Source: an uncultured Alphaproteobacteria bacterium
GTDB lineage: Bacteria; Pseudomonadota; Alphaproteobacteria; HIMB59; GCA-002718135
Direction of reading: 5' to 3'
DNA: 64,000 nucleotides
Assembly: GCA_902587565.1 (NCBI GenBank)
Contig: CACILT010000006.1
Location: 821 to 64,820, forward strand
Part shown: piece by piece, positions 1 through 64,000 of the stretch
How the letters are laid out: every line of letters starts with the position of its first letter
Numbering within the stretch: position 1 is the first letter of the stretch
The notes under the pieces: generated by a model
Databases searched by the model: none
The model's input: the letters and a program-made list of their open reading frames with translations, nothing else
Told to the model about the DNA's origin: nothing
Translations under genes and position numbers: made by a program

Positions 1-734
<734 letters not shown>

Positions 735-742
735 GAGTTAAT

Positions 743-1912
743 ATGAAAAGATCTTATTTATTTACAAGTGAATCAGTTTCTGAAGGACATCCAGATAAAG
801 TTTGTGATAGAATTTCAGATATGGTTGTTGATACTTATTTATCATCTGGTGACCCACAAACACGTGTAGCTTGTGAGACTTTGACTACTACAAATAAAGT
901 AGTTTTAGCTGGAGAAGTAAGGGGCCCATCAGTTTCTAAAGATCAGATTTTAGATCAAGTTAGAGATTGTATTAAAGATATTGGTTATGAACAAGATGGC
1001 TTTCATTGGCAGAATTGTGATATTGAAAGTTTTCTTCATGAGCAATCAGCTGATATTGCTATGGGTGTTGATTCTGGTAGCAATAAAGATGAGGGTGCAG
1101 GAGATCAAGGAATTATGTTCGGTTTTGCTTGTAAAGACACTGAATCATTAATGCCAGCACCGATACATTATTCTCATCAAATTTTATATAAAATGGCACA
1201 AGCTCGTAAGGATGGATCTGCATCTGGTCTAGAACCTGACTCAAAAAGCCAAGTTACAATGCTTTATGAAAATGGAAAACCAAGCAAAGTCACTTCTTTA
1301 GTAATTTCTTCACAACACAAAGAAGGTTTATCTCCTGAAGATGTAAAAGAAATTGTTAAACCTTATGTATATGAGTGTATACCTAATGAATTATTAGAAG
1401 GTCTTAAAGATGAAGAATTCTATGTTAATCCCACAGGAAATTTTGTAATTGGAGGCCCTGATGGTGACTCTGGTTTAACTGGCCGTAAAATAATAGTCGA
1501 TACATATGGCGGTGCAGCACCCCATGGTGGAGGTGCATTTTCAGGAAAGGATCCATCTAAAGTTGATAGATCTGCAGCATATGCAGCTAGGTACTTAGCA
1601 AAAAATGTTGTTGCAGCGGATCTAGCTGATGAGTGTACCATACAGTTATCTTATGCAATAGGAGTATCAAAACCTTTATCGGTATATGTAAATACTAATG
1701 GAACAAATAAAGTTGATGAACAGAAAATTGAAAAATCTGTGCAAGATTTATTTGATCTAAGCCCAAGAGGAATAAGAGAACATTTAAAACTAACAAATGC
1801 AATTTATGTTCCAACCTCTGCTTATGGCCATTTTGGTAGAGAACCAAGTGACAAGGGACATTTTACTTGGGAAAAAACTGATTTAGTGGAAGCTCTAAAA
1901 GGTATCGCATAA
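743..1912 (+). CDS. metK: S-adenosylmethionine synthetase
   Basis: Motifs [24 protein letters not shown] and [16 protein letters not shown]. 389 aa. It starts 8 nt after ahcY. Confidence 0.97.
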
Positions 1913-1918
1913 CAAAAT

Positions 1919-2365
1919 TTGCAAAATTTAAGTAATAAAATTTTAAACCTTCGTGAACTTGAAAAACTCTCAACTAATTTATGTAAAGACATATCCGTTG
2001 GGGATATTTACTTATTTCAAGGGGAGTTAGGCGCTGGTAAAACAACATTTGTAAGATTATTAATTAATAATCTTTTTGTATTAAATAATTTACCAAAACC
2101 ACCTTCTATTACTAGTCCAACATTTCCTATTTTGATAACCTATGAATTGAATTCATCACAAATTTATCATTATGATCTTTATAGGGTAAAAAGTCTTAAG
2201 GAATTAGAGGAATTAGATTTTTTCGAAAATTTAAATAACAATATTACATTTATAGAATGGCCTGAAATGTTAATTAGTTTACCGCTAAATAAAAATCATT
2301 ATTTAATAAATTTAGATATGATTTCAGAAACTAAAAGAAAAATTAATATTAGTTTTAATCAATAG
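1919..2365 (+). CDS. tsaE: tRNA threonylcarbamoyladenosine biosynthesis ATPase TsaE
   Basis: P-loop GELGAGKTTF, small size (148 aa) and YHYDLYR motif of the TsaE/YjeE family. The start is TTG, as given in the ORF track. Confidence 0.8.
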   Translation: MQNLSNKILNLRELEKLSTNLCKDISVGDIYLFQGELGAGKTTFVRLLINNLFVLNNLPKPPSITSPTFPILITYELNSSQIYHYDLYRVKSLKELEELDFFENLNNNITFIEWPEMLISLPLNKNHYLINLDMISETKRKINISFNQ

Positions 2366-2369
2366 TTTA

Positions 2370-3287
2370 ATGAATTCTGATCATAATGATTTAGAAAAAA
2401 TTGAGGACGGATTATCTAGTAAATTAATTTATAGAATTACCGAAAAAGAGAATACCAAAATAATAATTGATTTTTCTAGAGATAAACAAGATTTTAATAA
2501 TTTCCTTAATGTTTACGAAATATTACAAAAGACTAATATTTCAATTCCTAAGATATATGAAGTTCATCATAAGCAATATAAAATATATATGCAAGATTTT
2601 GGAAAAAATAGATTTAATAAAATATACAATGAAGAAAATCTTTATAAACTTTTAAAACTAGCTGTAGAAAATATAATTGTTATTCAAAATGAATCAAATT
2701 TAAATAATTTAAAAAATTTAAAAGAATACACCTTTGAAGATTTAAAAATTGAAATTAAAGAGTTTGTTAATTATTATATTTCTACCAGCAAAAATTCAAA
2801 TTTTCCCACTTCAAGATTTTATGAATTATGGAAAAGTATATTTTATTCTCAAAATTATAATATGAAAAATTTTGTTCACAAAGACTTTGAATTTGTTAAT
2901 TTATTTTTTTTAGAAAATTATAAATCACATTTTCAATGTGGAATTATTGATTTTCAAAGTGCTTTTATGGGATTTATAGGATGGGACCTAATATCATTAT
3001 TAGAAAATCCAAGAATTAATTTTACAAGAAATTATAATGATAAACTAATTGAATATTTTTATGAAAAAACAACAATTATTGAAAATCTGAATACTTTTCG
3101 GGAACAATATTATCTTTTAAGTTTAGCTCGACAGACTAGATTACTTGGTAGATGGAGAAAATTATTTAGTACAAGTAATGATAATCAATACTTAAATTAT
3201 TTAAAAATAACTAAATCTAGAACAATAGCGACATTGAATAATATTAAAAATTATGAACTAAGATCAATTTATGAAGAGTATTTATAA
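2370..3287 (+). CDS. Aminoglycoside-phosphotransferase-fold kinase, probable anomeric MurNAc/GlcNAc kinase (AmgK-like)
   Basis: Kinase catalytic loop HKDFEFVNL (HxDxxxxN) and IIDFQSA (DFx metal site). Its position between tsaE and a nucleotidyltransferase matches the AmgK/MurU gene pair. Confidence 0.65.
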   Translation: MNSDHNDLEKIEDGLSSKLIYRITEKENTKIIIDFSRDKQDFNNFLNVYEILQKTNISIPKIYEVHHKQYKIYMQDFGKNRFNKIYNEENLYKLLKLAVENIIVIQNESNLNNLKNLKEYTFEDLKIEIKEFVNYYISTSKNSNFPTSRFYELWKSIFYSQNYNMKNFVHKDFEFVNLFFLENYKSHFQCGIIDFQSAFMGFIGWDLISLLENPRINFTRNYNDKLIEYFYEKTTIIENLNTFREQYYLLSLARQTRLLGRWRKLFSTSNDNQYLNYLKITKSRTIATLNNIKNYELRSIYEEYL

Positions 3288-3290
3288 TTT

Positions 3291-3971
3291 ATGAAGAATT
3301 TTACGTTAATGATTTTATGTGCAGGCTTTGGATCAAGAATGTTGAATTTGACACGCAGTACGCCAAAACCTCTGTTAAAATATAAAAATAAAGTATTATT
3401 AAAGAACACAATTGACTTCTTTACTAATATTGGATGTGATGAAATCTTAATAAATACACATTACTTACATCATAAAATTAAAAAGTACTTGGACAAAAAC
3501 TTTAAAAAATATCCCATTCAGATTATCTGTGAAAAAACATTACTTGGCACAGGTGGCGGAGTAAAAAATATTTTCAATCATACAAAAAGAAATAAAATCT
3601 GTGTTGTTAATTCTGATATTTTTTGGACTAAAAAAAATAAATCACATATCAAATATTTTCTTAGCAATTATCAAGATGTATCTTACTGTAAAATGTTGTT
3701 GTCTAAAGATATTAATTTTTTAGGTTTAAAAAAAGTAAATGGCGATTTTAATTTAAAAAAAAATACAGTCATAAACTGGAAAAATAAGAATGAGAAATTG
3801 TATTATTCCGGTCTTCAAATCGTATCTAAAAATATATTTAATAATAGAAAAAAAATATTCTCTATGAATGAAATTTGGACAAAACTAATAAAAAAACATC
3901 AAATCAAAGGTTATATTATTCCTTCCAAAATTAGACATATTGGGGATAAAAAATCAATTTTAGAAAATTAG
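3291..3971 (+). CDS. Sugar-1-phosphate nucleotidyltransferase, probable MurNAc-1-P uridylyltransferase (MurU-like)
   Basis: N-terminal LCAGFGSRM...STPKPLL nucleotidyltransferase signature. 226 aa. It lies directly downstream of the AmgK-like kinase. Confidence 0.65.
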   Translation: MKNFTLMILCAGFGSRMLNLTRSTPKPLLKYKNKVLLKNTIDFFTNIGCDEILINTHYLHHKIKKYLDKNFKKYPIQIICEKTLLGTGGGVKNIFNHTKRNKICVVNSDIFWTKKNKSHIKYFLSNYQDVSYCKMLLSKDINFLGLKKVNGDFNLKKNTVINWKNKNEKLYYSGLQIVSKNIFNNRKKIFSMNEIWTKLIKKHQIKGYIIPSKIRHIGDKKSILEN

Positions 3972-4017
3972 ATTTAATTTAGCTTGATAATAGACAAATA
4001 TTTCTTACATATAGACT

Positions 4018-4338
4018 ATGTCTACTCATGTAACAAACGATCAAACATTTGATAAAGACATCTCCACTAATGATGTTCCAGTGGTAGTTGATTTTGGGGC
4101 AGAATGGTGTGGCCCATGCAAAGTACTTGACCCAATTTTAGAAGAAATTGCTGATGAGAATAAAGATAAAGTTAAAATATTTAAAATGAACATTGACGAG
4201 AATCCTATGACACCACAAAAATATGGTATTAGGGGTATTCCTACAATAATGATTTTTAAAAAAGGTGAGTTAATCGATACTAAGGTTGGCAGTCTTCCTA
4301 AAACAGCATTAGAAACCTGGATACAATCCAATCTATAA
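4018..4338 (+). CDS. trxA: Thioredoxin
   Basis: WCGPC active site, 106 aa, canonical thioredoxin length and GIRGIPT motif. Confidence 0.96.
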   Translation: MSTHVTNDQTFDKDISTNDVPVVVDFGAEWCGPCKVLDPILEEIADENKDKVKIFKMNIDENPMTPQKYGIRGIPTIMIFKKGELIDTKVGSLPKTALETWIQSNL

Positions 4339-5592
4339 AAGTTTTCTTCTAATTTTCCCTATCAAATACAAAGAACCAGTAATTAGATATATTTCTTGCT
4401 GATTAGATCTAAAATATTTTAAAGCATCATTAATACTATTTATTTTCTCACATTTAATAGAATGAAATTCGCAAATTTCATTTATTTGTTTAGTGTTAAA
4501 TGCATTTTTTTCATCTGGGATTTTTATAGCTAAAACCTTGGATACTCTTTTTTTTATTTTGCTCAAAAATAAACTTGCTTTCTTATTATTCAGCATTCCA
4601 AACAAGAGAATAGGTTTTATTTTTTTAGTTTTTAAAAATTCATTTAGTTTATCAGCTCCATCAATATTATGAGATCCATCAAGAATAATTTTTTTATTTT
4701 TATAATTAATAATTTCCAATCTTCCTGGCCATAACGTTTTTTTTATCGCTGTATTAATTTCTTTTGTATTTAATTTATAACCCATTTTTTTCATGATTTT
4801 AGCAAAATATATAGATATTGATGCATTTTCTTCCTGATGTTTTCCATTCAATGAAGGCTGAGTATAGAGAAATTTTTTTCCATCTACTTTCATTTCAAAC
4901 TTATTTTTTAATGATTTTGTGACTCGAAATTCTTTCCCATAAAAATATTTATTTTTAAATTTATTTAATTTTTTTTGAATATGAACTTTTAACTCTTTTT
5001 TTTGTTTACCAATTAACACAAACTCGCAATTCTTCACTATACCCAATTTTTCATTAGCAATTTTCTTAAGTGTTTTTCCTAGAAATTCTTCATGATCAAA
5101 ACTAATTGGTGTTAATATACTGCAAATCTTTTTTGGTATTATATTAGTTGCGTCTAATCTACCTCCTAACCCTGTCTCTAAAATAAGAAAGTCAGATTTT
5201 GATTGTTTAAACAATATAAAGGCTGCAGCTGTTGTTATTTCAAAGAAAGTTATTGGTTTATTATTATTTATTGTTTTTACAAATTTTAGTGTTTCGTAAA
5301 GCTTTTTTGAACTTACTTCTTTATTATTTAGAATTATTCTTTCATTAAACCTAGATAAATGTGGCGAGATATATGCATCACATTTATACCCATTCCTCAA
5401 TAACATACTTCTTATGAAACTTTGAACAGACCCTTTTCCATTTGTTCCTGCAATATGAATAGTCTTTGGAAGATGATCTTGAGGATTACCTAATTTTTTT
5501 AATAATAATTTTAATCTGTCTAATGAAAGATCAATATATTTGGGATGAAGTTTGACCAGCTCATCTAACAACTTTTCTGTTTTAGATTTCAC
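4333..5592 (-). CDS. folC: Bifunctional folylpolyglutamate synthase / dihydrofolate synthase
   Basis: Mur-ligase P-loop HIAGTNGKGS. 419 aa. It lies downstream of accD, as in the conserved trp-accD-folC arrangement. Confidence 0.9.
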   Translation of the reverse strand: MKSKTEKLLDELVKLHPKYIDLSLDRLKLLLKKLGNPQDHLPKTIHIAGTNGKGSVQSFIRSMLLRNGYKCDAYISPHLSRFNERIILNNKEVSSKKLYETLKFVKTINNNKPITFFEITTAAAFILFKQSKSDFLILETGLGGRLDATNIIPKKICSILTPISFDHEEFLGKTLKKIANEKLGIVKNCEFVLIGKQKKELKVHIQKKLNKFKNKYFYGKEFRVTKSLKNKFEMKVDGKKFLYTQPSLNGKHQEENASISIYFAKIMKKMGYKLNTKEINTAIKKTLWPGRLEIINYKNKKIILDGSHNIDGADKLNEFLKTKKIKPILLFGMLNNKKASLFLSKIKKRVSKVLAIKIPDEKNAFNTKQINEICEFHSIKCEKINSINDALKYFRSNQQEIYLITGSLYLIGKIRRKLL

Positions 5593-5595
5593 TTA

Positions 5596-6438
5596 TTAAC
5601 TTATATGATCTAATACTTTGTATAAAGTTTCTTTGAGGTCTTTCCTATGAGAAACAATATCTACCATTCCATGATCTTTTAGATATTCAGCTTTTTGAAA
5701 ATCTATAGGTAATTCTTCTCTGATGGTGTCTTGTATCACTCTTTTACCTGCAAAACCTATAGTAGCACCTTGTTCTGCTATCGTTATATCACCTAGCATT
5801 GCAAAAGAAGCTGTCACTCCACCAGTGGTAGGTTCAGTTAAAACTACTATATAAGGTATATTATTTTCATTTAACAAATCTACAGCAGCAATAGTCCTAG
5901 GCATTTGCATTAAGCTTACGATTCCTTCCTGCATTCTTGCACCACCTGATGAGGTAACAATAACATAAGGTAATTTGTTTTCTATAGCAATTTTAGCTCC
6001 TTTAACTATTGCTCCCCCAACTGCTCTACCCATAGAACCACCCATGAATTCAAAATTCATTAATCCGGAGATTATTTCTTTATCTTTAATTTTCCCTTTA
6101 AGAAGAATAAAAGCGTCATCTCTATTTGTTTTTTTTCTGTATTCTTTTAATCTATCTTTATATTTTTTTTTATCTGTAAATTTTAATGGATCATCTGAAA
6201 TTTTATCTGGGATAATTTCATTATAATTTCCATCTTCGAAAAACATTTTTATTCTATTTTCTGCAGACATTCTAAAATGATAATTACAATTAATACAAAC
6301 ATATAAATTTTCTTTCAAATCTTTATGATGAATCATATTTCCACATGAAACACAGTTATTCCACAATTTTTCTGGCACATCTCTTCTTTTTACAAGTGAA
6401 GATAGTTTAGGTTTAACAAAATTTGTTAACCAATTCAT
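5596..6438 (-). CDS. accD: Acetyl-CoA carboxylase carboxyltransferase beta subunit
   Basis: N-terminal zinc ribbon CVSCGN...CINCNYH, then the carboxyltransferase motifs MGGSMG and GGARMQEG. Confidence 0.95.
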   Translation of the reverse strand: MNWLTNFVKPKLSSLVKRRDVPEKLWNNCVSCGNMIHHKDLKENLYVCINCNYHFRMSAENRIKMFFEDGNYNEIIPDKISDDPLKFTDKKKYKDRLKEYRKKTNRDDAFILLKGKIKDKEIISGLMNFEFMGGSMGRAVGGAIVKGAKIAIENKLPYVIVTSSGGARMQEGIVSLMQMPRTIAAVDLLNENNIPYIVVLTEPTTGGVTASFAMLGDITIAEQGATIGFAGKRVIQDTIREELPIDFQKAEYLKDHGMVDIVSHRKDLKETLYKVLDHIS

Positions 6439-7229
6439 ACTCTAGTTCCATTCTTCAAATCTTTCGAAAACTTGTCAATTTCTGATAACATTTTTTCCTT
6501 GTTAGTTAAATTTTCTTCAATAATTTTAATTATACTTGAGCCAACAACTGCACCATCAGCTATTTTACATATATTATTTACATCAGTTGAGTTTTTAATA
6601 CCAAATCCAGGTACAACAGGTAAGTTTGTGTGTTTTTTGATAAAAGCTACTGATTTTTCAAGATCGCTCAGATCAGCCGATTTTTGTCCTGTAATTCCCA
6701 TAACACTAACATAATATAAAAAACCACTAGCATTATTTAATATCAATTTTAGTCTTTCCTCATTAGTTGTAGGAGTAATCAATCTAATCAGATCAATTTG
6801 ATTATTATTTAGTTCGTTAATCAAATCTTCATCTTCTTCAGGTTGTAGATCAACAATAATTAAACCATCAACACCATTTTCTTTACATTTTTTAACGAAC
6901 TTCTCAATTCCAAAATATAGTATCAAGTTATAGTAACCCATTAGAATAATTGGCAGATCATTTTTTATTTTTTTCGCCTCTGCTGTTAAAGAGAAAATAT
7001 TTTCTAAATCAATGCCTTTACTTATCGCTCTATTACTTGATAGTTGAATTGTCGGACCATCAGCCATTGGATCAGAGAACGGCATTCCAATTTCTATAAT
7101 ATCAGCACCATTATTAATTATTGTCCTAATAATTTGTAAACTTGTTTCAAAATCAGGATCACCGCCAGTAACAAATGTTACTAGTTTTTTTTCATTATTT
7201 TTAAATACCTGACTAATTAAATTAGTCAT
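6435..7229 (-). CDS. trpA: Tryptophan synthase alpha chain
   Basis: GADIIEIGMPFSDPMADGPTIQ motif. 264 aa. Its stop overlaps the accD start by 4 nt. Confidence 0.95.
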   Translation of the reverse strand: MTNLISQVFKNNEKKLVTFVTGGDPDFETSLQIIRTIINNGADIIEIGMPFSDPMADGPTIQLSSNRAISKGIDLENIFSLTAEAKKIKNDLPIILMGYYNLILYFGIEKFVKKCKENGVDGLIIVDLQPEEDEDLINELNNNQIDLIRLITPTTNEERLKLILNNASGFLYYVSVMGITGQKSADLSDLEKSVAFIKKHTNLPVVPGFGIKNSTDVNNICKIADGAVVGSSIIKIIEENLTNKEKMLSEIDKFSKDLKNGTRV

Positions 7230-8438
7230 TTAAATCTTAATTTTTAATTCATCAGCTATTGTAAAAATATCTTTATCACCTCGACCACACATGTTCATAA
7301 CAATAATTTTATCTTTACTATAGTTTTTTGCTATTTTCTTTAAAACAGCTAATGCATGAGCTGGTTCCAAAGCTGGAATTATACCTTCTAATTTACAACA
7401 GTATTGAAAAGCTTCCAATGCTTCTTCGTCTGTTGCAGACATGTATGTAACTCTTTTTTCTTCAAATAAAAATGAATGCTCAGGCCCAATTCCTGGATAG
7501 TCTAGGCCTGCTGAAATGGAATGAGCTTCTTGAATTTGCCCAGATTTTGATTGTAATAAATATGTTTTGTTTCCATGTAATACACCTGGTTTACCACCCG
7601 TTAAACTTGCTGCATGCTTATCAGTTTTTATACCATGACCTGCTGCTTCAACAGCAATCATTTCAACATCTAAGTCATCTAAAAATTCATGAAACAACCC
7701 TAAAGCGTTTGAACCACCACCAATACATGCCATCAATAAATCTGGTGATCTTCCTTCCAGTTCGTAAAGTTGTTTACGAACTTCCTTGCCAATTACAGAT
7801 TGAAAATCTCTAACCATTGCGGGGTATGGATGTGGTCCCGCAGCTGTGCCAATTATATAAAAAGTATCTTTAACATTTGTAACCCAATCTCTTAATGCTT
7901 CATTCATAGCATCTTTAAGTGATTTTGATCCTGTTGACACTGATCTTATTTCTGCACCAAGTAGTTTCATTCTAAAAACATTTGGAGATTGTCTTTCGAT
8001 ATCTTTTTCTCCCATATAAACTATGCATGGTAAACCAAATAAAGCGCATACTGTTGCTGTAGCAACACCGTGTTGTCCTGCTCCAGTTTCAGCTATTATT
8101 CTGGACTTACCCATTTTTTTTGCCAATAAAATTTGTCCCATACAATTATTAATTTTATGAGCACCTGTATGATTTAGCTCATCCCTCTTGAAATAAATTT
8201 TAGGACCTCCAAGATTATTACTGATTCTTTCAGCAAAAAAAAGGGCACTTGGTCTGCCAACATATGTTTTTAAATAATGATTAAAATCATCAATAAAATT
8301 CTTATCATTTTTTATTTTTTCATATTCTTTTTCTACTTCAAGGATCAAAGGCATTAAAGTTTCAGAAACATATCTTCCACCAAACTGACCAAAATATCCT
8401 TTTTCATTTGGATAACTTTTATATGTATTCTTATGCAT
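7230..8438 (-). CDS. trpB: Tryptophan synthase beta chain
   Basis: PLP-lysine motif [15 protein letters not shown] glycine loop, 402 aa. Confidence 0.97.
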
Positions 8439-9060
8439 TTTTTAATTTTCCGATAAAATTATTTATAATGTGATTATCTTTTATGCCAAGCTCTTTTTCT
8501 AGTCCAGATGATAAATCAATACCAATTGGATTTACATCTTGAAGTATTTGCCCAATATTCTTTGAATTAATACCTCCTGATAAAAACCAAGGTTTATTAG
8601 TTTTTAGATTTTTTAAAATTTCCCAATCAAAACTTTTAGCATTACCACCAGGTAATTCATTTTTGAGAGGTTTATAATCAAATAAAAAATAATCAACTTC
8701 CTCGTATATACTCATTTTATCTAAATCATTTTTATTACTTATAGAAATTGATTTAATAATTTTAACTCCAGTTTTCTTTAAATTTTTAATATAGAGCATA
8801 TCCTCTGTTCCATGCAATTGTATATATTTTAAGTCTATAAGTTTTATTATTTCTTGCAACTCATCAATATTTTTATCAACAAAAACACCAACACCATTTA
8901 TATTTAAGTTTTTAGATATTTTTTGCAGGAAACTGGCATTTTCGATAGATATATTCCTTGGACTTTTTGCATAAAAGATCATACCAAAAAATTCAACATT
9001 ATTTTGTTCACAACAAAGTAATGTGTCCTCTTCTTTAATTCCACAAATTTTTACAATCAT
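8431..9060 (-). CDS. trpF: N-(5'-phosphoribosyl)anthranilate isomerase
   Basis: VKICGI N-terminus and IQLHG motif. 209 aa. It overlaps the trpB start by 8 nt. Confidence 0.88.
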
Positions 9061-9061
9061 T

Positions 9062-9745
9062 TTAAGATATTGTTTTATTAATTTCTTTTAAAACTTTGAT
9101 TGGATCCTTTGATTCTGTAATTGGTCTTCCAATAACTAAAAAATTTGCACCCATTTGTATTGCTTTTTTTGGAGTTGCTATTCTTTTTTGATCATCCTTT
9201 TCTATTTTATTATTTAATCTAATTCCTGGAGTTACGATTATAAAATTTTTACCAACTTCTTTTCTAATATATTCGATTTCATTAGGACTACAAACAACGC
9301 CATCTAAACCATTTTTTTTCGCCTCCCTAGCAAATTTTTTTACTAATATTTTTATATTTTTTTGATTATAATATTTTCTCGTTTGTGCACTATTCATGCT
9401 AGTCAATATTGAAACCCCTAAAACCATAGTTTTTTTATTTTTTCTTTGAGTTGCTTTCATCATCATATCTCCACCTGAAATATGAATGGTGGTAAATAAA
9501 GGTTTTATTTTAATTATAGAGGCGATCCCGTTTTTTACAGTATTAGGAATGTCATGTAATTTTAAATCAAGAAATATTTTAGGACATATTGAATAAATTT
9601 TTTTATATCCACTTAATCCATATTTATAAAAAAACTGATAACCAATTTTAAATGCATAGACATCTTTTTTTAAAGTTTGTACTAATTTTAATGTATTGCT
9701 CAGATCATCACTGTCTAGAGCTACAATTACTTTTTTAAGATTCAT
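9062..9745 (-). CDS. pyrF: Orotidine 5'-phosphate decarboxylase
   Basis: VALD...DLKLHDIPNTV catalytic motif, 227 aa. Confidence 0.92.
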   Translation of the reverse strand: MNLKKVIVALDSDDLSNTLKLVQTLKKDVYAFKIGYQFFYKYGLSGYKKIYSICPKIFLDLKLHDIPNTVKNGIASIIKIKPLFTTIHISGGDMMMKATQRKNKKTMVLGVSILTSMNSAQTRKYYNQKNIKILVKKFAREAKKNGLDGVVCSPNEIEYIRKEVGKNFIIVTPGIRLNNKIEKDDQKRIATPKKAIQMGANFLVIGRPITESKDPIKVLKEINKTIS

Positions 9746-10043
9746 TAAGAGTTTGAGTATCTCGACTATAATTTAATTTTTTATGTAAGTTTTTTCCAAT
9801 TTTAAAGTGTAGTTTATATGACTTCTCTTTAAATAATCGTTCATTTGTTTTTGGATTTCTTACGTATTTTTCTTTATTTATTTTTTTACTTAAAGTTCCA
9901 AAACCTCTAATTTCAATATTCTGACTATCTTTAAGAGAGTTTACAAGTTTTTTAATAAAGATGTTAAATATTGTTTCTATGTCCTGCAAATCAAGATTTC
10001 TATGTTTTTTACTGAGTTTTTCAAGGATTTCTGATTTTAACAT
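9735..10043 (-). CDS. ihfB: Integration host factor beta subunit (HU/IHF family)
   Basis: IEIRGFG...RNPKTNE...FK.GK motifs of the HU/IHF fold. It lies immediately downstream of rpsA, as ihfB does in proteobacteria. Confidence 0.85.
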   Translation of the reverse strand: MLKSEILEKLSKKHRNLDLQDIETIFNIFIKKLVNSLKDSQNIEIRGFGTLSKKINKEKYVRNPKTNERLFKEKSYKLHFKIGKNLHKKLNYSRDTQTLNES

Positions 10044-10048
10044 TAATC

Positions 10049-11749
10049 CTATTTTTTTAATACTGAACCTAAAATATCTCCCAACGATGCTCCAGATGCA
10101 CTTGAACCATATTTTGATAGAGCTTCCTTTTCATCCTGTATTTCCAATTCTTTGACTGACAAGTTCACAACTCTTGTTTTAGCATCAATAGAAATTATGA
10201 CTGAGTCGATATTTTCATCTAAAGCAAAGCGTTCTGTCTTTTGCTCATTTTTATCTTTAGATAAATTACTCTTCTTAATAAATCCATAAATTTTATTTTC
10301 TGTATCTAGCTCAATTTTGATTCCTTTATCTTCAATATTAACAATTTTACCAGTGACTTTTGAATTTAGAGGAAATTTTGAGATATAGTCTTGGACAGGA
10401 TCATTATTAAGATGTTTAATCCCTAGGCTTATTCTTTCTTTTTCAACATTTATATCAAGAATTTTAACTTTAACTTTATCACCTTTTTTAAAATTTTTAA
10501 TTATCTCATCACATTCATTTTCGTTCCAACTTAAATCTGAAATATGAACCATGCCATCAATTTCATCTTGAACTTTTACAAATATTCCAAAATCTACAAT
10601 GTTTACTATTTCAGTTTCGAAAGAATCATTAATTTTATAGTTATCTTTAAGTTTCATCCAAGGATTTTCGCGTATTTGTTTTAAACTACAATTAATCCTT
10701 TTCTTTTCATCATCTATTTCTAATACAACTACTTCGATTTCCTCATTAACACTTACAATTTTAGAGGGATGTGGAGGTTTTTTTAACCAAGTTAATTCAG
10801 TCAATGAAATCACTCCATCATATTTATCATTAATAATTATATTTACATTATTATCATTAATATTAACAACCTTTGAAATTATTTTATCGTTTAATTTTAT
10901 ATCGTTACTAACTGTATCCCATGGATTTTCAGATAATTGTTTTATCCCTAAACTTAGTCTGGATAATTCCTCATCAAATTTTAAAACTTTTACTTTGATT
11001 GTAGAATTTAGTTCTAGTACATCAGAGGGGTTATTTATCTTAGTCCATGAAATATCAGTTACATGAACTAAACCATCTAACCCACCTAAATCAATAAATG
11101 CGCCATAGTCTGTAATATTCTTAACTTTACCCTCAATAATTGAGCCTTCTTCAATTGAACTTAATAACTCTTGTCTTTGCTCTTTTAATTCGTTTTCAGT
11201 AATTGCTTTTCTTGAAACAACTATGTTACCTCTATATTTGTCCATTTTTAGAATCATTAACTCAAGAGGTTTATTCAGGAGCTCTTTAGTATCCTTTATA
11301 ATCTGTCTTGTATCAATTTGACTACCTGGAAGGAAAGCTGTTACACCATTTAGATCAACACTCATACCACCTTTTACTCTATTAAATGGAACTCCTGTTA
11401 CAACTTTATTTTGAGCAAAACTTTCTTGAAGATCATGCCATGCTTTTTGTTTAACAGCCTTTTCTCTTGAAAGTAATGTTTCACCATATGCATTATCAAC
11501 ATTTTCAATATATACCTCAGTTTCGTCTCCTATTTCTATTTCGGCTTTTTGACCCGGTCTTGAGAATTCACTAATTGGAATACGACCTTCACTTTTAAGT
11601 CCTACATCTATTGTAACTATATCATTAACGATAGAAATAATTTTTCCTGCTACAATAGTTTTTTCTTTAATTTTAGATTTATTAAATGAGTTTGAAATTA
11701 AAGATTCGTATTCTGAGTTTGAAAGTTTCTGAATATTATTTTGATTCAT
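10049..11749 (-). CDS. rpsA: 30S ribosomal protein S1
   Basis: 566 aa with six repeated S1 domains (recurring G.V..I...G.F..L pattern). It sits in the cmk-rpsA-ihfB synteny. Confidence 0.96.
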   Translation of the reverse strand: MNQNNIQKLSNSEYESLISNSFNKSKIKEKTIVAGKIISIVNDIVTIDVGLKSEGRIPISEFSRPGQKAEIEIGDETEVYIENVDNAYGETLLSREKAVKQKAWHDLQESFAQNKVVTGVPFNRVKGGMSVDLNGVTAFLPGSQIDTRQIIKDTKELLNKPLELMILKMDKYRGNIVVSRKAITENELKEQRQELLSSIEEGSIIEGKVKNITDYGAFIDLGGLDGLVHVTDISWTKINNPSDVLELNSTIKVKVLKFDEELSRLSLGIKQLSENPWDTVSNDIKLNDKIISKVVNINDNNVNIIINDKYDGVISLTELTWLKKPPHPSKIVSVNEEIEVVVLEIDDEKKRINCSLKQIRENPWMKLKDNYKINDSFETEIVNIVDFGIFVKVQDEIDGMVHISDLSWNENECDEIIKNFKKGDKVKVKILDINVEKERISLGIKHLNNDPVQDYISKFPLNSKVTGKIVNIEDKGIKIELDTENKIYGFIKKSNLSKDKNEQKTERFALDENIDSVIISIDAKTRVVNLSVKELEIQDEKEALSKYGSSASGASLGDILGSVLKK

Positions 11750-12381
11750 TGGTATTTGTTAAAGATTGTTGTGATTTGTTTAATGGTTTTATTAAATGAG
11801 CTATTGTTATCTATTATATGAGCTCCCTTTGGAATAACTAAGGGTGAGTATTTCCTATTTATATCTGTTTTATCTCTCAATTTAATATCTTTCAAAATTT
11901 TTTGGTATATAGACTTTTCACCACTATCAATCAACTGTTTATATCTTCTTTTTGCCCTAATTTTTACATTTACCTCTATATATAGTTTTAAATTAGCATC
12001 TTTAAAAACTTTTGATCCAATATCTCTTCCATCGATTACAAAACCCCTTTTATTTAGATTTTTCACATACTCATATTGTAAAAAATTAATTTTCTTTCTA
12101 ACTAACTTATTAATAGCTATCTTTGATGCAACATTACTTATCTCCTGAGTTCTAATTATTTTATTATTCCTATAAGAAATCGCATTAATTTTACTTAAGC
12201 AATCATTAACTTGGCGATGATTATTTAGATCAATCTTATTTTTTGAAAAGATGAGTGCGATACGCCTATATAATATACCTGAATCTAAATGTGATAAATT
12301 CCATTTTTTACTTATGTATTTGGCAATTTTTTGTTTACCAGAAGCAGCTGGTCCATCAACTGTAACAATAAATTTTTTCAA
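11746..12381 (-). CDS. cmk: Cytidylate kinase
   Basis: P-loop VDGPAASGK. 211 aa. It lies between aroA and rpsA. Confidence 0.92.
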   Translation of the reverse strand: MKKFIVTVDGPAASGKQKIAKYISKKWNLSHLDSGILYRRIALIFSKNKIDLNNHRQVNDCLSKINAISYRNNKIIRTQEISNVASKIAINKLVRKKINFLQYEYVKNLNKRGFVIDGRDIGSKVFKDANLKLYIEVNVKIRAKRRYKQLIDSGEKSIYQKILKDIKLRDKTDINRKYSPLVIPKGAHIIDNNSSFNKTIKQITTIFNKYQ

Positions 12382-13676
12382 TAAATTTTACCTCCAACCT
12401 CATTGAATTCTTTTTTGAATGTTGGAAAACTTGTATTAATAGAATCTGCCTCAAGAATATTGAGAGGACCAATCTTAGAGCCCATCACACAAAATGACAT
12501 TGCAATTCGATGATCAAAGTCGGTTCTAATATTATTATTTATAATCTCATAATTCTTCTTAGGATTTATATAAAGATTATCATCAACAACTTTGCATTCA
12601 ACACCACAGTTTAATAAATTTTTTAAAATAAGATTTAATCTATCACTTTCTTTAACTCTTAATTCACTAAGTCCTTTAAAAACACTGGGAGAATTTGCAA
12701 AACTAGCTGCTATTGATAAAATTGGATATTCATCTATCATTAAAGCAGCCATATCAGCTTCTAGTTCACATCCATTAAGTTCAGAGCTTAAAACTTCGAT
12801 ATCACAAACTTCTTCGTTGTTGTTATATCTTTTGTTTAATATTGATATTTTAGCACCCATTTTTTTTAATGCTATAAGTAAACCATTCCTGGTTGGATTA
12901 TTATTAATATTTTTAAGAATAATCTTGGAATTTTTATTTATTAATGTTGCAATAATGAAAAAAGCACTACTTGATAAATCACTTGGAACATTAATATTTT
13001 TTGATTTTAATTCGTTCTTACCTTCTATTTTAATATATTTCTTATTATCTTTTTTGGAAATTTTTATTTTTGCACCAAAAGATTCCAACATGATTTCAGT
13101 GTGATCTCTTGTAACACTATTTTCTGTGATATTTGATATGCCTTCAGTGTTAATACAGGCAAGTAATATGCCAGATTTAATTTGGGCTGAGGGAATTGTA
13201 ATATCAATATCTGCTGAAGTTAAATTTCTACCTTGAATTTCAATCGGTAAACTTCCATTGTAAGTTTTAATAATTGCATTCATTTTTGTTAAAGGATCTG
13301 TAATCCTCTTCATAGGTCTTTTAGATAGAGAGCTATCACCAATTATTTTTGAATTGAATTTTTGAGCAGATAATAGTCCAATAAGTAATCTAGCACTAGT
13401 ACCTGAATTTCCTAAGTAAATATCTTTTCTTGGTTTCTTAAGTGAATTTAGACCTTTACCATTTATTATTATTTCATCTTTATTTTCAATTATTTTTACA
13501 CCCATATCTTTAAAAGCTTCTAAAGTATGAAGTACATCATCAGATTTTAATATATTTTTAACTTTACAAATACCATTTGAGATAGATGGAATAATAATAG
13601 ATCGATGAGAAATTGATTTATCACCTGGTATTTTGGGGCTTCCAATTATACCTCCTGGAATTTTATCACTTATCAT
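12378..13676 (-). CDS. aroA: 3-phosphoshikimate 1-carboxyvinyltransferase (EPSP synthase)
   Basis: PGDKSISHR and LGNSGTSARLL motifs, 432 aa. Confidence 0.95.
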   Translation of the reverse strand: MISDKIPGGIIGSPKIPGDKSISHRSIIIPSISNGICKVKNILKSDDVLHTLEAFKDMGVKIIENKDEIIINGKGLNSLKKPRKDIYLGNSGTSARLLIGLLSAQKFNSKIIGDSSLSKRPMKRITDPLTKMNAIIKTYNGSLPIEIQGRNLTSADIDITIPSAQIKSGILLACINTEGISNITENSVTRDHTEIMLESFGAKIKISKKDNKKYIKIEGKNELKSKNINVPSDLSSSAFFIIATLINKNSKIILKNINNNPTRNGLLIALKKMGAKISILNKRYNNNEEVCDIEVLSSELNGCELEADMAALMIDEYPILSIAASFANSPSVFKGLSELRVKESDRLNLILKNLLNCGVECKVVDDNLYINPKKNYEIINNNIRTDFDHRIAMSFCVMGSKIGPLNILEADSINTSFPTFKKEFNEVGGKIY

Positions 13677-13677
13677 T

Positions 13678-14421
13678 TTAAAGTTTAAAGTCTGATCCTA
13701 AATAAAATTTTTTAATTTTTTCATCATTTACAGCATTTTGCGGATCACCCTCATAAAAAATTGCTCCTTCATTTACAATATAAACTTTATCAACAATTTT
13801 TAGCGTCTCTCTAACATTATGATCTGTAATCAATATACCAATATTTTTATCTTTTAATTTTTTAATTATAATTTTTATTTCCTCAATGGACACTGGGTCT
13901 ATACCAGTTAAAGGTTCATCTAATAATAAATATTTTGGATTTGATGCTAATGTTCTGGCAATTTCCAATCGTCTTCTTTCGCCACCCGAAAGTACAACTG
14001 ATTTAGATTTTCTAACATGTTGTATATCAAATTCATTTAAGAGGTTTTGCAATATTATATTTTGTTTATCTTTGTCTTTTTCATTTATTTCTATAATAGA
14101 TAAAAGATTATCTTCAACATTCATACCTCTAAAAATAGATGCCTCTTGAGGTAGATAGCTTATTCCCAACTTACCTCTAAGATATATTGGAAAATTTGTA
14201 ATTTCTGTTTTATCTAAGATTATTGAACCACTTTCTGGTTTTACTAAACCAACAATCATGTAAAAAGTAGTTGTTTTACCTGCACCGTTAGGACCAAGTA
14301 AACCTACTATTTCATTTCTTTTGATAGATATACTTATATCTCTAATTACTTCTTTATTTCCATAAGTTTTAGAAATTTTGTTTATAATTAAACCATCATG
14401 TAGTATTTTAAATTTATTCAT
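13678..14421 (-). CDS. lptB: LPS export ABC transporter ATP-binding protein
   Basis: Walker A GPNGAGKTT, signature LSGGERRR, Walker B LLLDEP. 247 aa. It lies downstream of the lptC and lptA homologues. Confidence 0.92.
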   Translation of the reverse strand: MNKFKILHDGLIINKISKTYGNKEVIRDISISIKRNEIVGLLGPNGAGKTTTFYMIVGLVKPESGSIILDKTEITNFPIYLRGKLGISYLPQEASIFRGMNVEDNLLSIIEINEKDKDKQNIILQNLLNEFDIQHVRKSKSVVLSGGERRRLEIARTLASNPKYLLLDEPLTGIDPVSIEEIKIIIKKLKDKNIGILITDHNVRETLKIVDKVYIVNEGAIFYEGDPQNAVNDEKIKKFYLGSDFKL

Positions 14422-15178
14422 CTTTATTTGATATTATTACCTTAACCTTTTTATTTGTTTTAGATTTAATTTTATATGAATTTAGTTTTCTGTCTAGAGA
14501 ACCATAATCGCCAGTTATAACTTCATTATTCCTAATAATTTTAACATTTTGATCTAATGTTATAATAGATGATTTATTGTCAAATTTGATATACGTTGCA
14601 AACATTTCCGTTTCATTTGATTTAACATATGAAATTTTTTCATCAAAAATATCGATAAACTCTATTTTTCTTTCTCCTTTATTATTTGTGAAAATGCCAT
14701 CTATTGAGTTAGCTTTAATGATGATTTCTTCATTTAATAATTTTGAATTTTCTCCACGCAACTCAAAATTACCGTTTGAATTGTTTACTATAATTTTACC
14801 ATCAGAAAACATTTTTATATCTTCAATAAATAGTTCTGATTTTATTCCTTCTAGTATAATCTCTTCCTGTTCTAGATCAAATTTCAAATTTTGACTTACG
14901 CATTGCAAATTGTAATTATCTGACTTAAAAGTAACATCATCTTTAGCTTCAATTTGAATTATATCGTACAAATTTTTATTAAAAAATATTTTAACGTTGT
15001 TCCCTGATAATACAAAAGAATCAGATGTTATCTTGACATTTTTTTTTAATAAATAATATTTCTCTTCTTGAAAAACTTCTATGCCATCTTCTGTAATAAT
15101 TTCTGTTTCTCCAACTTCACGTGCAACAATATTTTTGATTATAAAAAATGTTAACAATAAATAAATTAAAAACTTCAT
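14414..15178 (-). CDS. lptA: LPS transport periplasmic protein LptA (OstA-like)
   Basis: N-terminal signal peptide and a repetitive beta-strand-rich OstA-like sequence. The call rests mainly on its position between lptC and lptB. Confidence 0.78.
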   Translation of the reverse strand: MKFLIYLLLTFFIIKNIVAREVGETEIITEDGIEVFQEEKYYLLKKNVKITSDSFVLSGNNVKIFFNKNLYDIIQIEAKDDVTFKSDNYNLQCVSQNLKFDLEQEEIILEGIKSELFIEDIKMFSDGKIIVNNSNGNFELRGENSKLLNEEIIIKANSIDGIFTNNKGERKIEFIDIFDEKISYVKSNETEMFATYIKFDNKSSIITLDQNVKIIRNNEVITGDYGSLDRKLNSYKIKSKTNKKVKVIISNKDE

Positions 15179-15615
15179 TTTAATAATACAGTTGATTTGC
15201 CATAGAAAATTATTCTATTTCCTTGATCAGAGATATCGAAACCATTAGATTTAATAATAACATTATTTGTTTTAAAATAAGATTTATCATTACTATAGGC
15301 TGTTTGCATACTTCTATTAAAAATAACATTCTCAGTTTCAATACTAAAATTATTTGATTTAAAAGTAACATTTTTTTTTAGCATTACTTCATCGGAGCTA
15401 ATAAAATTTCCTTCTTCTGCAGTTATAAATATTTTTTGAGAGTCATTATTAATAGAAAATTTAGGTTTAAAAATATCGGCATTAGATAGTTCTAATCCAT
15501 TTTCAATAACAATATTTTTTTTTGATACAAAAAATTGAATTATAATTAAAAATAAAAAAATTAAAAATATTGTAATTAATATTAACCTTCTGTTTAATTG
15601 TAAAAAATAATTCAA
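15175..15615 (-). CDS. lptC: LPS export system protein LptC
   Basis: Single N-terminal membrane anchor. 146 aa. It lies directly upstream of lptA. The call is mostly positional. Confidence 0.65.
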   Translation of the reverse strand: MNYFLQLNRRLILITIFLIFLFLIIIQFFVSKKNIVIENGLELSNADIFKPKFSINNDSQKIFITAEEGNFISSDEVMLKKNVTFKSNNFSIETENVIFNRSMQTAYSNDKSYFKTNNVIIKSNGFDISDQGNRIIFYGKSTVLLK

Positions 15616-16575
15616 TTAACTTGTTAACCTCAATAAGTCATGGATATGGACTATTCCAATAGGTATTTTTTTATCGCAAATAAATAGACTAGTTATTTTT
15701 TTTGTATTCATTAGATTGATTGCTTCTCCAACTAGCATCTGTTTTGTCGCAACAGTTGGTTTTTTGGTCATTATTTCCTCTGCAGTTTTATTGAAAAAAT
15801 TTGAATTTAATTTTCTTCTTAAATCACCATCTGTAATAATACCAACTATTTCATTTTTATTATTAATTACACCTAAACAACCAAAACTTTTTTTTGTCAT
15901 TGTTATTAATGCTTTTGACATTTTTTCATTGATTTTTGCTAATGGCAATTTACTTTTTATATGCATTACTTCACTTAAATATTTAAGATCTTTCCCCAGA
16001 TTGCCTCCTGGATGCAGACTTCTAAATTCTGTACTTTTAAATCCCTTAAGTTCTAATAGAGCTATTGCTATACAATCGCCTATAATCATTGACATTGAAG
16101 TTGAGCTTGTCGGTGCTAAGTTTAATGGACAAGCTTCCATTGGTTTTTTATAAAGAATACTTACGCTCGCATTTTTGTGTAAACTACTTTTTGAATTACT
16201 TGTTATACCTATAAGTGTAATATTAAATCTTTTTGTAAATTGAATAATATTATTTAATTCAGATGTTTCTCCAGAATTTGAAATGGCTATAACACAATCT
16301 GTTTTTTTTATACTTCCTAAATCGCCATGACTGGCCTCGGTTGCATGCACAAAGTATGATGGTGTTCCAGTTGAAGTTAGTGTTGCGGATAATTTATTAC
16401 CTATGTGTGCACTTTTACCTACGCCAGTAACTATTACCTTGCCTTTTAGTGAATGAATAATTTCAATAGCATCACAAAAATTTTTATTGAAAGTTGAGCT
16501 TAACGTTTTAATACTGTCCAATTCTTTTGAGAGTGTTCTTTTTGCTGAAGCTATTATTTTTTTATTAATATTCAT
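15616..16575 (-). CDS. kdsD: Arabinose-5-phosphate isomerase (SIS plus tandem CBS domains)
   Basis: SIS motif VTGVGKSAHIGNK and a C-terminal CBS pair. I moved the start to ATG 16575 (MNINKK...) because the track's longer ORF would overlap the upstream gene's stop. Confidence 0.9.
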   Translation of the reverse strand: MNINKKIIASAKRTLSKELDSIKTLSSTFNKNFCDAIEIIHSLKGKVIVTGVGKSAHIGNKLSATLTSTGTPSYFVHATEASHGDLGSIKKTDCVIAISNSGETSELNNIIQFTKRFNITLIGITSNSKSSLHKNASVSILYKKPMEACPLNLAPTSSTSMSMIIGDCIAIALLELKGFKSTEFRSLHPGGNLGKDLKYLSEVMHIKSKLPLAKINEKMSKALITMTKKSFGCLGVINNKNEIVGIITDGDLRRKLNSNFFNKTAEEIMTKKPTVATKQMLVGEAINLMNTKKITSLFICDKKIPIGIVHIHDLLRLTS

Positions 16576-16577
16576 TA

Positions 16578-17186
16578 TTAGTGTTTGAAAATATCTTGAT
16601 CTTGCCAACCATTAAGATCTAAATCAGTTCTATGTGCAATAAAATCAAAGCAAGCTTTTGCTAAGTCACTTCTTTTTTCTCTTAATAGCATTAAATCAAG
16701 TTTTTCTTTTACTTTATGTAAATACAAAACATCTGTAGCGGCATATTTTTGTTGATCTTTAGTTAATTCTCCACCCCAATCTGATGATTGTTCAGTTTTT
16801 GAAATTGTTTTTCCTAATAATTCACTGCAGAGATCTTTATATCCATGTTTATCTGTATACGTTCTAACAAGCTTTGATGCAATTTTAGTACAGTAAATAT
16901 TTTTAATTTTAATTTTAAAGTTATGTTTGAAAACAGCTATATCAAATCTAGCATAATGAAATATTTTTTGAATTTTGTTATTCTTAAGAATTTTAATTAA
17001 ATTAACAGGTTTTTCATTAGGTAAGTTAATTTTTACTAGATTACATATTTCATCACCATTAGAAATTTGAACTAAACATAATTTATCCCTTTTAGGATTT
17101 AATCCCATTGTTTCACTATCCAAAGCAACAATGTTAGTAGCATTAAAACTTGCTGGGAGGTCACCTCTATAGAAATTTATTTTCAT
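16578..17186 (-). CDS. Short RNase D-like 3'-5' exonuclease (DEDDy)
   Basis: Exo motifs ALDSETMGL, HYARFD and YAATDVLYL. 202 aa. Confidence 0.8.
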   Translation of the reverse strand: MKINFYRGDLPASFNATNIVALDSETMGLNPKRDKLCLVQISNGDEICNLVKINLPNEKPVNLIKILKNNKIQKIFHYARFDIAVFKHNFKIKIKNIYCTKIASKLVRTYTDKHGYKDLCSELLGKTISKTEQSSDWGGELTKDQQKYAATDVLYLHKVKEKLDLMLLREKRSDLAKACFDFIAHRTDLDLNGWQDQDIFKH

Positions 17187-17248
17187 TTTGATTTTATTGC
17201 CTGTTTAATTTATATTTTTTATCTATATCATTTATTTAATTAAAGGTC

Positions 17249-18154
17249 ATGAAATCAATAGTAATTTTTGGAGGTGCAGGTTTTGTAGGTAAACATCTAA
17301 TAAGACGTCTTACTAAAAATGGGCATAAAATCATAGTTCCATATCAAAGATCTGTACAAGAAGCTAAAATTCGACTTTTAGGTGTAACAGGTCAGGTAAT
17401 TCCATTTCGTTATTCTTCATTAGAAGACAAGAGGCTTAAATCTGTTTTAAATAATGCTGAAGTATGTATTAATTTGAAAACTACGTATGATCAAAAAAAG
17501 AGTGATTTTAACACCACAATATTTAAGTTTAATCAAAAGCTTATTAGAATTTTAAAATCTAGCAAGGAATTAAAACAATTTATTCTTTTTTCAGGTCTTG
17601 GTGTAGATATTGATAAAAATTCAACAAGAAGCAATGCCGTGCACAAATCTGAAAAGGAAGCTCTAAAACAACTAGAGAACGTGAATATTATTAGGCCAGG
17701 AGTTATAATAGGTGGCGGTGATATTTTCTTGAAAAGACTTTTACCAATATTTAAAGCTTCATTTTTCGTCCCACTTTTTGGTGATGGTTCAACTAAATTC
17801 CAACCAGTATTTATTGATGATGTATCTCAAGCTATTGATAAAGTTATTAATAATAGCATTATTGGAAAAAATATTTACGAGCTTGCTGGTCCGAGAATAT
17901 TTTCTTACAAAGAATTTTTTAATCATATTTCTAATTTTTTAAGCAAAACTAGAGTTTTAGTTCCTATTCCTATGGTAGTAATGAAACCTCTAATAAATAT
18001 TGCGGAAAAAACACCAATTTCCCCACTTACATCAGAACAGTTAACATTATTTGAAAAAGATAATCTTCTTGTAAATGTCGATAAATCATTCCAAAATCTT
18101 GATATTAATCCACAGGATACTTTACAAATCCTAAGAAATATTGTTGTAAATTAA
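17249..18154 (+). CDS. NAD(P)-binding atypical SDR, complex I NDUFA9 (39 kDa subunit)-like protein
   Basis: Rossmann motif FGGAGFVGKH. About 300 aa. The overall pattern is that of the alphaproteobacterial NDUFA9-like NAD-dependent epimerase/dehydratase family. Confidence 0.7.
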   Translation: MKSIVIFGGAGFVGKHLIRRLTKNGHKIIVPYQRSVQEAKIRLLGVTGQVIPFRYSSLEDKRLKSVLNNAEVCINLKTTYDQKKSDFNTTIFKFNQKLIRILKSSKELKQFILFSGLGVDIDKNSTRSNAVHKSEKEALKQLENVNIIRPGVIIGGGDIFLKRLLPIFKASFFVPLFGDGSTKFQPVFIDDVSQAIDKVINNSIIGKNIYELAGPRIFSYKEFFNHISNFLSKTRVLVPIPMVVMKPLINIAEKTPISPLTSEQLTLFEKDNLLVNVDKSFQNLDINPQDTLQILRNIVVN

Positions 18155-18272
18155 AGATTTTTTTAGTTTTAGTACATAAGTGGTACTATTATTACAAAAT
18201 TATTGTTTTCTTTTCTATCTTGAATGTGTATTTGGTTCGATCTAAATAAAATAGTAAACATATGATAACTAA

Positions 18273-19718
18273 ATGTTAAAATTTACTAAAATAAATAAGG
18301 AAAATCCAAGTAAAATATCTGCTAAAGAGAGAGTTAAATCATTTGATGAGATTTATGCTAAATATGCTTCTCAAAAAGCTGAGGAGCAAGCTTCAAGATG
18401 TTCTCAGTGTGGAGTGCCATTCTGCCAAGTTCATTGTCCTCTTCATAATAATATTCCAGACTGGTTAAAGCTTACTGCTGAGGATAGAATGCAGGAGGCA
18501 TTTGAAATTTCTAGCTCTACAAATAATATGCCTGAAATTTGTGGTCGTATATGTCCCCAAGATCGTTTGTGTGAAGGTAATTGTGTAATTGAACAATCAG
18601 GCCACGGTACTGTTACTATAGGATCGATAGAAAAATATATTACAGATAAAGCTTGGGAAGAAGGTTGGGTTAAAAATATAGAGCCAGTTGATGAAAGAAG
18701 CCAAAGTGTGGGAATTATCGGTTCTGGCCCTGCTGGTTTAGCTGCAGCAGAAGAACTTCGTAAAAAAGGTTTTCAAGTTACAATCTATGATCGTTACGAT
18801 AGACCTGGTGGTCTTTTAATTTATGGTATTCCAAATTTTAAACTAGAAAAAGATATTGTTATAAGAAGAACAAATAGACTTAAAGAAAGTGGAATTAAGT
18901 TTGAACTAAACTGCGATATTGGCAAAGACATTACTTTTGATGATATTAAAATTAAGCACGATGCTGTTCTTATAGCTACCGGAGTTTACAAATTTAGAGA
19001 AATTAATCTTAATACTTCTAATTTTAATAACGTTGTACCAGCTTTAGATTTTCTAATAGCAAGCAACAAGACTGGTTTAAAAGATAAAATTGAAGATTTT
19101 ACAAGTGGTAGATTAAACGCATATGGGAAAAATGTAGTTGTCATCGGTGGTGGTGATACAGCTATGGATTGCGTTAGAACAGCTGTAAGACAAGGAGCAA
19201 AATCTGTTAAGTGTCTTTATAGACGCGATAAAAAAAATATGCCCGGTTCTCAAAGAGAAGTTCAAAATGCAATAGAAGAGGGTGTTGATTTTCAATGGTT
19301 GACTTTACCAACTGAATATTCTGGAAACGGCTCATTAAAAAATGTCAGAACTGTTTTAATGGAACTCGGAGAACCAGATGAGTCAGGTAGAAGGAAACCA
19401 GAGCCAAAAGCAGGGACAGAAAAAGACCTAGATGTTGATTTAGCCATAGAAGCTTTAGGTTTTGAACCTGAAAATTTACCTAAGCTTTTTGATAATAATG
19501 ACCTGACAGTTACTAGATGGGGTACTATAAAAATTAATTATAAAAATATGATGACTTCGGTTGATGGAGTCTTTGCCGCTGGAGACATCGTTCGTGGTGC
19601 AAGTCTAGTTGTTTGGGGAATCAAAGATGGTCGCGATGCAGCAAAAAATATCAATGAATATCTAACAAATAATTTTGCCGATCAAGATAATATTAATAAG
19701 AAAGCAGTAAATGCGTAA
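18273..19718 (+). CDS. gltD: Glutamate synthase (NADPH) small subunit
   Basis: N-terminal Cys clusters CSQCGVPFC..HCP and CGRICPQDRLCEGNC. Dinucleotide motifs GSGPAGLAAA and VIGGGDTAMDC. Confidence 0.95.
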   Translation: MLKFTKINKENPSKISAKERVKSFDEIYAKYASQKAEEQASRCSQCGVPFCQVHCPLHNNIPDWLKLTAEDRMQEAFEISSSTNNMPEICGRICPQDRLCEGNCVIEQSGHGTVTIGSIEKYITDKAWEEGWVKNIEPVDERSQSVGIIGSGPAGLAAAEELRKKGFQVTIYDRYDRPGGLLIYGIPNFKLEKDIVIRRTNRLKESGIKFELNCDIGKDITFDDIKIKHDAVLIATGVYKFREINLNTSNFNNVVPALDFLIASNKTGLKDKIEDFTSGRLNAYGKNVVVIGGGDTAMDCVRTAVRQGAKSVKCLYRRDKKNMPGSQREVQNAIEEGVDFQWLTLPTEYSGNGSLKNVRTVLMELGEPDESGRRKPEPKAGTEKDLDVDLAIEALGFEPENLPKLFDNNDLTVTRWGTIKINYKNMMTSVDGVFAAGDIVRGASLVVWGIKDGRDAAKNINEYLTNNFADQDNINKKAVNA

Positions 19719-22700
19719 TCACTTTATTGAAAAGTATAAAAAGGATAAAAAATTCTTAGAAGAAAATCACATTTATAATGAACAAGATGAACATTCATCA
19801 TGCGGTGTTGGATTAATAGCATCTCTAGATGGCTCTGAAACAAGAGAAATAGTAGAGTTAGGAGTTCAAGCTTTAAGAGTTTTATATCACCGAGGTGCAG
19901 TTGATGCCGATGGTAAAACTGGTGATGGTGCAGGAATACAGTTATCCATACCAAAGAATTTTTTTATTCAACAAATAGAAAGAACTGGCCACACTCCTAA
20001 TCATTTACCTTTTGGGGTTGGTATGATTTTTTTACCACGTACTGATTTTGCTGCTCAAGAAAACGCTCGTACAATTGTTGAATCTGAAATAATTAAAGAA
20101 GGTTTGAAAATATATGGTTGGAGACACGTTCCAATTAATTCATCCATAATAGGTGATAAAGCAAAAGCAACAAGACCTGAAATAGAACAAATATTAATTT
20201 GTAATGAGGAACTAGAAGATGAAAAGCAATTTGATAATACACTTTATATAATTAGAAAAAGAATAGAAAAAGAAATTAGAAATCAAAATATTTCTGACTT
20301 TTATATTTGCTCACTATCTTGTCAGTCTATTGTTTATAAGGGCATGTTCTTAGCTGAACAACTTTCCAATTTTTATCCAGATATCCAAAACAAAGATTTT
20401 ATTTCTAGGTATGCCGTTTATCACCAGCGTTATTCAACTAATACATTTCCTACATGGTCTTTAGCACAGCCTTTTAGAGTGATTGCTCATAATGGTGAAA
20501 TAAATACACTTAAAGGAAATAAAAATTGGATGGCTGCCCATGAGCCAAGAATGAAACATAAAAATTTTGGCAATAATGTAGATGATTTAAAACCCATAAT
20601 TGATGCTAAAGCGTCTGACTCTGCAGCATTAGATTCAACAATAGAGTTATTAGTAAAAGCTAATCGTTCTTTACCTATGGCTAAAATAATAACAATTCCA
20701 GAGGCTTGGTCTCATAGAAGAGATTTTCCAAAAAAAATAAAAGATTTATACGCTTATGGTGGTGCAGTTATGGAGCCATGGGATGGTCCAGCAGCAATAT
20801 GTGGAACGTATGGTGATTGGGCAATTGCTGGAATGGATAGAAATGGTCTTAGACCTATAAGATATACACTGACAAAAAATCTTCTTATTGCTGGTTCTGA
20901 AACTGGAATGGTTGACATTAAAGAAAATGAAATAATAGAAAGAGGTAGGGTAGGACCAGGTCAATTAATAGCAGTTAATTTTAAAGAGAAAAAATTTTTT
21001 AAAGATCATGAGATTAAAAAGTATTTGGCAGATACTAAACCATTTGGTGATTGGACTAAAAAAATTACATATATTGATAAACTTGTTCAATCTGTTGATG
21101 AGGAATTTAGAGATTTAGATTCTGGAGATCTACGAAAAAGAATGGCATGCTTTGCCTGGTCAGTAGAAGACATCGAATTAATACTTCATCCGATGATTGC
21201 CGAAAAAAAAGAAGCAACGGGATCGATGGGAGATGACACTCCATTAGCTGTGCTTTCAAATAAATATAGAGGACTACATCACTTTTTTAGACAAAATTTT
21301 AGTCAAGTTACAAACCCACCGATTGATTCATTAAGAGAAAGAGTTGTTATGAGTCTTCGAACGAGGATTGGAAACTTAAGTAATATTCTTGATGAAGATG
21401 AGAATCAATGCAATCATTTACAATTGAACTCCCCTGTTCTTTCAATCGAGCAATTCAAATCTATGCGTAGATATATGAAAGATACCGTGAAGATCATTAA
21501 CACTACAATGGATAAAACAAATCCTGAAAATAATTTTGAGACAGAAATTTTGAGAATAAACCAAGAAGCGGAACAAGCTGTTAGAGAAGGGTATGTTCAT
21601 ATAATTTTAAGTGACAAAGAAATGTCTAAAACAAGAATAGCTCTTCCTATGATATTGGTTACAAGTTCTGTTCATCATCATTTAATTAAACAAAATCTAC
21701 GAACTTTTATTTCTTTAAATGTTCAATCTGCAGAATGTTTAGATGTACAATATTTTGCAGTGCTTATTGGAGTAGGAGCAACAAGTGTAAATGCATATAT
21801 GGCACAACAAGCGATAGCGGAAAGACATAAAAGGGGATTATTTAAAAATCTCTCATATGAAGAATGTGTAGAGAGATTCATTACTTCTATAAATAATGGT
21901 TTGCTTAAGACTATGAGTAAGATGGGAATTTCAGTAATTAATTCATATCGAGGTGGTTGTAACTTTGAGGCAATTGGTCTTAGTAGAAATTTAATGAGCA
22001 AATATTTCCCTTCTATGAGTTCTAAAATATCTGGTATCGGAATCAGTGGTATTGAAAGAAGATCTAGATTAGCTCATGACAGGGCTTATGAAGAAAGTGT
22101 TATTACGCTGCCGATTGGAGGAAACTATCGCTATAGATTTGGAGGAGAAAAACATGCTTTTGAAGCAAGATCAATTCACATGCTTCAAACTGCAGTAAGT
22201 TCTAATAATTATTCTTTATTTAAAAAATATTCCTCCATGATTGATGAAATGGATCCTATAAATATTCGTGATCTTTTAGACTTCAAAAAGAATAACGATA
22301 ACAGTAACTCTAACATCGTTGAACCTTCTCAAGAAATTAGAAAAAGACTAGTTGCACCAGGTATATCACTTGGAGCCTTAAGTCCAGAAGCACACGAAAC
22401 TCTTTCTGTTGCAATGAATAGGATAGGAGCTAAATCTGATTCAGGTGAAGGTGGTGAAGACCCAATTAGATTTAAACCTAAGCCAAATGGAGATAATCCA
22501 TCATCAAAAATTAAACAAATTGCAAGTGGACGATTTGGTGTAACCGCAGAGTATTTAAATAATTGTGAAGAAATTGAAATTAAAGTTGCACAAGGTGCAA
22601 AACCTGGTGAGGGTGGACAATTGCCAGGAGGAAAAGTTACTGAATTAATTGCTAAACTAAGACATTCAACTGAAGGTGTGACACTTATTAGTCCTCCTCC

Positions 22701-24228
22701 TCATCATGACATTTATTCTATCGAAGATTTAGCCCAGCTGATTTACGATTTGAAACAAATAAATCCTAAAGCTAAAGTGTGTGTTAAGCTAGTTGCTCAG
22801 TCAGGTATTGGTACAGTTGCAGCTGGTGTTGCAAAAGCAAAAGCTGATACGATACTTATTTCTGGTCATAATGGTGGAACTGGAGCAAGCCCACAAACAA
22901 GCATTAAATATGCAGGACTTCCTTGGGAACTTGGATTAAGTGAAGTACATCAAGTTTTATCTCTAAATAACTTGAGGGATAAAGTTGTTCTAAGAACTGA
23001 TGGAGGTTTGAAAACTGGAAAAGACATTGTTATTGCGGCTATGCTTGGGGCAGAAGAATATGGAATTGGGACAGCAAGTTTAGTTGCTATGGGCTGCATC
23101 ATGGTTAGACAATGTCATTCAAATACTTGTCCTGTTGGAGTCTGCTCACAGGATGAAAAACTTAGAGAAAAATTTACCGGAACACCAGAAAAAGTAATTA
23201 ATCTTTTTAGTTTTATTGCTGATGAAGTAAGAGAAATTTTAGGATCACTAGGTTTCTCTTCTCTTGATGAAGTAGTTGGAAGATCTGATCTTTTATATCA
23301 AGTTAGTAGAGGAAGTTCTGATCTTGATGATTTAGATTTAAATCCAATTATTCAAACCATTGATTCATCAGTTGGAGAATTTGATATAAAGAAAAATACA
23401 ATTAATAAAGTTAGTGATAGTCTTGATATTAAAATCATAGAGGATGCTAAGTCTTTCTTTGAAACAGATCAAAAAATTGAACTAAACTATAATATAAAAA
23501 ATACTGATAGAGCTATTGGTACAAGACTTGCATCAGAAATTACTACTACAAAAGGTATGAGTTCTCTCCCAGAGGATTTCTTTACTGTTAATTTTCATGG
23601 TTCTGCCGGACAATCTTTTGGAGCCTGGAGTGTGCAAGGAACTACACTCAGAATTTTTGGTGATGCTAACGACTATGTAGCAAAAGGTTTATCAGGTGGT
23701 AAAATTGTCATTCAACCAAGTTCATATTCACAACTGCAAACAAACAAAAACGTTATCATTGGAAATACTGTTCTATATGGCGCAACACGTGGTAAACTTT
23801 TTGCAGCTGGAAATGCTGGTGATAGATTTGCTGTTAGAAACTCTGGTGCACATGCCGTCATTGAAGGATGTGGTGATAACGGATGTGAATATATGACTGG
23901 AGGAAGTGCAGTTATTCTGGGTGAAGTAGGAAATAATTTTGGAGCTGGAATGACAGGAGGTATGGCATTTGTTTATGACAAAGAAGGAACTTTACCTCTT
24001 CGAATTAATCTTGAAGATATTTTCTACCAACAACAAATGACAAGTTATTGGGAGAACATTTTATATCAAAAAATTGAGGAACACATCAAAGAAACAAATT
24101 CACAGTACGCAAAAAATCTTCTTAAAAATTGGGAAAATGAAAAATTACTTTTTTGGCAGATTGTACCAAAAGAAATGATTAATAAATTTGATCGTCCTGT
24201 CTTAATACAAGAAGAAAAATCTGCTTAG
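19711..24228 (+). CDS. gltB: Glutamate synthase large subunit
   Basis: 1505 aa. The Ntn amidotransferase Cys lies in HSSCGVGL after a short propeptide. It has the FMN/3Fe-4S central domain and a C-terminal GXGXG beta-helix region. It overlaps gltD by 8 nt. Confidence 0.97.
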   Translation: MRNHFIEKYKKDKKFLEENHIYNEQDEHSSCGVGLIASLDGSETREIVELGVQALRVLYHRGAVDADGKTGDGAGIQLSIPKNFFIQQIERTGHTPNHLPFGVGMIFLPRTDFAAQENARTIVESEIIKEGLKIYGWRHVPINSSIIGDKAKATRPEIEQILICNEELEDEKQFDNTLYIIRKRIEKEIRNQNISDFYICSLSCQSIVYKGMFLAEQLSNFYPDIQNKDFISRYAVYHQRYSTNTFPTWSLAQPFRVIAHNGEINTLKGNKNWMAAHEPRMKHKNFGNNVDDLKPIIDAKASDSAALDSTIELLVKANRSLPMAKIITIPEAWSHRRDFPKKIKDLYAYGGAVMEPWDGPAAICGTYGDWAIAGMDRNGLRPIRYTLTKNLLIAGSETGMVDIKENEIIERGRVGPGQLIAVNFKEKKFFKDHEIKKYLADTKPFGDWTKKITYIDKLVQSVDEEFRDLDSGDLRKRMACFAWSVEDIELILHPMIAEKKEATGSMGDDTPLAVLSNKYRGLHHFFRQNFSQVTNPPIDSLRERVVMSLRTRIGNLSNILDEDENQCNHLQLNSPVLSIEQFKSMRRYMKDTVKIINTTMDKTNPENNFETEILRINQEAEQAVREGYVHIILSDKEMSKTRIALPMILVTSSVHHHLIKQNLRTFISLNVQSAECLDVQYFAVLIGVGATSVNAYMAQQAIAERHKRGLFKNLSYEECVERFITSINNGLLKTMSKMGISVINSYRGGCNFEAIGLSRNLMSKYFPSMSSKISGIGISGIERRSRLAHDRAYEESVITLPIGGNYRYRFGGEKHAFEARSIHMLQTAVSSNNYSLFKKYSSMIDEMDPINIRDLLDFKKNNDNSNSNIVEPSQEIRKRLVAPGISLGALSPEAHETLSVAMNRIGAKSDSGEGGEDPIRFKPKPNGDNPSSKIKQIASGRFGVTAEYLNNCEEIEIKVAQGAKPGEGGQLPGGKVTELIAKLRHSTEGVTLISPPPHHDIYSIEDLAQLIYDLKQINPKAKVCVKLVAQSGIGTVAAGVAKAKADTILISGHNGGTGASPQTSIKYAGLPWELGLSEVHQVLSLNNLRDKVVLRTDGGLKTGKDIVIAAMLGAEEYGIGTASLVAMGCIMVRQCHSNTCPVGVCSQDEKLREKFTGTPEKVINLFSFIADEVREILGSLGFSSLDEVVGRSDLLYQVSRGSSDLDDLDLNPIIQTIDSSVGEFDIKKNTINKVSDSLDIKIIEDAKSFFETDQKIELNYNIKNTDRAIGTRLASEITTTKGMSSLPEDFFTVNFHGSAGQSFGAWSVQGTTLRIFGDANDYVAKGLSGGKIVIQPSSYSQLQTNKNVIIGNTVLYGATRGKLFAAGNAGDRFAVRNSGAHAVIEGCGDNGCEYMTGGSAVILGEVGNNFGAGMTGGMAFVYDKEGTLPLRINLEDIFYQQQMTSYWENILYQKIEEHIKETNSQYAKNLLKNWENEKLLFWQIVPKEMINKFDRPVLIQEEKSA

Positions 24229-24956
24229 TTTTTTATTACTGATTTAATTGACTCATTTATTATTTTTAAATCAAACGGTTCTGATAATCGATGATCACTA
24301 TTTTTTAATAATTTAATTTGTATTTGATTACCTTTAACTTTTTTTACTATTTTTTCGGGAACATCTGGAGTGACAACATTATCTTTCAGGCCTTGTATTA
24401 AAATTAAAGGCTTATCCCATTTGAATTCTTTATTTAGAATTTTATTTTTTCTACCTTCAACAATATATTTTTTTCTTATAAGATAACTAAACCCATAGGA
24501 AGAATATTTAATAATTCCATTTTTATTCATTTCTTGTTTTTTCTTTAAAGGGAGTTTTTTATAAAATTCATCGATATAATCAGGCGCTGCGGCTAGGCCT
24601 ATTAACCCAGCAATTCTTTTTGGTCTTGCTTTGGCAGCTAAAAACATCAACCAGCCACCCATGCTACTACCAACTATTATTTGTGGTCCTTTAGCAATAC
24701 TATCAATAATATCTATTAAGTCTTTCTTCCAATCTGAAATTGTAAAATCTTCAAATTTTCCATCAGATTTACCATGACCACGGCATTCAAAACTTATAAA
24801 TCCATATTTATTTTTCCTTGCAAATTTCTCCAAAGATAAAGCTTTTTGACCGTTCATATCCGAATTAAGACCATGAATAAATATAATACCAGGACTTTTA
24901 CCTTTTATAGATTTATAGCGAATTCTCTCTTTTTTTTTATTAATAAAGTAAGGCAT
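24225..24956 (-). CDS. Alpha/beta-fold hydrolase
   Basis: Oxyanion region IFIHGL and nucleophile elbow GSSMGG. 243 aa. The substrate is unknown. Confidence 0.75.
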   Translation of the reverse strand: MPYFINKKKERIRYKSIKGKSPGIIFIHGLNSDMNGQKALSLEKFARKNKYGFISFECRGHGKSDGKFEDFTISDWKKDLIDIIDSIAKGPQIIVGSSMGGWLMFLAAKARPKRIAGLIGLAAAPDYIDEFYKKLPLKKKQEMNKNGIIKYSSYGFSYLIRKKYIVEGRKNKILNKEFKWDKPLILIQGLKDNVVTPDVPEKIVKKVKGNQIQIKLLKNSDHRLSEPFDLKIINESIKSVIKN

Positions 24957-24986
24957 CTTTGATACAAATACTTTTATTTTAAAATA

Positions 24987-26114
24987 ATGTCATCAATTAA
25001 TATAGCACAATTACTTCCTTCTTTAGAAACTGGAGGTGTAGAAAGAGGTGTTGTTGATTTAAGTAATCATCTTTCTAATAAGAGAATTAAAAACCATATT
25101 ATTTCAACCGGCGGTAGTTTAGTAAAATATTTGAATAATAAATATACAACCCATCATAAACTAAATGTGAGATCAAAAAATTTTTTATTATTCCCTTTAA
25201 TTTCAAAAGAAATAAATGATTTATTAAAAAAATATAAAATTAATATTCTTCATACACGATCAAGAAGCCCGGCTTGGATGGTTAACTTAATTAGAAACAA
25301 GAAATTCAAAACAGTCTCAACATTTCATAATGTTTATAATGGAAGTAGTTTTATAAAAAAAACTTATAATAAAGGTCTCGCAAAGATGGATTATGTAGTT
25401 GCTAATTCAAATTTTGTTAAAGAAGAAATTATAGAAAAATATAATTTATACAATAAAGATATAAAAGTAATTCCAAGAGGTGTGGATATAGATTTTTTTA
25501 ATTCAATTAACAAATATGATGAAGTAGATCAATTTAAAAATAAAATTGAATTTGATAAAAATAAAAAAATAATTTTCTTTCCAGGTAGAATAACTTCTTG
25601 GAAGGGTCAAAAAGAGTTTTTAAAAGTAATAATTAGACTACAAAATGATAATTATTTTTTTTATTTTGCTGGAGGAGCAACAAATAAAAGATATGATGAA
25701 GAATTAAAAAATGAAATCAAAATTAATAAATTGGATAATGTTTGTAAAGTTTTAGGCAACTTAAATAGTTTAGAATTTCGATGTTTACTTGACCTATCAC
25801 ATATTGTGCTGTCACTTCCAACTTCTCCTGAGGGTTTTGGTAGAACAGTTAGTGAGGCATTAAGTATGAATAAAGTGGTATTAGGTTTTGATTATGGTGG
25901 AGTTAGAGATCAACTTAGAGATTTGGATCCATTATTTAGGATTAAACCACATGATTATAATGAAATTTTCTTTAAGATAAAAAAACTAGAAAATTTTACA
26001 AAAGAAGAATTTAAAAATTTGACAAAATATTCTCGACAACATGTGAAAAAAAATTTTTCACTTAAAAATATGTTAGAAAATTATGAAAAGTTGTATCAAT
26101 CTATTATTAACTAA
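24987..26114 (+). CDS. Glycosyltransferase family 4 (group 1)
   Basis: N-terminal LPSLETGGVERGV and C-terminal EGFGRTVSEAL (E-x7-E region). 375 aa. Confidence 0.8.
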   Translation: MSSINIAQLLPSLETGGVERGVVDLSNHLSNKRIKNHIISTGGSLVKYLNNKYTTHHKLNVRSKNFLLFPLISKEINDLLKKYKINILHTRSRSPAWMVNLIRNKKFKTVSTFHNVYNGSSFIKKTYNKGLAKMDYVVANSNFVKEEIIEKYNLYNKDIKVIPRGVDIDFFNSINKYDEVDQFKNKIEFDKNKKIIFFPGRITSWKGQKEFLKVIIRLQNDNYFFYFAGGATNKRYDEELKNEIKINKLDNVCKVLGNLNSLEFRCLLDLSHIVLSLPTSPEGFGRTVSEALSMNKVVLGFDYGGVRDQLRDLDPLFRIKPHDYNEIFFKIKKLENFTKEEFKNLTKYSRQHVKKNFSLKNMLENYEKLYQSIIN

Positions 26115-27227
26115 ATGAGAATAGATATTTTATTGCCATATAGAGAAAAATTTACTTTAACAAAAGCTTCAGCAGTCTCAACTAGTGTTAAAAATTCAAT
26201 AACTTACTCAAGTTATAAAAATGACATTAAAATCTATGGCCATTCCGTAGAAAACCCAATGTTGCAAAAAAATTTCATTGGCATCAACACTAATAAATTC
26301 ATTCATTTTAGTAATAATATTTCCTTAATTAAGAACTATTTAAAATTAAATAAAAATAATAATGAAAAAAAATTAATCGAAATACATAATAGGCCGTATT
26401 TACTTAAATATTTATTACATAAAAATAGTCATAATCCTGTTATTTTATATTTTCATAATGATCCAATAAAAATGAAGGGTTCAATTTCAATAAAAGAAAG
26501 AGAAGTTATATTGAAAAATGTTTCAGGATTAGTTTTTGTTAGCAAATTCTTAAAAGAAAAATTTCTTGAAGGAATTAAAACTAATAGTTCAAAATTATTT
26601 GTTATACCTAATAGTCTGGATATTAATAAAAATGTATCTTTAGAGAAAAAAAAGAAAAGAGTTTTATTTGTTGGCAGATTAGTAAATGAAAAGGGAGTGC
26701 AGATATATGTAAATGCTATAAAAAAAATAGCAAAAAAATTTCCTAATTGGGAATTTTTATTAATTGGTAATTCTGGAAAAAGAAATAAATTTTTTCAAAA
26801 AAATAATTTTGAAAATAAAATTATAAAACAATTCCAAGATATTGGACCCAACACTAACCATTTGGGGTTTTTATCTAACAATGAGGTATTAACTATTATG
26901 GAAACCTCTCTAATACTCGTTGTTCCCTCAATATGGGAAGAACCTTTTGGCTTGACTGCAATAGAAGGCATTTCAAACAGAATGTTAGTAGTTGCAAATA
27001 ATGTAGGAGGGCTGAAAGATATAGTTTCCAATAGAGGAATACTATTGAATGATATTAATGAGGAAATACTATCAGAAAAATTGATTGAATTATTAAATAA
27101 TCCAAAACAAATATCAACTATTCAAAATAAATGTTTGGAAAATTATATTTATGACCAAGAGACTGTTTCTTCTAAACAGGATCAAATTAGAAAAAAGATA
27201 TTTCAAAAATATTTTAATGTTGAATAA
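26115..27227 (+). CDS. Glycosyltransferase family 4 (group 1)
   Basis: C-terminal WEEPFGLTAIEGI E-x7-E region. 370 aa. It starts 1 nt after the preceding GT gene. Confidence 0.78.
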   Translation: MRIDILLPYREKFTLTKASAVSTSVKNSITYSSYKNDIKIYGHSVENPMLQKNFIGINTNKFIHFSNNISLIKNYLKLNKNNNEKKLIEIHNRPYLLKYLLHKNSHNPVILYFHNDPIKMKGSISIKEREVILKNVSGLVFVSKFLKEKFLEGIKTNSSKLFVIPNSLDINKNVSLEKKKKRVLFVGRLVNEKGVQIYVNAIKKIAKKFPNWEFLLIGNSGKRNKFFQKNNFENKIIKQFQDIGPNTNHLGFLSNNEVLTIMETSLILVVPSIWEEPFGLTAIEGISNRMLVVANNVGGLKDIVSNRGILLNDINEEILSEKLIELLNNPKQISTIQNKCLENYIYDQETVSSKQDQIRKKIFQKYFNVE

Positions 27228-28146
27228 AAATATAAATAAAATTCTAGTTATTAAACATGGCTCTTTAGGAGATATAGTTTTTGCTTTAGAAGCAATGTTT
27301 TCAATTAGAAATCATTTTAAAAAATCAAATATTGTTCTTTTAACTGAGAATAAATTTCAAAAATTTTTTAAAAACTCTAATTATTTTGATGGAATTATTT
27401 TTGATAATAGAGGTGGTTTATTTAATTCTCTTAAAGTTTTAAATATTTTAATAAAGAAAAGATTTGATTTGGTTATCGATTTACAAAACTCTAAAAGATC
27501 AAATTTATATAATTTTTTCCTAAAATACTTAAGCAAGTCATTAATTAATAGTAATAGATCTAATGCAGATTTTAGGTATATCATAAAACCAAAAGGTATG
27601 GAATCTCCCAAAACAGGTTTAAATAATCAAATAAAACTAATTGGAATTAAATCAACTGTTGATGATTATAAGTGGTTAAATATAAATACTGGGATAAATG
27701 ATTTCAAAAATTATGTTTTAATTATACCTTCCACCTCAATTTCTGGAAAACACAAACAGTGGCCAAACAAAAAATTTATTGAACTTTGCATTAGATTAGA
27801 AAGTAGTGGAATGAAAATTTGTTTAGTTGGAACTAAAGATGATAAAGAAATTACTAAGAAAATAGCAGATAATTGTAAAAATGCTTTAGACTTTACTGAA
27901 AAATCACCTCCTGCAATTATTTTTTCTATTGCTAAAAATTGTGAATTAGTTTTGACAAATGATACAGGTCCTGGACATATTGCTGCATTATCAAGAAACA
28001 AAGTTCTTTGGTTAGCAGTAAATAATTTAACTTCAAAAATAAATATTGAAAATACTAATTCTAATATAAAAATATTATCAGATAAAATTGAAGATATATC
28101 TGTTGAAGAAGTATTTAATAAAATTAAAGAAATATTACATTATTAA
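27217..28146 (+). CDS. Glycosyltransferase family 9 (heptosyltransferase-like, LPS core)
   Basis: ILVIKHGSLGDIVFAL N-terminus and NDTGPGHIAA C-terminal motif. I set the start at ATG 27217 (MLNKNINK...), which gives an 11-nt overlap with the upstream GT. Confidence 0.78.
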   Translation: MLNKNINKILVIKHGSLGDIVFALEAMFSIRNHFKKSNIVLLTENKFQKFFKNSNYFDGIIFDNRGGLFNSLKVLNILIKKRFDLVIDLQNSKRSNLYNFFLKYLSKSLINSNRSNADFRYIIKPKGMESPKTGLNNQIKLIGIKSTVDDYKWLNINTGINDFKNYVLIIPSTSISGKHKQWPNKKFIELCIRLESSGMKICLVGTKDDKEITKKIADNCKNALDFTEKSPPAIIFSIAKNCELVLTNDTGPGHIAALSRNKVLWLAVNNLTSKINIENTNSNIKILSDKIEDISVEEVFNKIKEILHY

Positions 28147-28272
28147 TATTAATTTAAAAATGTCTCTTGAATTTACATTAATTTAAGATTATATCCTTCA
28201 AAAAATATGCAAAAAAACATTAATTACTAATATGCTATTTAAATATAGTATCAAATCAATCTCAATTTAATT

Positions 28273-28812
28273 TTGGCCATTAACTTTAAATCAAATAAAA
28301 ATACTGGTCCTAGAATCAACGAGCAAATTACTGCTAGTGAAGTCAGGTTAATTTCTAGTACAGGAAAACAACTTGGAATTTTAAGTATTCGTGAAGCACT
28401 TATACAGGCAGAAGATGAAGGATTTGATTTGGTTGAAGTATCGCCTGAGGCCAATCCGCCAGTTTGTAAGATTATTGATTATGGTAAATTAAAATATAGA
28501 GAGCAAAAAAGTAAAAAAGAAGCAAAGAAGAAACAAAAAACAATAGAAGTAAAAGAAATTAAAATGAGACCGGGAATAGATACTCACGATTACAATGTTA
28601 AAGTTAAAGCTTTATCAAAATTTATTGGCGGTGGAAATAAGGTAAAAGTTTCTATGCGATTTAGAGGTCGAGAAATGGAACATCAAAACTTAGGTTTTGA
28701 TTTACTTAAAAAACTTACAACAGAAGTTGAAGAATACGCAAAAGTTGAAGTAGCTCCAAAATTTGAGGGAAAACAAATAATGATGATACTTGTTCCACAA
28801 GTTGCTAAATAA
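28273..28812 (+). CDS. infC: Translation initiation factor IF-3 (non-ATG start, exact start codon uncertain)
   Basis: PRINEQITASEVRLIS..GKQLGI N-domain and a KEIKMRPGIDTHDY C-domain. The frame opens after TAG 28246-28248 and has no ATG or GTG before the conserved domain. Candidate starts are ATC 28255, ATT 28270, TTG 28273 and ATT 28279. Confidence 0.9.
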   Translation: MAINFKSNKNTGPRINEQITASEVRLISSTGKQLGILSIREALIQAEDEGFDLVEVSPEANPPVCKIIDYGKLKYREQKSKKEAKKKQKTIEVKEIKMRPGIDTHDYNVKVKALSKFIGGGNKVKVSMRFRGREMEHQNLGFDLLKKLTTEVEEYAKVEVAPKFEGKQIMMILVPQVAK

Positions 28813-28866
28813 TTCTACATATTGCAAAATATTTAATTATCAGTATAAGCCATTCAAACTTGTTAT

Positions 28867-28882
28867 GGCCTGCGGGGCAGCC
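28867..28882 (+). promoter_or_regulatory. GC-rich hairpin in the infC-rpmI spacer (possible translational operator or processing signal)
   Basis: The sequence is ggcctgcggggcagcc. CTGC pairs with GCAG around a GGG loop, extended by GG/CC across a one-nt bulge. It is conspicuous in an otherwise AT-rich 100-nt spacer, lies about 20 nt upstream of the AAGGAG RBS of rpmI, and has no T-tract after it. Confidence 0.3.
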
Positions 28883-28912
28883 TAACGGGTAATATAAATA
28901 AAGGAGATAGTA

Positions 28913-29113
28913 ATGCCCAAGCTTAAAACAAAAAGTAGCTTAAAGAAAAGATTTTCCAGAACAGGTACAGGTAAAATTAAATTTAAACCTGCTGGAAAGA
29001 GACATGGAATGAGTAAACGTTCCAATAAATTTATTCGTAACACTAAAAGATCTGCAATTATGTCACCAGGCGACACTGCTTTAATTGATCATATGTTACC
29101 ATACAACAAGTAA
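28913..29113 (+). CDS. rpmI: 50S ribosomal protein L35
   Basis: [15 protein letters not shown]-terminus. 66 aa. A strong AAGGAG RBS sits 7 nt upstream. Confidence 0.95.
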
Positions 29114-29123
29114 GGGGAAATCA

Positions 29124-29477
29124 ATGGCAAGAGTATCACGAGGTGTTACAGCAAGAGCTAGACACAAAAAAGTAATTAAAAGAGCAAAAGGCTATTACGG
29201 TAGAAGAAAAAATGTTTTTCGAGTTGCTGTTCAGGCTGTCGAAAGAGGCATGCAATATGCATATAGAGATCGTAAAAAAAGAAAAAGTGATTTTAGAGGT
29301 TTATGGATTCAAAGAATCAACGCTGGAGTTAGACTTCATGGTTTAACATATTCGCAATTTATATCTGGTCTTAAAAAATCATCTATTGAAATAGATAGAA
29401 AGATTTTAGCGGATCTCGCAGTTAACCAACCAGAGGCTTTTAAAGCTTTAGTTGATAAAGCTCAATCTGCTAGATAA
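29124..29477 (+). CDS. rplT: 50S ribosomal protein L20
   Basis: [17 protein letters not shown]-terminus. I set the start at ATG 29124, which is preceded by AAGGGG. The track's longer ORF is an upstream extension. Confidence 0.95.
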
Positions 29478-29506
29478 TTTAAATTAATAAAATATAATAG
29501 ATATTG

Positions 29507-30565
29507 ATGGCATTTGCTGAAAATAAAATTGATGTTCTAAAAAAAATTAAAGCTTCAAAATCCTTCGAAGATTTAGAAAAACTTCGATTATATTATTTAG
29601 GTAAAAAAGGATTAATACCTGAAGCTTTAAAAGGATTAGGTTCTTTGTCGATTGAAGAAAAAAAATCGAAAGGACAGGAATTAAATATTATTAAAAAAGA
29701 AATTGAAGAAGGTATTAAAAACCAAAGAACAGAAATTGAAAATATTGAAATTTCAAACAGGATTAATTTAGAATCAATTGATGTTACTCTACCACCTAAT
29801 ATTTCTGAAAAAGGAAAAATACACCCAATTAGTCAAACAATATTTAATATTATAGAAATTTTTGGAAATTTAAATTATGCAGTAGAAACAGGCCCAGATA
29901 TAGAAACAGATTTTAATAATTTTACAGCTTTAAATATTCCAGAACATCATCCAGCAAGAGAAATGCAGGATACTTTTTATATTCAGGATAATGGAGATAA
30001 AAATGTTCTTCGAACCCATACCAGTCCCGTTCAAGTAAGAACTATGTTCAACACAAAACCACCTATTAAAATTATTGTGCCTGGCAGAACTTATAGAAGT
30101 GACTCAGATGCTACACATGCTCCTATGTTTCATCAGGTAGAAGGTTTAGTCGTTGATACAAGTTCTACTATGGTTGATTTAAAATCAACACTCGTTTCAT
30201 TCTTAGAAGAATTTTTCGAAGTAAAAAACTTACAATACCGTTTTCGCCCTAGTTACTTTCCTTTTACTGAGCCTAGTGCAGAAATGGATGTAGCTTATAC
30301 CAAAGTTAATAATAAAATAAAAATTGGTGAAGGTGATAAATGGTTAGAAATATTGGGTTGTGGAATGGTCAATCCTGTAGTTCTTGATAATTGTAATATT
30401 GACTCAAAACAGTATCAGGGATTTGCTTTTGGTATGGGAATTGAGCGTTTGTCGATGCTTAAATATGGTATCTCAGATCTAAGAAGTTTTTTTGATCCAA
30501 ATTATAGATGGTTGGACCATTATGGTTTTAGTATTTTAGATAATCAAACACGATCAGGGTTATAA
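29507..30565 (+). CDS. pheS: Phenylalanine--tRNA ligase alpha subunit
   Basis: Class II motifs FRPSYFPFTEPS and GFAFGMGIERL. The start is ATG 29507, or the TTG at 29504 one codon earlier. Confidence 0.95.
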   Translation: MAFAENKIDVLKKIKASKSFEDLEKLRLYYLGKKGLIPEALKGLGSLSIEEKKSKGQELNIIKKEIEEGIKNQRTEIENIEISNRINLESIDVTLPPNISEKGKIHPISQTIFNIIEIFGNLNYAVETGPDIETDFNNFTALNIPEHHPAREMQDTFYIQDNGDKNVLRTHTSPVQVRTMFNTKPPIKIIVPGRTYRSDSDATHAPMFHQVEGLVVDTSSTMVDLKSTLVSFLEEFFEVKNLQYRFRPSYFPFTEPSAEMDVAYTKVNNKIKIGEGDKWLEILGCGMVNPVVLDNCNIDSKQYQGFAFGMGIERLSMLKYGISDLRSFFDPNYRWLDHYGFSILDNQTRSGL

Positions 30566-32956
30566 ATGAAATTTACATTAGATTGGCTTAAAGATCATTT
30601 AGATACTTCTGAAAATTTAAATACTATAACTGATACTTTAACCAATATTGGTTTAGAGATTGAAAGTGTAGAAGATAAATCAGAAATATTTAAGAATTTT
30701 ACAGTAGCTAGAGTTTTAAATGCAGAAAAACATCCGGATGCAGATAAACTTAAAGTATGTCAGGTAGAAACAATAAATGGAAATTTTCAAGTTGTGTGCG
30801 GTGCTCCAAATGCAAGAGAAGGCATGTTTGGAATTTTTGCACCAGAAAATAGTTATATTCCTGGTACAAACTTACATCTAAAAAAAACCAAAATAAGAGG
30901 AGTTGAGTCTTGCGGAATGCTTGTATCAGAAAGAGAGATGGGTATTTCTGATGAACACGATGGTATTATTGAAATAAAAGATAATTATAAAATTGGTGAT
31001 TTATTTAGTAAAATTTTTCCAATAGATGAACCTGTTATAGAAATTAATTTAACACCAAATAGATCTGATTGTTTATCAGTCAGAGGTATAGCAAGGGATT
31101 TAGCAGCAGCTGGTATTGGTAAATTAAAAGAATTAAAATATAATAAAGTTAAAGAATCTTTTAAAAGTCCAATTACGTGGAAAAAAGAATTTCAAAATAA
31201 TAATCTATGTCCTGGAGTAGCAGGTCGATATTTCAAAAATGTCAAAAATATAGAAAGCCCTAAATGGCTTCAAGATAGGTTAACAGCAATCGGATTAAGA
31301 CCCATTTCTGCTCTTGTTGACATTACTAATTATATTACCTTTGACTTAGGAAGACCACTTCATGTTTACGATGCTGATAAAGTTTCAGGCAATTTAACAA
31401 TGCGATTAGCAAACAAAAATGAGGAATGTTTAGCATTAAATGAAGTTAATTATAAATGTGACAGTGACATGATTGTAATTTCTGACGACAAAAAAAAACT
31501 TCATGGAATTGGTGGAGTTATGGGTGGTCTCGATAGTGGTTGTAGCATGGAGACTAAAAATGTCTTTTTAGAAGTTGCGTTATTTGATCCGATTTCTGTA
31601 ACTAAAACTGGAAGAAAACTAAATCTACAAAGTGATGCGCGTTACCGTTTTGAAAGAGGGATTGATACTAACTCTATCTTTTGGGGTGTAGATGCAGCAA
31701 CTCAAATGATTTTGAAATTATGTGGAGGAGAAGTAAGTGAGTTCGTTTCTTCAGAAATTAATATAGAAAAAAATAAACCATTTATGTTTGACACAAATAA
31801 AATAAAGACTTTTGGTGGAATAGAAATCAATAATAAGGAACAGAAAAAAATCTTAGTGTCACTCGGTTTTTCTGTTAATGAAAAAAATTCAAGATTTGAA
31901 ATTCAAAGCCCTACTTTTAGACCAGATATTGTTGGTGGGGCAGATATCGTCGAAGAAATAATTAGAATTTATGGTTATAATAAAATTCCTTTAAAAAAAG
32001 TAACTAATCAAGAAGAAAAAAAGCAGATTTTAAATACTAAAACTAAAACTTTTTATAAAAGCAAAAAAACTATAGCTCTTAATGGATATTCAGAAGTTGT
32101 AACATGGTCATTTATGGATGCAAAAAAAGCAAAAATTATTTCAGATGAAATAATTAGTTTAAAAAATCCAATAAGTAACGATTTAAACACAATGCGACCA
32201 TCAACGCTGCCAAATTTATTAGAAGCAATCAATCAAAATAAAGCTAGAATGTACTTGAGAGCTAAAATATTTGAAGTAGGTCCAAATTTTTCTAAATCAT
32301 TACCAGACCAACAGGAAAATGTTGCTACAGCTATAGCTTATGGCTCATCTGATGAACAAAACTGGTTATCAAATAAAAAAAATATTGATGTCTTTAGTAT
32401 AAAGGCTGATTTATTTGCTATATTAGCAAACTTAAATGTACCAATAGATAATTTGTTATATGAAAAACTTGAAGGTCAAATCTATCATCCTGGTAAATCA
32501 TCTTCTTTAAGGCTTGGTAAAAACAAAATAGCTAATTTTGGAGAGCTGCATCCAATTTTATTAAAAACAATGGATGTTAATTTTGAGGTATTTGGTTTTG
32601 AAATATACTTGGAGAATATTTCACAATTTCAAGAAAATAAATCTTCCTCTAGAGGTGGTTTTGCTAATAATCCTTATCAAATGGTTGAAAGAGACTTTGC
32701 TTTTCTGTTTCCAAAAGATGTTAAGGCTAGTGAGATAATTAAAAAAGTAAAAAAAATAGATAAAAATATAATTCAAAATGTAACAATATTTGATGTTTAT
32801 GATGGCAAAAAACTTCCAGAAAATAAAAAAAGTATTGCTATTAGGGTATTACTGCAACCTCAAGATAAAACATTCAACGATCAAGAAATTGAGGAATTAT
32901 CAAATAAAATAATAGATGAAATATCTGAATCGCTTGATGCATCCATAAGAAACTAA
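30566..32956 (+). CDS. pheT: Phenylalanine--tRNA ligase beta subunit
   Basis: 796 aa. N-terminal tRNA-binding domain ([13 protein letters not shown]), B3/4 and B5 domains, and a C-terminal FDX-ACB-like domain. It directly follows pheS. Confidence 0.95.
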
Positions 32957-34758
32957 TGACAGAACTTAGTTCTATTCGTAATTTCTCCATAGTTGCTCAC
33001 ATAGATCATGGAAAATCAACGTTAGCCGATAGATTAATACAGTTTTGTGGTGGTTTAACTGATAGAGAGATGAAAGAGCAGGTTCTGGATTCAATGGAAT
33101 TAGAAAGAGAAAGGGGTATTACAATAAAAGCTCAAACAGTTAGACTTCTCTACAAATCAAAAAATGGCAAAACTTACATACTCAATATTATGGACACTCC
33201 AGGTCATGTTGATTTCTCATATGAAGTATCAAGATCTTTAGCAGCATGTGAGGGCTCTTTATTAATAGTTGATTCTACACAGGGTGTTGAGGCTCAAACA
33301 TTAGCTAATGCCTATCAGGCAATTAATAATGATCATGAAATCTTGCCTGTCCTAAATAAAATTGACCTTCCTTCATCTGAGCCAAATAAAATAAAATCTC
33401 AAATTGAAGATGTGCTAGGTATTGAAACTGATAATGCGTCTCTTGTTTCAGCAAAAACAGGTGTTGGTATAGAAGATTTATTAAATAAAATCATAACACT
33501 TCTACCAGCTCCATCAGGTGAAATTAGTAAAGAATTGAAATGTATGTTAGTTGATAGTTGGTATGACAGCTATCTTGGTGTTGTAGTACTTGTAAGAGTT
33601 ATAAATGGAGAGTTAATAAAAGGTCAGAAAATAAGATTTATGGCAACAGGTGCTACATATACAATTGATAGAGTTGGAATATTTTCTCCTAAGGCCACAG
33701 AAGTTGATAACCTTGGACCTGGAGAAATTGGATTCATAAATTCCGGTATTAAAAGTGTTTCTGATTGTAAAGTTGGTGACACAATAACAGATGATAAACG
33801 TCCAACGGAAGAAGTGCTCCCTGGTTTTAAACCATCTCAACCTGTTGTTTTTTGTGGAATGTTCCCCGTTGACTCAGATGACTATGAACATATGCGAGAT
33901 AGTATGTCTAAACTAGCTCTGAATGACTCAAGTTTTTCTTATGAACCAGAAGTAAGTCCTGCTTTAGGTTATGGTTTTCGTTGTGGTTTTTTAGGATTAT
34001 TGCATTTAGAAATTATTAGAGATCGGTTTGAAAGAGAATTTAATCTAGAACTTGTAACTACTGCACCATCAGTCGTTTACAAAATTTTAATGAAAGATGG
34101 ATCAATTATAAATCTTCATAATCCTACTGACATGCCGGATCCTGTAAAAGTTGAAAATATTTCTGAACCTTGGATTAAGGCTACAATAATAGTACCTGAA
34201 GAATTCTTAGGATCAGTGTTAGAATTATGTACCTCAAAAAGAGGTATTCAACAAAATATGAGTTATGCAGGTAATAGACCTTTAGTTGAATATAAACTTC
34301 CGCTAAATGAAGTCGTTTTTGATTTTTATGATAGATTAAAATCAATTACCAAAGGGTATGCAAGTTTTGATTATGAAATTACAGGATATGAGGTAAATAA
34401 TTTAGTTAAAGTAGGCATTCTTATCAATGGAGATCCAGTAGATGCTTTATCATTAATTGTTCACAAAGATAGATCTGAGCAAAGAGGTAGAGCACTCTGT
34501 GAAAGACTAAAAGATTTAATCCCGAGACAACAATTTAAAGTTGCAATTCAAGCTGCAATTGGAGGTAAAGTAATTGCTCGTGAAACAGTAGCTTCATTTA
34601 GAAAAGATGTAACTCAAAAGCTTTACGGTGGAGATGTAACAAGGAAAAATAAACTCTTAGATAAGCAAAAAAAAGGTAAAAAAAGAATGAGACAGTTTGG
34701 TAAAGTTGATATTCCACAAAATACTTTTTTAAATGCTTTAAAAATGAATGATAATTAA
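32956..34758 (+). CDS. lepA: Elongation factor 4 (LepA)
   Basis: GTPase motifs [17 protein letters not shown] and NKID, plus the LepA-specific C-terminal domain. 600 aa. Confidence 0.96.
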
Positions 34759-34763
34759 ATTAA

Positions 34764-34853
34764 GGAGAGATGTGAGAGTGGTTTAATCAGCACGCTTGGA
34801 AAGCGTGTGTAGTAGCAATACTACCGAGGGTTCGAATCCCTCTCTCTCCGCCA
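34764..34853 (+). tRNA. tRNA-Ser (anticodon GGA)
   Basis: 90 nt. Perfect 7-bp acceptor stem GGAGAGA/TCTCTCC. Anticodon stem CACGC/GCGTG with loop TTGGAAA, giving anticodon GGA. Long variable arm GTAGTA-GCAA-TACTAC (class II). T-loop GGTTCGAATCC. The 3' CCA is encoded. Confidence 0.93.
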
Positions 34854-34867
34854 CGCTATATTCTAAA

Positions 34868-36847
34868 TCAAATTTTTTTGCACCAAAATTGATACATTCC
34901 AGCAAATATTCTCGGATTATTTTTTTCATATTCTTCCCATTTTTCAAGATTATATAAATCAATTTTATTATTATATATTTCTTTAAAATTTTCTTTAACC
35001 AATTGGTCTTCAAATCCTAGAAAGATTAATCCTAATTTATCTAAATATTCTTTTATTTTACTTATTGTAAATCTATGTTCTTGAACATGAAACAACAAAT
35101 CTCTTACACCACTAACTGAATAAAAATCTGGACTTGATTTAATATAATTCCAATGATCATCATTATTATTAATTAAATCTTTTCTAAATTTAATGATGTT
35201 TTTATAATTAGATTTAAGTCTGAGTTTATTAATTTTATTTTTAATCTCTTTTATATGTTGTCTCGCTAATTCACTATACAATCCAATAAGCATTAAAGAA
35301 TCATTATTCATACATGAGGTTAATATTTTCCATCCTTTAAATGGATTGTCCATATGATGAAGAACACCAACAGACTCAATTATATCAAACTTTCTATCTA
35401 TTGATTCTAAATCTAGGATATTCCCTTGAATAAAATCAATATTATTAATATTGAGTTTATTTGCCTTTCTTTTTGCGTAAGATAAACTTCTAAAACTTAA
35501 ATCCAGAGCAAGTATTTTAGATTTTTTATATTTTGAAGCAGTTGTTATGGCATGCTGACCAGTGCCACAACCAGCAATTAGGATTTCAGGACTTTCAGAA
35601 TTTGTTATTTTTTGTAAATCTAAATTTAAATCACTATCATTTATTACATCTTCTACTTTTCTAGGTTCAATACTCAATCCAAGATTTTCCCATCTAGGAT
35701 AGGGATTTTCTTCATATTGTTTTTTTACCTTAATAGAAACCTGATCTTCTACTTTTGATATTGACTTTATTGATTTAGATATTTGATCTTCAATTTCATT
35801 ATTTTTGATTTGTAATTCAAATATTTCTTTTAATTTATCTGAAAATTCAATTTTATTAGACCAGCTAAAATTAGTTAAAGGGTCATAACATGATAGGCAT
35901 AATATTTCTACATCACTAATTTTTTTATTTTCTTTTAAATTGTTTTTAATTCTTTCATCAATTTTTTTTATTTTTTCTATCTCATCTTTTGATTTATCAT
36001 ATATGTATTCATTAAGAAAACATTGCATAGATAAAGAAATTAAAAAATTAATATGATTTTTATCAATTTGTAATTTGTATGTTTGGTTCAAAATTTCTTT
36101 TCTTATCTTAACAAAATTTTTTTCAATATAATTATCAGGAATAGGACAAACTTTCATAAATTGCATTAGAAGAGCGTTCTTCTGTAAACTTTTCAAAACA
36201 TAATTAAAATCCTCATTAGTTATTTTATCCTTAATTAAAGATAAATTCTTCTTAAGATCTGTATTTAAAAATAAACTATTTAAAACATTAGGAGCAATAG
36301 AATTTGGCCTAACAATAATTTTTTCTTTTAAAAGATATAAAAGATATTTATTAATATTTTTATTCTTTACATTTATTTTATAAAACTGCAGTGCTCCTGC
36401 TAAATTGTAATATGCTACTTTATAATTTGAATTGATTTCTAAAGTTGATGAATAATATTCAATAGCTTTTTTGTTTAAACCTTTTCTTCTATATATATTA
36501 CCAAGATTATTATGAGCTTTAAAATAATTTTTGTCTAGTTCTATAACCTTTTTATAATTTTCTATTGCTTTCTCTTCTTCATCTAATTTTATGAAAATAT
36601 TAGCTAAGTTATAATAACCATCAGTATATTTAGGATTTAGATTTACTACTTTGATAAATAAATTTTTTGCTAACTCATAATTTTTAAGCTCTGTGTGTAC
36701 TACGCCTTGTATATTTTGTAGAAGAATTGATTTAGGAAAATTATCTAGCAATTCATTTGATAATTTCATAAGTTTATCAAATTTTTTTTTATCGAATAAT
36801 GATATTAATTCTTTTATTTTAATTTCTGAAGGCTCTAGAGAACTCAT
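34868..36847 (-). CDS. TPR-repeat protein fused to a class I SAM-dependent methyltransferase domain
   Basis: The N-terminal ~160 aa carry about four TPR units (AKNLF..NPKY.DGYYNLANI..., AIENYKKVIELDKNYFKAHNNLGNIY...). The C-terminus has SAM motif I ILIAGCGTGQH and motif DIIESVGVLHH. The middle ~250 aa have no motif I recognise. Confidence 0.75.
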   Translation of the reverse strand: MSSLEPSEIKIKELISLFDKKKFDKLMKLSNELLDNFPKSILLQNIQGVVHTELKNYELAKNLFIKVVNLNPKYTDGYYNLANIFIKLDEEEKAIENYKKVIELDKNYFKAHNNLGNIYRRKGLNKKAIEYYSSTLEINSNYKVAYYNLAGALQFYKINVKNKNINKYLLYLLKEKIIVRPNSIAPNVLNSLFLNTDLKKNLSLIKDKITNEDFNYVLKSLQKNALLMQFMKVCPIPDNYIEKNFVKIRKEILNQTYKLQIDKNHINFLISLSMQCFLNEYIYDKSKDEIEKIKKIDERIKNNLKENKKISDVEILCLSCYDPLTNFSWSNKIEFSDKLKEIFELQIKNNEIEDQISKSIKSISKVEDQVSIKVKKQYEENPYPRWENLGLSIEPRKVEDVINDSDLNLDLQKITNSESPEILIAGCGTGQHAITTASKYKKSKILALDLSFRSLSYAKRKANKLNINNIDFIQGNILDLESIDRKFDIIESVGVLHHMDNPFKGWKILTSCMNNDSLMLIGLYSELARQHIKEIKNKINKLRLKSNYKNIIKFRKDLINNNDDHWNYIKSSPDFYSVSGVRDLLFHVQEHRFTISKIKEYLDKLGLIFLGFEDQLVKENFKEIYNNKIDLYNLEKWEEYEKNNPRIFAGMYQFWCKKI

Positions 36848-38425
36848 TTAAATTACAGAAGAAATAAGTTTTTTAGTATACTCAGACTTAGGTGCTTTGA
36901 AAATATTACTACTAATATTTTCTTCTACAATTAATCCGTCTTTTAATACAATTATCCTATCTGATATTGCTTTGATGACTGTCATATCATGACTGATAAA
37001 TATATAGCTAAGTTGAAGTTGTGCTTGAAGTTTATTTAGAAGATTTAGTATTTGATTTTGTATTGTTACATCTAAAGCTGATGTTGGTTCATCTAATATT
37101 AAAATTTTTGGCTCCAAAATAAGAGCCCTTGCAATAGCAATTCTTTGACGTTGACCACCTGAAAATTCATGAGGATATTTTTCAATTGTATTTTTATACT
37201 CTAATCCAACTTTATCTAATATATTTTTTATTTTTTCTTCTTTTTGTTTTTTATTTATATTTGGATAATGAATTAACAAACCTTCAGAAATAATATCTTC
37301 TATGTTCATCCTTGGACTTAATGATGAAAATGGATCTTGAAAGACGATCTGTATTTCCTTTCTTAAATTTAACACTTCTTTTTTATTTAATTGTCTAAGG
37401 TCTTTACTGTTTATTTTTATTTTTCCTTTTGATTTTATTAAATTTAAAATTGCTAAAATTAGAGATGTTTTTCCAGAACCAGATTCTCCAACAATACCAA
37501 TGCTTTCACCCTTTTTTAAATCAAAACTTACACTTTTAATTGCTTTAACATAATCAACTGTTCTTTTAAGAAAACCTTTCTTAATTGGATACCATACATC
37601 TAAATTATCTACTTTTAAGATTGAATCTGAATCAAAAATTTTACTCTCTTTAACATTACTCTGATACGAAACTAATTCTTTTGTATACTCATTTTTTGGA
37701 TTATTAAATATTTCATCATTTGTACCAAATTCTACAATTTTACCATTTTTCATTACGTAAATATAATCTGATAATTTTTTTACTACTGATAAATCATGAC
37801 TTATAAAAACTAAAGACATCCCTAGTCTTGATTGTATATTTTTTAGCAGTTCTAAAATTTGTAATTGAATTGTAACATCTAATGCCGTTGTTGGCTCATC
37901 AGCAATAAGAACTTCTGGATTATTTGCAATGCTCATTGCGATCATAGCTCTTTGTCTCTGTCCACCTGATAATTCATATGGATATATTTTTGGCCTTGAT
38001 GCAATGTTATCTAAGCCAACTTCTTTTAATAAATTTATAGTTTTTTTCTTAGCTTCATTCTTGTTAATTACATTGTGGGTTGTAATAATCTCCTCAATTT
38101 GTTTGTTAATAGTATGCAGAGGATTTAAACTAGTCATGGGTTCTTGAAAAATCGTAGAAATTTTATTTCCTCTTATTTTTTGTATTTCACTTTCATTCAA
38201 TTTCAATAAATTAACATTATTAAAAAATATATTACCATTTTTTATTTCAGCACCATTAGGTAGAAGCTTTAAAATACTTAGTGCAGATAAAGTTTTGCCT
38301 GAACCTGACTCACCAACAATAGCGGTAGTTTTTCCTTTTATAACGTCTAGATTTATATTTTTTACTACTTCAATGTTTTTATTAAATTCAATTGTAAGAT
38401 TTTGTATTGAAACTATTTTATCCAT
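36848..38425 (-). CDS. yejF: Peptide-type ABC importer, fused double ATP-binding protein (YejF-like)
   Basis: Two complete cassettes (GESGSGKT twice, LSGGQRQR twice). 525 aa. It is last in a yejA-B-E-F ordered operon. Confidence 0.85.
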   Translation of the reverse strand: MDKIVSIQNLTIEFNKNIEVVKNINLDVIKGKTTAIVGESGSGKTLSALSILKLLPNGAEIKNGNIFFNNVNLLKLNESEIQKIRGNKISTIFQEPMTSLNPLHTINKQIEEIITTHNVINKNEAKKKTINLLKEVGLDNIASRPKIYPYELSGGQRQRAMIAMSIANNPEVLIADEPTTALDVTIQLQILELLKNIQSRLGMSLVFISHDLSVVKKLSDYIYVMKNGKIVEFGTNDEIFNNPKNEYTKELVSYQSNVKESKIFDSDSILKVDNLDVWYPIKKGFLKRTVDYVKAIKSVSFDLKKGESIGIVGESGSGKTSLILAILNLIKSKGKIKINSKDLRQLNKKEVLNLRKEIQIVFQDPFSSLSPRMNIEDIISEGLLIHYPNINKKQKEEKIKNILDKVGLEYKNTIEKYPHEFSGGQRQRIAIARALILEPKILILDEPTSALDVTIQNQILNLLNKLQAQLQLSYIFISHDMTVIKAISDRIIVLKDGLIVEENISSNIFKAPKSEYTKKLISSVI

Positions 38426-38426
38426 T

Positions 38427-39455
38427 TTAATTAAAAGTCTTTCTGGGGTCTAAAGAGTCTCTAATTGCTTCACCTACAAAAACTAAAAGACCTAACATCA
38501 AACCTAAGGTTAAAAAACTTGTAATTCCAAGCCATGGAGCTTGTAAATTATTCCTTCCTTGATTTACCATTTCTCCTAATGATGCTGACCCTGGTGGTAA
38601 GCCAAAACCTAAAAAATCAAGACCTGATAATGCAGTTACAGAAGCGCTTAAACTGAATGGAAGAAAAGTAACGGTAGCAATAGTAGCATTAGGTAACATG
38701 TGCCTAATCATTATTCTTATGTTCGACACACCTAGTGCTTTTGCAGCTCTTATATAGTCAAAATTCCTTGCTCTTAAAAATTCTGCACGAACTACACCAA
38801 CATAACCCATCCAACTAAAAAGTAATAAGATAATTAAAAGCCACCAAAAATTTGGTTGAATTACACTAGCCAAAATTATTAAGACATACAAAGTTGGAAT
38901 GGCTGACCAGACTTCCATAAATCTTTGAAAGAATAAATCAGTCTTTCCTCCAAAATAACCCTGTATTGCTCCTGCAGATACTCCTATAATCATCGAAAAA
39001 AATGTTAAAGTAAATCCAAATAATACAGATATTCGGAAACCATAGATTAATCTTGATAGTACATCTCTTGCTTGATCATCAGTACCAAGCCAATTTTTAT
39101 TCGAAGGTGGTGAAGGAGCTGGAGCGGATAAATCTCTTATTATAGTATTATATGAATATGGAATTATAGGCATAATCATCCAACCATTTTCCTCAATTAA
39201 GTTTTTAACATATGGATCTTTATAATCTGCCTCTGTTTCAAAATCTCCTCCAAATGTTGTTTCTGAATAGAAAGAAAATATTGGATAATAAAAGTTGGAG
39301 TTATATTTTACTAATAAGGGTTTTTCATTTGCAATAAAATTAGCAAACAAAGAAATAATAAATAAAAAACTGAATATCCAAAAAGAATAATAACCTCTTT
39401 TATTGTTTTTGAAATTATTTAGTCTTCTTTGATTTAATTTAGATAATTTAATCAT
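38427..39455 (-). CDS. yejE: Peptide-type ABC importer permease (YejE-like)
   Basis: Polytopic membrane protein of 342 aa with the [13 protein letters not shown] motif typical of DppC/OppC-type permeases. Confidence 0.82.
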
Positions 39456-40555
39456 TGTCTTGATTCAAAATCTATACGTGGATCAATAATTGAGTACATA
39501 AAATCACCAATTATTCCCATAACCAAACCGAGCAGTGAGAAAAAATAAAGTGTTGCAAATATAACTGGATAATCCCTAGTCAGAGCAGCTTCGTATCCTA
39601 GTAAACCTAAACCATCTAAAGAAAAAATAACCTCAATGAACAGAGAACTTGAAAAAAGAATTCCAATAAATGCTGATGGAAAACCAGCAATTACTATTAA
39701 CATTGCATTTCTAAATACATGACCATAAAGAACCTTTCTTTCAGTTAAACCTTTAGACCGTGCTGTGATTACATATTGTTGATTTACTTGATCAAGAAAT
39801 GAATTTTTTGTTAAAAAAGTCAGTCCAGCAAACCCGCTTACAAGCATTGCAGTTAAAGGCAGTGCTAAATGCCAGAAGTAATCTAATATTTTTTGAAATA
39901 ATGTTAACTCATCAAAATTTTCTGAAAATAAACCTCTTAGAGGAAAAATATCATAAAACCTTCCTCCTGCAAAAAATACTATTAGTATTACAGCAAATAA
40001 AAAATTTGGTATTGCATAACCAATTGTTACAATTGAACTTGATACTATATCAAACTTTGATCCATCCTTTATTGCTTTTCTTATACCAAGAGGAATAGAT
40101 ATTAAATAAACTAATAAAGTTGTCCATAAACCAAGTGATATTGAAACTGGCATTTTATCTAAAACAATAGAAGTAACTTTTTGATCTCTAAAAAAACTTT
40201 CTCCAAAATCAAAGGTTAAATAATCTTTTAACATTTTGATAAAACGTTGATGTGCTGGTTTGTCCATTCCATACATCTTTTCTATTTCTTTTATGACATC
40301 TGGGTCGAGGCCTTGTGCTCCTCTATATTTACTATCATTAACAGATGTAGAATTATCTCGATTAAAGTCTAAAGTTTCACCCTCGCCACCACCAGAAAAT
40401 CGAGCTGTTGACTCAACTGCTGTACCAGTCATTTGTGCAATCATTTGTTCTACTGGGCCTCCTGGAACAATTTGAATTATTGCAAAATTTATAATCATTA
40501 TCCCAAAAAGAGTTGGGATAATTAATAGAAGTCTTTTTAATAAATAAGCACCCAT
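39452..40555 (-). CDS. yejB: Peptide-type ABC importer permease (YejB-like)
   Basis: Polytopic membrane protein of 367 aa with the [20 protein letters not shown]-terminus typical of DppB/OppB-type permeases. Confidence 0.82.
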
Positions 40556-40594
40556 ATTGTGCTATTTTATATTATTTCTAATAAACTTTAATAA

Positions 40595-42421
40595 TTAGTT
40601 TGATGTTCTATTTGATTGGATTGTTTCAAATTTATTCTGATTAATCCACCATGTATCAAAGCCTAAAGAATATTTTGGTTTTATTTTTGGTTGATCAAAA
40701 AAATCCCAATACAGAACTCTGTATGAGGAGATATGCCATTGTGGAATAACATAATAATTCCATAGAAGAACACGATCTAGAGCTTTGGTTATTGTAATTA
40801 ATTCTTCTCTATCACTAGCATTAATTAGACTTTCAATTAATCCATCTACAGCATAATTTTTTATACCAACAACATTTCTAGAGCCATCAGTGTCTGCAGC
40901 ATCAGAACCCCAAAAATTTCTCTGCTCGTTACCTGGAGATAAAGATTGACCAAATGTTTGCACAACCATATCAAAATCAAATGTTTCCATTCTTTTTTGA
41001 TATTGTGCACTATCAATTGTTCTCACTTCTGCAATGATTCCTAATTTTTCAAGATTATCTTTAAATGGAAAAACTATTCTCTCAAAAGCTGGTGATCGTA
41101 ATAAGATTTCAAATTCAAAAGGTTCTTTTGTACTAGAATGTATAAGTATACCATTAACTAATTCCCATCCTGATTCTTCTAAAAGTTTTGAAGCTTCTTG
41201 CAATTGCATCCTCATATAACCGGAGCCATCTGTAACAGGATTTGTATATACTTCTGTAAATATTTCTTTTGGCAGTACATCAAAATATGGATTTAAATAT
41301 TTTAATTCTTCTTTTGAAGGAAGGCCAGAGGAAGCAAGTTCTGAATTTTCAAAAAAGCTATCTGTTCTTTTATATGCATCAAAGAATAAATTTTTATTAG
41401 ACCACTCAAAATCAAAAGCATAAGAAAGAGCCTTTCTTACTCTTCTATCTTTAAATTTATCTTTTCTTATATTAAATGCAAAACCTTGCATACCTTGTGG
41501 ATTTTCATGACTTATTAATTCTTTTTTAATTAAGCCTTCATTCACAGAGTTTATATCATACGCAGTTGCCCATTCTTTTGATGAATTTTCAGAGAAGAAA
41601 TCAATCTCACCAGATTTAAAAGCTTCTCTTTCGATGCCTCTGTCTTTGTAATAATCATATCTAATAGTGCCGAAGTTATCTTTACCAATTTTAATTGGTA
41701 TTGATGCACCAAAACCCCAATAATTTTGATCTAGTTCGTAAGTAATTGATCTTCCACTATCAAAAGATTTAATTTTATATGGACCACTTCCAATTGGTAT
41801 TTCTAAAGATGTTTCTTCAAAATTTTTATTTTCCCAATAATGTTTTGGCAGGACTGGTAATTGACCAACAATTAAAACTAACTCTTTATTTGTGTTTGTA
41901 GTAAAATTAAATCTCACTTTATCTTCTTGTTCTTTGATTACTTCTTTTACATCTCCATAGTAGTATTTATAAAATGGGTGACCTTTTTCCATTAGGGTAT
42001 TAAATGTCCAAACAACATCGTCAGCTGTAATTTTTTTCCCATCGTGCCAATAAGCTTCATTTCTTAATGTAAATGAAACCCAAGATCTATCATCTGGCCA
42101 CTCAATCGTTTCTGCCAATAATCCGTATTCCGTAAATGCTTCATCACTTGATCCCGTTGTTAATGTTTCATACAATCCTCCAATTCCAGCTGCTGAGGTA
42201 CCTTTTAAAATAAACGGATTAAAACTGTCGTAGGTTCCAATGGCACTTCTTACTATTAATCCACCCTTTATTGAATTTGGATTAATGTATTCAACATTTT
42301 CAAAATCTTTTGAGTATTTTGGCTCACCATGCATTGCAATTGCATGTGAAATATTAGTATTTGCTTGTGCTTTTAATTGAAAAATTAGAGTAAACGTAAA
42401 GATCAAAGTGAGTATTTTCAT
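40595..42421 (-). CDS. yejA: Periplasmic solute-binding protein family 5 (YejA-like)
   Basis: Signal peptide MKILTLIFTFTLIFQLKAQA. 608 aa, matching the long YejA-type cluster C binding proteins. It is first in the operon. Confidence 0.82.
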   Translation of the reverse strand: MKILTLIFTFTLIFQLKAQANTNISHAIAMHGEPKYSKDFENVEYINPNSIKGGLIVRSAIGTYDSFNPFILKGTSAAGIGGLYETLTTGSSDEAFTEYGLLAETIEWPDDRSWVSFTLRNEAYWHDGKKITADDVVWTFNTLMEKGHPFYKYYYGDVKEVIKEQEDKVRFNFTTNTNKELVLIVGQLPVLPKHYWENKNFEETSLEIPIGSGPYKIKSFDSGRSITYELDQNYWGFGASIPIKIGKDNFGTIRYDYYKDRGIEREAFKSGEIDFFSENSSKEWATAYDINSVNEGLIKKELISHENPQGMQGFAFNIRKDKFKDRRVRKALSYAFDFEWSNKNLFFDAYKRTDSFFENSELASSGLPSKEELKYLNPYFDVLPKEIFTEVYTNPVTDGSGYMRMQLQEASKLLEESGWELVNGILIHSSTKEPFEFEILLRSPAFERIVFPFKDNLEKLGIIAEVRTIDSAQYQKRMETFDFDMVVQTFGQSLSPGNEQRNFWGSDAADTDGSRNVVGIKNYAVDGLIESLINASDREELITITKALDRVLLWNYYVIPQWHISSYRVLYWDFFDQPKIKPKYSLGFDTWWINQNKFETIQSNRTSN

Positions 42422-42462
42422 ATTTGTAATATATGTCTATTTATTAAAAATTAAAATAAATT

Positions 42463-43236
42463 TTAGTTTATTAATTTAATTATTTCATCATGAAGAGAGC
42501 TTGTACTGGAGGCAACTAAACTGCCATCTGAGTCTAGCGATATATCTTGTCCAAACTTATCCGTAATTACTCCACCAGCTCCTTCAATTACATTTACAAG
42601 AGCCATATAATCATGCACTTTTAATGTATCTTCTAAAACAATATCAATAAGACCTGAGGCTAACATTCCATACATATAACAGTCACCACCAAGTCTATAG
42701 TATCTTGATTTTTCTTTGAGTAATTCTAATCCTTTTCTGATTTGAGGTTCATCAAAATATAATCCAGATGTAAAAAGATAGGCATCTTTGATTTGTTTAA
42801 TTGCACTAGTTTGAACATCTTTTCCATTACATTTTGTCTTTTGATTTTTTATTCCCATCCATCGCTCATTGTGTGCTGGACAATTAATAATTCCTAAAAC
42901 TGGTTTTTTATTATGAAGTAATGCAACTAAATTACCAAAATCTTTATGTCCAGCTATATAGCTTCTTGTGCCATCTATAGGATCTAATACCCATAAAAAT
43001 TCAGAATCTATTTTTTCATTTTCATACTCTTCACCTAAAATTCCATGATGAGGATATTCCTTTCTTATTTTCTCTCTTAATACTTGTTCTGTTTCTTTAT
43101 CAGCTAAAGTTACAGGACTTTCATCATCTTTAATTTCTATTTCAATTTTGTTTCTAAAATAATGCATCGAAGTTTTAGATGCATCATCGGCTAAAGAGTT
43201 TGCAAATTTTGAAAACTCGTCTGTGTTTAAGATCAT
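42463..43236 (-). CDS. Inositol monophosphatase family protein (possibly histidinol-phosphatase HisN)
   Basis: Metal and phosphate motifs EE.E and WVLDPIDGT. 257 aa, the size typical of alphaproteobacterial HisN-type enzymes. Confidence 0.75.
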   Translation of the reverse strand: MILNTDEFSKFANSLADDASKTSMHYFRNKIEIEIKDDESPVTLADKETEQVLREKIRKEYPHHGILGEEYENEKIDSEFLWVLDPIDGTRSYIAGHKDFGNLVALLHNKKPVLGIINCPAHNERWMGIKNQKTKCNGKDVQTSAIKQIKDAYLFTSGLYFDEPQIRKGLELLKEKSRYYRLGGDCYMYGMLASGLIDIVLEDTLKVHDYMALVNVIEGAGGVITDKFGQDISLDSDGSLVASSTSSLHDEIIKLIN

Positions 43237-43245
43237 TACTTAAAT

Positions 43246-43791
43246 TTATGGGAGTGGTGCTGGATTATCTGAGTGTTCTCTTAGGAAATAAACTAAGTCT
43301 GCTCTGTCTTTTACTTTTTTCAAACCTGCAAAGTTCATTTTTGTTCCTTTTATATATTTTTTTGGCTTATATAAAAATTCTGCTAATTCTTCATACCCCC
43401 ATTCTCCACCGTATTCAGCTAAAGCTTTAGAGTATGCAAAACCTTCAACATTTGCTTTTGGTCTGTTAATGATATTCCATAAGTGAGGGCCTACTTTATT
43501 GGCACTACCCTTCTCATAATTATGGCATGTTGCACATTTCTTGAATAATTTTTCTCCATTATCAAGAGAGGCACTTGCTAGAAAAATAGAAATTGGTTCA
43601 ATTACCTCTTCTTTTTTTTCTACTACTCCTACACCAGTAGAATCCTCTGGGACATCTATTTTATAAGCAGTTTCTTTTTTCTCATCATGATCAATATCAA
43701 TGACTAAATCCCCAAAATGGCCGATAAGTGTAACAATCAAGACTGCTAATATAATAGATGCTAAAATTTTATTAACTTCAAGCCCAGACAT
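43246..43791 (-). CDS. cycM: Membrane-anchored c-type cytochrome (CycM-like)
   Basis: N-terminal TM helix ILASIILAVLIVTLIG, an acidic linker, then a class I cytochrome c domain with CATCH heme site and GTKMNFAGL Met ligand region. I set the start at ATG 43791 (ATG 43803 is an alternative). The track's 275-aa ORF is an antisense run-through into kdsB. Confidence 0.85.
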   Translation of the reverse strand: MSGLEVNKILASIILAVLIVTLIGHFGDLVIDIDHDEKKETAYKIDVPEDSTGVGVVEKKEEVIEPISIFLASASLDNGEKLFKKCATCHNYEKGSANKVGPHLWNIINRPKANVEGFAYSKALAEYGGEWGYEELAEFLYKPKKYIKGTKMNFAGLKKVKDRADLVYFLREHSDNPAPLP

Positions 43792-43882
43792 GTATAAGTA
43801 CATATACAGATTTTTTAGAAGAAAGAATATATTTGTCGTAAGTATGAAATTTAAATTCTCTTGCTTAATTGTCGCATAAATT

Positions 43883-44617
43883 ATGAAAAGCGTAGTAATT
43901 ATACCCTCACGAATGGCTTCCACTAGACTTCCAGGCAAACCATTAATGGAGATAAATGGTATTCCAATGATACAACGAGTATGGCAACAAGCAATTGAGT
44001 CAAATATTGGAGAAGTCTTTGTTGCTTGCTCGGAAATTGAAGTGCATGATTTAATCGTAAATAATGGTGGCAAAGCTATTATGACAGATCCAAACCTCCC
44101 CTCTGGAACTGATAGAGTTCACTCCGCTTTTTTAAAGATAAAAAATAACAAAGACATTGATGTAATAATCAATCTACAAGGTGATATGCCTCTTATAAAT
44201 CCAGAACATATTCTTAAAGTTATTATCCCAATAAAAAGAAATTTTGCTATTGGTACACTCGCAACAAACTTACATGATAATGAATTAAATAATCCCAATG
44301 TAACAAAAGTTGAAGTTGATTTTAACAAAAATGAAATAGCGCAGGCGTTGAGTTTTTATAGAGAAGTTACGAAAGAAAATAAAAACTTATACCATCATGT
44401 TGGTATTTATAGTTATACTCCAGATTCAATAAATACATTTATCAATCTACCTAAATCAAAAAATGAAATAGATCTAAGCTTAGAACAAATGAGAGCTATG
44501 GATTCTAACATTCCAATTGGAGTTACGTATGTTCCTGAGGTTCCAATAAGTGTGGATACAAAAGAGGATTTAATAAATATTGAAACTAATATAAGAGAGC
44601 ACAATGATAAAAGTTGA
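43883..44617 (+). CDS. kdsB: 3-deoxy-manno-octulosonate cytidylyltransferase (CMP-Kdo synthetase)
   Basis: IIPSRMASTRLPGKPL N-terminal motif and the NLQGDMP motif. 244 aa. Confidence 0.93.
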   Translation: MKSVVIIPSRMASTRLPGKPLMEINGIPMIQRVWQQAIESNIGEVFVACSEIEVHDLIVNNGGKAIMTDPNLPSGTDRVHSAFLKIKNNKDIDVIINLQGDMPLINPEHILKVIIPIKRNFAIGTLATNLHDNELNNPNVTKVEVDFNKNEIAQALSFYREVTKENKNLYHHVGIYSYTPDSINTFINLPKSKNEIDLSLEQMRAMDSNIPIGVTYVPEVPISVDTKEDLINIETNIREHNDKS

Positions 44618-45446
44618 TAGTTTTTCATTTCAAGGTGTAAATGGTGCTTATAGTGAACAAGCTGGAAAAAATATTTTTCCAAACGCAACAAGTATACCGT
44701 GTGCAACTTTTGAAGATATGTTCGATCATGTTAGATCAGGAAAATCAGAAGCAGCAATGGTTCCAATAGAAAACTCACTTGCAGGAAGAGTAGCGGATAC
44801 TCAAAGATTGATACCCGACTCTAATTTAAAAATAACTTATGAATATTTTCATGAGGTAAATCATAACTTACTTGGAATTAGAGGTGCAAAAATCTCAGAT
44901 ATCAAAAGAATAAGAAGTCATGAACAGGGAATTGCTCAATGTCGAAACAAAATTTTAAAACTAGATAAACAAATGATTGTTGAAGCTGATACAGCTGGAT
45001 CTGCTAAACTAATTTCAGAGTTAAACAATATTGAAGATGCTGCTATCGCATCTGCACTTGCTGCTAAGATCTATCATCTTGATATTTTGGAAAAAAATTT
45101 CCAAGATAACCAAAATAACGTAACCCGATTTCTTGTTATGCAAAAAAATTTATTAGATATAAATCCAGATACAAAGGATATTCTTACAACATTAGTATTT
45201 ACAGTTAGAAGTATTCCAGCGGTTTTATATAAATGTCTTGGTGGATTTGCTAGTAATGGTGTTAATATAACTAAGCTTGAGAGTTACATTCACCCACAGG
45301 GTTTTGATGTTGCACAATTTTATGTAGATTTTGAGGGACATCCTGAAAATACATCTGTAAAATTAGCATTAGAAGAGATGAAATTTTTTTGTAAGAAGAT
45401 AGAAATCCTTGGAGTATATGAGAAATCTTCATTCAGGAAAAAATAG
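44604..45446 (+). CDS. pheA: Prephenate dehydratase (PDT plus ACT domains)
   Basis: FQGVNGAYSE start and the NVTRFLVM (TRF) motif, followed by an ACT-like domain. 280 aa. Confidence 0.9.
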   Translation: MIKVDSFSFQGVNGAYSEQAGKNIFPNATSIPCATFEDMFDHVRSGKSEAAMVPIENSLAGRVADTQRLIPDSNLKITYEYFHEVNHNLLGIRGAKISDIKRIRSHEQGIAQCRNKILKLDKQMIVEADTAGSAKLISELNNIEDAAIASALAAKIYHLDILEKNFQDNQNNVTRFLVMQKNLLDINPDTKDILTTLVFTVRSIPAVLYKCLGGFASNGVNITKLESYIHPQGFDVAQFYVDFEGHPENTSVKLALEEMKFFCKKIEILGVYEKSSFRKK

Positions 45447-45500
45447 GATTTTTTGAAAAGTCTATTTATATTTTATTTACATTAATGTTATATTGCTACA

Positions 45501-45588
45501 GGGAGGATTGAGGGCAAATAAATTGCTAATCCAGTCAGATCTGAAAAGAAGCAGCTGTAACAATCTTGTTTGGGTCTCAACTCCTTCC
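45501..45588 (+). ncRNA. ffs: Signal recognition particle RNA (small bacterial 4.5S type); ends approximate
   Basis: The conserved domain IV core UCCAGUCAGAUCU-GAAA-AGAAGCAGCUG closely parallels E. coli CCAGGUCAGGUCC-GGAA-GGAAGCAGCC. The terminal helix GGGAGGATTGAG / CTCAA(C)TCCTTCC has 12 bp with one bulge. It lies immediately upstream of dnaX, the usual alphaproteobacterial location. Confidence 0.85.
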
Positions 45589-45598
45589 ATTGATTATA

Positions 45599-47287
45599 AT
45601 GACAGAAGAAAAAAAATATAAAGTTTTAGCTAGAAAATACAGACCTCAAAAATTTGAAGATTTAGTTGGTCAAGAATTATTAGTAAAAATTCTATCAAAC
45701 GCTATTAATAATGACCGACTAGCTCATGCTTATATTCTAACCGGTGTAAGAGGTGTTGGAAAAACCACAACTGCTAGACTGATAGCAATGAGTATTAATT
45801 GTAAAAATAGGGATAAAAAAAATTGTGAACCATGCGGAAGTTGTGAGTCATGCAAATCAACAACTTCAGACAGCAATCTTGATGTTATTGAGATTGATGC
45901 AGCATCGAATACTGGAGTTGATGACATTAGAGAGATAATTGACAATGTAAAATATAAACCTGTTATTGGAGATTATAAAATATTTATAATTGATGAAGTT
46001 CATATGCTTTCAAAAAGTGCATTCAATGCTTTGCTTAAAACTTTAGAAGAACCACCAGAACATGTTAAGTTTATTTTTGCTACAACTGAAATTAAAAAAG
46101 TACCAATAACTGTTTTATCAAGGTGTCAGAGATTTGATTTACATAGAATAGAAAATAAAATTTTATCTGATCATTTATTAAAAATTTCTAAACTAGAAAA
46201 TATTGATATAGATTTAGATGCTATCTCTTTAATTGTTAGATCGGCAGATGGATCTGTAAGAGATGGTCTTAGCCTATTGGATCAAGCAATAACTAGCCCA
46301 AATGAAAAAGTTAACTCTCAAACTGTAATAAGCATGTTGGGATTGGCTGATAGAGAAAAAATATTTAACTTAATTGAAATTATTTTAGAAGGAGATGCAC
46401 TTGGTGCAATTAATAAGTATAAAGAGTTGTACGAGTTAGGGGCAGATATATCAATGATATTTGATGAACTCTTAAACGTAGTACATTTCCTTGTTCAAAT
46501 AAAAATAGCACCAGATTTAAAAGATGACATTTATATTCCCGAATTTGAAAGAAATAAGGGGTCTGACCTATCTTCAAAAATGACATTAAATAATTTGAAT
46601 ATTATCTGGCAAATTTTATTCAAAGGTTATCAAGAATTACAAAATAGTTCTCATTTATATCAACATGGAGAAATGATTATTTTAAGAATTATTTATTTGT
46701 ATGATGGCCCTAGTCCAGAAGATCTAATTAAAAAAATGGATAAAGAAGTAGTAAAAAAAGAAATCTTAGAAAAAAATCTTGAACTACAAAATGAAACTAA
46801 TGAAAGTAACAAAATTCTAAACTTTAATGAAAATAAAAAAGAAATTTCTCCAAAAGAAAATGTAAATATAAAACATGTTCAAGACTTCAGACATTTTGTT
46901 GATTTGTTTTTTAAAAATAGAGAAGGATTACTCCACACTAAGTTATACAATGATGTGCAGTTAGTCTCTTTTAAAGAAGGAGAAGTTACCCTAAACACAT
47001 CTAAAATTAATGACACTGGCTTTAATAGAACTGTTGCGAAATTAATCTCAAAATGGACAGGAAGAATATGGCAGATACATTCATCTTCAAGCAATCTTGG
47101 AAAAAGTTTAAATGATGAAGATATTATTAACCAACAAAAAGAAATTGAAATAATGAAAAATCATCCAGAAGTAAAAAAAATATTAAAAGAATTTCCTGAA
47201 AGTAAAATTCACGCTATTACAGAACTCGGTGAAATAAATGATAATGACGCAGATTTAAATCAAACAAAGATAAAAAAGGAGAATTGA
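45599..47287 (+). CDS. dnaX: DNA polymerase III subunit gamma/tau
   Basis: Walker A GVRGVGKTT, zinc module CEPCGSCESC, DEVHML, and SRCQRF sensor. I set the start at ATG 45599 (MTEEKKYK...) because the track's TTG 45566 start would overlap the SRP RNA. Confidence 0.95.
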   Translation: MTEEKKYKVLARKYRPQKFEDLVGQELLVKILSNAINNDRLAHAYILTGVRGVGKTTTARLIAMSINCKNRDKKNCEPCGSCESCKSTTSDSNLDVIEIDAASNTGVDDIREIIDNVKYKPVIGDYKIFIIDEVHMLSKSAFNALLKTLEEPPEHVKFIFATTEIKKVPITVLSRCQRFDLHRIENKILSDHLLKISKLENIDIDLDAISLIVRSADGSVRDGLSLLDQAITSPNEKVNSQTVISMLGLADREKIFNLIEIILEGDALGAINKYKELYELGADISMIFDELLNVVHFLVQIKIAPDLKDDIYIPEFERNKGSDLSSKMTLNNLNIIWQILFKGYQELQNSSHLYQHGEMIILRIIYLYDGPSPEDLIKKMDKEVVKKEILEKNLELQNETNESNKILNFNENKKEISPKENVNIKHVQDFRHFVDLFFKNREGLLHTKLYNDVQLVSFKEGEVTLNTSKINDTGFNRTVAKLISKWTGRIWQIHSSSSNLGKSLNDEDIINQQKEIEIMKNHPEVKKILKEFPESKIHAITELGEINDNDADLNQTKIKKEN

Positions 47288-47610
47288 TGGTTAATCTAGG
47301 TAATATGATGAAGCAAGCTCAACAGTTGCAAAAAAAAATGGCTGAAGCACAGAATAAATTAAATGATATTGAAGTTGAGGGTACTTCTGGAGGAGGTCTT
47401 ATTAAAGTAACAGCTACAGCAAAAGGTATATTTAAAAGAATTTCAATTGATGATAGCTTGATTAAACAAGAGGAGAAAGAAATACTTGAAGATCTGATCG
47501 TCGCTGCAATAAATGATGCTAAGGAAAAAGGAGAAGCTGCAGCCCAAGAAGAAATGAAAAATCTTACAGGTGGCTTACCATTACCTCCAGGAATGAAACT
47601 TCCTTTTTAA
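47287..47610 (+). CDS. ybaB: Nucleoid-associated protein YbaB/EbfC
   Basis: MMKQAQQLQKKM... and the GGGLIKVTATAKG motif. About 107 aa. It sits in the dnaX-ybaB-recR synteny. Confidence 0.92.
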   Translation: MVNLGNMMKQAQQLQKKMAEAQNKLNDIEVEGTSGGGLIKVTATAKGIFKRISIDDSLIKQEEKEILEDLIVAAINDAKEKGEAAAQEEMKNLTGGLPLPPGMKLPF

Positions 47611-47612
47611 AA

Positions 47613-48212
47613 ATGGAGCAATCCCCAATAGATAAATTAATAAACGATATTTCAAAACTTCCAGGATTAGGAAGAAGGTCGGCGCAAAGAATTGCTCTTT
47701 TTTTATTAAAAAATAAAGATAAAAATTTATCTCCTTTAATTGAGAGTTTAAACTTATCTTATAATAAAATTATTGAGTGTTCAGAATGTGGAAATATAGA
47801 CATGGTAAATCCATGCAATATTTGTGCAAATCCTAAAAGGGATAAAGCAACAATTTGTGTTGTTGAGGATGTGTCAGATTTGTGGACATTAGAAAAAGTA
47901 GGATTTTATCGTGGCCTCTATAATGTTTTAGGCGGTTCATTATCAGCGATTCAAGGTATAGGAACTGATGAATTGAAAATAGAACATCTACTAAAGAGAA
48001 TTGAAACAAACAATGTTAAAGAAATTATTCTTGCCTTAAGTACAACTATGGAAGGACAAACAACATCTTTTGTTATTGCTGATAAGTTAGAAAAATTTAA
48101 AGATTTAAATGTAACAAGACTTGCACAAGGAATCCCTATGGGTGGAGAAGTACACTACTTAGATGAAAACACATTAAATACAGCATTCCAATCTAGAAAA
48201 AAAATTACATAA
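47613..48212 (+). CDS. recR: Recombination protein RecR
   Basis: LPGLG(R)RSAQR helix-hairpin-helix, zinc finger CSECGN...CNIC, and a Toprim domain. 199 aa. Confidence 0.95.
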   Translation: MEQSPIDKLINDISKLPGLGRRSAQRIALFLLKNKDKNLSPLIESLNLSYNKIIECSECGNIDMVNPCNICANPKRDKATICVVEDVSDLWTLEKVGFYRGLYNVLGGSLSAIQGIGTDELKIEHLLKRIETNNVKEIILALSTTMEGQTTSFVIADKLEKFKDLNVTRLAQGIPMGGEVHYLDENTLNTAFQSRKKIT

Positions 48213-48218
48213 ATAAAA

Positions 48219-48728
48219 ATGGATAAATTACTTTACGTACCAAATCCACTATTACGCCAAAAAGCAGATAAAATTCAGTCTGTTGGAGTTAAGGAAAAAG
48301 AAATTGCCAAAAAAATGATGCAAATAATGATAAAAGCACCAGGTGTAGGTTTAGCAGCAAATCAAATTGGAATTCTAAAACAAATTGTGACTATATTTTT
48401 TGTAGATCAAGAGACTAAAAAAGAAACACAATATACATTGTTTAACCCAAATATTGTTTCATACTCTCAAGAAAAAATTGTTATGGAAGAGGGTTGTTTA
48501 TCTCTTCCTGAACAATTTGCAGAAATTGAGAGACCTCAAAATATAGTAGTCGAGTACTTAGATGAAAATAACAACCAAATAACAAAAGAAGTGAGTGGAG
48601 TAGAATCAAGAATTTTACAACATGAAATTGATCATCTTTCTGGAAAGTTATTTGTAGATTATCTTTCTTCATTAAAAAGGAATATAATGATCAAAAAAGT
48701 ACAAAAATTTTTAAAAAACAAAAAATAA
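48219..48728 (+). CDS. def: Peptide deformylase
   Basis: All three signature motifs are present: GVGLAANQ, EGCLS and QHEIDH. Confidence 0.96.
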   Translation: MDKLLYVPNPLLRQKADKIQSVGVKEKEIAKKMMQIMIKAPGVGLAANQIGILKQIVTIFFVDQETKKETQYTLFNPNIVSYSQEKIVMEEGCLSLPEQFAEIERPQNIVVEYLDENNNQITKEVSGVESRILQHEIDHLSGKLFVDYLSSLKRNIMIKKVQKFLKNKK

Positions 48729-49651
48729 TGAATAATAAAAAAATAATTTTCATGGGTTCGCCTAAAATAGCTTCTGATTATCTTGAGGCTTTAATTAAAA
48801 GCAATTTCATAATTTCTGCAGTATTTTCACAACCCCCAAAAAAGAAATCTAGAGGAATGAAAATAATTGAATCCGAAGTCCATCAACTTGCAAATAAAAA
48901 TAACATTGAAGTTTTTTGTCCAAATACGTTTGATAAAGATACTATTGAGACAGTGAAAAAATTAGATCCAGATTTAATTATTGTCATGGCATATGGTAAA
49001 ATATTGCCAAAAGATATTTTAGATTTACCACCATTTGGTTGTATCAATATCCATGTCTCTTTGTTGCCTAGATGGAGGGGTGCAGCCCCAATAGAGCATT
49101 CTTTAATGAATGGCGATAAAGAGACGGGTATATCAATAATACAGCTAATCGAAAAATTAGATGCTGGACCAATTATTAATCAAAAAAAAGTAGATATAGA
49201 AGACGGTTGTAATAAAAATGAATTAAGTAAAAAATTAACAGAGGTTGGAATCAAATTATTAGTGGAAACTATTCCCCTTATATTTGATAAAAAAATTACT
49301 TATTCTGATCAGGATGATAATGATGCAACATATGCAAATAAAATTTCTTCACTAAACAGAAAAATTAATTTTAATAAATCTGTAAATGAAGTTTTAAATC
49401 TCATAAGAGCACATTCGCCTAAACCTGGTGCTTGGTTTACTATACAAAATGAAAGAATTAAAATCATTAAAGCAAGAAAATCAAACTCTAACGGTAATGC
49501 ATCGACAATTCTTAACAAGACCTTTGATATTGGGTGCAATGACGGAAGTATTGAGCCACTAATTTTACAAAGAGAAGGCAAAAATGCTATTTCTAAAGAT
49601 GATTTTCTTCGAGGATATAGTTTTAAGGTTAATGAAGAAATAAATGCCTAA
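48728..49651 (+). CDS. fmt: Methionyl-tRNA formyltransferase
   Basis: HVSLLPRWRGAAPI motif. 307 aa. It directly follows def. Confidence 0.94.
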   Translation: MNNKKIIFMGSPKIASDYLEALIKSNFIISAVFSQPPKKKSRGMKIIESEVHQLANKNNIEVFCPNTFDKDTIETVKKLDPDLIIVMAYGKILPKDILDLPPFGCINIHVSLLPRWRGAAPIEHSLMNGDKETGISIIQLIEKLDAGPIINQKKVDIEDGCNKNELSKKLTEVGIKLLVETIPLIFDKKITYSDQDDNDATYANKISSLNRKINFNKSVNEVLNLIRAHSPKPGAWFTIQNERIKIIKARKSNSNGNASTILNKTFDIGCNDGSIEPLILQREGKNAISKDDFLRGYSFKVNEEINA

Positions 49652-50378
49652 CTACAAAATAACATTAGAATATGATGGAACTAATTATGTTGGTTGGCAA
49701 CGTCAAGAAAATGGTCCTTCTGTTCAACAATTGGTTGAAGATGCAATAGAAAAACTATCAAAACAAAAAATAACACTTTTTGGAGCTGGTCGAACAGATG
49801 CAGGCGTTCATGCAAGAGGACAAGTAGCTAATTTTGAATTAGAGCAACATTTTGATACTGATACTATTAGAGATGGCATTAATCATTATCTAAGACCTCA
49901 ACCAGTATCTGTTTTACATGCTGAAGAAGTGGATAAAGATTTTAATTCTAGATTTTCCGCAAAATTGAGATGGTATGAATATAAGATCTTAAATAGAAGA
50001 TCACCAATTACGCTAGAGCAAAACAAAGTTTGGTGTGTACATAAAAAAATAGATACTGAAAAAATAATAAAACAATCACAACAATTTATAGGTAAATTTG
50101 ATTTGTCTGCTTTTAGATCAATAAATTGCCAATCGAAATCACCAATTAAATCTATTAATTCACTAGATATAAATTTTAATCATGATGAAATAAATTTTTT
50201 AATATCAGCTAAATCCTTTTTACATTCTCAGGTTAGAATCATGGTCGGCACTCTAGTCGACATAGGTTTAAATAAAATAGAAAAATCTATTTCAGAAATT
50301 ATTCAATCCAAAAAAAGAGAATTTGCTGGAGTTACTGCACCACCTGAAGGATTATATTTATTGAAAATAGATTATTAG
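49644..50378 (+). CDS. truA: tRNA pseudouridine(38-40) synthase
   Basis: GAGRTDAGVHA catalytic Asp motif, 244 aa. Confidence 0.94.
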   Translation: MPNYKITLEYDGTNYVGWQRQENGPSVQQLVEDAIEKLSKQKITLFGAGRTDAGVHARGQVANFELEQHFDTDTIRDGINHYLRPQPVSVLHAEEVDKDFNSRFSAKLRWYEYKILNRRSPITLEQNKVWCVHKKIDTEKIIKQSQQFIGKFDLSAFRSINCQSKSPIKSINSLDINFNHDEINFLISAKSFLHSQVRIMVGTLVDIGLNKIEKSISEIIQSKKREFAGVTAPPEGLYLLKIDY

Positions 50379-50938
50379 TAAAAGCCAATTTCTGATAAGC
50401 AAATATCTGCTTGAAAATCTTTAAATCCAGCAACCAGCCCTAATGTTTTTATATTCTGACCAACTAATTTTTTAGGTTGATAAGCATTTGATTTTTTAAA
50501 TTCACTGAACGGTGCTTTTATTACTGTCCACTCAGAATTAGTTTTAAAACTATATTTATAATATTGCCATGGAGCCATCGTTAGAGCGGTTCTTACGTGA
50601 ATTGAATACTCTTCATTATTACCAAATACTTTAAAATAAACACCTTCAAACTCCTCTGTTGATATTGAAGGTCTTAATTGATTTCTTATTTGTATAAAGC
50701 CGCCATTATTTTCAGTCGTTACATCTCCTGTCATATGATAACAATTAACATCATTAACTTTTGATATGATCGCTTTACCCTGTGATAATCCACCCATTAC
50801 GCCATCAGTAAAAAAGGCCCAATTTTGACCTTGAGAAGAAATTCCCGGTGTTTCTAAGTTATCAAGTATCATTTTATTCTGAGATTGAAGATTGAATGAA
50901 AAAAATAAAATAAAAACAAAAATTATTAAACTTTTCAA
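50375..50938 (-). CDS. CIA30 (complex I intermediate-associated protein 30)-like domain protein with signal peptide
   Basis: N-terminal signal-like MKSLIIFVFILFFSFNLQSQ. The core has FTDGVMGGLSQG and GGFIQIR motifs, as in the CIA30/NDUFAF1 family. 187 aa. Confidence 0.65.
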   Translation of the reverse strand: MKSLIIFVFILFFSFNLQSQNKMILDNLETPGISSQGQNWAFFTDGVMGGLSQGKAIISKVNDVNCYHMTGDVTTENNGGFIQIRNQLRPSISTEEFEGVYFKVFGNNEEYSIHVRTALTMAPWQYYKYSFKTNSEWTVIKAPFSEFKKSNAYQPKKLVGQNIKTLGLVAGFKDFQADICLSEIGFY

Positions 50939-51219
50939 TTTTTACGATTTTCTGCTAATTTTTTTTTGATAAGAGATAAACCCGTTTCAACTTTTGATTT
51001 ATATGATTCTTCAAATGCCTTTAACTGCCAATCTGAAAATCTAGATTTTAGTTCAGATAAATTATTTTGTTTCCATTCACTAGAAGTATTTTCATCTTTC
51101 CAAATATCTTTTTCTTCATTGGTTCTTCCACAACCGTAGCAATACCCTGAGATTGGGTCAGTTTTACATACGCTAATACAAGGCGAAGTTACTTTGTTCT
51201 GTTCCATGATAGTATACAT
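50935..51219 (-). CDS. DUF1289-type small Cys-rich (putative Fe-S) protein
   Basis: SPCISVCKTDPISGYCYGCGRTNEE matches the DUF1289 (YdhL-like) Cys pattern. 94 aa. It overlaps the downstream CIA30-like gene by 4 nt. Confidence 0.7.
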   Translation of the reverse strand: MYTIMEQNKVTSPCISVCKTDPISGYCYGCGRTNEEKDIWKDENTSSEWKQNNLSELKSRFSDWQLKAFEESYKSKVETGLSLIKKKLAENRKN

Positions 51220-51268
51220 ATATTTTTTTTTAGTTTATTCCATTAAAACGATGTAAAACTTTAAAATT

Positions 51269-52234
51269 ATGACTGATTTTAGCTATTTAAATGTTGATAA
51301 TGCTTATAAATTAATCAACCAAAAGGTAACAAAAACTCCTTTGGTAACTAATGATTACATAAATAATCTTTTAGAAGCTGAAATTTATTTTAAACTTGAG
51401 AATTTACAAAATACTGGATCATTTAAACTACGTGGAGCTACACATAAAATTACAAAATTAATAGAAACTGTAAAAGACTCAGGTGTAGTAGCATATTCAT
51501 CAGGTAATCATGCACAAGCTGTTGCCTATGCATCTATGATTAATACCATTAGTGCAAAAATAATAATGCCTAAAACTGCACCTCAAATAAAAATTGAAAA
51601 TACAAAAAAATATGGAGCAGAGGTGATATTATATGACACTTACTTTCAAAGTAGAGAAGAAATTGGAAATGAAATTCAAAAGAAGGATAATAGAGCTCTA
51701 ATTAAACCCTATGATGATGAAGATATAATTGCTGGTCAAGGAACTGCAGCTATTGAAATTGTAAATGATTTGAAAGAGCAATCAATTGAACCTGATCTTT
51801 ATTTATGTTGTTGTGGAGGTGGTGGTCTTATTGCAGGAACATCAACATACTTAAAACATATCTATCCAAATATAAGATCATATTCTGTGGAGCCCGATGA
51901 ATTTGATGACACAAAAAGATCTTTAGAAGCTGGTAAACTTATAGAAAATAAAAAAAATGCTAAATCTTTTTGTGACGCACTATTGGCACCACAACCTGGT
52001 AATATAACTTTTCAAATTAATTCAAATAATCTTGAAGGAGGACTCAGTGTTTCTGATGAAGAAGTAACAAAAACTATAATTTTGCTAGCTGAACAACTTA
52101 AAATAGTTGTGGAGCCAGGAGGAGCAGTTGCAGCTGCAGCAGTATTAAATAATAAAATTGATGTTAAAAATAAGAAAATTATAGTTATGATTTCTGGTGG
52201 TAATATCGATTTAAGTTTATTTAATAAGTTATGA
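51269..52234 (+). CDS. PLP-dependent threonine/serine dehydratase family enzyme (short form, no regulatory domain)
   Basis: PLP-lysine motif GSFKLRGA, SSGNHAQ, and glycine loop CCGGGGLIAG. 321 aa. Confidence 0.85.
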   Translation: MTDFSYLNVDNAYKLINQKVTKTPLVTNDYINNLLEAEIYFKLENLQNTGSFKLRGATHKITKLIETVKDSGVVAYSSGNHAQAVAYASMINTISAKIIMPKTAPQIKIENTKKYGAEVILYDTYFQSREEIGNEIQKKDNRALIKPYDDEDIIAGQGTAAIEIVNDLKEQSIEPDLYLCCCGGGGLIAGTSTYLKHIYPNIRSYSVEPDEFDDTKRSLEAGKLIENKKNAKSFCDALLAPQPGNITFQINSNNLEGGLSVSDEEVTKTIILLAEQLKIVVEPGGAVAAAAVLNNKIDVKNKKIIVMISGGNIDLSLFNKL

Positions 52235-53997
52235 TGAATCTATCAAATTTAAAAAAATTACAAAATCTATTAAAAGAAAAAGAAATCGATATTTTTGTCA
52301 TTAATAGAAGTGATGAATATTTAAATGAGTATATTTCCCCAAATGCAGAAAGATTAAATTTTGTAACAAATTTTTCTGGTTCAGCAGGAAGAGCAATTAT
52401 AACGCCAACAAATGCCTTCTTGTATGTTGATGGACGATATACTTTTCAAGCGAATACTCAAATTAATGCTAAAGAAATTCAGCCAAAACATTTAAATAGC
52501 TTTTGGACAGATTTAGAAAAAATTTTATTAGAAGCAGAATATAAAATTGCATTAGACTCAACTCTTCATTCAATTATAGAAATTGAAAAAGTGGAAAAAA
52601 TTTTAGAGAATTCAACATCTCAACTCCAACTAATAGATAAAAATTTTGTTGATTTAATATGGGAGAATCAACCAAAAACTCAGTATACAGATATATTTGA
52701 TCACCCAACAAGTTTTGCTGGTCAGGGCAGACGTGAAAAATTAGATATTTTAAAAAAATTTTTAGATCAAAATGAAATTGATCATTACTTTGTTTCTGGG
52801 CTTGATAATATTGCTTGGCTATTAAATTTAAGAGCAGATGATATTAAGTATACACCGCTGCTTTATTCTTATCTTCTAATTTCAAAAAATAATAAACACT
52901 CTTTGTATATTAAAGAGTCTTCAATGCCAGAAATTCTAAAAAAAGAAATCCAAACACTAATAAATATTAATAATATTGAAAGTATTGGATCAATTTTTAA
53001 TAACATTAATTCATCTGAATCAATTGGTTTAGATTTTAATTCTACCACTTATTATTTTTTAGATCTTTTAAGAAAACAAAAAATAAATACTAAAAATTTA
53101 GCAAATCCATGTATTTTGTTAAAAGCTATCAAAAATGAAACTGAACTAGATGGGACCAAAAAAGCACATATAAGAGATGGTGTTAGTATTACTAAATATA
53201 TTTATTGGTTAAAAAATATCATGGATCCTAAATCAAATGATGAAATAAGTGTTGCACAACATTTAGAAAGTCTTCGAAGAAAAAATGAATTATTTCATTC
53301 TCTATCTTTTGACACAATATCAGCAATTGATAAAAATGCAGCCCTTCCTCATTACCGTGTTACTGAAGAAGGAAAATCATCTTTCTCAGATAATAACATT
53401 TACCTTGTTGACTCAGGAGGGCAATATTTTGATGGAACAACCGATATAACAAGAACTATAATTTTAGGTGAAGCAACAAAAGAACAAAAAGATAGATTTA
53501 CGAGAGTTCTTAAAGGTCATATTGCTTTATCAAATCATGTTTTTGAAAAAGGAACAAAAGGAACTGACATTGATTATCTAGCAAGAAAAAGTCTGCAAGA
53601 AATTAATTTAGATTATGATCATGGGACAGGTCACGGTATCGGAAGTTTTTTGAGTGTTCATGAAGCCCCACAACGTATTGCAAAAAAATCAATGTTTGAT
53701 AGCGTTGAGTTGCTTCCAGGAATGATTTTATCCAATGAACCTGGATACTATAAAGAAAATGAATATGGGATAAGAACTGAAAATTTAGTTGTAATTAATG
53801 AGAATGCTAATAAAAAATTATACTTTGAAACTATTTCTTGGTGTCCAATTGATTTAGATCTTATTGATAGCACTCAATTAAATGAAATTGAGAAAGAGTG
53901 GCTAAATAAATATCACTCACAGGTGTATGAAAAATTAGAGTCTTTCCTTGGAGATGAAGAGAGAAATTGGCTTAAGAGAGTAACTTTGAAAATTTAA
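52231..53997 (+). CDS. pepP: Xaa-Pro aminopeptidase (M24B family)
   Basis: The C-terminal pita-bread domain has the metal ligands VDSGGQY..GTTDITR, HGTGHGIG, SNEPGYY and IRTEN. 588 aa with long N-terminal creatinase-like domains. Confidence 0.88.
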   Translation: MMNLSNLKKLQNLLKEKEIDIFVINRSDEYLNEYISPNAERLNFVTNFSGSAGRAIITPTNAFLYVDGRYTFQANTQINAKEIQPKHLNSFWTDLEKILLEAEYKIALDSTLHSIIEIEKVEKILENSTSQLQLIDKNFVDLIWENQPKTQYTDIFDHPTSFAGQGRREKLDILKKFLDQNEIDHYFVSGLDNIAWLLNLRADDIKYTPLLYSYLLISKNNKHSLYIKESSMPEILKKEIQTLININNIESIGSIFNNINSSESIGLDFNSTTYYFLDLLRKQKINTKNLANPCILLKAIKNETELDGTKKAHIRDGVSITKYIYWLKNIMDPKSNDEISVAQHLESLRRKNELFHSLSFDTISAIDKNAALPHYRVTEEGKSSFSDNNIYLVDSGGQYFDGTTDITRTIILGEATKEQKDRFTRVLKGHIALSNHVFEKGTKGTDIDYLARKSLQEINLDYDHGTGHGIGSFLSVHEAPQRIAKKSMFDSVELLPGMILSNEPGYYKENEYGIRTENLVVINENANKKLYFETISWCPIDLDLIDSTQLNEIEKEWLNKYHSQVYEKLESFLGDEERNWLKRVTLKI

Positions 53998-54000
53998 CTT

Positions 54001-54029
54001 AAGCCGCCGATTATGCGGCTTTCTTATTT
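54001..54029. terminator. Bidirectional intrinsic terminator hairpin
   Basis: AAGCCGC-cgattat-GCGGCTT is a perfect 7-bp GC-rich stem, followed by TCTTATTTAT on the plus strand. It starts 4 nt after the pepP stop and contains the stop codon of the convergent 58-aa ORF in its loop. Confidence 0.7.
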
Positions 54030-54187
54030 ATATCAAATTCAGTTTTTAAAAGATGCTTATCTAATTCTATTTTCCATTCCTTTCCATATTCAGATTTAAA
54101 ATATTTTATTAAATCCTCGTCTCTATTGTAGTTTTTGTCACTCAAATCTTCGTATACTTTAATAAAAAAGTTAAAAACATTAATCAT
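54011..54187 (-). CDS. Small hypothetical protein (58 aa), absent from the supplied ORF track
   Basis: ATG at 54187 is preceded by AAAGGA about 8 nt upstream. It translates as MINVFNFFIKVYEDLSDKNYNRDEDLIKYFKSEYGKEWKIELDKHLLKTEFDINKKAA. The stop TAA (54011-54013) lies inside the terminator loop. I recognise no family motif. Confidence 0.4.
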   Translation of the reverse strand: MINVFNFFIKVYEDLSDKNYNRDEDLIKYFKSEYGKEWKIELDKHLLKTEFDINKKAA

Positions 54188-54255
54188 ATAAAATTCCTTT
54201 CATATTTTATGTAATAAATTTTATATGCAATAACAGTATAAATTTATGAATTTTG

Positions 54256-54274
54256 ATATGCATAAAATGCATAT
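54256..54274. promoter_or_regulatory. Perfect 8-3-8 palindrome ATATGCAT-AAA-ATGCATAT (candidate operator)
   Basis: Read directly from the sequence. A third ATATGCA copy lies at 54223-54229, 33 nt upstream. All three are in the divergent spacer between the 58-aa ORF and the binding-protein gene. Confidence 0.35.
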
Positions 54275-54384
54275 AACAATTACATATATAATTTTTATAG
54301 AATATCAAAAATACCGATTTTAAATCAATTTTTACTATTAAAATTTAAGTTTTAATTAATTAAAGACATTTAATTCGTTCATCA

Positions 54385-54413
54385 TTGACTTTATATTTTA
54401 AATACGGTTCAAT
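54385..54413 (+). promoter_or_regulatory. Candidate sigma-70 promoter for the binding-protein cluster
   Basis: TTGACT (54385-54390), a 17-nt spacer, then TTCAAT (54408-54413). The GGAGGG RBS at 54434-54439 and ATG 54444 follow. Such matches arise easily in AT-rich DNA. Confidence 0.25.
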
Positions 54414-54443
54414 CTTTTGATAATCATTTTAATGGAGGGTAAA

Positions 54444-55739
54444 ATGAAAAAAAAGATCTCTAGGAGAAAGTTTATTAACCATACAGGTTCTGCTGCTCTT
54501 GCAGGTACTCTATTATCGCAAGTTGGTATGAAGTATGCATTTGCTGCTAACACTAAACCAGTAAGTCTTTTGCTTGGTTCACATATGGATTATTTGCAAG
54601 CTTTAGCTCCTGCTTATGCAGAAAAATATGGTGTTACACCAAGTATAGAAACAGTAACAACACCAGATCTATCTGTTAAATTAAATTCAGCGTATATTGC
54701 AAGAAAAAGTGTAGGTGATGCTATATTTGTGACTGCTTCAGAAATTGCTGGTTTAGCTGATAAGGGTTGGTTGATGGATATGAGTGATTTTGTCAATGAT
54801 ACATTAAAACCAAATGGCGTTATGGAAAACAGTCTAACTGCCGCAACTTACAAAGGCAAAGTCTATGCTGCCCCAATTACGATTGGTTGCCCAGTACTGC
54901 ACTGGAATAAAAATTTACTTAAAAATGCAGGATTGGATACAGAAGCGCCTAATAATTGGCATCGTACAAAAAATTCTTGGAAAGAACTTATTCGTTTTGC
55001 TAAAGAAATTAACGATCCTGATAATGATATATATGGTATTGTTGATGCTTGGGCAGGTACTCATAGTTTTTGGACTTTTGGAGCTTTACTTCAAGCGAAT
55101 GGAGGAAGTTTCTTAGACGGAAATCTAGATCCGATCATGAATAGTGATGCGGGTGTTGAAGCTTTAAATATGATGGTTGATCTTTTACATAAAGATAAAA
55201 TCATTGACCCAGCTACGCCTACTTACACTTGGGTATTCGATGCATCTCCAAGCTATATGGCAGGGAAAAGAGGATTTTTCTTAACATGGCCATTTATTAG
55301 TGGAATTGCAAATTTCACAGAAGATTCTGCAGTGCAAGGTATGAGTGGCATAGCACCACTTCCTGCATTAGAAACTTCTGCATCTGTGGATGGATCAGAA
55401 TTTTTAGCAATACCTAAATATTCAGATAATCCTGAGGCAGGAATGCAATTTATTGAAATGGCTTTAAGTCCTGACAATCAGATATTGCAAGGTTCAACTT
55501 CGCCTTGGGCACCATCTTTAGAACCTGCTCTAGATCATCCAGATGTTCTGAAAAATATATCAATGGCAGGTGTTATTAAAGACTCATATCTATATCCTGT
55601 AGATGCAGGTTTTTCTGCAGATAGAAATCAATGGGTTGAATTATTATCAAATGAAGTTTCATTAGCATTGACTCAAAAGAAAAGTGCTAAAGATGCTTTA
55701 AATGATGCTGTTAAGCAAATTAATGCGAGCAGATCATAA
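54444..55739 (+). CDS. ABC transporter periplasmic solute-binding protein, family 1 (CUT1 sugar-type), with twin-arginine signal
   Basis: MKKKISRRKFINHTGSAALAGTLLSQVGMKYAFA is a Tat-type signal. The mature part is about 400 aa with the family 1 pattern (..AAPITIGCPVLHWNK.., WAGTHSFW). I set the start at ATG 54444, after the GGAGGG RBS. Confidence 0.85.
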   Translation: MKKKISRRKFINHTGSAALAGTLLSQVGMKYAFAANTKPVSLLLGSHMDYLQALAPAYAEKYGVTPSIETVTTPDLSVKLNSAYIARKSVGDAIFVTASEIAGLADKGWLMDMSDFVNDTLKPNGVMENSLTAATYKGKVYAAPITIGCPVLHWNKNLLKNAGLDTEAPNNWHRTKNSWKELIRFAKEINDPDNDIYGIVDAWAGTHSFWTFGALLQANGGSFLDGNLDPIMNSDAGVEALNMMVDLLHKDKIIDPATPTYTWVFDASPSYMAGKRGFFLTWPFISGIANFTEDSAVQGMSGIAPLPALETSASVDGSEFLAIPKYSDNPEAGMQFIEMALSPDNQILQGSTSPWAPSLEPALDHPDVLKNISMAGVIKDSYLYPVDAGFSADRNQWVELLSNEVSLALTQKKSAKDALNDAVKQINASRS

Positions 55740-55758
55740 TTAATAAAATACGCAAATT

Positions 55759-56553
55759 ATGAAAGTTAATTTGGGTAATTATACATGGGAGGAAGTTAAG
55801 GACTTATCAGATAAAGATCCGGTTGTTCTTCTTCCTCTTGGTGCATTTGAGCAGCATGGAAAACATTTACCGCTCAAAGTAGATGAATTTATGGTTAATA
55901 ATATTGCCAATGAGTCTGTAAAAAAATCTCACCAAAAGAATATTAATGCAGTTGTGGCACCAGTTATTTGGTCAGGTTATTCACCACATCATATGGATTT
56001 TCCTGGTACGATTTCTATTAAGGATGAAACTTTAACAAATGTTATATTGGATATAGTTGAGAGTTTGGTAAAAAATAAATTAGAAAGAATAATTATTTTG
56101 AATGGGCATGGAGGCAATATTGCTATTCTTAAAAATGTTGGACAAAAGTTAAAATACGATAAAAATATTTATATAGCTACAGCATCATATTGGGATTTTG
56201 CTATGAAAGAAATTAATGAGTGGAGAGATTCTGATCTTGGTGGAATAAATCATGCATGTGAAATGGAAACAGCACTTATGTTACATATGCAAGAGGAGAT
56301 AGTTAAAAAAGATAAAATTGTCGACAACCCATTAAAAAGATCTTCATATACAGGAGTTGATCTTTTATCAGGTGGTTCAGTTGGAGTAAGTGCAAGCTTT
56401 AAAGAGCTTTCAGATCATGGAGTTATTGGCTCACCAAGTCTTGCTTCCAAAAAGAAAGGCACTGAACTTTATGAGATAATAACAGATAAAGTTTCAGACT
56501 TTATTGAAGATTTTTCAAAATGGACAAAACCTTTAAATGGTAAAAATGAATAA
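55759..56553 (+). CDS. Creatininase-family metal-dependent amidohydrolase
   Basis: LLPLGAFEQHGKHLPL..VDE, SPHHMDFPGTIS, LNGHGGN and HACEMET match the conserved metal-ligand pattern of the creatinine amidohydrolase / MftE / ArfB family. 264 aa. Confidence 0.8.
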   Translation: MKVNLGNYTWEEVKDLSDKDPVVLLPLGAFEQHGKHLPLKVDEFMVNNIANESVKKSHQKNINAVVAPVIWSGYSPHHMDFPGTISIKDETLTNVILDIVESLVKNKLERIIILNGHGGNIAILKNVGQKLKYDKNIYIATASYWDFAMKEINEWRDSDLGGINHACEMETALMLHMQEEIVKKDKIVDNPLKRSSYTGVDLLSGGSVGVSASFKELSDHGVIGSPSLASKKKGTELYEIITDKVSDFIEDFSKWTKPLNGKNE

Positions 56554-57757
56554 AAAAGATTTAGCCTTATTTTGTTATCCCTGGGACGTAATTGATGAAG
56601 GTTATGATGCAATTATTGATGCAGTAAAGAGAAGTGGACTTAATGCAATTTATATTACTGTAAATTATCACTCAGGAATGTTTTTTTTACCTCATAGTAA
56701 AAAAAGAAAAATATATTTTCCTGAACCTGGGGCTTTATACTTCAATCCAAGTAGTTGGCATAACAATCATAGTTTTCAATCCCCTATAAGTAATCTTACT
56801 GAGAATTGGAGTCAGTTTTGGGAAGAATTATCAAATCAATGTAAAAAAAATAATATCAAATTATGCGCATGGATGCTTGGTACTCATAATTCTGGAATTG
56901 GAAATAATTATCCCAATACATCTGTATATAATGCTTGGGGTGATCCAATCACACACTCTCTATGTCCCTTTAATTTGGAAGTAGTTGATCATTTTGTCAA
57001 TTTATCAAGAGATGTAGTAAATCTAGGTGTATTTGATAAAATTCTAATTGAATCTCTTGAATATCTTCCATTAAGACACGGGCATCACCATGAAGTAATT
57101 GGAGTAGATTTTTCAGCTGATATCGATTTTATTATGTCACTTAACTTTAGTAATAAATGTTTAGAGACTTTGAAGCAAAAAAATATTGATGGTGAAATGA
57201 TTAGAAACTGGGTTAAAAAAACTACAGATGATTATTTTAATCAAAAAACAAATAAAGAAGTTATGAATTGGTCTGATTTTCAAAGTATTCTTGATGGTGA
57301 GTTTTGGAATTACTATTTGGCAAGAGAAGAAAGTATAACAAACATCAATACTTTGGTAGTCAATGAATTACGAAAAGATAAAAATTTAAAAATTGGTTTA
57401 GTTGACTTTGGCCCATTATATCCACTTGGTCCTAATAATCAGAGATGGCAAAATGGTGTAAATTTAAATTCTCTATTGCCCTTGATTGATGAAATTCATC
57501 CAACTTTTTATTTTGCAGATTTAGATCTGATAAAAGAAAAATATGATGTTTATAAAAAAGTATTAAATAACAAAGTTGAAATGATACCTGCAATGAGAAC
57601 AATCCTTCCACAAGTTTCTAATCAATTAGATCTTAAGAACCAACTTCAAGTATTTAATAAAGATGCATCAGGATTTAGCTTCTATAACTACTCATTTATG
57701 AATTATGAAAACTTAGACTGGATTAATCAAGGTCTGTCTGAAAATGGAGATATTTGA
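56537..57757 (+). CDS. Hypothetical protein, 406 aa (possibly a TIM-barrel hydrolase-like fold with a His cluster)
   Basis: Long uninterrupted ORF that overlaps the creatininase gene by 17 nt (8 nt if ATG 56546 is used). I recognise no signature motif. Notable segments are NAIYITVNYHSG, CPFNLEVVDHF and ESLEYLPLRHGHHHEV. The fold suggestion is a guess. Confidence 0.6.
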   Translation: MVKMNKKDLALFCYPWDVIDEGYDAIIDAVKRSGLNAIYITVNYHSGMFFLPHSKKRKIYFPEPGALYFNPSSWHNNHSFQSPISNLTENWSQFWEELSNQCKKNNIKLCAWMLGTHNSGIGNNYPNTSVYNAWGDPITHSLCPFNLEVVDHFVNLSRDVVNLGVFDKILIESLEYLPLRHGHHHEVIGVDFSADIDFIMSLNFSNKCLETLKQKNIDGEMIRNWVKKTTDDYFNQKTNKEVMNWSDFQSILDGEFWNYYLAREESITNINTLVVNELRKDKNLKIGLVDFGPLYPLGPNNQRWQNGVNLNSLLPLIDEIHPTFYFADLDLIKEKYDVYKKVLNNKVEMIPAMRTILPQVSNQLDLKNQLQVFNKDASGFSFYNYSFMNYENLDWINQGLSENGDI

Positions 57758-57759
57758 GA

Positions 57760-58515
57760 ATGAATACTACTGTTGATATTTTAATAAATCCCGTAACTTT
57801 AAGATTTAGTTATCACAATAGCGAATTAATTTATATGTTTGCTTCACATCCAGAACAACAACTTGATGAGATGGAAAAGCTTATGGGTGTAACTACTGAT
57901 GATGGACCAATTTTTGACACAAATGTTGGTTTTTTACCAGTAGCTTCAACTACACTAATTAGAGGTGAGAAAAATATTTTAGTTGATCCTGGTAATTATC
58001 ATATCGGTTTTTATTCTATATTAAAGAGAGCACTGGCTTCAAAAAATTTAACATATGAAGATATCGATATAGTAGCTACTACTCATACACATTCTGATCA
58101 TGCAGCTTCTATTGTTCATTTTAGAAATAAACCTTGGATTATTGGAAGCAAAGAATTTGATGATATGGTTGCTATTGAGGGGAAAGAAATTGTAGATGCT
58201 AAAAAATCGATGATGGGAGAAATAATTGAAATCTCAGATGATAATGAGACAAAAATTATGGAAAATGTCTATGCAATAACCACTCCGGGACATACAAATG
58301 GCCATATATCTTTTATAGTTAAAAGTAATGATGAAACTATTTTAATTGCTGGTGATCAAACTATGACAAAGGAAGAGTATTGTGAAAGAAAATTTTCTAG
58401 ATGGTATCCAGAAGCAAATTTAAAACAATTAAACGAATCACTAGATAAAGCACAAAGCTATAAACCAGATCTTGTAATTCCAGGACATGACAGATCTTTT
58501 AAACCAATCAAGTAA
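57760..58515 (+). CDS. Metallo-beta-lactamase-fold hydrolase
   Basis: THTHSDHAAS (HxHxDH), TPGHTNGH, GDQ and PGHD ligand motifs. The start is ATG 57760, or TTG 57754 which overlaps the upstream stop. Confidence 0.85.
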   Translation: MNTTVDILINPVTLRFSYHNSELIYMFASHPEQQLDEMEKLMGVTTDDGPIFDTNVGFLPVASTTLIRGEKNILVDPGNYHIGFYSILKRALASKNLTYEDIDIVATTHTHSDHAASIVHFRNKPWIIGSKEFDDMVAIEGKEIVDAKKSMMGEIIEISDDNETKIMENVYAITTPGHTNGHISFIVKSNDETILIAGDQTMTKEEYCERKFSRWYPEANLKQLNESLDKAQSYKPDLVIPGHDRSFKPIK

Positions 58516-59416
58516 TTCTCAATTCAAATTTTCAAGAGAAAAAATTCTTGCTTTTACACTAATACTTCCTTCTTTAATTCTAGTTTTTATAACTTATTTA
58601 TACCCAGCTATATTTACTTTTGTAATAAGTTTTGCCGAATATGATATAATTCGCTTAAAAATAAAAAAATTTATTCAATTTAAAAACTTTGAATTTTTAA
58701 TAAGTAATTATTTTTTTACAAGTTCTGTCTTAAGAACTATTTACTTCGGGTTTTTGATCTGTGTGTGTACAACAATACTTTCTTTCTTGATCGCACTTCT
58801 TTTAAATGAAAAATTTATTGGAAAAGCATTTTTAAGAGTCATGATTGTATTACCTTGGGCAGTGCCATCTGTTGTTTCTGGTGTACTGTGGGGACAAATG
58901 TTTCATGCTGATACAGGGTTTTTAAATGCTTTATTATATCAATTAGGGGTCATATCAGGTTACAAAATTTGGTTAGCAGATCCATTAGTAGCCCTTCATG
59001 TAATAGCTATTGCTGAAATCTGGAAAGCAATTCCTTTCATGACATTATTTTTTTTATCAGGATTACAAAGTTTACCCTCGGAAGTTTTTGAGGCTGCTGC
59101 AGTTGATGGAGCAAATGTATTTCAAAGGTTCTCTAACATTTTATTTCCTTTAATGTTACCAATTGCGATACCACTTTTCTTGATACAATTTGTTTTAGCA
59201 ATGAAATCATTTGATACAATTTTTGTTCTTACAAGAGGGGGGCCAGGGGGTGGAACAACAACATTAAATTATTTTATTTATCAAGAAGCATTTGAAACTT
59301 TTAATCTAGGCCGAGCTTCAGCAGCTGCCTATGTTTTGCTAATAATTACTTTAGCTGTTGTATTAATTCCAACTATTTCAAGATTTCTAATAAAATTTTT
59401 TTGGGGTAATAAATGA
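58487..59416 (+). CDS. ABC transporter permease (MalF/UgpA-like, CUT1)
   Basis: Six predicted hydrophobic segments and EAA loop LPSEVFEAAAVDGANVFQRF..ILFPLM. 309 aa. Confidence 0.88.
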   Translation: MTDLLNQSSNSQFKFSREKILAFTLILPSLILVFITYLYPAIFTFVISFAEYDIIRLKIKKFIQFKNFEFLISNYFFTSSVLRTIYFGFLICVCTTILSFLIALLLNEKFIGKAFLRVMIVLPWAVPSVVSGVLWGQMFHADTGFLNALLYQLGVISGYKIWLADPLVALHVIAIAEIWKAIPFMTLFFLSGLQSLPSEVFEAAAVDGANVFQRFSNILFPLMLPIAIPLFLIQFVLAMKSFDTIFVLTRGGPGGGTTTLNYFIYQEAFETFNLGRASAAAYVLLIITLAVVLIPTISRFLIKFFWGNK

Positions 59417-60246
59417 AAAAAAATTTGATTCTAAAAAATTTTTTTATTTATTTTTCTGCACTCATAGTATTTTTGATAATGTTTTTTCCACTATACGGTT
59501 TGATATTAACAAGTTTACAACCTGAAAATATAATTAGATCTAGAAATTTGTCTTTTTTTCCTACAGAAATTATATTTACTCATTTTGCTGAGGTTTTGAA
59601 GCCTAATCATATATCTAATATTTATGAGGGTATTAAAAATAGTCTTATTGTTTCATTCCTCACATCTTTTTTATGCATAATTTTAGCTTTTCCTGCAGCA
59701 TACTCACTTGCAAGATTAAATTTACCAGCTAAAAATATTATCCTTGGAACTTTAATTTCTATTTATTTTCTTCCAACAATACTTTTTGTAATTCCCTTAT
59801 TTGTTATATTAGTTTCATATCAACTAGATGACACTATTTTAAGTCTAGTTGTTCCGTATACTGCTTTTACATTACCTTTTGTGATCTGGATTTTAAAATC
59901 ATTTATTGATAAGCTACCTGTTGAGGTAGAGGAAGCTGCAAAAATTGATGGTTGTTCTACTCTACAACTTTTAATTCACATCATTTTCCCTTTATTGAGA
60001 CCTGGTTTAATAGCAGCCTTCATATTTGCATTTATTTTATCTTGGGTTGAATTTTTAACACCTTTAATATTTACTAATAATTTGAAAATTTCTACAGTAG
60101 CTCTTGGATTATTTAGGAGCACTATAGACATTAAAATTGGTCAACAAGCTGCAGCTGCAATAATTACTTTAATTCCAGTAACAATACTAATGATTTTTTT
60201 TCAACAATATATTACAAAAGTAGTATTATCGGGAAGTGATAAATAA
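59413..60246 (+). CDS. ABC transporter permease (MalG/UgpE-like, CUT1)
   Basis: EAA loop LPVEVEEAAKIDGCSTLQLL..IIFPLLRPG. 277 aa. It overlaps the preceding permease gene by 4 nt. Confidence 0.88.
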   Translation: MKKNLILKNFFIYFSALIVFLIMFFPLYGLILTSLQPENIIRSRNLSFFPTEIIFTHFAEVLKPNHISNIYEGIKNSLIVSFLTSFLCIILAFPAAYSLARLNLPAKNIILGTLISIYFLPTILFVIPLFVILVSYQLDDTILSLVVPYTAFTLPFVIWILKSFIDKLPVEVEEAAKIDGCSTLQLLIHIIFPLLRPGLIAAFIFAFILSWVEFLTPLIFTNNLKISTVALGLFRSTIDIKIGQQAAAAIITLIPVTILMIFFQQYITKVVLSGSDK

Positions 60247-61253
60247 TGAGTAAATTAAAAATTGCAGTTATTGGAACTGGTTTAGTTGGCACATTTCATG
60301 CAGAAGTTTTTTTTAGAAATCCTAATTCTGAGCTTGTTGCTGTTTGTGATGTAGATAAAGAAAAGGTTAATTCTGTTGCACAATCATTTAATTGTAAAGC
60401 TTATGAAGATTTTACAAAATTAATAAACACTGAAACACTAGATGCTATTAGTATTGCTACACCTGAACAAATAAGAATAGAGCCTGCTGTTATGTCAGTA
60501 AAAAAAGGTTTAAAAATTTTGCTAGAAAAACCTCTCGGTAGAAATTTGGAAAAAATACATGAGTTAGTCGATAAAATAAAAGATCATAACAAAATTATTT
60601 CTGTAAATTTTATTCTTCACGAAGATCCGCGATATAAATTAATGAAAGAAAAAGTTAAAAATGACGAAATTGGCAATATCGTATCTTGTTTTGCACGAAG
60701 AAGGGGTAACAGGTTTGGAATTGAAATTTATGCTCCATGGACTGACCTTTTATCTTCAACTTTAATCCATGATATTCAAATGACCATGTCCATTAATAAA
60801 TCAAAGCCAGTAAGAGTTTTTGCAGAGGCAGTTATTAGAGAATGTAAGGAATATGATTCGCATGATGCTGTGATGGCAATCATGAAATTTGATGATGGAA
60901 GTTTGGCTTCCTTTGAAACATCTTGGGTATTGCCTAAAAATCAACCTGAGCCACTTGATCCAGCACTTCATGTTATAGGAGATAAAGGATCAATTATTAT
61001 AGAAGGATCATCAATGGGTTTGCAGATGCAAACAGAAACAAATTATATGAAGCCGGATATTGCTAATTGGCCAACTATAGACTCAAAAGTGGACGGGTGT
61101 TTAAAGAGGGGTTTAGATAAATTTATTGACGACTGCGTTTTTGATCAAAAACCAGCGGTAAATTTACAGGCTGCTTTAGAAGCAGAAAGAGTCGTATTTG
61201 CGATGAAGGAATCAATTGCTAAAGGTATTCCAATCGATATTAATATATCGTAA
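60246..61253 (+). CDS. Gfo/Idh/MocA family NAD(P)-dependent oxidoreductase
   Basis: N-terminal Rossmann motif KIAVIGTGLVGTFHA, the ILLEKPL motif, and a C-terminal alpha/beta domain. 335 aa. Its ATG shares one nt with the permease stop. Confidence 0.85.
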   Translation: MSKLKIAVIGTGLVGTFHAEVFFRNPNSELVAVCDVDKEKVNSVAQSFNCKAYEDFTKLINTETLDAISIATPEQIRIEPAVMSVKKGLKILLEKPLGRNLEKIHELVDKIKDHNKIISVNFILHEDPRYKLMKEKVKNDEIGNIVSCFARRRGNRFGIEIYAPWTDLLSSTLIHDIQMTMSINKSKPVRVFAEAVIRECKEYDSHDAVMAIMKFDDGSLASFETSWVLPKNQPEPLDPALHVIGDKGSIIIEGSSMGLQMQTETNYMKPDIANWPTIDSKVDGCLKRGLDKFIDDCVFDQKPAVNLQAALEAERVVFAMKESIAKGIPIDINIS

Positions 61254-61275
61254 ATTTTAAATTCTTTAAATTTTA

Positions 61276-62379
61276 ATGATAATTATATTAACACAATGTT
61301 TTCCATCAAGAGTTGGAGGGATAGAAACACTAATGTACAATATAGCATTGCACCTTAGTCGTTCTAAAGATGTAATTGTATTAGCAGATCAACAAAATTT
61401 TAAGGAAGATAATATTTTTGATCAAAATGAAATAAATTTTTCTACAAAAAGATTTCGAGGTATAAAGTTTTTCAGAAATAGAAAAAAGTTTAATGAACTT
61501 AAAAAAATACATGGTTTATCAAAAATTGATGCAGTAATTAGTGATAGTTGGAAAAGTCTTGAAGTAACAATAGATTTTCTTAAAAAAAATAAAATACCAG
61601 TTATCAGCTTAGCTCATGGTAATGAAATAATAATTAAAAATGATAAGCATCATAAACGTGTAAAAAAAATATTAGAATATGCAAATGCAATAGTAGTAAA
61701 TTCAAACTACACAAAAAATTTACTAAATAAAATAAGTAATAATTTTAAAAATGTTAAAATAATATACCCAGGTATTAATATTAAAAAAAATTATATTGAA
61801 GAAAATATAAGTTTAAATCAAGGTTCGCCAAAATTACTTACTCTTGCAAGACTTGAAAAGAGAAAAGGTCATGCTTTAATTTTAAAATCTATAATGAACT
61901 TAAAAAAATATTTTCCTGATATTCAATACATAATTGCAGGTGAGGGTGAGGAACTAGATAGTATTAAAAATAAAATTAAAGAATACAATCTTCAAGATAA
62001 TGTAAATTTAGTTGGTACCGTTAACGAAAATCAAAAAAATTATATATTCTCTAATACTGATGTAATGATCATGCCAACCCTAGATGAGAGTTCAGCGAAA
62101 TCAATTGAAGGATTTGGTATAGCCTACATAGAAGCAGCAAATTTCAAAATACCCTCAATAGCATCTAATATAGGTGGTACTCCTGAAGCAGTAATTCACA
62201 ATAAAACAGGCTTAATAATAAAAGATATTGAAGAATTAGATGAAGCAATAAAAAGCTTAATAGATAATAAAGAAAACAGATTAAAACTTGGTCAAAATGC
62301 TAAAATTAGAGCAGAAAATGAACTTAACTGGGATATTCAAATCAAAAAATACAATGATTTAATTAAAGAAATTCAATGA
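61276..62379 (+). CDS. Glycosyltransferase family 4 (group 1)
   Basis: N-terminal FPSRVGGIETL and C-terminal IEGFGIAYIEAANFKIP (E-x7-E). 367 aa. Confidence 0.8.
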   Translation: MIIILTQCFPSRVGGIETLMYNIALHLSRSKDVIVLADQQNFKEDNIFDQNEINFSTKRFRGIKFFRNRKKFNELKKIHGLSKIDAVISDSWKSLEVTIDFLKKNKIPVISLAHGNEIIIKNDKHHKRVKKILEYANAIVVNSNYTKNLLNKISNNFKNVKIIYPGINIKKNYIEENISLNQGSPKLLTLARLEKRKGHALILKSIMNLKKYFPDIQYIIAGEGEELDSIKNKIKEYNLQDNVNLVGTVNENQKNYIFSNTDVMIMPTLDESSAKSIEGFGIAYIEAANFKIPSIASNIGGTPEAVIHNKTGLIIKDIEELDEAIKSLIDNKENRLKLGQNAKIRAENELNWDIQIKKYNDLIKEIQ

Positions 62380-63308
62380 CAATATTATTTCATAATACAA
62401 CATTTGATAAAATAGATGTTTGGAAAAAAACAATAAAAAAATATTTTAAAAACGAAAAAATAATTTCTATAAAAGATTATAAAAAATTTAATGATGTAAA
62501 CTGTGCTATAATTTGGAATCTACCAGATGATATTCTTTCAAGACTAAAAAATCTTAAAGTTATTTTTTCTATGGGTGCTGGTGTAGATCACATTTTAAAA
62601 CTAAAGAATTATAATAAGAAAATTCCTATAATCAGAATAAAAGATGAAGAAATGGGGGAGAGAATAGCTAATTATTCTCTAGCTCAAATACTAAATTATC
62701 AATTAAATTTTAAAATTTTTCAAAATTCTCAAAGTAAACATTACTGGTCTGGCGAAAGGACACCAATTGATAATAAAAATTTAACTGTAGGTATTTTAGG
62801 TCTAGGCTTCCTTGGTAATCATATTGCAAGATTACTAAATAAATTAAATTATAATGTTATTGCGTATAAAAAAAATCAAAAAAAAGTAAAAAATATAAAA
62901 ATATATACCGGTAAAAATATTATAAGTTTTATTAAAAGCTCTGATGTTATCGTGTCTATTTTACCATCAACACCTCAAACGAATAATATAATAGATAAAA
63001 AGTTTTTAAAGAATATGAAAAAAAATTCTTGCTTAATAAATATAGGTAGAGGTAATGTAATTGAAGAGAAAGACCTTTTAAATCATTTAAAGAAAAACAA
63101 AAATTTTTATGCTTATTTGGATGTCTTTAAAAATGAACCTTTAAAATCAAGTAGTCAATTTTGGAAATTACCAAATGTAACAATTACACCACATGTAGCA
63201 GGTGTAACCGCCATAGAGCCTTCTGTTAAATACATGCACTCCAAATATAAAAAACTAAGGAAAAATAAAAACGTAAAATCAGATGTTAATCCATCTAATG
63301 GATATTAA
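62376..63308 (+). CDS. D-isomer-specific 2-hydroxyacid dehydrogenase family protein (glyoxylate/hydroxypyruvate reductase-like)
   Basis: NAD motif GILGLGFLGNHIA, NIGRGNVIEEKDL, LDVFKNEPL and TPHVAG catalytic His region. 310 aa. Confidence 0.85.
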   Translation: MTILFHNTTFDKIDVWKKTIKKYFKNEKIISIKDYKKFNDVNCAIIWNLPDDILSRLKNLKVIFSMGAGVDHILKLKNYNKKIPIIRIKDEEMGERIANYSLAQILNYQLNFKIFQNSQSKHYWSGERTPIDNKNLTVGILGLGFLGNHIARLLNKLNYNVIAYKKNQKKVKNIKIYTGKNIISFIKSSDVIVSILPSTPQTNNIIDKKFLKNMKKNSCLINIGRGNVIEEKDLLNHLKKNKNFYAYLDVFKNEPLKSSSQFWKLPNVTITPHVAGVTAIEPSVKYMHSKYKKLRKNKNVKSDVNPSNGY

Positions 63309-64000
63309 TTGACATCAAAATAATTTTCTAAAATTCTAAAATAAATACTTTCTAGTTTAATAATATCTTCAACAAAAACAAATTCATCTACTTTATGAAG
63401 AGTTTGATTTCTTAGACCTAGCTCTACTACTTCACAATAGTTCTTTATATATCTTGCATCAGAAGTACCACCATCGGTTGCTTGTTCAGGCGGGCTATTT
63501 CTGCCTGTAACATCAGAAATTGATTTTGAAATAATATTATATAAATCACCGGCTTTATTCAAAAATGACTCAGCTGTTGCATCATATGTATAAGTGCAAC
63601 TAGCGTTTTCCAGTTTAGAGAAAATCTTTTCTATTTTATTATCAATCCATTTAATAAGTGAGTCAGATGAGTGCATATCATTAAATCTAATATTAACTGT
63701 TGCTTTAGCTAATTCTGGAATTACGTTTTGAACAGGATTGCCAATATCAATAGTAGCAATTTGAACTGATGTTGGTAAAAAATTTTCATTACCTTCATCT
63801 AGCGGCTCTTCTAATATACTATTTAATAAATTCACTAAGTGATGTGAAGAATTTTCAGCTAAATGAGAATTCGCCGTATGTCCTTGAATACCTTTTACCT
63901 GAAAAAAGAAACTAACTGATCCTCTTCTTCCAATTTTAACTTTATCGCCGACCTCATTTTTAGAAGTTGGTTCACCAACAAGACAATGATCAAATTTATA
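63305..64000 (-). CDS. dapE: Succinyl-diaminopimelate desuccinylase (M20 peptidase), C-terminal part (N-terminus lies beyond the window end)
   Basis: The frame stays open to nt 64000 and reads ...CLVGEPTSKNEVGDKVKIGRRGSVSFFFQVKGIQGHTANSHLAENS.... The C-terminus has GGTSDARY and the ...HKVDEFV motif. The track ORF starts at an internal Met only. Confidence 0.88.
   Translation of the reverse strand, partial: YKFDHCLVGEPTSKNEVGDKVKIGRRGSVSFFFQVKGIQGHTANSHLAENSSHHLVNLLNSILEEPLDEGNENFLPTSVQIATIDIGNPVQNVIPELAKATVNIRFNDMHSSDSLIKWIDNKIEKIFSKLENASCTYTYDATAESFLNKAGDLYNIISKSISDVTGRNSPPEQATDGGTSDARYIKNYCEVVELGLRNQTLHKVDEFVFVEDIIKLESIYFRILENYFDVN

What the first reader, a model, noticed from the sequence alone, without database searches (positions are those of the whole stretch)
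54444..61253. Orphan cluster of binding protein, creatininase-like hydrolase, unknown protein, MBL hydrolase, permeases and oxidoreductase: candidate uncharacterised uptake and catabolic module
Seven co-directional genes are packed with overlaps or spacers of 20 nt or less, which suggests a single operon. In order they are a Tat-signal family 1 binding protein, a creatininase-family amidohydrolase, a 406-aa protein I cannot assign, an MBL-fold hydrolase (HxHxDH), two CUT1-type permeases with clear EAA loops, and a Gfo/Idh/MocA oxidoreductase. Three things are unusual. Three enzyme genes sit between the binding-protein gene and the permease genes. No ABC ATPase and no regulator are encoded in the cluster or nearby in this window. 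The cluster follows the only long non-coding spacer in an otherwise spacer-free window. I cannot map this enzyme combination onto any characterised pathway. One reading is import of a glycoside, lactone or cyclic amide. The oxidoreductase would oxidise it to a lactone or keto intermediate, and the MBL and creatininase-type enzymes would open the ring or remove an acyl group. In a genome this streamlined, a dedicated seven-gene module implies an ecologically relevant substrate.
Basis: partly seen in the sequence, partly recalled or inferred. Interest (0 to 1): 0.8.

Follow-up and report, generated by a model that had tools for sequence, protein, structure and literature searches.

The report
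Conserved unknown-substrate sugar uptake and breakdown operon
This is a real seven-gene operon for importing and breaking down a sugar-like compound, and the same gene set recurs in at least six bacterial phyla and includes a new enzyme family, but its substrate is still unknown.

Summary
Seven co-directional, tightly packed genes (54444-61253) encode:
- a Tat-signal CUT1 binding protein
- a creatininase-fold metallohydrolase
- a 406-aa unassigned protein
- an MBL hydrolase
- two CUT1 permeases
- a Gfo/Idh/MocA dehydrogenase

All seven are under strong purifying selection (dN/dS 0.03-0.12).

The cluster is not an orphan. In 32 non-redundant loci from at least six phyla, creatininase-like, unknown and MBL genes sit adjacent in that order, together with the binding protein, the permeases and the dehydrogenase. 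Frequent extras are an MlrC-like peptidase (22/32), a HemL-like aminotransferase, RidA, an IclR regulator and a MalK ATPase. This window's lineage has lost these extras.

The unknown protein models confidently as a glycoside-hydrolase-like TIM barrel. It matches no Pfam family and carries an invariant HGHHHE loop. The MBL's nearest structures are almost all lactonases. The creatininase-like protein keeps the metal ligands but not the creatinine pocket.

My best reading is cytoplasmic oxidative catabolism (dehydrogenase, then lactonase) of an imported N-substituted sugar or glycoside. The substrate is unproven. I found no paper describing the cluster.

The cluster also behaves as a recombining cassette among near-identical genomes.

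The parts
54001..54021 (.). G+C-rich hairpin (AAGCCGCCGATTATGCGGCTT) followed by a T-run. It is a likely bidirectional terminator that closes the upstream M24 peptidase gene and the minus-strand small ORF, and so insulates the operon from upstream transcription.
   Evidence: Terminator scan; sequence.
54011..54187 (-). Conserved 58-aa small protein gene inside the supposed non-coding spacer. Its function is unknown. It lies inside the recombining cassette and is divergently oriented to the operon.
   Evidence: ORF. Conserved in all close SAGs and at 38% identity in MarineAlpha5_Bin5. dN/dS 0.027 at dS 1.4 against L016. No Pfam hit.
54257..54273 (.). Perfect palindrome TATGCAT-AAA-ATGCATA in the divergent intergenic region, a candidate operator. 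It is conserved across cluster alleles even though the surrounding spacer diverges.
   Evidence: Sequence; inverted repeat I11; alignment A2.
54384..54443 (+). Nearly invariant promoter/operator/ribosome-binding block: ATTGACTTTATATTTTAAATACGGTTCAAT, then a -10-like GATAAT (TATAAT in most alleles), then the GGAGGG Shine-Dalgarno sequence before the SBP ATG. The same block sits upstream of the SBP gene in MarineAlpha5_Bin5, downstream of its MlrC gene, so the seven-gene unit has its own promoter.
   Evidence: Alignment A2; promoter-like hit 54397-54424. No Rfam family reaches its gathering score.
54444..55739 (+). Periplasmic substrate-binding protein of a CUT1-type ABC importer, 431 aa, with a twin-arginine (SRRKF) signal.
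   Evidence: PF01547/PF13416. Nearest solved structure is the T. litoralis trehalose/maltose-binding protein 1eu8, E 8e-29. dN/dS 0.03-0.05.
55759..56553 (+). Creatininase-fold binuclear metallo-amidohydrolase, 264 aa. It is not a creatininase and its substrate is unknown. It is the first gene of the invariant triad.
   Evidence: PF02633, E 4e-67. Below the cut-offs of MftE, creatininase and IolN. Metal ligands and the catalytic His are conserved, but Y121, E122 and W174 of the creatinine pocket are replaced by Gly.
56537..57757 (+). 406-aa member of a new glycoside-hydrolase-like (beta/alpha)8-barrel family, with invariant acidic and His residues at the C-terminal ends of the barrel strands and an invariant HGHHHE loop (residues 181-186). 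It is the second gene of the triad.
   Evidence: No Pfam, NCBIfam or PDB sequence hit. AF2 model pLDDT 91. Foldseek top hits are the PgaB C-terminal GH153 domain (E 1e-12, TM 0.6), beta-amylase, GH35 and GH42. Weak GHL10/GHL13 hits in 9 of 42 homologues. Invariant residues from alignment A1. Family size 1934 50%-identity clusters.
57754..58515 (+). MBL-fold dizinc-type hydrolase, most likely a lactonase, with a conserved ~60-aa N-terminal extension. The probable start is ATG 57760. It is the third gene of the triad.
   Evidence: PF00753. HxHxDH, H178, D199 and H243 are invariant. Best NCBIfam hits are AiiA, AttM and AidB lactonases, all far below cut-off. AF2 pLDDT 95. The Foldseek top 50 are almost all lactonases: AiiA, 4-pyridoxolactonase, GcL, AiiB, AidC.
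58487..59416 (+). CUT1 ABC permease, MalF/UgpA-like, with an EAA loop.
   Evidence: PF00528. Best NCBIfam hits UgpA and MalF. dN/dS 0.05.
59413..60246 (+). CUT1 ABC permease, MalG/UgpE/GlcU-like, with an EAA loop.
   Evidence: PF00528. Best NCBIfam hits GlcU, MalG and UgpE. dN/dS 0.05.
60246..61253 (+). Cytoplasmic Gfo/Idh/MocA NAD(P)-dependent sugar or cyclitol dehydrogenase, 335 aa.
   Evidence: PF01408, PF22725 and PF02894. Closest are IolG and archaeal UDP-GlcNAc 3-dehydrogenase, both below cut-off. Nearest PDB entries are inositol 2-dehydrogenases. GxGxxG, EKP and H175-D176 are invariant.
53600..61500 (.). Approximate extent of the recombining cassette (3' end of the M24 gene, small ORF, spacer, seven genes, 5' end of GT4). 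Inside it, nucleotide identity to SAG AG-422-E02 drops to 76-92%, against 94-98% in both flanks.
   Evidence: Sliding identity; dS 0.5-1.4 inside against 0.1-0.24 outside; conserved flank synteny.

Best explanation
**What it is.** The seven genes form one operon with its own conserved promoter. It is the streamlined core of a catabolic module of up to about 12 genes found in many phyla.

**How it most likely works**
1. A Tat-exported CUT1 binding protein and two MalF/MalG-type permeases import a sugar-sized, probably glycosidic solute. They are powered by a MalK/MsiK-type ATPase encoded elsewhere in this genome.
2. Four cytoplasmic enzymes then process the solute.
   - The new glycoside-hydrolase-like TIM-barrel protein cleaves, or otherwise transforms, a glycosidic linkage.
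   - The Gfo/Idh/MocA dehydrogenase oxidises a sugar hydroxyl, most likely the anomeric carbon, to a lactone.
   - The MBL enzyme opens that lactone to a sugar acid.
   - The creatininase-fold metallohydrolase removes an N-acyl group or opens an amide or lactam bond.
3. In relatives, further genes fit deamination of an amino-sugar acid to a 2-keto-3-deoxy acid and removal of an attached amino acid or peptide. These are a HemL-like PLP enzyme, RidA, an MlrC-like peptidase, an RraA-like aldolase and a KdgR-like IclR regulator.

**Shown:** gene content, operon structure, cross-phylum co-occurrence, folds, intact catalytic motifs, purifying selection.

**Inferred:** the order of steps, the site of oxidation, the nitrogen-containing nature of the substrate, and its identity.
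For: **Operon anatomy**
- Overlaps and short spacers.
- A conserved promoter/Shine-Dalgarno block, also present in a relative where MlrC precedes it.
- An upstream terminator.

**Co-occurrence**
- The creatininase-like, unknown and MBL genes are adjacent in that order in all orthologous loci that hold all three.
- Counts in 32 non-redundant loci: unknown protein 32, creatininase-like 30, MBL 29, Gfo/Idh/MocA 29, SBP 28, permeases 28, MlrC 22, aminotransferase 14, IclR 12, MalK 10, RidA 10.
- Pfam-annotated neighbourhoods in Mesorhizobium, Rubrobacter, Dethiobacter, Pelagibacterium, Armatimonadota and Amylibacter.
- In Pelagibacterium montanilacus the 12-gene unit is bracketed by two transposase genes.

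**Enzyme assignments**
- The unknown protein is a GH-like TIM barrel.
- The MBL's nearest structures are almost all lactonases and its metal ligands are invariant.
- The creatininase-like protein keeps the metal and catalytic residues but has an altered pocket.
- The Gfo/Idh/MocA motifs are intact.
- None of the four enzymes has a signal peptide (sequences).

**Evidence for nitrogen and a sugar acid**
- The aminotransferase is HemL/GntE-like; the IclR regulator is close to KdgR, PcaR and BhcR; the RraA-like protein resembles HMG/CHA aldolases.
- The Rubrobacter cluster is followed by a KduD that passes its equivalog cut-off.
- Distant paralogues of the unknown protein again sit with an NAD oxidoreductase, MlrC, RidA and amino-acid enzymes next to a CUT1 transporter.
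- Published precedent: the ong pathway for oxidised chitin sugars uses a deacetylase, a PLP deaminase and an essential RidA to reach KDG (PMC9537276).

**Selection:** dN/dS 0.03-0.12.
Against: - No enzyme reaches an equivalog cut-off, so every activity is inferred from superfamily or fold.
- The SBP's closest solved relatives bind neutral disaccharides (trehalose/maltose), not amino sugars.
- The dehydrogenase is closest to inositol 2-dehydrogenases. That fits C2/C3 or cyclitol oxidation as well as C1 oxidation.
- The His-rich invariant loop of the TIM-barrel protein is not typical of classical glycosidases. It could mean a metal-dependent lyase or isomerase.
- This window's lineage lacks the MlrC, aminotransferase, RidA and RraA genes nearby. 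The nitrogen-related steps are therefore not needed for the core function, or are encoded elsewhere.
- KduD is confirmed in only one lineage. The other neighbouring SDRs are generic.
Confidence: 0.55

Rival explanations
1. Cyclitol (inositol-like or aminocyclitol) catabolism on the Thermotoga model. The Gfo/Idh/MocA enzyme oxidises a ring hydroxyl to a ketone or diketone. The creatininase-fold enzyme acts as a C-C hydrolase that opens the carbocycle, as IolN does. The MBL and TIM-barrel proteins process the resulting keto acid or lactone.
For: - The dehydrogenase's best hits are IolG and inositol 2-dehydrogenases.
- The creatininase-like protein hits the IolN model at E 4e-25.
- NCBIfam shows that IolN is a creatininase-family enzyme. 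From my own knowledge, it works with a Gfo/Idh/MocA dehydrogenase and a CUT1 transporter in T. maritima.
- In Rubrobacter a second creatininase-family gene and an IolM-like Zn-dehydrogenase lie just downstream.
Against: - The IolN score is 88 against a cut-off of 245, and the protein scores higher against MftE and creatininase.
- The conserved set contains no IolM-type second dehydrogenase and no IolO-type epimerase.
- This model does not explain the GH-like barrel, the lactonase-like MBL or the MlrC-like peptidase.
Confidence: 0.12
2. Oxidative, non-hydrolytic cleavage of a neutral glycoside such as trehalose or another disaccharide. The dehydrogenase makes a 3-keto-glycoside. The His-rich TIM-barrel protein acts as a metal-dependent beta-eliminase or hydratase, in the role of DgpBC, LgdB or BT2157-type enzymes. 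The two metallohydrolases handle downstream products.
For: - The SBP is closest to a trehalose/maltose-binding protein.
- Both the unknown protein and its distant paralogues sit next to an NAD-dependent oxidoreductase.
- The invariant HGHHHE loop suggests a metal site.
- DgpA, levoglucosan dehydrogenase and glucuronide 3-dehydrogenase are among the PDB hits of the dehydrogenase.
Against: - The TIM barrel resembles glycosidases, not the xylose-isomerase-like lyases of the known 3-keto pathways, and it has no PF01261 hit.
- There is no ThuA-like partner.
- Known 3-keto pathways need neither a lactonase-like MBL nor a creatininase-fold enzyme.
- The nitrogen-related accessory genes are unexplained.
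Confidence: 0.12
3. Catabolism of a sugar-amino acid conjugate that also exists in lactone and lactam forms (Amadori or opine-like compounds such as the deoxyfructosyl-glutamine, chrysopine or agropine family, or a glycosylated amino acid or peptide). The MBL opens the lactone, the creatininase-fold enzyme opens the lactam, the dehydrogenase interconverts the polyol and keto forms, and MlrC, the aminotransferase and RidA deal with the amino-acid part.
For: - An MlrC-like peptidase is present in 22 of 32 loci, and a HemL-like PLP enzyme and RidA are frequent.
- HemL chemistry (alpha-amino-aldehyde to alpha-amino-ketone) parallels Amadori-type rearrangement (inference).
- The paralogous cluster carries ornithine cyclodeaminase-family, D-serine-dehydratase-like and aldehyde dehydrogenase genes.
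- From my own knowledge, CUT1 systems can carry Amadori compounds (B. subtilis FrlONM).
Against: - No homologue of a known deglycase, amadoriase or opine enzyme is present.
- The window's lineage keeps the core without any amino-acid-handling gene.
- Carriers come from open ocean, hot springs and soda lakes, which is not the habitat of plant opines.
- This rival overlaps the best explanation and cannot be separated from it with these tools.
Confidence: 0.1
4. The seven genes are an accidental juxtaposition of unrelated genes packed together by genome streamlining, not one functional unit.
For: The whole window is gene-dense with many overlapping junctions. Two further co-directional genes follow without a terminator.
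Against: - The same seven families are clustered in at least six phyla with different flanks.
- The cluster is exchanged as one block between genomes.
- It is bracketed by transposases in one genome.
- The MBL and the unknown protein belong to small families of matching distribution.
Confidence: 0.01

Closest known systems
Thermotoga maritima myo-inositol cluster (InoEFGK CUT1 transporter, IolG Gfo/Idh/MocA dehydrogenase, IolM, IolN creatininase-family hydrolase, IolO). The pathway is recalled from my own knowledge; the family relations come from NCBIfam NF041098 and TIGR04380.
   Same: To my knowledge it is the only characterised carbohydrate pathway that combines a CUT1 ABC importer, a Gfo/Idh/MocA dehydrogenase and a creatininase-fold hydrolase in one cluster. 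All enzymes are cytoplasmic and metal- or NAD-dependent.
   Different: Scores are far below the IolN and IolG cut-offs. There is no IolM- or IolO-type gene. This cluster instead has a lactonase-like MBL and a new GH-like barrel, plus nitrogen-related accessory genes in relatives.
ong pathway for C1-oxidised chitin sugars in Pseudoalteromonas (PMC9537276)
   Same: It follows the same logic as the proposed route: a glycosidase releases an amino-sugar acid, an amidohydrolase deacetylates it, a PLP enzyme and an essential RidA deaminate it to 2-keto-3-deoxygluconate, and a dedicated transporter and repressor are present.
   Different: None of the enzymes is homologous (GH20, D-aminoacylase-type deacetylase, D-amino-acid-deaminase-type PLP enzyme, SSS transporter, TonB receptors). 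In the ong pathway the sugar acid is made outside the cell by LPMOs. Here a cytoplasmic dehydrogenase and lactonase would make it.
Dehydrogenase-plus-lactonase oxidative sugar routes (for example Gfo6-type xylose dehydrogenase with a lactonase in haloarchaea, or glucose-fructose oxidoreductase with gluconolactonase). Recalled from my own knowledge; Gfo6 is among the weak NCBIfam hits.
   Same: A Gfo/Idh/MocA enzyme oxidises the anomeric carbon, a dedicated lactonase opens the product, and 2-keto-3-deoxy acid steps follow.
   Different: Those routes act on free monosaccharides. They lack a glycosidase-like barrel, a creatininase-fold enzyme and a peptidase. No dehydratase is conserved here.
PgaB C-terminal domain (GH153) and the GHL10/GHL13 'glycosyl hydrolase-like' families
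   Same: They are the best structural match of the 406-aa protein: a (beta/alpha)8 barrel with conserved acidic residues on the C-terminal face. PgaB binds GlcN and GlcNAc.
   Different: Identity is only about 12% and TM about 0.6. The protein belongs to no Pfam family. It carries a family-specific invariant HGHHHE loop, is cytoplasmic and is a single domain.

Membership tests
CUT1 (carbohydrate uptake transporter 1) ABC importer | Family 1 extracytoplasmic solute-binding protein | tested here: met
   PF01547 E 1e-33 and PF13416 E 3e-26; signal peptide with SRRKF.
CUT1 (carbohydrate uptake transporter 1) ABC importer | Two MalF/MalG-type permeases with EAA loops | tested here: met
   PF00528 in both. 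Best hits are UgpA/MalF and GlcU/MalG/UgpE. EAA motifs are visible in the translations.
CUT1 (carbohydrate uptake transporter 1) ABC importer | MalK/MsiK-type ATPase with a C-terminal OB/TOBE domain | tested here: not met
   None in the 64-kb window. Present inside orthologous clusters in 10 of 32 loci. The rest of this genome could not be searched.
Creatininase (creatinine amidohydrolase, EC 3.5.2.10) | Creatininase fold with binuclear metal ligands and the catalytic His | tested here: met
   PF02633 E 4e-67. The equivalents of E34, H36, D45, H120, H178 and E183 are conserved in the alignment to 3a6j.
Creatininase (creatinine amidohydrolase, EC 3.5.2.10) | Equivalog-level score and creatinine-pocket residues (Y121, E122, W174) | tested here: not met
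   TIGR04448 scores 124.6 against a cut-off of 235. Y121, E122 and W174 all align to Gly.
IolN (3-dehydro-scyllo-inosose hydrolase) | Equivalog-level score and an IolM-type partner dehydrogenase in the cluster | tested here: not met
   NF041098 scores 88.5 against a cut-off of 245. No Zn-dehydrogenase is among the conserved neighbours.
MftE (mycofactocin peptidyl-dipeptidase) | Equivalog-level score and a mycofactocin gene context | tested here: not met
   TIGR03964 scores 135.6 against a cut-off of 172. No radical-SAM or MftA-D genes are in any locus.
MBL-fold lactonases (AiiA, AttM, 4-pyridoxolactonase type) | HxHxDH plus the distal His, Asp and His metal ligands | tested here: met
   H109, H111, D113, H114, H178, D199 and H243 are invariant in 36 orthologues.
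MBL-fold lactonases (AiiA, AttM, 4-pyridoxolactonase type) | Closest structural relatives are lactonases | tested here: met
   Foldseek hits are AiiA, 4-pyridoxolactonase, GcL, AaL, AiiB, AidC and AhlX at E 1e-13 to 1e-10, TM about 0.6-0.66.
MBL-fold lactonases (AiiA, AttM, 4-pyridoxolactonase type) | Equivalog-level membership of a named lactonase family | tested here: not met
   AiiA scores 58 against 375, AttM 45 against 390 and 4-pyridoxolactonase 37 against 325. By motif spacing alone, the position three residues after the bridging Asp (Tyr in AiiA, from my own knowledge) is an invariant Met.
Glycoside hydrolase (clan of (beta/alpha)8 glycosidases; GH153, GHL10, GHL13) | (beta/alpha)8 barrel resembling known glycosidases | tested here: met
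   AF2 pLDDT 91. PgaB C-terminal domain at E 1e-12; beta-amylase, GH35 and GH42 at E 1e-11 to 1e-8.
Glycoside hydrolase (clan of (beta/alpha)8 glycosidases; GH153, GHL10, GHL13) | Sequence membership of a described GH or GHL family | tested here: not met
   No Pfam hit for the window protein. Only 7 of 42 homologues touch GHL10 (best E 0.0018) and 2 of 42 touch GHL13. No PDB sequence hit.
Glycoside hydrolase (clan of (beta/alpha)8 glycosidases; GH153, GHL10, GHL13) | Catalytic acid/base and nucleophile in the canonical positions; hydrolytic activity | not testable with these tools
   Candidates D17, E21, D136, E172, E186 and D290 are invariant. Model coordinates and residue-level superposition are not available, and activity needs an assay.
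Gfo/Idh/MocA oxidoreductases | N-terminal Rossmann domain with GxGxxG, the EKP motif and the C-terminal alpha/beta domain | tested here: met
   PF01408, PF22725 and PF02894. G10, G12, G15, E94-K95-P96 and H175-D176 are invariant. IolG scores 131.7 against 355 and UDP-GlcNAc 3-dehydrogenase 132 against 450, so no specific subfamily applies.

The most novel reading that the evidence does not exclude
The invariant triad (creatininase-fold hydrolase, new His-rich GH-like barrel, lactonase-like MBL) together with the dehydrogenase is a previously unknown enzymatic route. It lets streamlined SAR11-type bacteria, and members of at least five other phyla, consume an abundant nitrogen-containing sugar of dissolved organic matter. 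Candidates are a peptidoglycan- or chitin-derived amino-sugar disaccharide, or a glycosylated amino acid. The route would go through an amino-sugar lactone and acid to a 2-keto-3-deoxy acid without phosphorylation. The 406-aa protein would found a new glycoside-cleaving enzyme family.
Probability: 0.2. Interest if true: 0.85.

Novelty: new variant of a known kind. Interest (0 to 1): 0.6.

Why it matters
SAR11-type bacteria dominate the surface ocean, yet the list of compounds they are known to consume is short and contains few sugars. This locus is a dedicated module under strong purifying selection, and each of its proteins has hundreds of near-identical sequences in public metagenome-derived collections, including Tara Oceans. 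It recurs from open-ocean plankton to hot-spring and soda-lake bacteria. It is exchanged as a cassette between genomes. It contains a protein family with no described relatives.

Finding the substrate would add a defined compound to the marine carbon and nitrogen budget. It would probably also yield at least one new enzyme activity.

The work is tractable. Cultured bacteria (Mesorhizobium sp. YM1C-6-2, Pelagibacterium montanilacus, Nesterenkonia sphaerica, Rubrobacter taiwanensis) carry the full version with its regulator and ATPase.

Tried and rejected
- **Riboswitch or known RNA in the spacer.** Only sub-threshold Rfam matches. Rejected.
- **Sequence-level assignment of the 406-aa protein.** Pfam, NCBIfam and PDB sequence searches gave nothing. 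Only structure prediction helped.
- **Literature.** Five searches combined creatininase, MocA, MBL, MlrC, DUF1485, SAR11, IolN and solute-binding protein. One search targeted mycosporine catabolism. I also read two SAR11/AEGEAN-169 genomics papers. No description of this cluster turned up. [quoted passage not shown]
- **Named enzyme families.** I tested whether the enzymes are creatininase, IolN, MftE, AiiA or IolG. All fall below the curated cut-offs, and the creatinine pocket is not conserved.
- **KduD as a general neighbour.** It is confirmed only in Rubrobacter. SDRs near the cluster in six other lineages are generic. It is therefore weak evidence.
- **Remnants of MlrC or RraA in the window's spacer.** None at E 1e-3.
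- **Mycosporine-like amino acids as substrate.** Carriers come from sunlit habitats and the chemistry is attractive, but nothing here tests the idea. I kept it only as an untested candidate for screening.
- **GC-content anomaly as a sign of recent transfer.** None; 28-33% in the cluster, as in the flanks.
- **Exact taxon.** The nearest genomes are labelled only 'uncultured Alphaproteobacteria' SAGs and MarineAlpha5 MAGs. A TruA at least 90% identical is named 'Pelagibacteraceae bacterium' by NCBI. I could not place the window more precisely, and could not decide between SAR11 proper and a HIMB59-like group.

Full report

Yes. ORF listing gives seven plus-strand genes from 54444 to 61253. Their junctions are +19, -17, -4 (or +2), -29, -4 and -1 nt.

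- SBP_bac_1.
- Creatininase (PF02633, E 4e-67).
- An MBL with THTHSDH.
- Two BPD_transp_1 permeases whose best named relatives are UgpA/MalF and GlcU/MalG/UgpE.
- A Gfo/Idh/MocA dehydrogenase.
- The 406-aa protein matches nothing in Pfam, NCBIfam or PDB sequences.

The binding protein starts MKKKISRRKFINH...AFA|A, a twin-arginine-type signal. The four enzymes have no signal peptides, so the chemistry is cytoplasmic.

All seven genes are under strong purifying selection. dN/dS is 0.03-0.12 against two alleles that are saturated or nearly saturated at synonymous sites.

A tblastn scan of the whole window finds no MalK-type ATPase and no IclR, LacI, MlrC, class III aminotransferase, RidA or RraA homologue. 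The two other ABC ATPases in the window are a fused peptide-type ATPase and a short one of another kind.

**2. Corrections to the observation**

- The 446-nt 'spacer' is not all non-coding. It contains a bidirectional terminator hairpin (54001-54021). It also contains a 58-aa minus-strand gene (54011-54187) that is conserved in every close relative and under purifying selection (dN/dS 0.027).
- The real intergenic stretch is 256 nt. It carries no Rfam family at gathering score.
- It does carry two conserved elements. One is the perfect palindrome TATGCAT-AAA-ATGCATA (54257-54273). The other is a nearly invariant block from 54384 to the start codon (ATTGAC...TTCAAT, a -10-like hexamer, GGAGGG).
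- The same block precedes the binding-protein gene in MarineAlpha5_Bin5, although an MlrC gene lies just upstream there. The seven-gene unit therefore has its own promoter.
- Downstream, a GT4 glycosyltransferase and a 2-hydroxyacid dehydrogenase follow without a terminator. They belong to the conserved chromosomal backbone.

**3. The cluster is not an orphan**

The 406-aa protein has about 160 detectable homologues in a 5.8-billion-sequence collection. It has 396 relatives among 185,579 species genomes. A profile search finds 1934 clusters at 50% identity among 1.84 billion representatives. This is a small, single-domain family.

Gene neighbourhoods show the same seven families together (tblastn over 85 loci). 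The carriers are:
- Alphaproteobacteria: Mesorhizobium, Roseitalea, Pelagibacterium and many Rhodobacterales.
- Deinococcota: Trueperaceae.
- Actinomycetota: Rubrobacter, Nesterenkonia, Planktophila and others.
- Bacillota: Dethiobacter, Limnochordales.
- Chloroflexota.
- Armatimonadota.

The order creatininase-like, unknown, MBL is kept in every orthologous locus that holds all three.

De novo clustering of all ORFs in 32 non-redundant loci gives these counts:

| Family | Loci (of 32) |
|---|---|
| Unknown protein | 32 |
| Creatininase-like | 30 |
| MBL | 29 |
| Dehydrogenase | 29 |
| Binding protein | 28 |
| Permeases | 28 |
| MlrC-like M81 peptidase | 22 |
| Class III aminotransferase | 14 |
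| IclR | 12 |
| MalK | 10 |
| RidA | 10 |
| SDR | 7 |
| RraA-like | 5 |
| LacI | 4 |

Nothing else is conserved. Several contigs are short, so these counts are lower bounds.

In Pelagibacterium montanilacus the 12-gene version is bracketed by two transposase genes. The MBL orthologue group is as small as that of the unknown protein and comes from matching lineages.

**4. What is special about this lineage**

The closest relatives are single-cell genomes labelled 'uncultured Alphaproteobacteria' (97-99% identity) and two MarineAlpha5 MAGs. NCBI names a TruA at least 90% identical 'Pelagibacteraceae bacterium'.

In this lineage the triad sits between the binding-protein gene and the permease genes. 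In most other lineages the three transporter genes are contiguous.

MarineAlpha5_Bin5 shares the window's flanking genes. It has RraA-like and MlrC-like genes exactly where the window has its 256-nt spacer, and a RidA gene between the dehydrogenase and GT4. Bin7 also has RraA and MlrC upstream. The simplest reading is that the window's lineage lost these accessory genes and kept the seven-gene core.

The absence of an ATPase and a regulator is therefore a derived, streamlined state. CUT1 systems commonly borrow a shared MsiK/MsmX-type ATPase (my own knowledge).

**5. The proteins**

*The 406-aa protein.*
- AlphaFold2 with a 42-sequence alignment gives a confident model (pLDDT 91, pTM 0.91).
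- Foldseek places it among (beta/alpha)8 glycosidases. The best match is the PgaB C-terminal GH153 domain (E 1e-12, TM 0.6, 12% identity), followed by beta-amylase, GH35 and GH42.
- Only 9 of 42 homologues touch the Pfam GHL10 or GHL13 models, and only weakly.
- The invariant residues lie at or just after the C-terminal ends of the predicted barrel strands, the usual active-site face: D17, D20, E21, Y44, H45, H117, N118, D136, E172, H181, H184, H185, E186, D290, R354, N384.
- The invariant HGHHHE loop is unusual for a classical glycosidase. It suggests a metal site (inference).

*The MBL.*
- It models at pLDDT 95. Its top 50 structural neighbours are almost all lactonases: AiiA, 4-pyridoxolactonase, GcL, AaL, AiiB, AidC, AhlX. 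All metal ligands are invariant.
- It has a conserved N-terminal extension of about 60 residues with many invariant positions.

*The creatininase-like protein.* Aligned to P. putida creatininase, it keeps the metal ligands and the catalytic His. Y121, E122 and W174 of the creatinine pocket are replaced by Gly. That implies a larger or different substrate.

*The dehydrogenase.* It has GxGxxG, EKP and an invariant H-D pair. It is closest to inositol 2-dehydrogenases and an archaeal UDP-GlcNAc 3-dehydrogenase, and is far below both cut-offs.

*The binding protein.* It is closest to the T. litoralis trehalose/maltose-binding protein (E 8e-29).

**6. What the accessory genes say**

- The aminotransferase is HemL/GntE-like, that is, of the glutamate-1-semialdehyde aminomutase type.
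- The IclR regulator is nearest to PcaR, KdgR and BhcR.
- The RraA-like protein resembles HMG/CHA aldolases.
- The MlrC-like protein is far from true microcystinase.
- In Rubrobacter the gene after the dehydrogenase is a KduD that passes its equivalog cut-off. The SDRs near the cluster in other lineages are generic.
- Distant paralogues of the unknown protein (24-29% identity) sit next to an SDR. In Rhodobacterales they also sit with a CUT1 transporter, an NAD-dependent epimerase, an ornithine-cyclodeaminase-family protein, an MlrC-like peptidase, an aldehyde dehydrogenase, RidA and a D-serine-dehydratase-like enzyme.

This barrel family therefore recurs with an NAD oxidoreductase, an M81 peptidase, RidA and amino-acid enzymes beside a sugar importer. 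That pattern points to sugars that carry nitrogen or an amino-acid moiety. It also points to an oxidation step coupled to the barrel enzyme.

**7. Most likely mechanism**

1. A sugar-sized solute is imported.
2. The barrel enzyme cleaves or transforms a glycosidic bond.
3. The dehydrogenase oxidises the sugar, most simply at C1, to a lactone.
4. The MBL opens the lactone.
5. The creatininase-fold enzyme hydrolyses an N-acyl, amide or lactam bond.
6. In the full module, the PLP enzyme and RidA deaminate the product to a 2-keto-3-deoxy acid. KduD or RraA-like enzymes handle that acid, a KdgR-like IclR senses it, and the MlrC-like peptidase removes an attached amino acid or peptide.

The published ong pathway for oxidised chitin sugars follows the same logic with unrelated proteins: a glycosidase, a deacetylase, a PLP deaminase and an essential RidA lead to KDG (PMC9537276).

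Only the parts list, the folds, the motifs and the co-occurrence are shown. The order of steps, the oxidised carbon and the substrate are inferred.

I give 0.55 to this general reading. I give about 0.2 to the sharper claim that it is a new route for an amino-sugar or glyco-amino-acid component of dissolved organic matter. Rivals are a Thermotoga-like cyclitol route (0.12), a 3-keto-glycoside route for a neutral disaccharide (0.12) and an Amadori/opine-type lactone/lactam route (0.10). The last overlaps the main model.

**8. Comparison with known systems and novelty**

- The transporter is an ordinary CUT1 system that lacks its ATPase gene locally.
- The four enzymes belong to known superfamilies or folds. 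None belongs to a characterised family; every equivalog test failed.
- One of the four founds a family absent from Pfam.
- The nearest characterised cluster by composition is the Thermotoga inositol cluster. The nearest by logic is the ong pathway.
- I found no paper on this cluster. The search library does not cover most subscription journals.
- I therefore class it as a new variant of a known kind: an ABC-linked sugar catabolic operon with an undescribed enzyme set.

**9. Population genetics seen on the way**

- Against SAG AG-422-E02, both flanks are 94-98% identical in nucleotides. The stretch from about 53.6 to 61.5 kb drops to 76-92%, with sharp edges. dS is 0.5-1.4 inside and 0.1-0.24 outside.
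- Against MarineAlpha5_Bin5 the pattern reverses. Cluster proteins are 78-92% identical, while flank proteins are 51-64%.
- At least three alleles of the whole cluster, about 80% identical to each other, therefore circulate at one chromosomal site in backgrounds of very different divergence. The cluster is exchanged as a unit.
- The 90%-identity clusters of the cluster proteins hold 497-741 members, against 882-997 for flanking proteins. As a rough guide, a large part of the population, but perhaps not all of it, carries this allele.

Noticed in passing
window 53600-61500, compared with L016, L015 and L007: The whole cluster behaves as a recombining cassette. It is 76-92% identical in nucleotides to SAG AG-422-E02 while both flanks are 94-98% identical, with sharp boundaries inside the 3' end of the M24 gene and the 5' end of the GT4 gene. 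Against MarineAlpha5_Bin5 the cluster is more conserved than the flanks.
   Followed up: partly
window 54011-54187 (minus strand): A 58-aa ORF (MINVFNFFIKVYEDLSDKNYNRDEDLIKYFKSEYGKEWKIELDKHLLKTEFDINKKAA) lies inside the supposed non-coding spacer. It is conserved in all close SAGs and recognisable in MarineAlpha5_Bin5. dN/dS is 0.027. It has no Pfam hit and its function is unknown.
   Followed up: partly
window 54257-54273: The perfect palindrome TATGCAT-AAA-ATGCATA, with a related half-site (TATATGCAAT) about 30 nt upstream, is conserved across divergent spacer alleles. It may be an operator for a regulator encoded elsewhere. It lies between the small ORF and the operon promoter.
   Followed up: no
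window 57077-57094 (residues 181-186 of the 406-aa protein): An invariant His-rich loop (R-HGHHHE-V) is the only low-confidence segment inside the model (pLDDT <50 at residues 182-187). It suggests a metal-binding or mobile catalytic loop that is not typical of glycosidases.
   Followed up: no
window 57760-57940 (first ~60 residues of the MBL): The N-terminal extension before the MBL core has many invariant residues (P11, R15, F16, D36, E39, N55, G57, L59, P60). It could be a substrate lid or an interface with the neighbouring triad proteins.
   Followed up: no
L062 2500-19400, and similar loci L061, L065, L066, L068, L074, L082 (Rhodobacterales): A paralogous cluster holds a CUT1 transporter, an NAD-epimerase, a paralogue of the unknown protein, an SDR, an ornithine-cyclodeaminase-family protein, an MlrC-like peptidase, an aldehyde dehydrogenase, RidA and a D-serine-dehydratase-like enzyme. 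It looks like a second uncharacterised glyco-amino-acid pathway, possibly for a glycosylated hydroxyproline-type substrate.
   Followed up: partly
L086 1335-18992 (Pelagibacterium montanilacus): The 12-gene version of the module is bracketed by two same-orientation Transposase_mut (IS256-type) genes, like a composite transposon.
   Followed up: no
L002 13152-19418 (Rubrobacter taiwanensis): Directly downstream of the cluster lie a bona fide KduD, then a LacI regulator, a second creatininase-family gene (300 aa; IolN model 93 bits), a class II aldolase, a UPF0261 protein and an IolM/Tdh-like Zn-dehydrogenase. This may be a linked keto-sugar or cyclitol route.
   Followed up: partly
window 61276-63308: A GT4 glycosyltransferase and a D-2-hydroxyacid dehydrogenase follow the operon co-directionally (22-nt spacer, then a 4-nt overlap) with no terminator. 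Read-through from the operon promoter is possible, although these genes belong to the conserved backbone.
   Followed up: no
window 45499-45594 and 34764-34853: Bacterial small SRP RNA (56.9 bits) and a tRNA-Ser(GGA). These are the only structured RNA genes detected in the window.
   Followed up: no

Follow-up and report, generated by a model that had tools for sequence, protein, structure and literature searches.

The 406-amino-acid protein described here is the signature enzyme of a catabolic gene cassette that recurs across phyla; it belongs to a large unnamed family, and is predicted with confidence to fold as a (beta/alpha)8 barrel. Its gene is the middle one of a fixed three-gene module, placed inside a cassette with a CUT1 importer and an NAD(P) oxidoreductase. 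We tentatively propose that the barrel protein is the cassette's glycosidase, acting on an imported amino-sugar-type glycoside. The features discussed below lie in a window of 64,000 nucleotides, which is the whole stretch of DNA that was analyzed (Table 1).

Table 1. Positions in the window of the barrel gene, its sites of interest and its neighbors.
Feature	Position	Strand	Remark
CUT1 (SBP_bac_1) solute-binding protein	54444..55739	+	SRRKF twin-arginine-like leader
Creatininase-fold amidohydrolase	55759..56553	+	upstream partner of the barrel gene
Glycosidase-like barrel ORF	56537..57757	+	406 aa, predicted single-domain (beta/alpha)8 barrel; founding member of an unnamed GH-like family
D17 in YPWDxxDE motif	56585..56587	+	follows strand 1; conserved in 97%; candidate carboxylate, either substrate-binding or the second catalytic one
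C143	56963..56965	+	first ligand of the family's putative four-cysteine site; kept in the 406-aa protein
E172	57050..57052	+	closes strand 4 and is invariant (100%); candidate general acid
His-cluster loop H181-G-H-H-H-E186	57077..57094	+	AlphaFold2 pLDDT < 50
CxCxxC remnant N203-F-S205-N-K-C208	57143..57160	+	putative Cys4 site gone in this lineage
MBL-fold hydrolase	57754..58515	+	downstream partner of the barrel gene; probable start ATG 57760
Two CUT1 ABC permeases	58487..60246	+	
Gfo/Idh/MocA NAD(P) oxidoreductase	60246..61253	+	conserved in the cassette

The translation of the barrel ORF is free of stops, and comparison of the gene with four relatives gave dN/dS values of 0.12-0.21, i.e., it is under purifying selection. 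Since 159 homologues (90% database) and 1049 clusters (library at 50% identity) were found, the gene is certainly real; the original prediction had called it almost certainly so on account of its long, uninterrupted frame. The translational coupling proposed for both sides was also borne out. With its start at 56537, the ORF overlaps the creatininase-like gene (stop 56551-56553) by 17 nt, and with the alternative ATG at 56546, which agrees better with homologue N-termini, by 8 nt; its stop TGA at 57755-57757 overlaps a TTG of the MBL gene (57754), after which an ATG lies at 57760. The highest Kyte-Doolittle 19-residue window of the protein reached 1.1, so that it has no TM helix, and its N-terminus is barrel strand 1, so that it has no signal peptide, in agreement with the cytoplasmic location proposed earlier. 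The protein had also been considered unassignable to a family from motifs, and searches of Pfam-A, NCBIfam and PDB sequences, even at E ≤ 10, gave no match. A profile search of the PDB returned only His-tag artefacts, in which the HHHE...GV...F stretch matched the expression tags of unrelated entries. In the literature searched, we found no characterized family member or assay, and nothing relevant on combinations of the cassette genes.

An AlphaFold2 model made with 41 homologues (pLDDT 91.4, pTM 0.91) showed eight strand/helix units; a model from the single sequence (pLDDT 34) was of no use. The top 50 Foldseek matches of the former were all glycoside-hydrolase barrels with a probability of 1.0, the best being the PgaB C-terminal domain (GH153; E 2e-11, TM 0.59-0.70), followed by GH14, GH35/42, GH29 and GH20. 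In hhalign, the 133-sequence family profile matched GHL10 with a probability of 95.6% (E 1.3e-8) over 131 columns, from strand 3 to strand 5, and GHL13/PgaB with 80% over 307 columns; alignment with one GH42 sequence gave no signal. The sub-threshold Pfam matches of family members were to GHL10, GHL13 and GHL6 only. Weak GHL10 matches occurred in 8 of 41 members, the best at E 0.0018 and under the gathering threshold of this model (PF02638, 27.9 bits); the 406-aa protein itself gave no GHL10 match at E ≤ 10, and stayed below the GHL13 threshold. These data show the family to be a distant relative of GHL10 and GHL13/GH153, barrels termed "glycoside-hydrolase-like", and both the predicted fold and the profile homology place the protein in the GH-like TIM-barrel superfamily (Pfam clan Glyco_hydro_tim). 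No confident match to a characterized family turned up, the links to GHL10 and GHL13 being ones of remote homology.

A glycosidase-like TIM barrel had been suspected from three segments, NAIYITVNYHSG, AWGDPITHSLCPFNLEVVDHF and ILIESLEYLPLRHGHHHEVIG, which were read as strand and loop elements. All the quoted segments are present in the translation, in which R180 to E186 corresponds to 57074-57094 of the window, and they map to strand 2, a hairpin and strand 4; this part of the original prediction thus agrees with the model. The other fold that it offered, a metal-dependent hydrolase of the amidohydrolase type, did not hold up, as there was no HxH after strand 1, no Pfam match, and no such protein among the top structures. 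Members of the amidohydrolase superfamily have HxH after strand 1, a His after each of strands 5 and 6, and Asp after strand 8; in the barrel protein, strand 1 leads to YPWD and strand 8 to YNY.

Conservation, scored over 133 unbiased representatives of the family, was concentrated where strands 1-4, 6 and 8 have their C-terminal ends, which is the pattern expected of a barrel active site. H45 and H117 were conserved in 99% and 97% of the representatives, respectively. E172 aligns with the DD of GHL10 and comes within one residue of the H-D motif (H473-D474) of PgaB/GH153; in the hhalign alignment of E172-S173 with that motif, the acidic residue is one position off and the histidine is absent. 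Shortly after the invariant E172, at the strand-4 end, the family carries the signature H181-x-x-H184-H185-E186, with conservation of 94%, 89%, 96% and 91%, respectively, which is an insertion relative to GHL10/GHL13. The original prediction had singled out the run RHGHHHE as a likely metal site. Its HxxHHE core is indeed conserved among homologues, as is E172, whereas position 183 is Y, F or H and G182 varies, so that the six-residue run of the 406-aa protein appears to be a lineage variant of the HxxHHE motif. A putative metal site at this loop, next to E172, is plausible, the nearness of the two in space being inferred from the topology. On strand 5, D290 was conserved in the close clade only, and on strand 7, R354 was conserved in 79 of the 133 representatives. 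A four-cysteine site is present, too, in most of the relatives, and has been lost from the 406-aa protein.

The neighboring genes point to a catabolic role. In the creatininase-fold protein, E31, H33, D42, H117 and E170, which we take to be the creatininase metal ligands, are invariant among its orthologues. The nearest relatives of the MBL-fold hydrolase, although weak, are AiiA-type lactonases; the nearest solved relative of the CUT1 binding protein is the trehalose/maltose-binding protein 1eu8; and the nearest models of the Gfo/Idh/MocA enzyme, both below cut-off, are IolG and UDP-GlcNAc 3-dehydrogenase. No ATPase gene for the importer was found within the operon. Where the relative had at least 34% identity, the creatininase, barrel and MBL genes were adjacent at almost every locus; these loci belong to Alphaproteobacteria, Deinococcota, Actinomycetota, Bacillota and Chloroflexota. 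When metagenome loci were anchored independently on the creatininase subfamily, the barrel gene was the next one downstream in about 47 of the 48 informative cases. The trio is accompanied by a CUT1 ABC importer and by a Gfo/Idh/MocA oxidoreductase (the latter at 21 of 26 loci of close relatives), often by an M81 peptidase and an aminotransferase, and in many genomes by an aminotransferase together with RidA. Distant relatives (22-32% identity) had an SDR directly downstream at 24 of 42 loci and a Gfo/Idh/MocA enzyme at 11 of 42. They also adjoin amide hydrolases (M81, Amidohydro_1, M20, creatininase), a fold-III PLP D-Ser-dehydratase-like enzyme, or a lactonase-type Amidohydro_2 with an enolase-type dehydratase, and they are found without the creatininase-fold and MBL-fold partners as well. 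In Acidobacteriota, the layout is barrel-SDR-Gfo, with two redox enzymes. Some ORFs picked in high-GC loci were antisense artefacts without Pfam matches.

From these data we infer a glycosidase activity, together with the residue roles, step order and substrate class in the following scheme. An imported small glycoside, probably of an amino sugar with an amide-linked substituent, would be cut by the barrel protein, in which E172 at the strand-4 end would act as the general acid, and the sugar pocket would consist of D17, H45 and H117 with the aromatic residues Y44, W112, Y325, Y383 and Y385 at strand ends. The H181-x-x-H184-H185-E186 loop, which is mobile, may shut over the site and supply either a second carboxylate (E186) or a divalent-metal site beside E172. 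The Gfo/Idh/MocA enzyme would then oxidize the freed sugar, the MBL enzyme would open the lactone, the creatininase-fold enzyme would take off the amide, and the aminotransferase and RidA would remove the nitrogen. In favor of the glycosidase, the importer is of the CUT1 type, i.e., the di/oligosaccharide class, with a binding protein nearest to the trehalose/maltose-binding protein; no other conserved glycosidase candidate was found in the cassette; and PgaB, a characterized GHL relative, cleaves an amino-sugar glycan (PMC5933820). Several observations count against it. The similarity to any characterized GH is at the fold level only (~12% identity, TM ~0.6). At the strand-7 end, where clan GH-A has its nucleophile, there is no conserved carboxylate and R354 stands instead, so that of the two clan GH-A residues the Glu after strand 4 is present (E172) and that after strand 7 absent. 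No D-E or DxE pair of the GH18/GH20 substrate-assisted type precedes E172, the motif being [ILV][ILVF]ES with no Asp, and glycosidases do not usually have a conserved His cluster.

The constant dehydrogenase neighbor fits a post-oxidation enzyme (lyase, hydratase or isomerase) equally well, and the cassette may handle no glycoside at all, because the creatininase-fold neighbor also resembles IolN, the C-C hydrolase of a cyclitol pathway. Alternatively, the barrel protein may be a metal-dependent lyase, hydratase, epimerase or isomerase acting on a keto-sugar or keto-cyclitol from the neighboring oxidoreductase, with the metal held by H181, H184, H185 and E186 together with E172. Two models for this are the 3-keto-glycoside elimination route and the Thermotoga inositol route, in which the creatininase-fold IolN opens the ring and the barrel enzyme IolO epimerizes the product. 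An oxidoreductase (SDR or Gfo/Idh/MocA) is the most constant neighbor of the family, the Acidobacteriota layout brings two of them, and metal chemistry would suit the conserved His/Glu cluster as well as the lack of a strand-7 nucleophile. The creatininase-fold neighbor and the oxidoreductase match the IolN and IolG models, but far under the cut-offs, the former with 88 bits for IolN and higher scores for the MftE and creatininase models. Moreover, the profile homology of the family is to GHL10/GHL13, the His loop is predicted to be flexible with no pre-formed site, and no xylose-isomerase-like barrel (AP_endonuc_2, which includes IolE, IolO and the 3-keto-glycoside lyases) appeared in the Foldseek top 50 or as a Pfam signal. 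Taken together, we regard this reading as rather unlikely.

Two other roles appear less probable still. The His cluster could activate water in a metal-dependent amide or ester hydrolase (deacylase) built on the barrel scaffold, in keeping with the conserved HxxHHE core and E172 and with the amide-bearing compounds that the cassette seems to handle, judging from its creatininase-fold, M81, M20 and Amidohydro_1 neighbors. We consider this improbable, as one to three amide hydrolases are already present in the cassette, the hallmarks of the amidohydrolase superfamily are missing, Pfam gives no match, and the structural neighbors are glycosidases. Across phyla the gene order is fixed and stops overlap starts, a pattern that suggests stoichiometric co-production and might indicate a subunit without catalysis of its own, serving to bind the sugar or as a scaffold on which the creatininase-fold and MBL-fold enzymes form a complex; PgaB's C-terminal domain was itself at first taken for a binding domain (PMC5933820). 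However, the catalytic face bears strictly conserved polar residues (E172, H45, D17 and H117), and the occurrence of distant relatives without both partner genes does not fit such a subunit, leaving it very improbable. We accordingly retain the cassette's glycosidase as the preferred, tentative reading.

Whichever chemistry applies, we agree with the original prediction that the barrel protein is the most likely source of new chemistry within the operon. More than 1000 clusters (50% identity) without a Pfam model share a glycosidase-like barrel with a conserved His cluster and without the usual catalytic pair; characterization of a single member would give names to about a thousand protein clusters and a role to two fixed partners. 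The carriers of the cassette include genome-streamlined marine Alphaproteobacteria, a MAG of the freshwater actinomycetotal Candidatus Planktophila, Paracoccaceae, Trueperaceae, Rubrobacter, Bacillota and Chloroflexota, and the fullest layout was found on lake metagenome contigs. Cultured carriers include Mesorhizobium sp. YM1C-6-2, Pelagibacterium montanilacus, Nesterenkonia sphaerica and Rubrobacter taiwanensis. Since small genomes seldom retain seven- to ten-gene cassettes otherwise, the substrate is probably a common compound of aquatic dissolved organic matter, and the cassette probably marks one whose turnover is not yet mapped. A bolder proposal, which we consider unlikely but worth stating, is that the family is a new CAZy-level GH family, using the strand-4 Glu and a metal on the mobile HxxHHE loop for metal-assisted cleavage of glycosides with no strand-7 nucleophile, and that the trio represents an unrecognized, phosphorylation-independent oxidative route for amino-sugar conjugates in abundant marine and freshwater bacterioplankton. 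If so, the substrates of these bacteria would be, e.g., fragments derived from chitin or peptidoglycan within the dissolved organic matter.

Among known systems, PgaB's C-terminal domain (GH153, Pfam GHL13) is the closest structure, and its profile match covers nearly the whole barrel. The acidic E172 at the strand-4 end comes within one position of the H-D474 motif of PgaB; both proteins have acidic residues after strand 1 (D326/D328 in PgaB, D17/D20 in the barrel protein), and both lack the classical second catalytic carboxylate. PgaB acts with a de-N-acetylase (PMC5933820). In contrast to the barrel protein, which is cytoplasmic, stand-alone and encoded in a catabolic ABC cassette, PgaB is a periplasmic fusion with a CE4 deacetylase encoded in the pga operon; the identity is ~12%, E-S stands where PgaB has H-D, and the HxxHHE loop, the Cys4 motif and a helical insertion of ~110 residues are absent from PgaB. 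GHL10 is the best profile-profile match of the family, but over the 131 columns only; the DD aligned with E172 is that of its conserved "FDDYFY", and its WRR helix aligns with R263. It has neither the His loop nor the Cys motif, both of which are insertions in the barrel family, and GHL10 proteins are mostly exported lipoproteins, unlike the cytoplasmic barrel protein. The E. coli protein YddW/DigH, which hydrolyzes denuded peptidoglycan strands, belongs to GHL10.

The beta-galactosidase barrels of GH42 and GH35 (clan GH-A), which were recurrent Foldseek matches (TM 0.50-0.57), share with the barrel protein the strand-4-end Glu and a Tyr after strand 6. The Thermus GH42 enzyme has a C...CxCxxC zinc site just after its acid/base Glu, and the consensus C...CxCxxC motif of the barrel relatives presumably resembles this site, a parallel that we take as a lead only and for which no support was found in the literature searched. 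GH42 differs in having a strand-7 Glu and three domains, as compared with the single domain of 406 aa. At the level of the pathway, the closest parallel is the ong pathway for oxidized chitin sugars in Pseudoalteromonas prydzensis, which comprises the GH20 enzyme OngA, the D-aminoacylase OngB, the PLP deaminase OngC and the RidA protein OngD, and catabolizes an amino-sugar acid without initial phosphorylation (PMC9537276). The ong enzymes are not orthologous to those of the cassette (GH20 versus the barrel, D-aminoacylase versus the creatininase fold), their substrate is pre-oxidized by an LPMO whereas the cassette encodes a dehydrogenase and a putative lactonase, and uptake does not involve a CUT1 ABC system. 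The logic of the ong pathway, i.e., a glycosidase, an N-deacylase, amine removal by a PLP enzyme or aminotransferase, and RidA, is that of the conserved neighborhoods of the barrel gene.

The barrel protein is encoded by a stop-free ORF that shares its first 17 nt with the end of the upstream creatininase-like gene, or its first 8 nt if an alternative ATG, which better fits the homologue N-termini, is used. Its TGA overlaps a TTG of the downstream MBL gene, with an ATG two bases further on, and the original prediction of an uninterrupted ORF coupled on both sides thus held. The dN/dS was 0.12-0.21 against four relatives. The protein had no match in Pfam-A, NCBIfam or PDB sequences even at E <= 10, in line with the predicted lack of a recognisable family signature. 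Since hydropathy over 19-residue windows reached a maximum of 1.1 and the N-terminus forms strand 1 of the predicted fold, we conclude that the protein is cytoplasmic and soluble, having neither a TM segment nor a signal peptide, as had been proposed.

Positions of the features discussed; the genes of the cassette are listed in their order in the window
Feature	Position	Remark
Spacer 5' of binding-protein gene	53998-54443	446 nt, very AT-rich
Palindrome ATATGCATAAAATGCATAT in spacer	near 54256-54274	possible operator
CUT1 binding protein		
Creatininase-fold amidohydrolase	55759-56553	
Barrel protein	56537-57757 (+)	406 residues; alternative ATG 56546
C-N-S-C positions of barrel protein	56963-56965; 57143-57160	
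Family-profile residues 178-250	57068-57286	
MBL-fold hydrolase	57754-58515	
Two permeases		
Gfo/Idh/MocA oxidoreductase		
GT4 glycosyltransferase, GhrA-like 2-hydroxyacid dehydrogenase	61276-63308	
Predicted strands 1-4	residues 8-13, 37-41, 108-114, 168-172	helix after each
Predicted helical insertion	residues 173-284	~110 residues, between strands 4 and 5
Predicted strands 5-8	residues 285-290, 319-324, 352-354, 379-383	helix after each
MalK-like candidates, own genome	G000:C3:116395-117603; C11:15073-16203	
MlrC-type peptidase and aminotransferase, own genome	G000:C2:137875-148821	
477-aa ORF, own genome	G000:C5:61512-61802	
Second creatininase-fold gene, Rubrobacter taiwanensis	L002:13332-16253	

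AlphaFold2 supplied with a 41-sequence alignment gave a confident barrel (pLDDT 91.4, pTM 0.91; pLDDT 34 only with the single sequence), in which residues 182-188, the His cluster, were the sole internal low-confidence stretch. In the fold comparison suggested with the original prediction, every one of the best 50 Foldseek matches in the PDB was a glycoside-hydrolase barrel, headed by the PgaB C-terminal domain (GH153; E 2e-11, TM 0.59-0.70) and followed by GH14, GH35/42, GH29 and GH20, all at ~12% identity. The predicted fold thus supports the resemblance to TIM-barrel glycosidases noted originally. The profile-profile comparison, also suggested, was made between a 133-sequence profile of the family and small genome-derived alignments, and gave probabilities of 95.6% for GHL10, from strand 3 to strand 5, and 80% for GHL13 across 307 columns; the weak Pfam matches of family members were to GHL10, GHL13 and GHL6 only. 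Together, these comparisons indicate that the barrel protein is a remote relative of glycoside-hydrolase-like barrels, outside every defined family. A 477-aa ORF with a weak GHL10 match (E 9e-4) may encode a second divergent barrel of this kind in the same small genome.

A word-indexed search returned 159 related proteins, almost all of them annotated as 'hypothetical'; a single Rubrobacter member has the UniRef label 'DUF4015'. When 1.84 billion cluster representatives were searched exhaustively, 1049 matched at E <= 0.001, 121 of them at E <= 1e-30, and nearly all were ~400 aa in length. When one genome per species was scanned for the motif, 396 species proved to have relatives; among them are single-cell genomes of marine Alphaproteobacteria (97-99% identical to the window), Paracoccaceae, Mesorhizobium, Trueperaceae, Rubrobacter, Nesterenkonia and Candidatus Planktophila, as well as Bacillota, Chloroflexota, Acidobacteriota and Planctomycetota. 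The family is large and unnamed, and our literature search found nothing on it or on its gene combination.

Conservation was assessed in 133 full-length representatives from the exhaustive search (22-37% identity), selected without the motif. E172, W112 and Y44 were conserved at 100%, followed by H45 (99%), D17 and H117 (97%), C143 and H185 (96%), H181 (94%), E186 (91%) and H184 (89%), and then by R263, Y325, Y383 and Y385. In the model, the conserved residues lie at the C-terminal ends of strands 1-4, 6 and 8, on the catalytic face; D290 (strand 5) is conserved within the close clade only, and R354 (strand 7) in 79 of the 133. The RHGHHHE cluster, flagged earlier as a possible metal site, is conserved in four of its positions (H181, H184, H185 and E186), whereas G182 varies and position 183 holds Y, F or H; the alignment gives H-G-[YFH]-H-H-E as the family signature, with HGHHHE as its lineage variant. 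The only matches of a PDB profile search with residues 178-250 were expression tags (MHHHHHHSSGVDLGT...) in unrelated entries, an artefact in which the HHHEVIGVD stretch imitates a His-tag leader, and a trap for automated annotation.

C143 and CxCxxC (203, 205, 208) were present in 119/133 representatives (~89%). Because these cysteines, where lost, disappear together, they point to a single four-cysteine site, which is presumably structural. The corresponding residues in the barrel protein and in its marine relatives are C-N-S-C, suggesting that a probable structural metal site was dropped in this AT-rich lineage.

The creatininase-barrel-MBL trio is contiguous in Mesorhizobium, Rubrobacter and Dethiobacter, adjoining ABC and oxidoreductase genes, and in almost every locus with a barrel protein of >= 34% identity. 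The 26 non-redundant loci contained the binding protein (22), the oxidoreductase (21), an M81/MlrC-type peptidase (17), a class-III aminotransferase (11), RidA (9) and IclR (7). The creatininase subfamily served as an independent anchor for a search of metagenomes: the barrel gene lay directly downstream in ~47/48 loci with sufficient sequence and creatininase identity >= 38%, and was absent beside creatininase homologues more distant than these, save in one case, where it lay 4.6 kb away. Lake metagenomes gave the fullest layout, namely binding protein, two permeases, creatininase, barrel, MBL, oxidoreductase, aminotransferase, IclR and MlrC. The cassette of R. taiwanensis is followed, 4 kb downstream, by a second, distinct creatininase-fold gene, after which come a class-II aldolase and a UPF0261 protein. 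Loss of both partners marks the relatives below 32% identity, which have kept a redox neighbour (an SDR directly downstream in 24/42, Gfo/Idh/MocA in 11/42); often nearby are CUT1 genes, M81, Amidohydro_1 or M20 hydrolases and a fold-III PLP D-Ser-dehydratase-like enzyme, or, in Paenibacillus, creatininase, Amidohydro_2 and an enolase-type dehydratase.

In the window, the GT4 and GhrA-like genes follow the oxidoreductase. They were shared by the closest marine relatives only (L006-L016, L118-L124) and were not found in the cassette of other phyla, and are therefore probably a separate module. The operon (54444-61253) has no ATPase gene; of the MalK-like candidates elsewhere in the genome, that on contig C3 sits in a different CUT1 cluster with RraA-like and Gfo/Idh/MocA genes. 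No regulator gene occurs in the window's version of the cassette, IclR or LacI being present in other phyla. The genes for the MlrC-type M81 peptidase and the class-III aminotransferase, which other phyla have inside the cassette, stand side by side on another contig here. This pair adjoins an Opp-like ABC system and genes like NanA, NanE and ROK kinase (judged by N-terminal sequences only), with RidA- and RraA-like genes 13-19 kb beyond.

The binding protein was nearest to the trehalose/maltose-binding protein 1eu8, and the MBL-fold enzyme was weakly similar to AiiA-type lactonases. Below cut-off were the nearest oxidoreductase models, IolG and UDP-GlcNAc 3-dehydrogenase, and those of the creatininase-fold enzyme: MftE (135 bits), creatininase (124 bits) and IolN, a 3-dehydro-scyllo-inosose hydrolase (88 bits). 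The candidate metal ligands of the creatininase-fold enzyme, assigned by analogy with creatininase, are conserved. CUT1 importers normally carry di- or oligosaccharide-like compounds, and the barrel is the sole glycosidase-like protein conserved in the cassette. On these grounds, and from the neighbouring enzymes and the parallel below, we tentatively favour, at somewhat short of even chances, a glycosidase acting on an amino-sugar-type glycoside, with E172 as the putative general acid and the His loop supplying E186 or a metal. The released reducing sugar would be converted to an aldonic acid by the dehydrogenase and the lactonase-like enzyme, and the N-acyl group and amine would then be removed by the amide hydrolase, an aminotransferase or PLP enzyme, and RidA. 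The main alternative, a metal-dependent lyase, hydratase or isomerase acting on an oxidised sugar or cyclitol, would account for the IolN-like partner, for the lack of a nucleophile and for a redox gene being constantly nearby; it is at odds with the fold neighbours, and we consider it rather unlikely.

E172, the predicted last residue of strand 4, aligns in profile alignments with the DD of 'FDDYFY' in GHL10 and falls within one residue of H473-D474 in PgaB; the catalytic acid of GH153 is probably D474 (PMC5933820). The His loop has no counterpart in GHL10 or GHL13/PgaB, being an insertion. Since the 133 representatives have neither a conserved carboxylate after strand 7 nor an Asp before E172, the family has the catalytic pair of neither clan GH-A nor GH18/20. 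The ong pathway acts on oxidised chitin sugars and comprises the GH20 enzyme OngA, the D-aminoacylase OngB, the PLP deaminase OngC and the RidA protein OngD (PMC9537276); it parallels the logic proposed here for the cassette. None of its enzymes is orthologous to those of the cassette.
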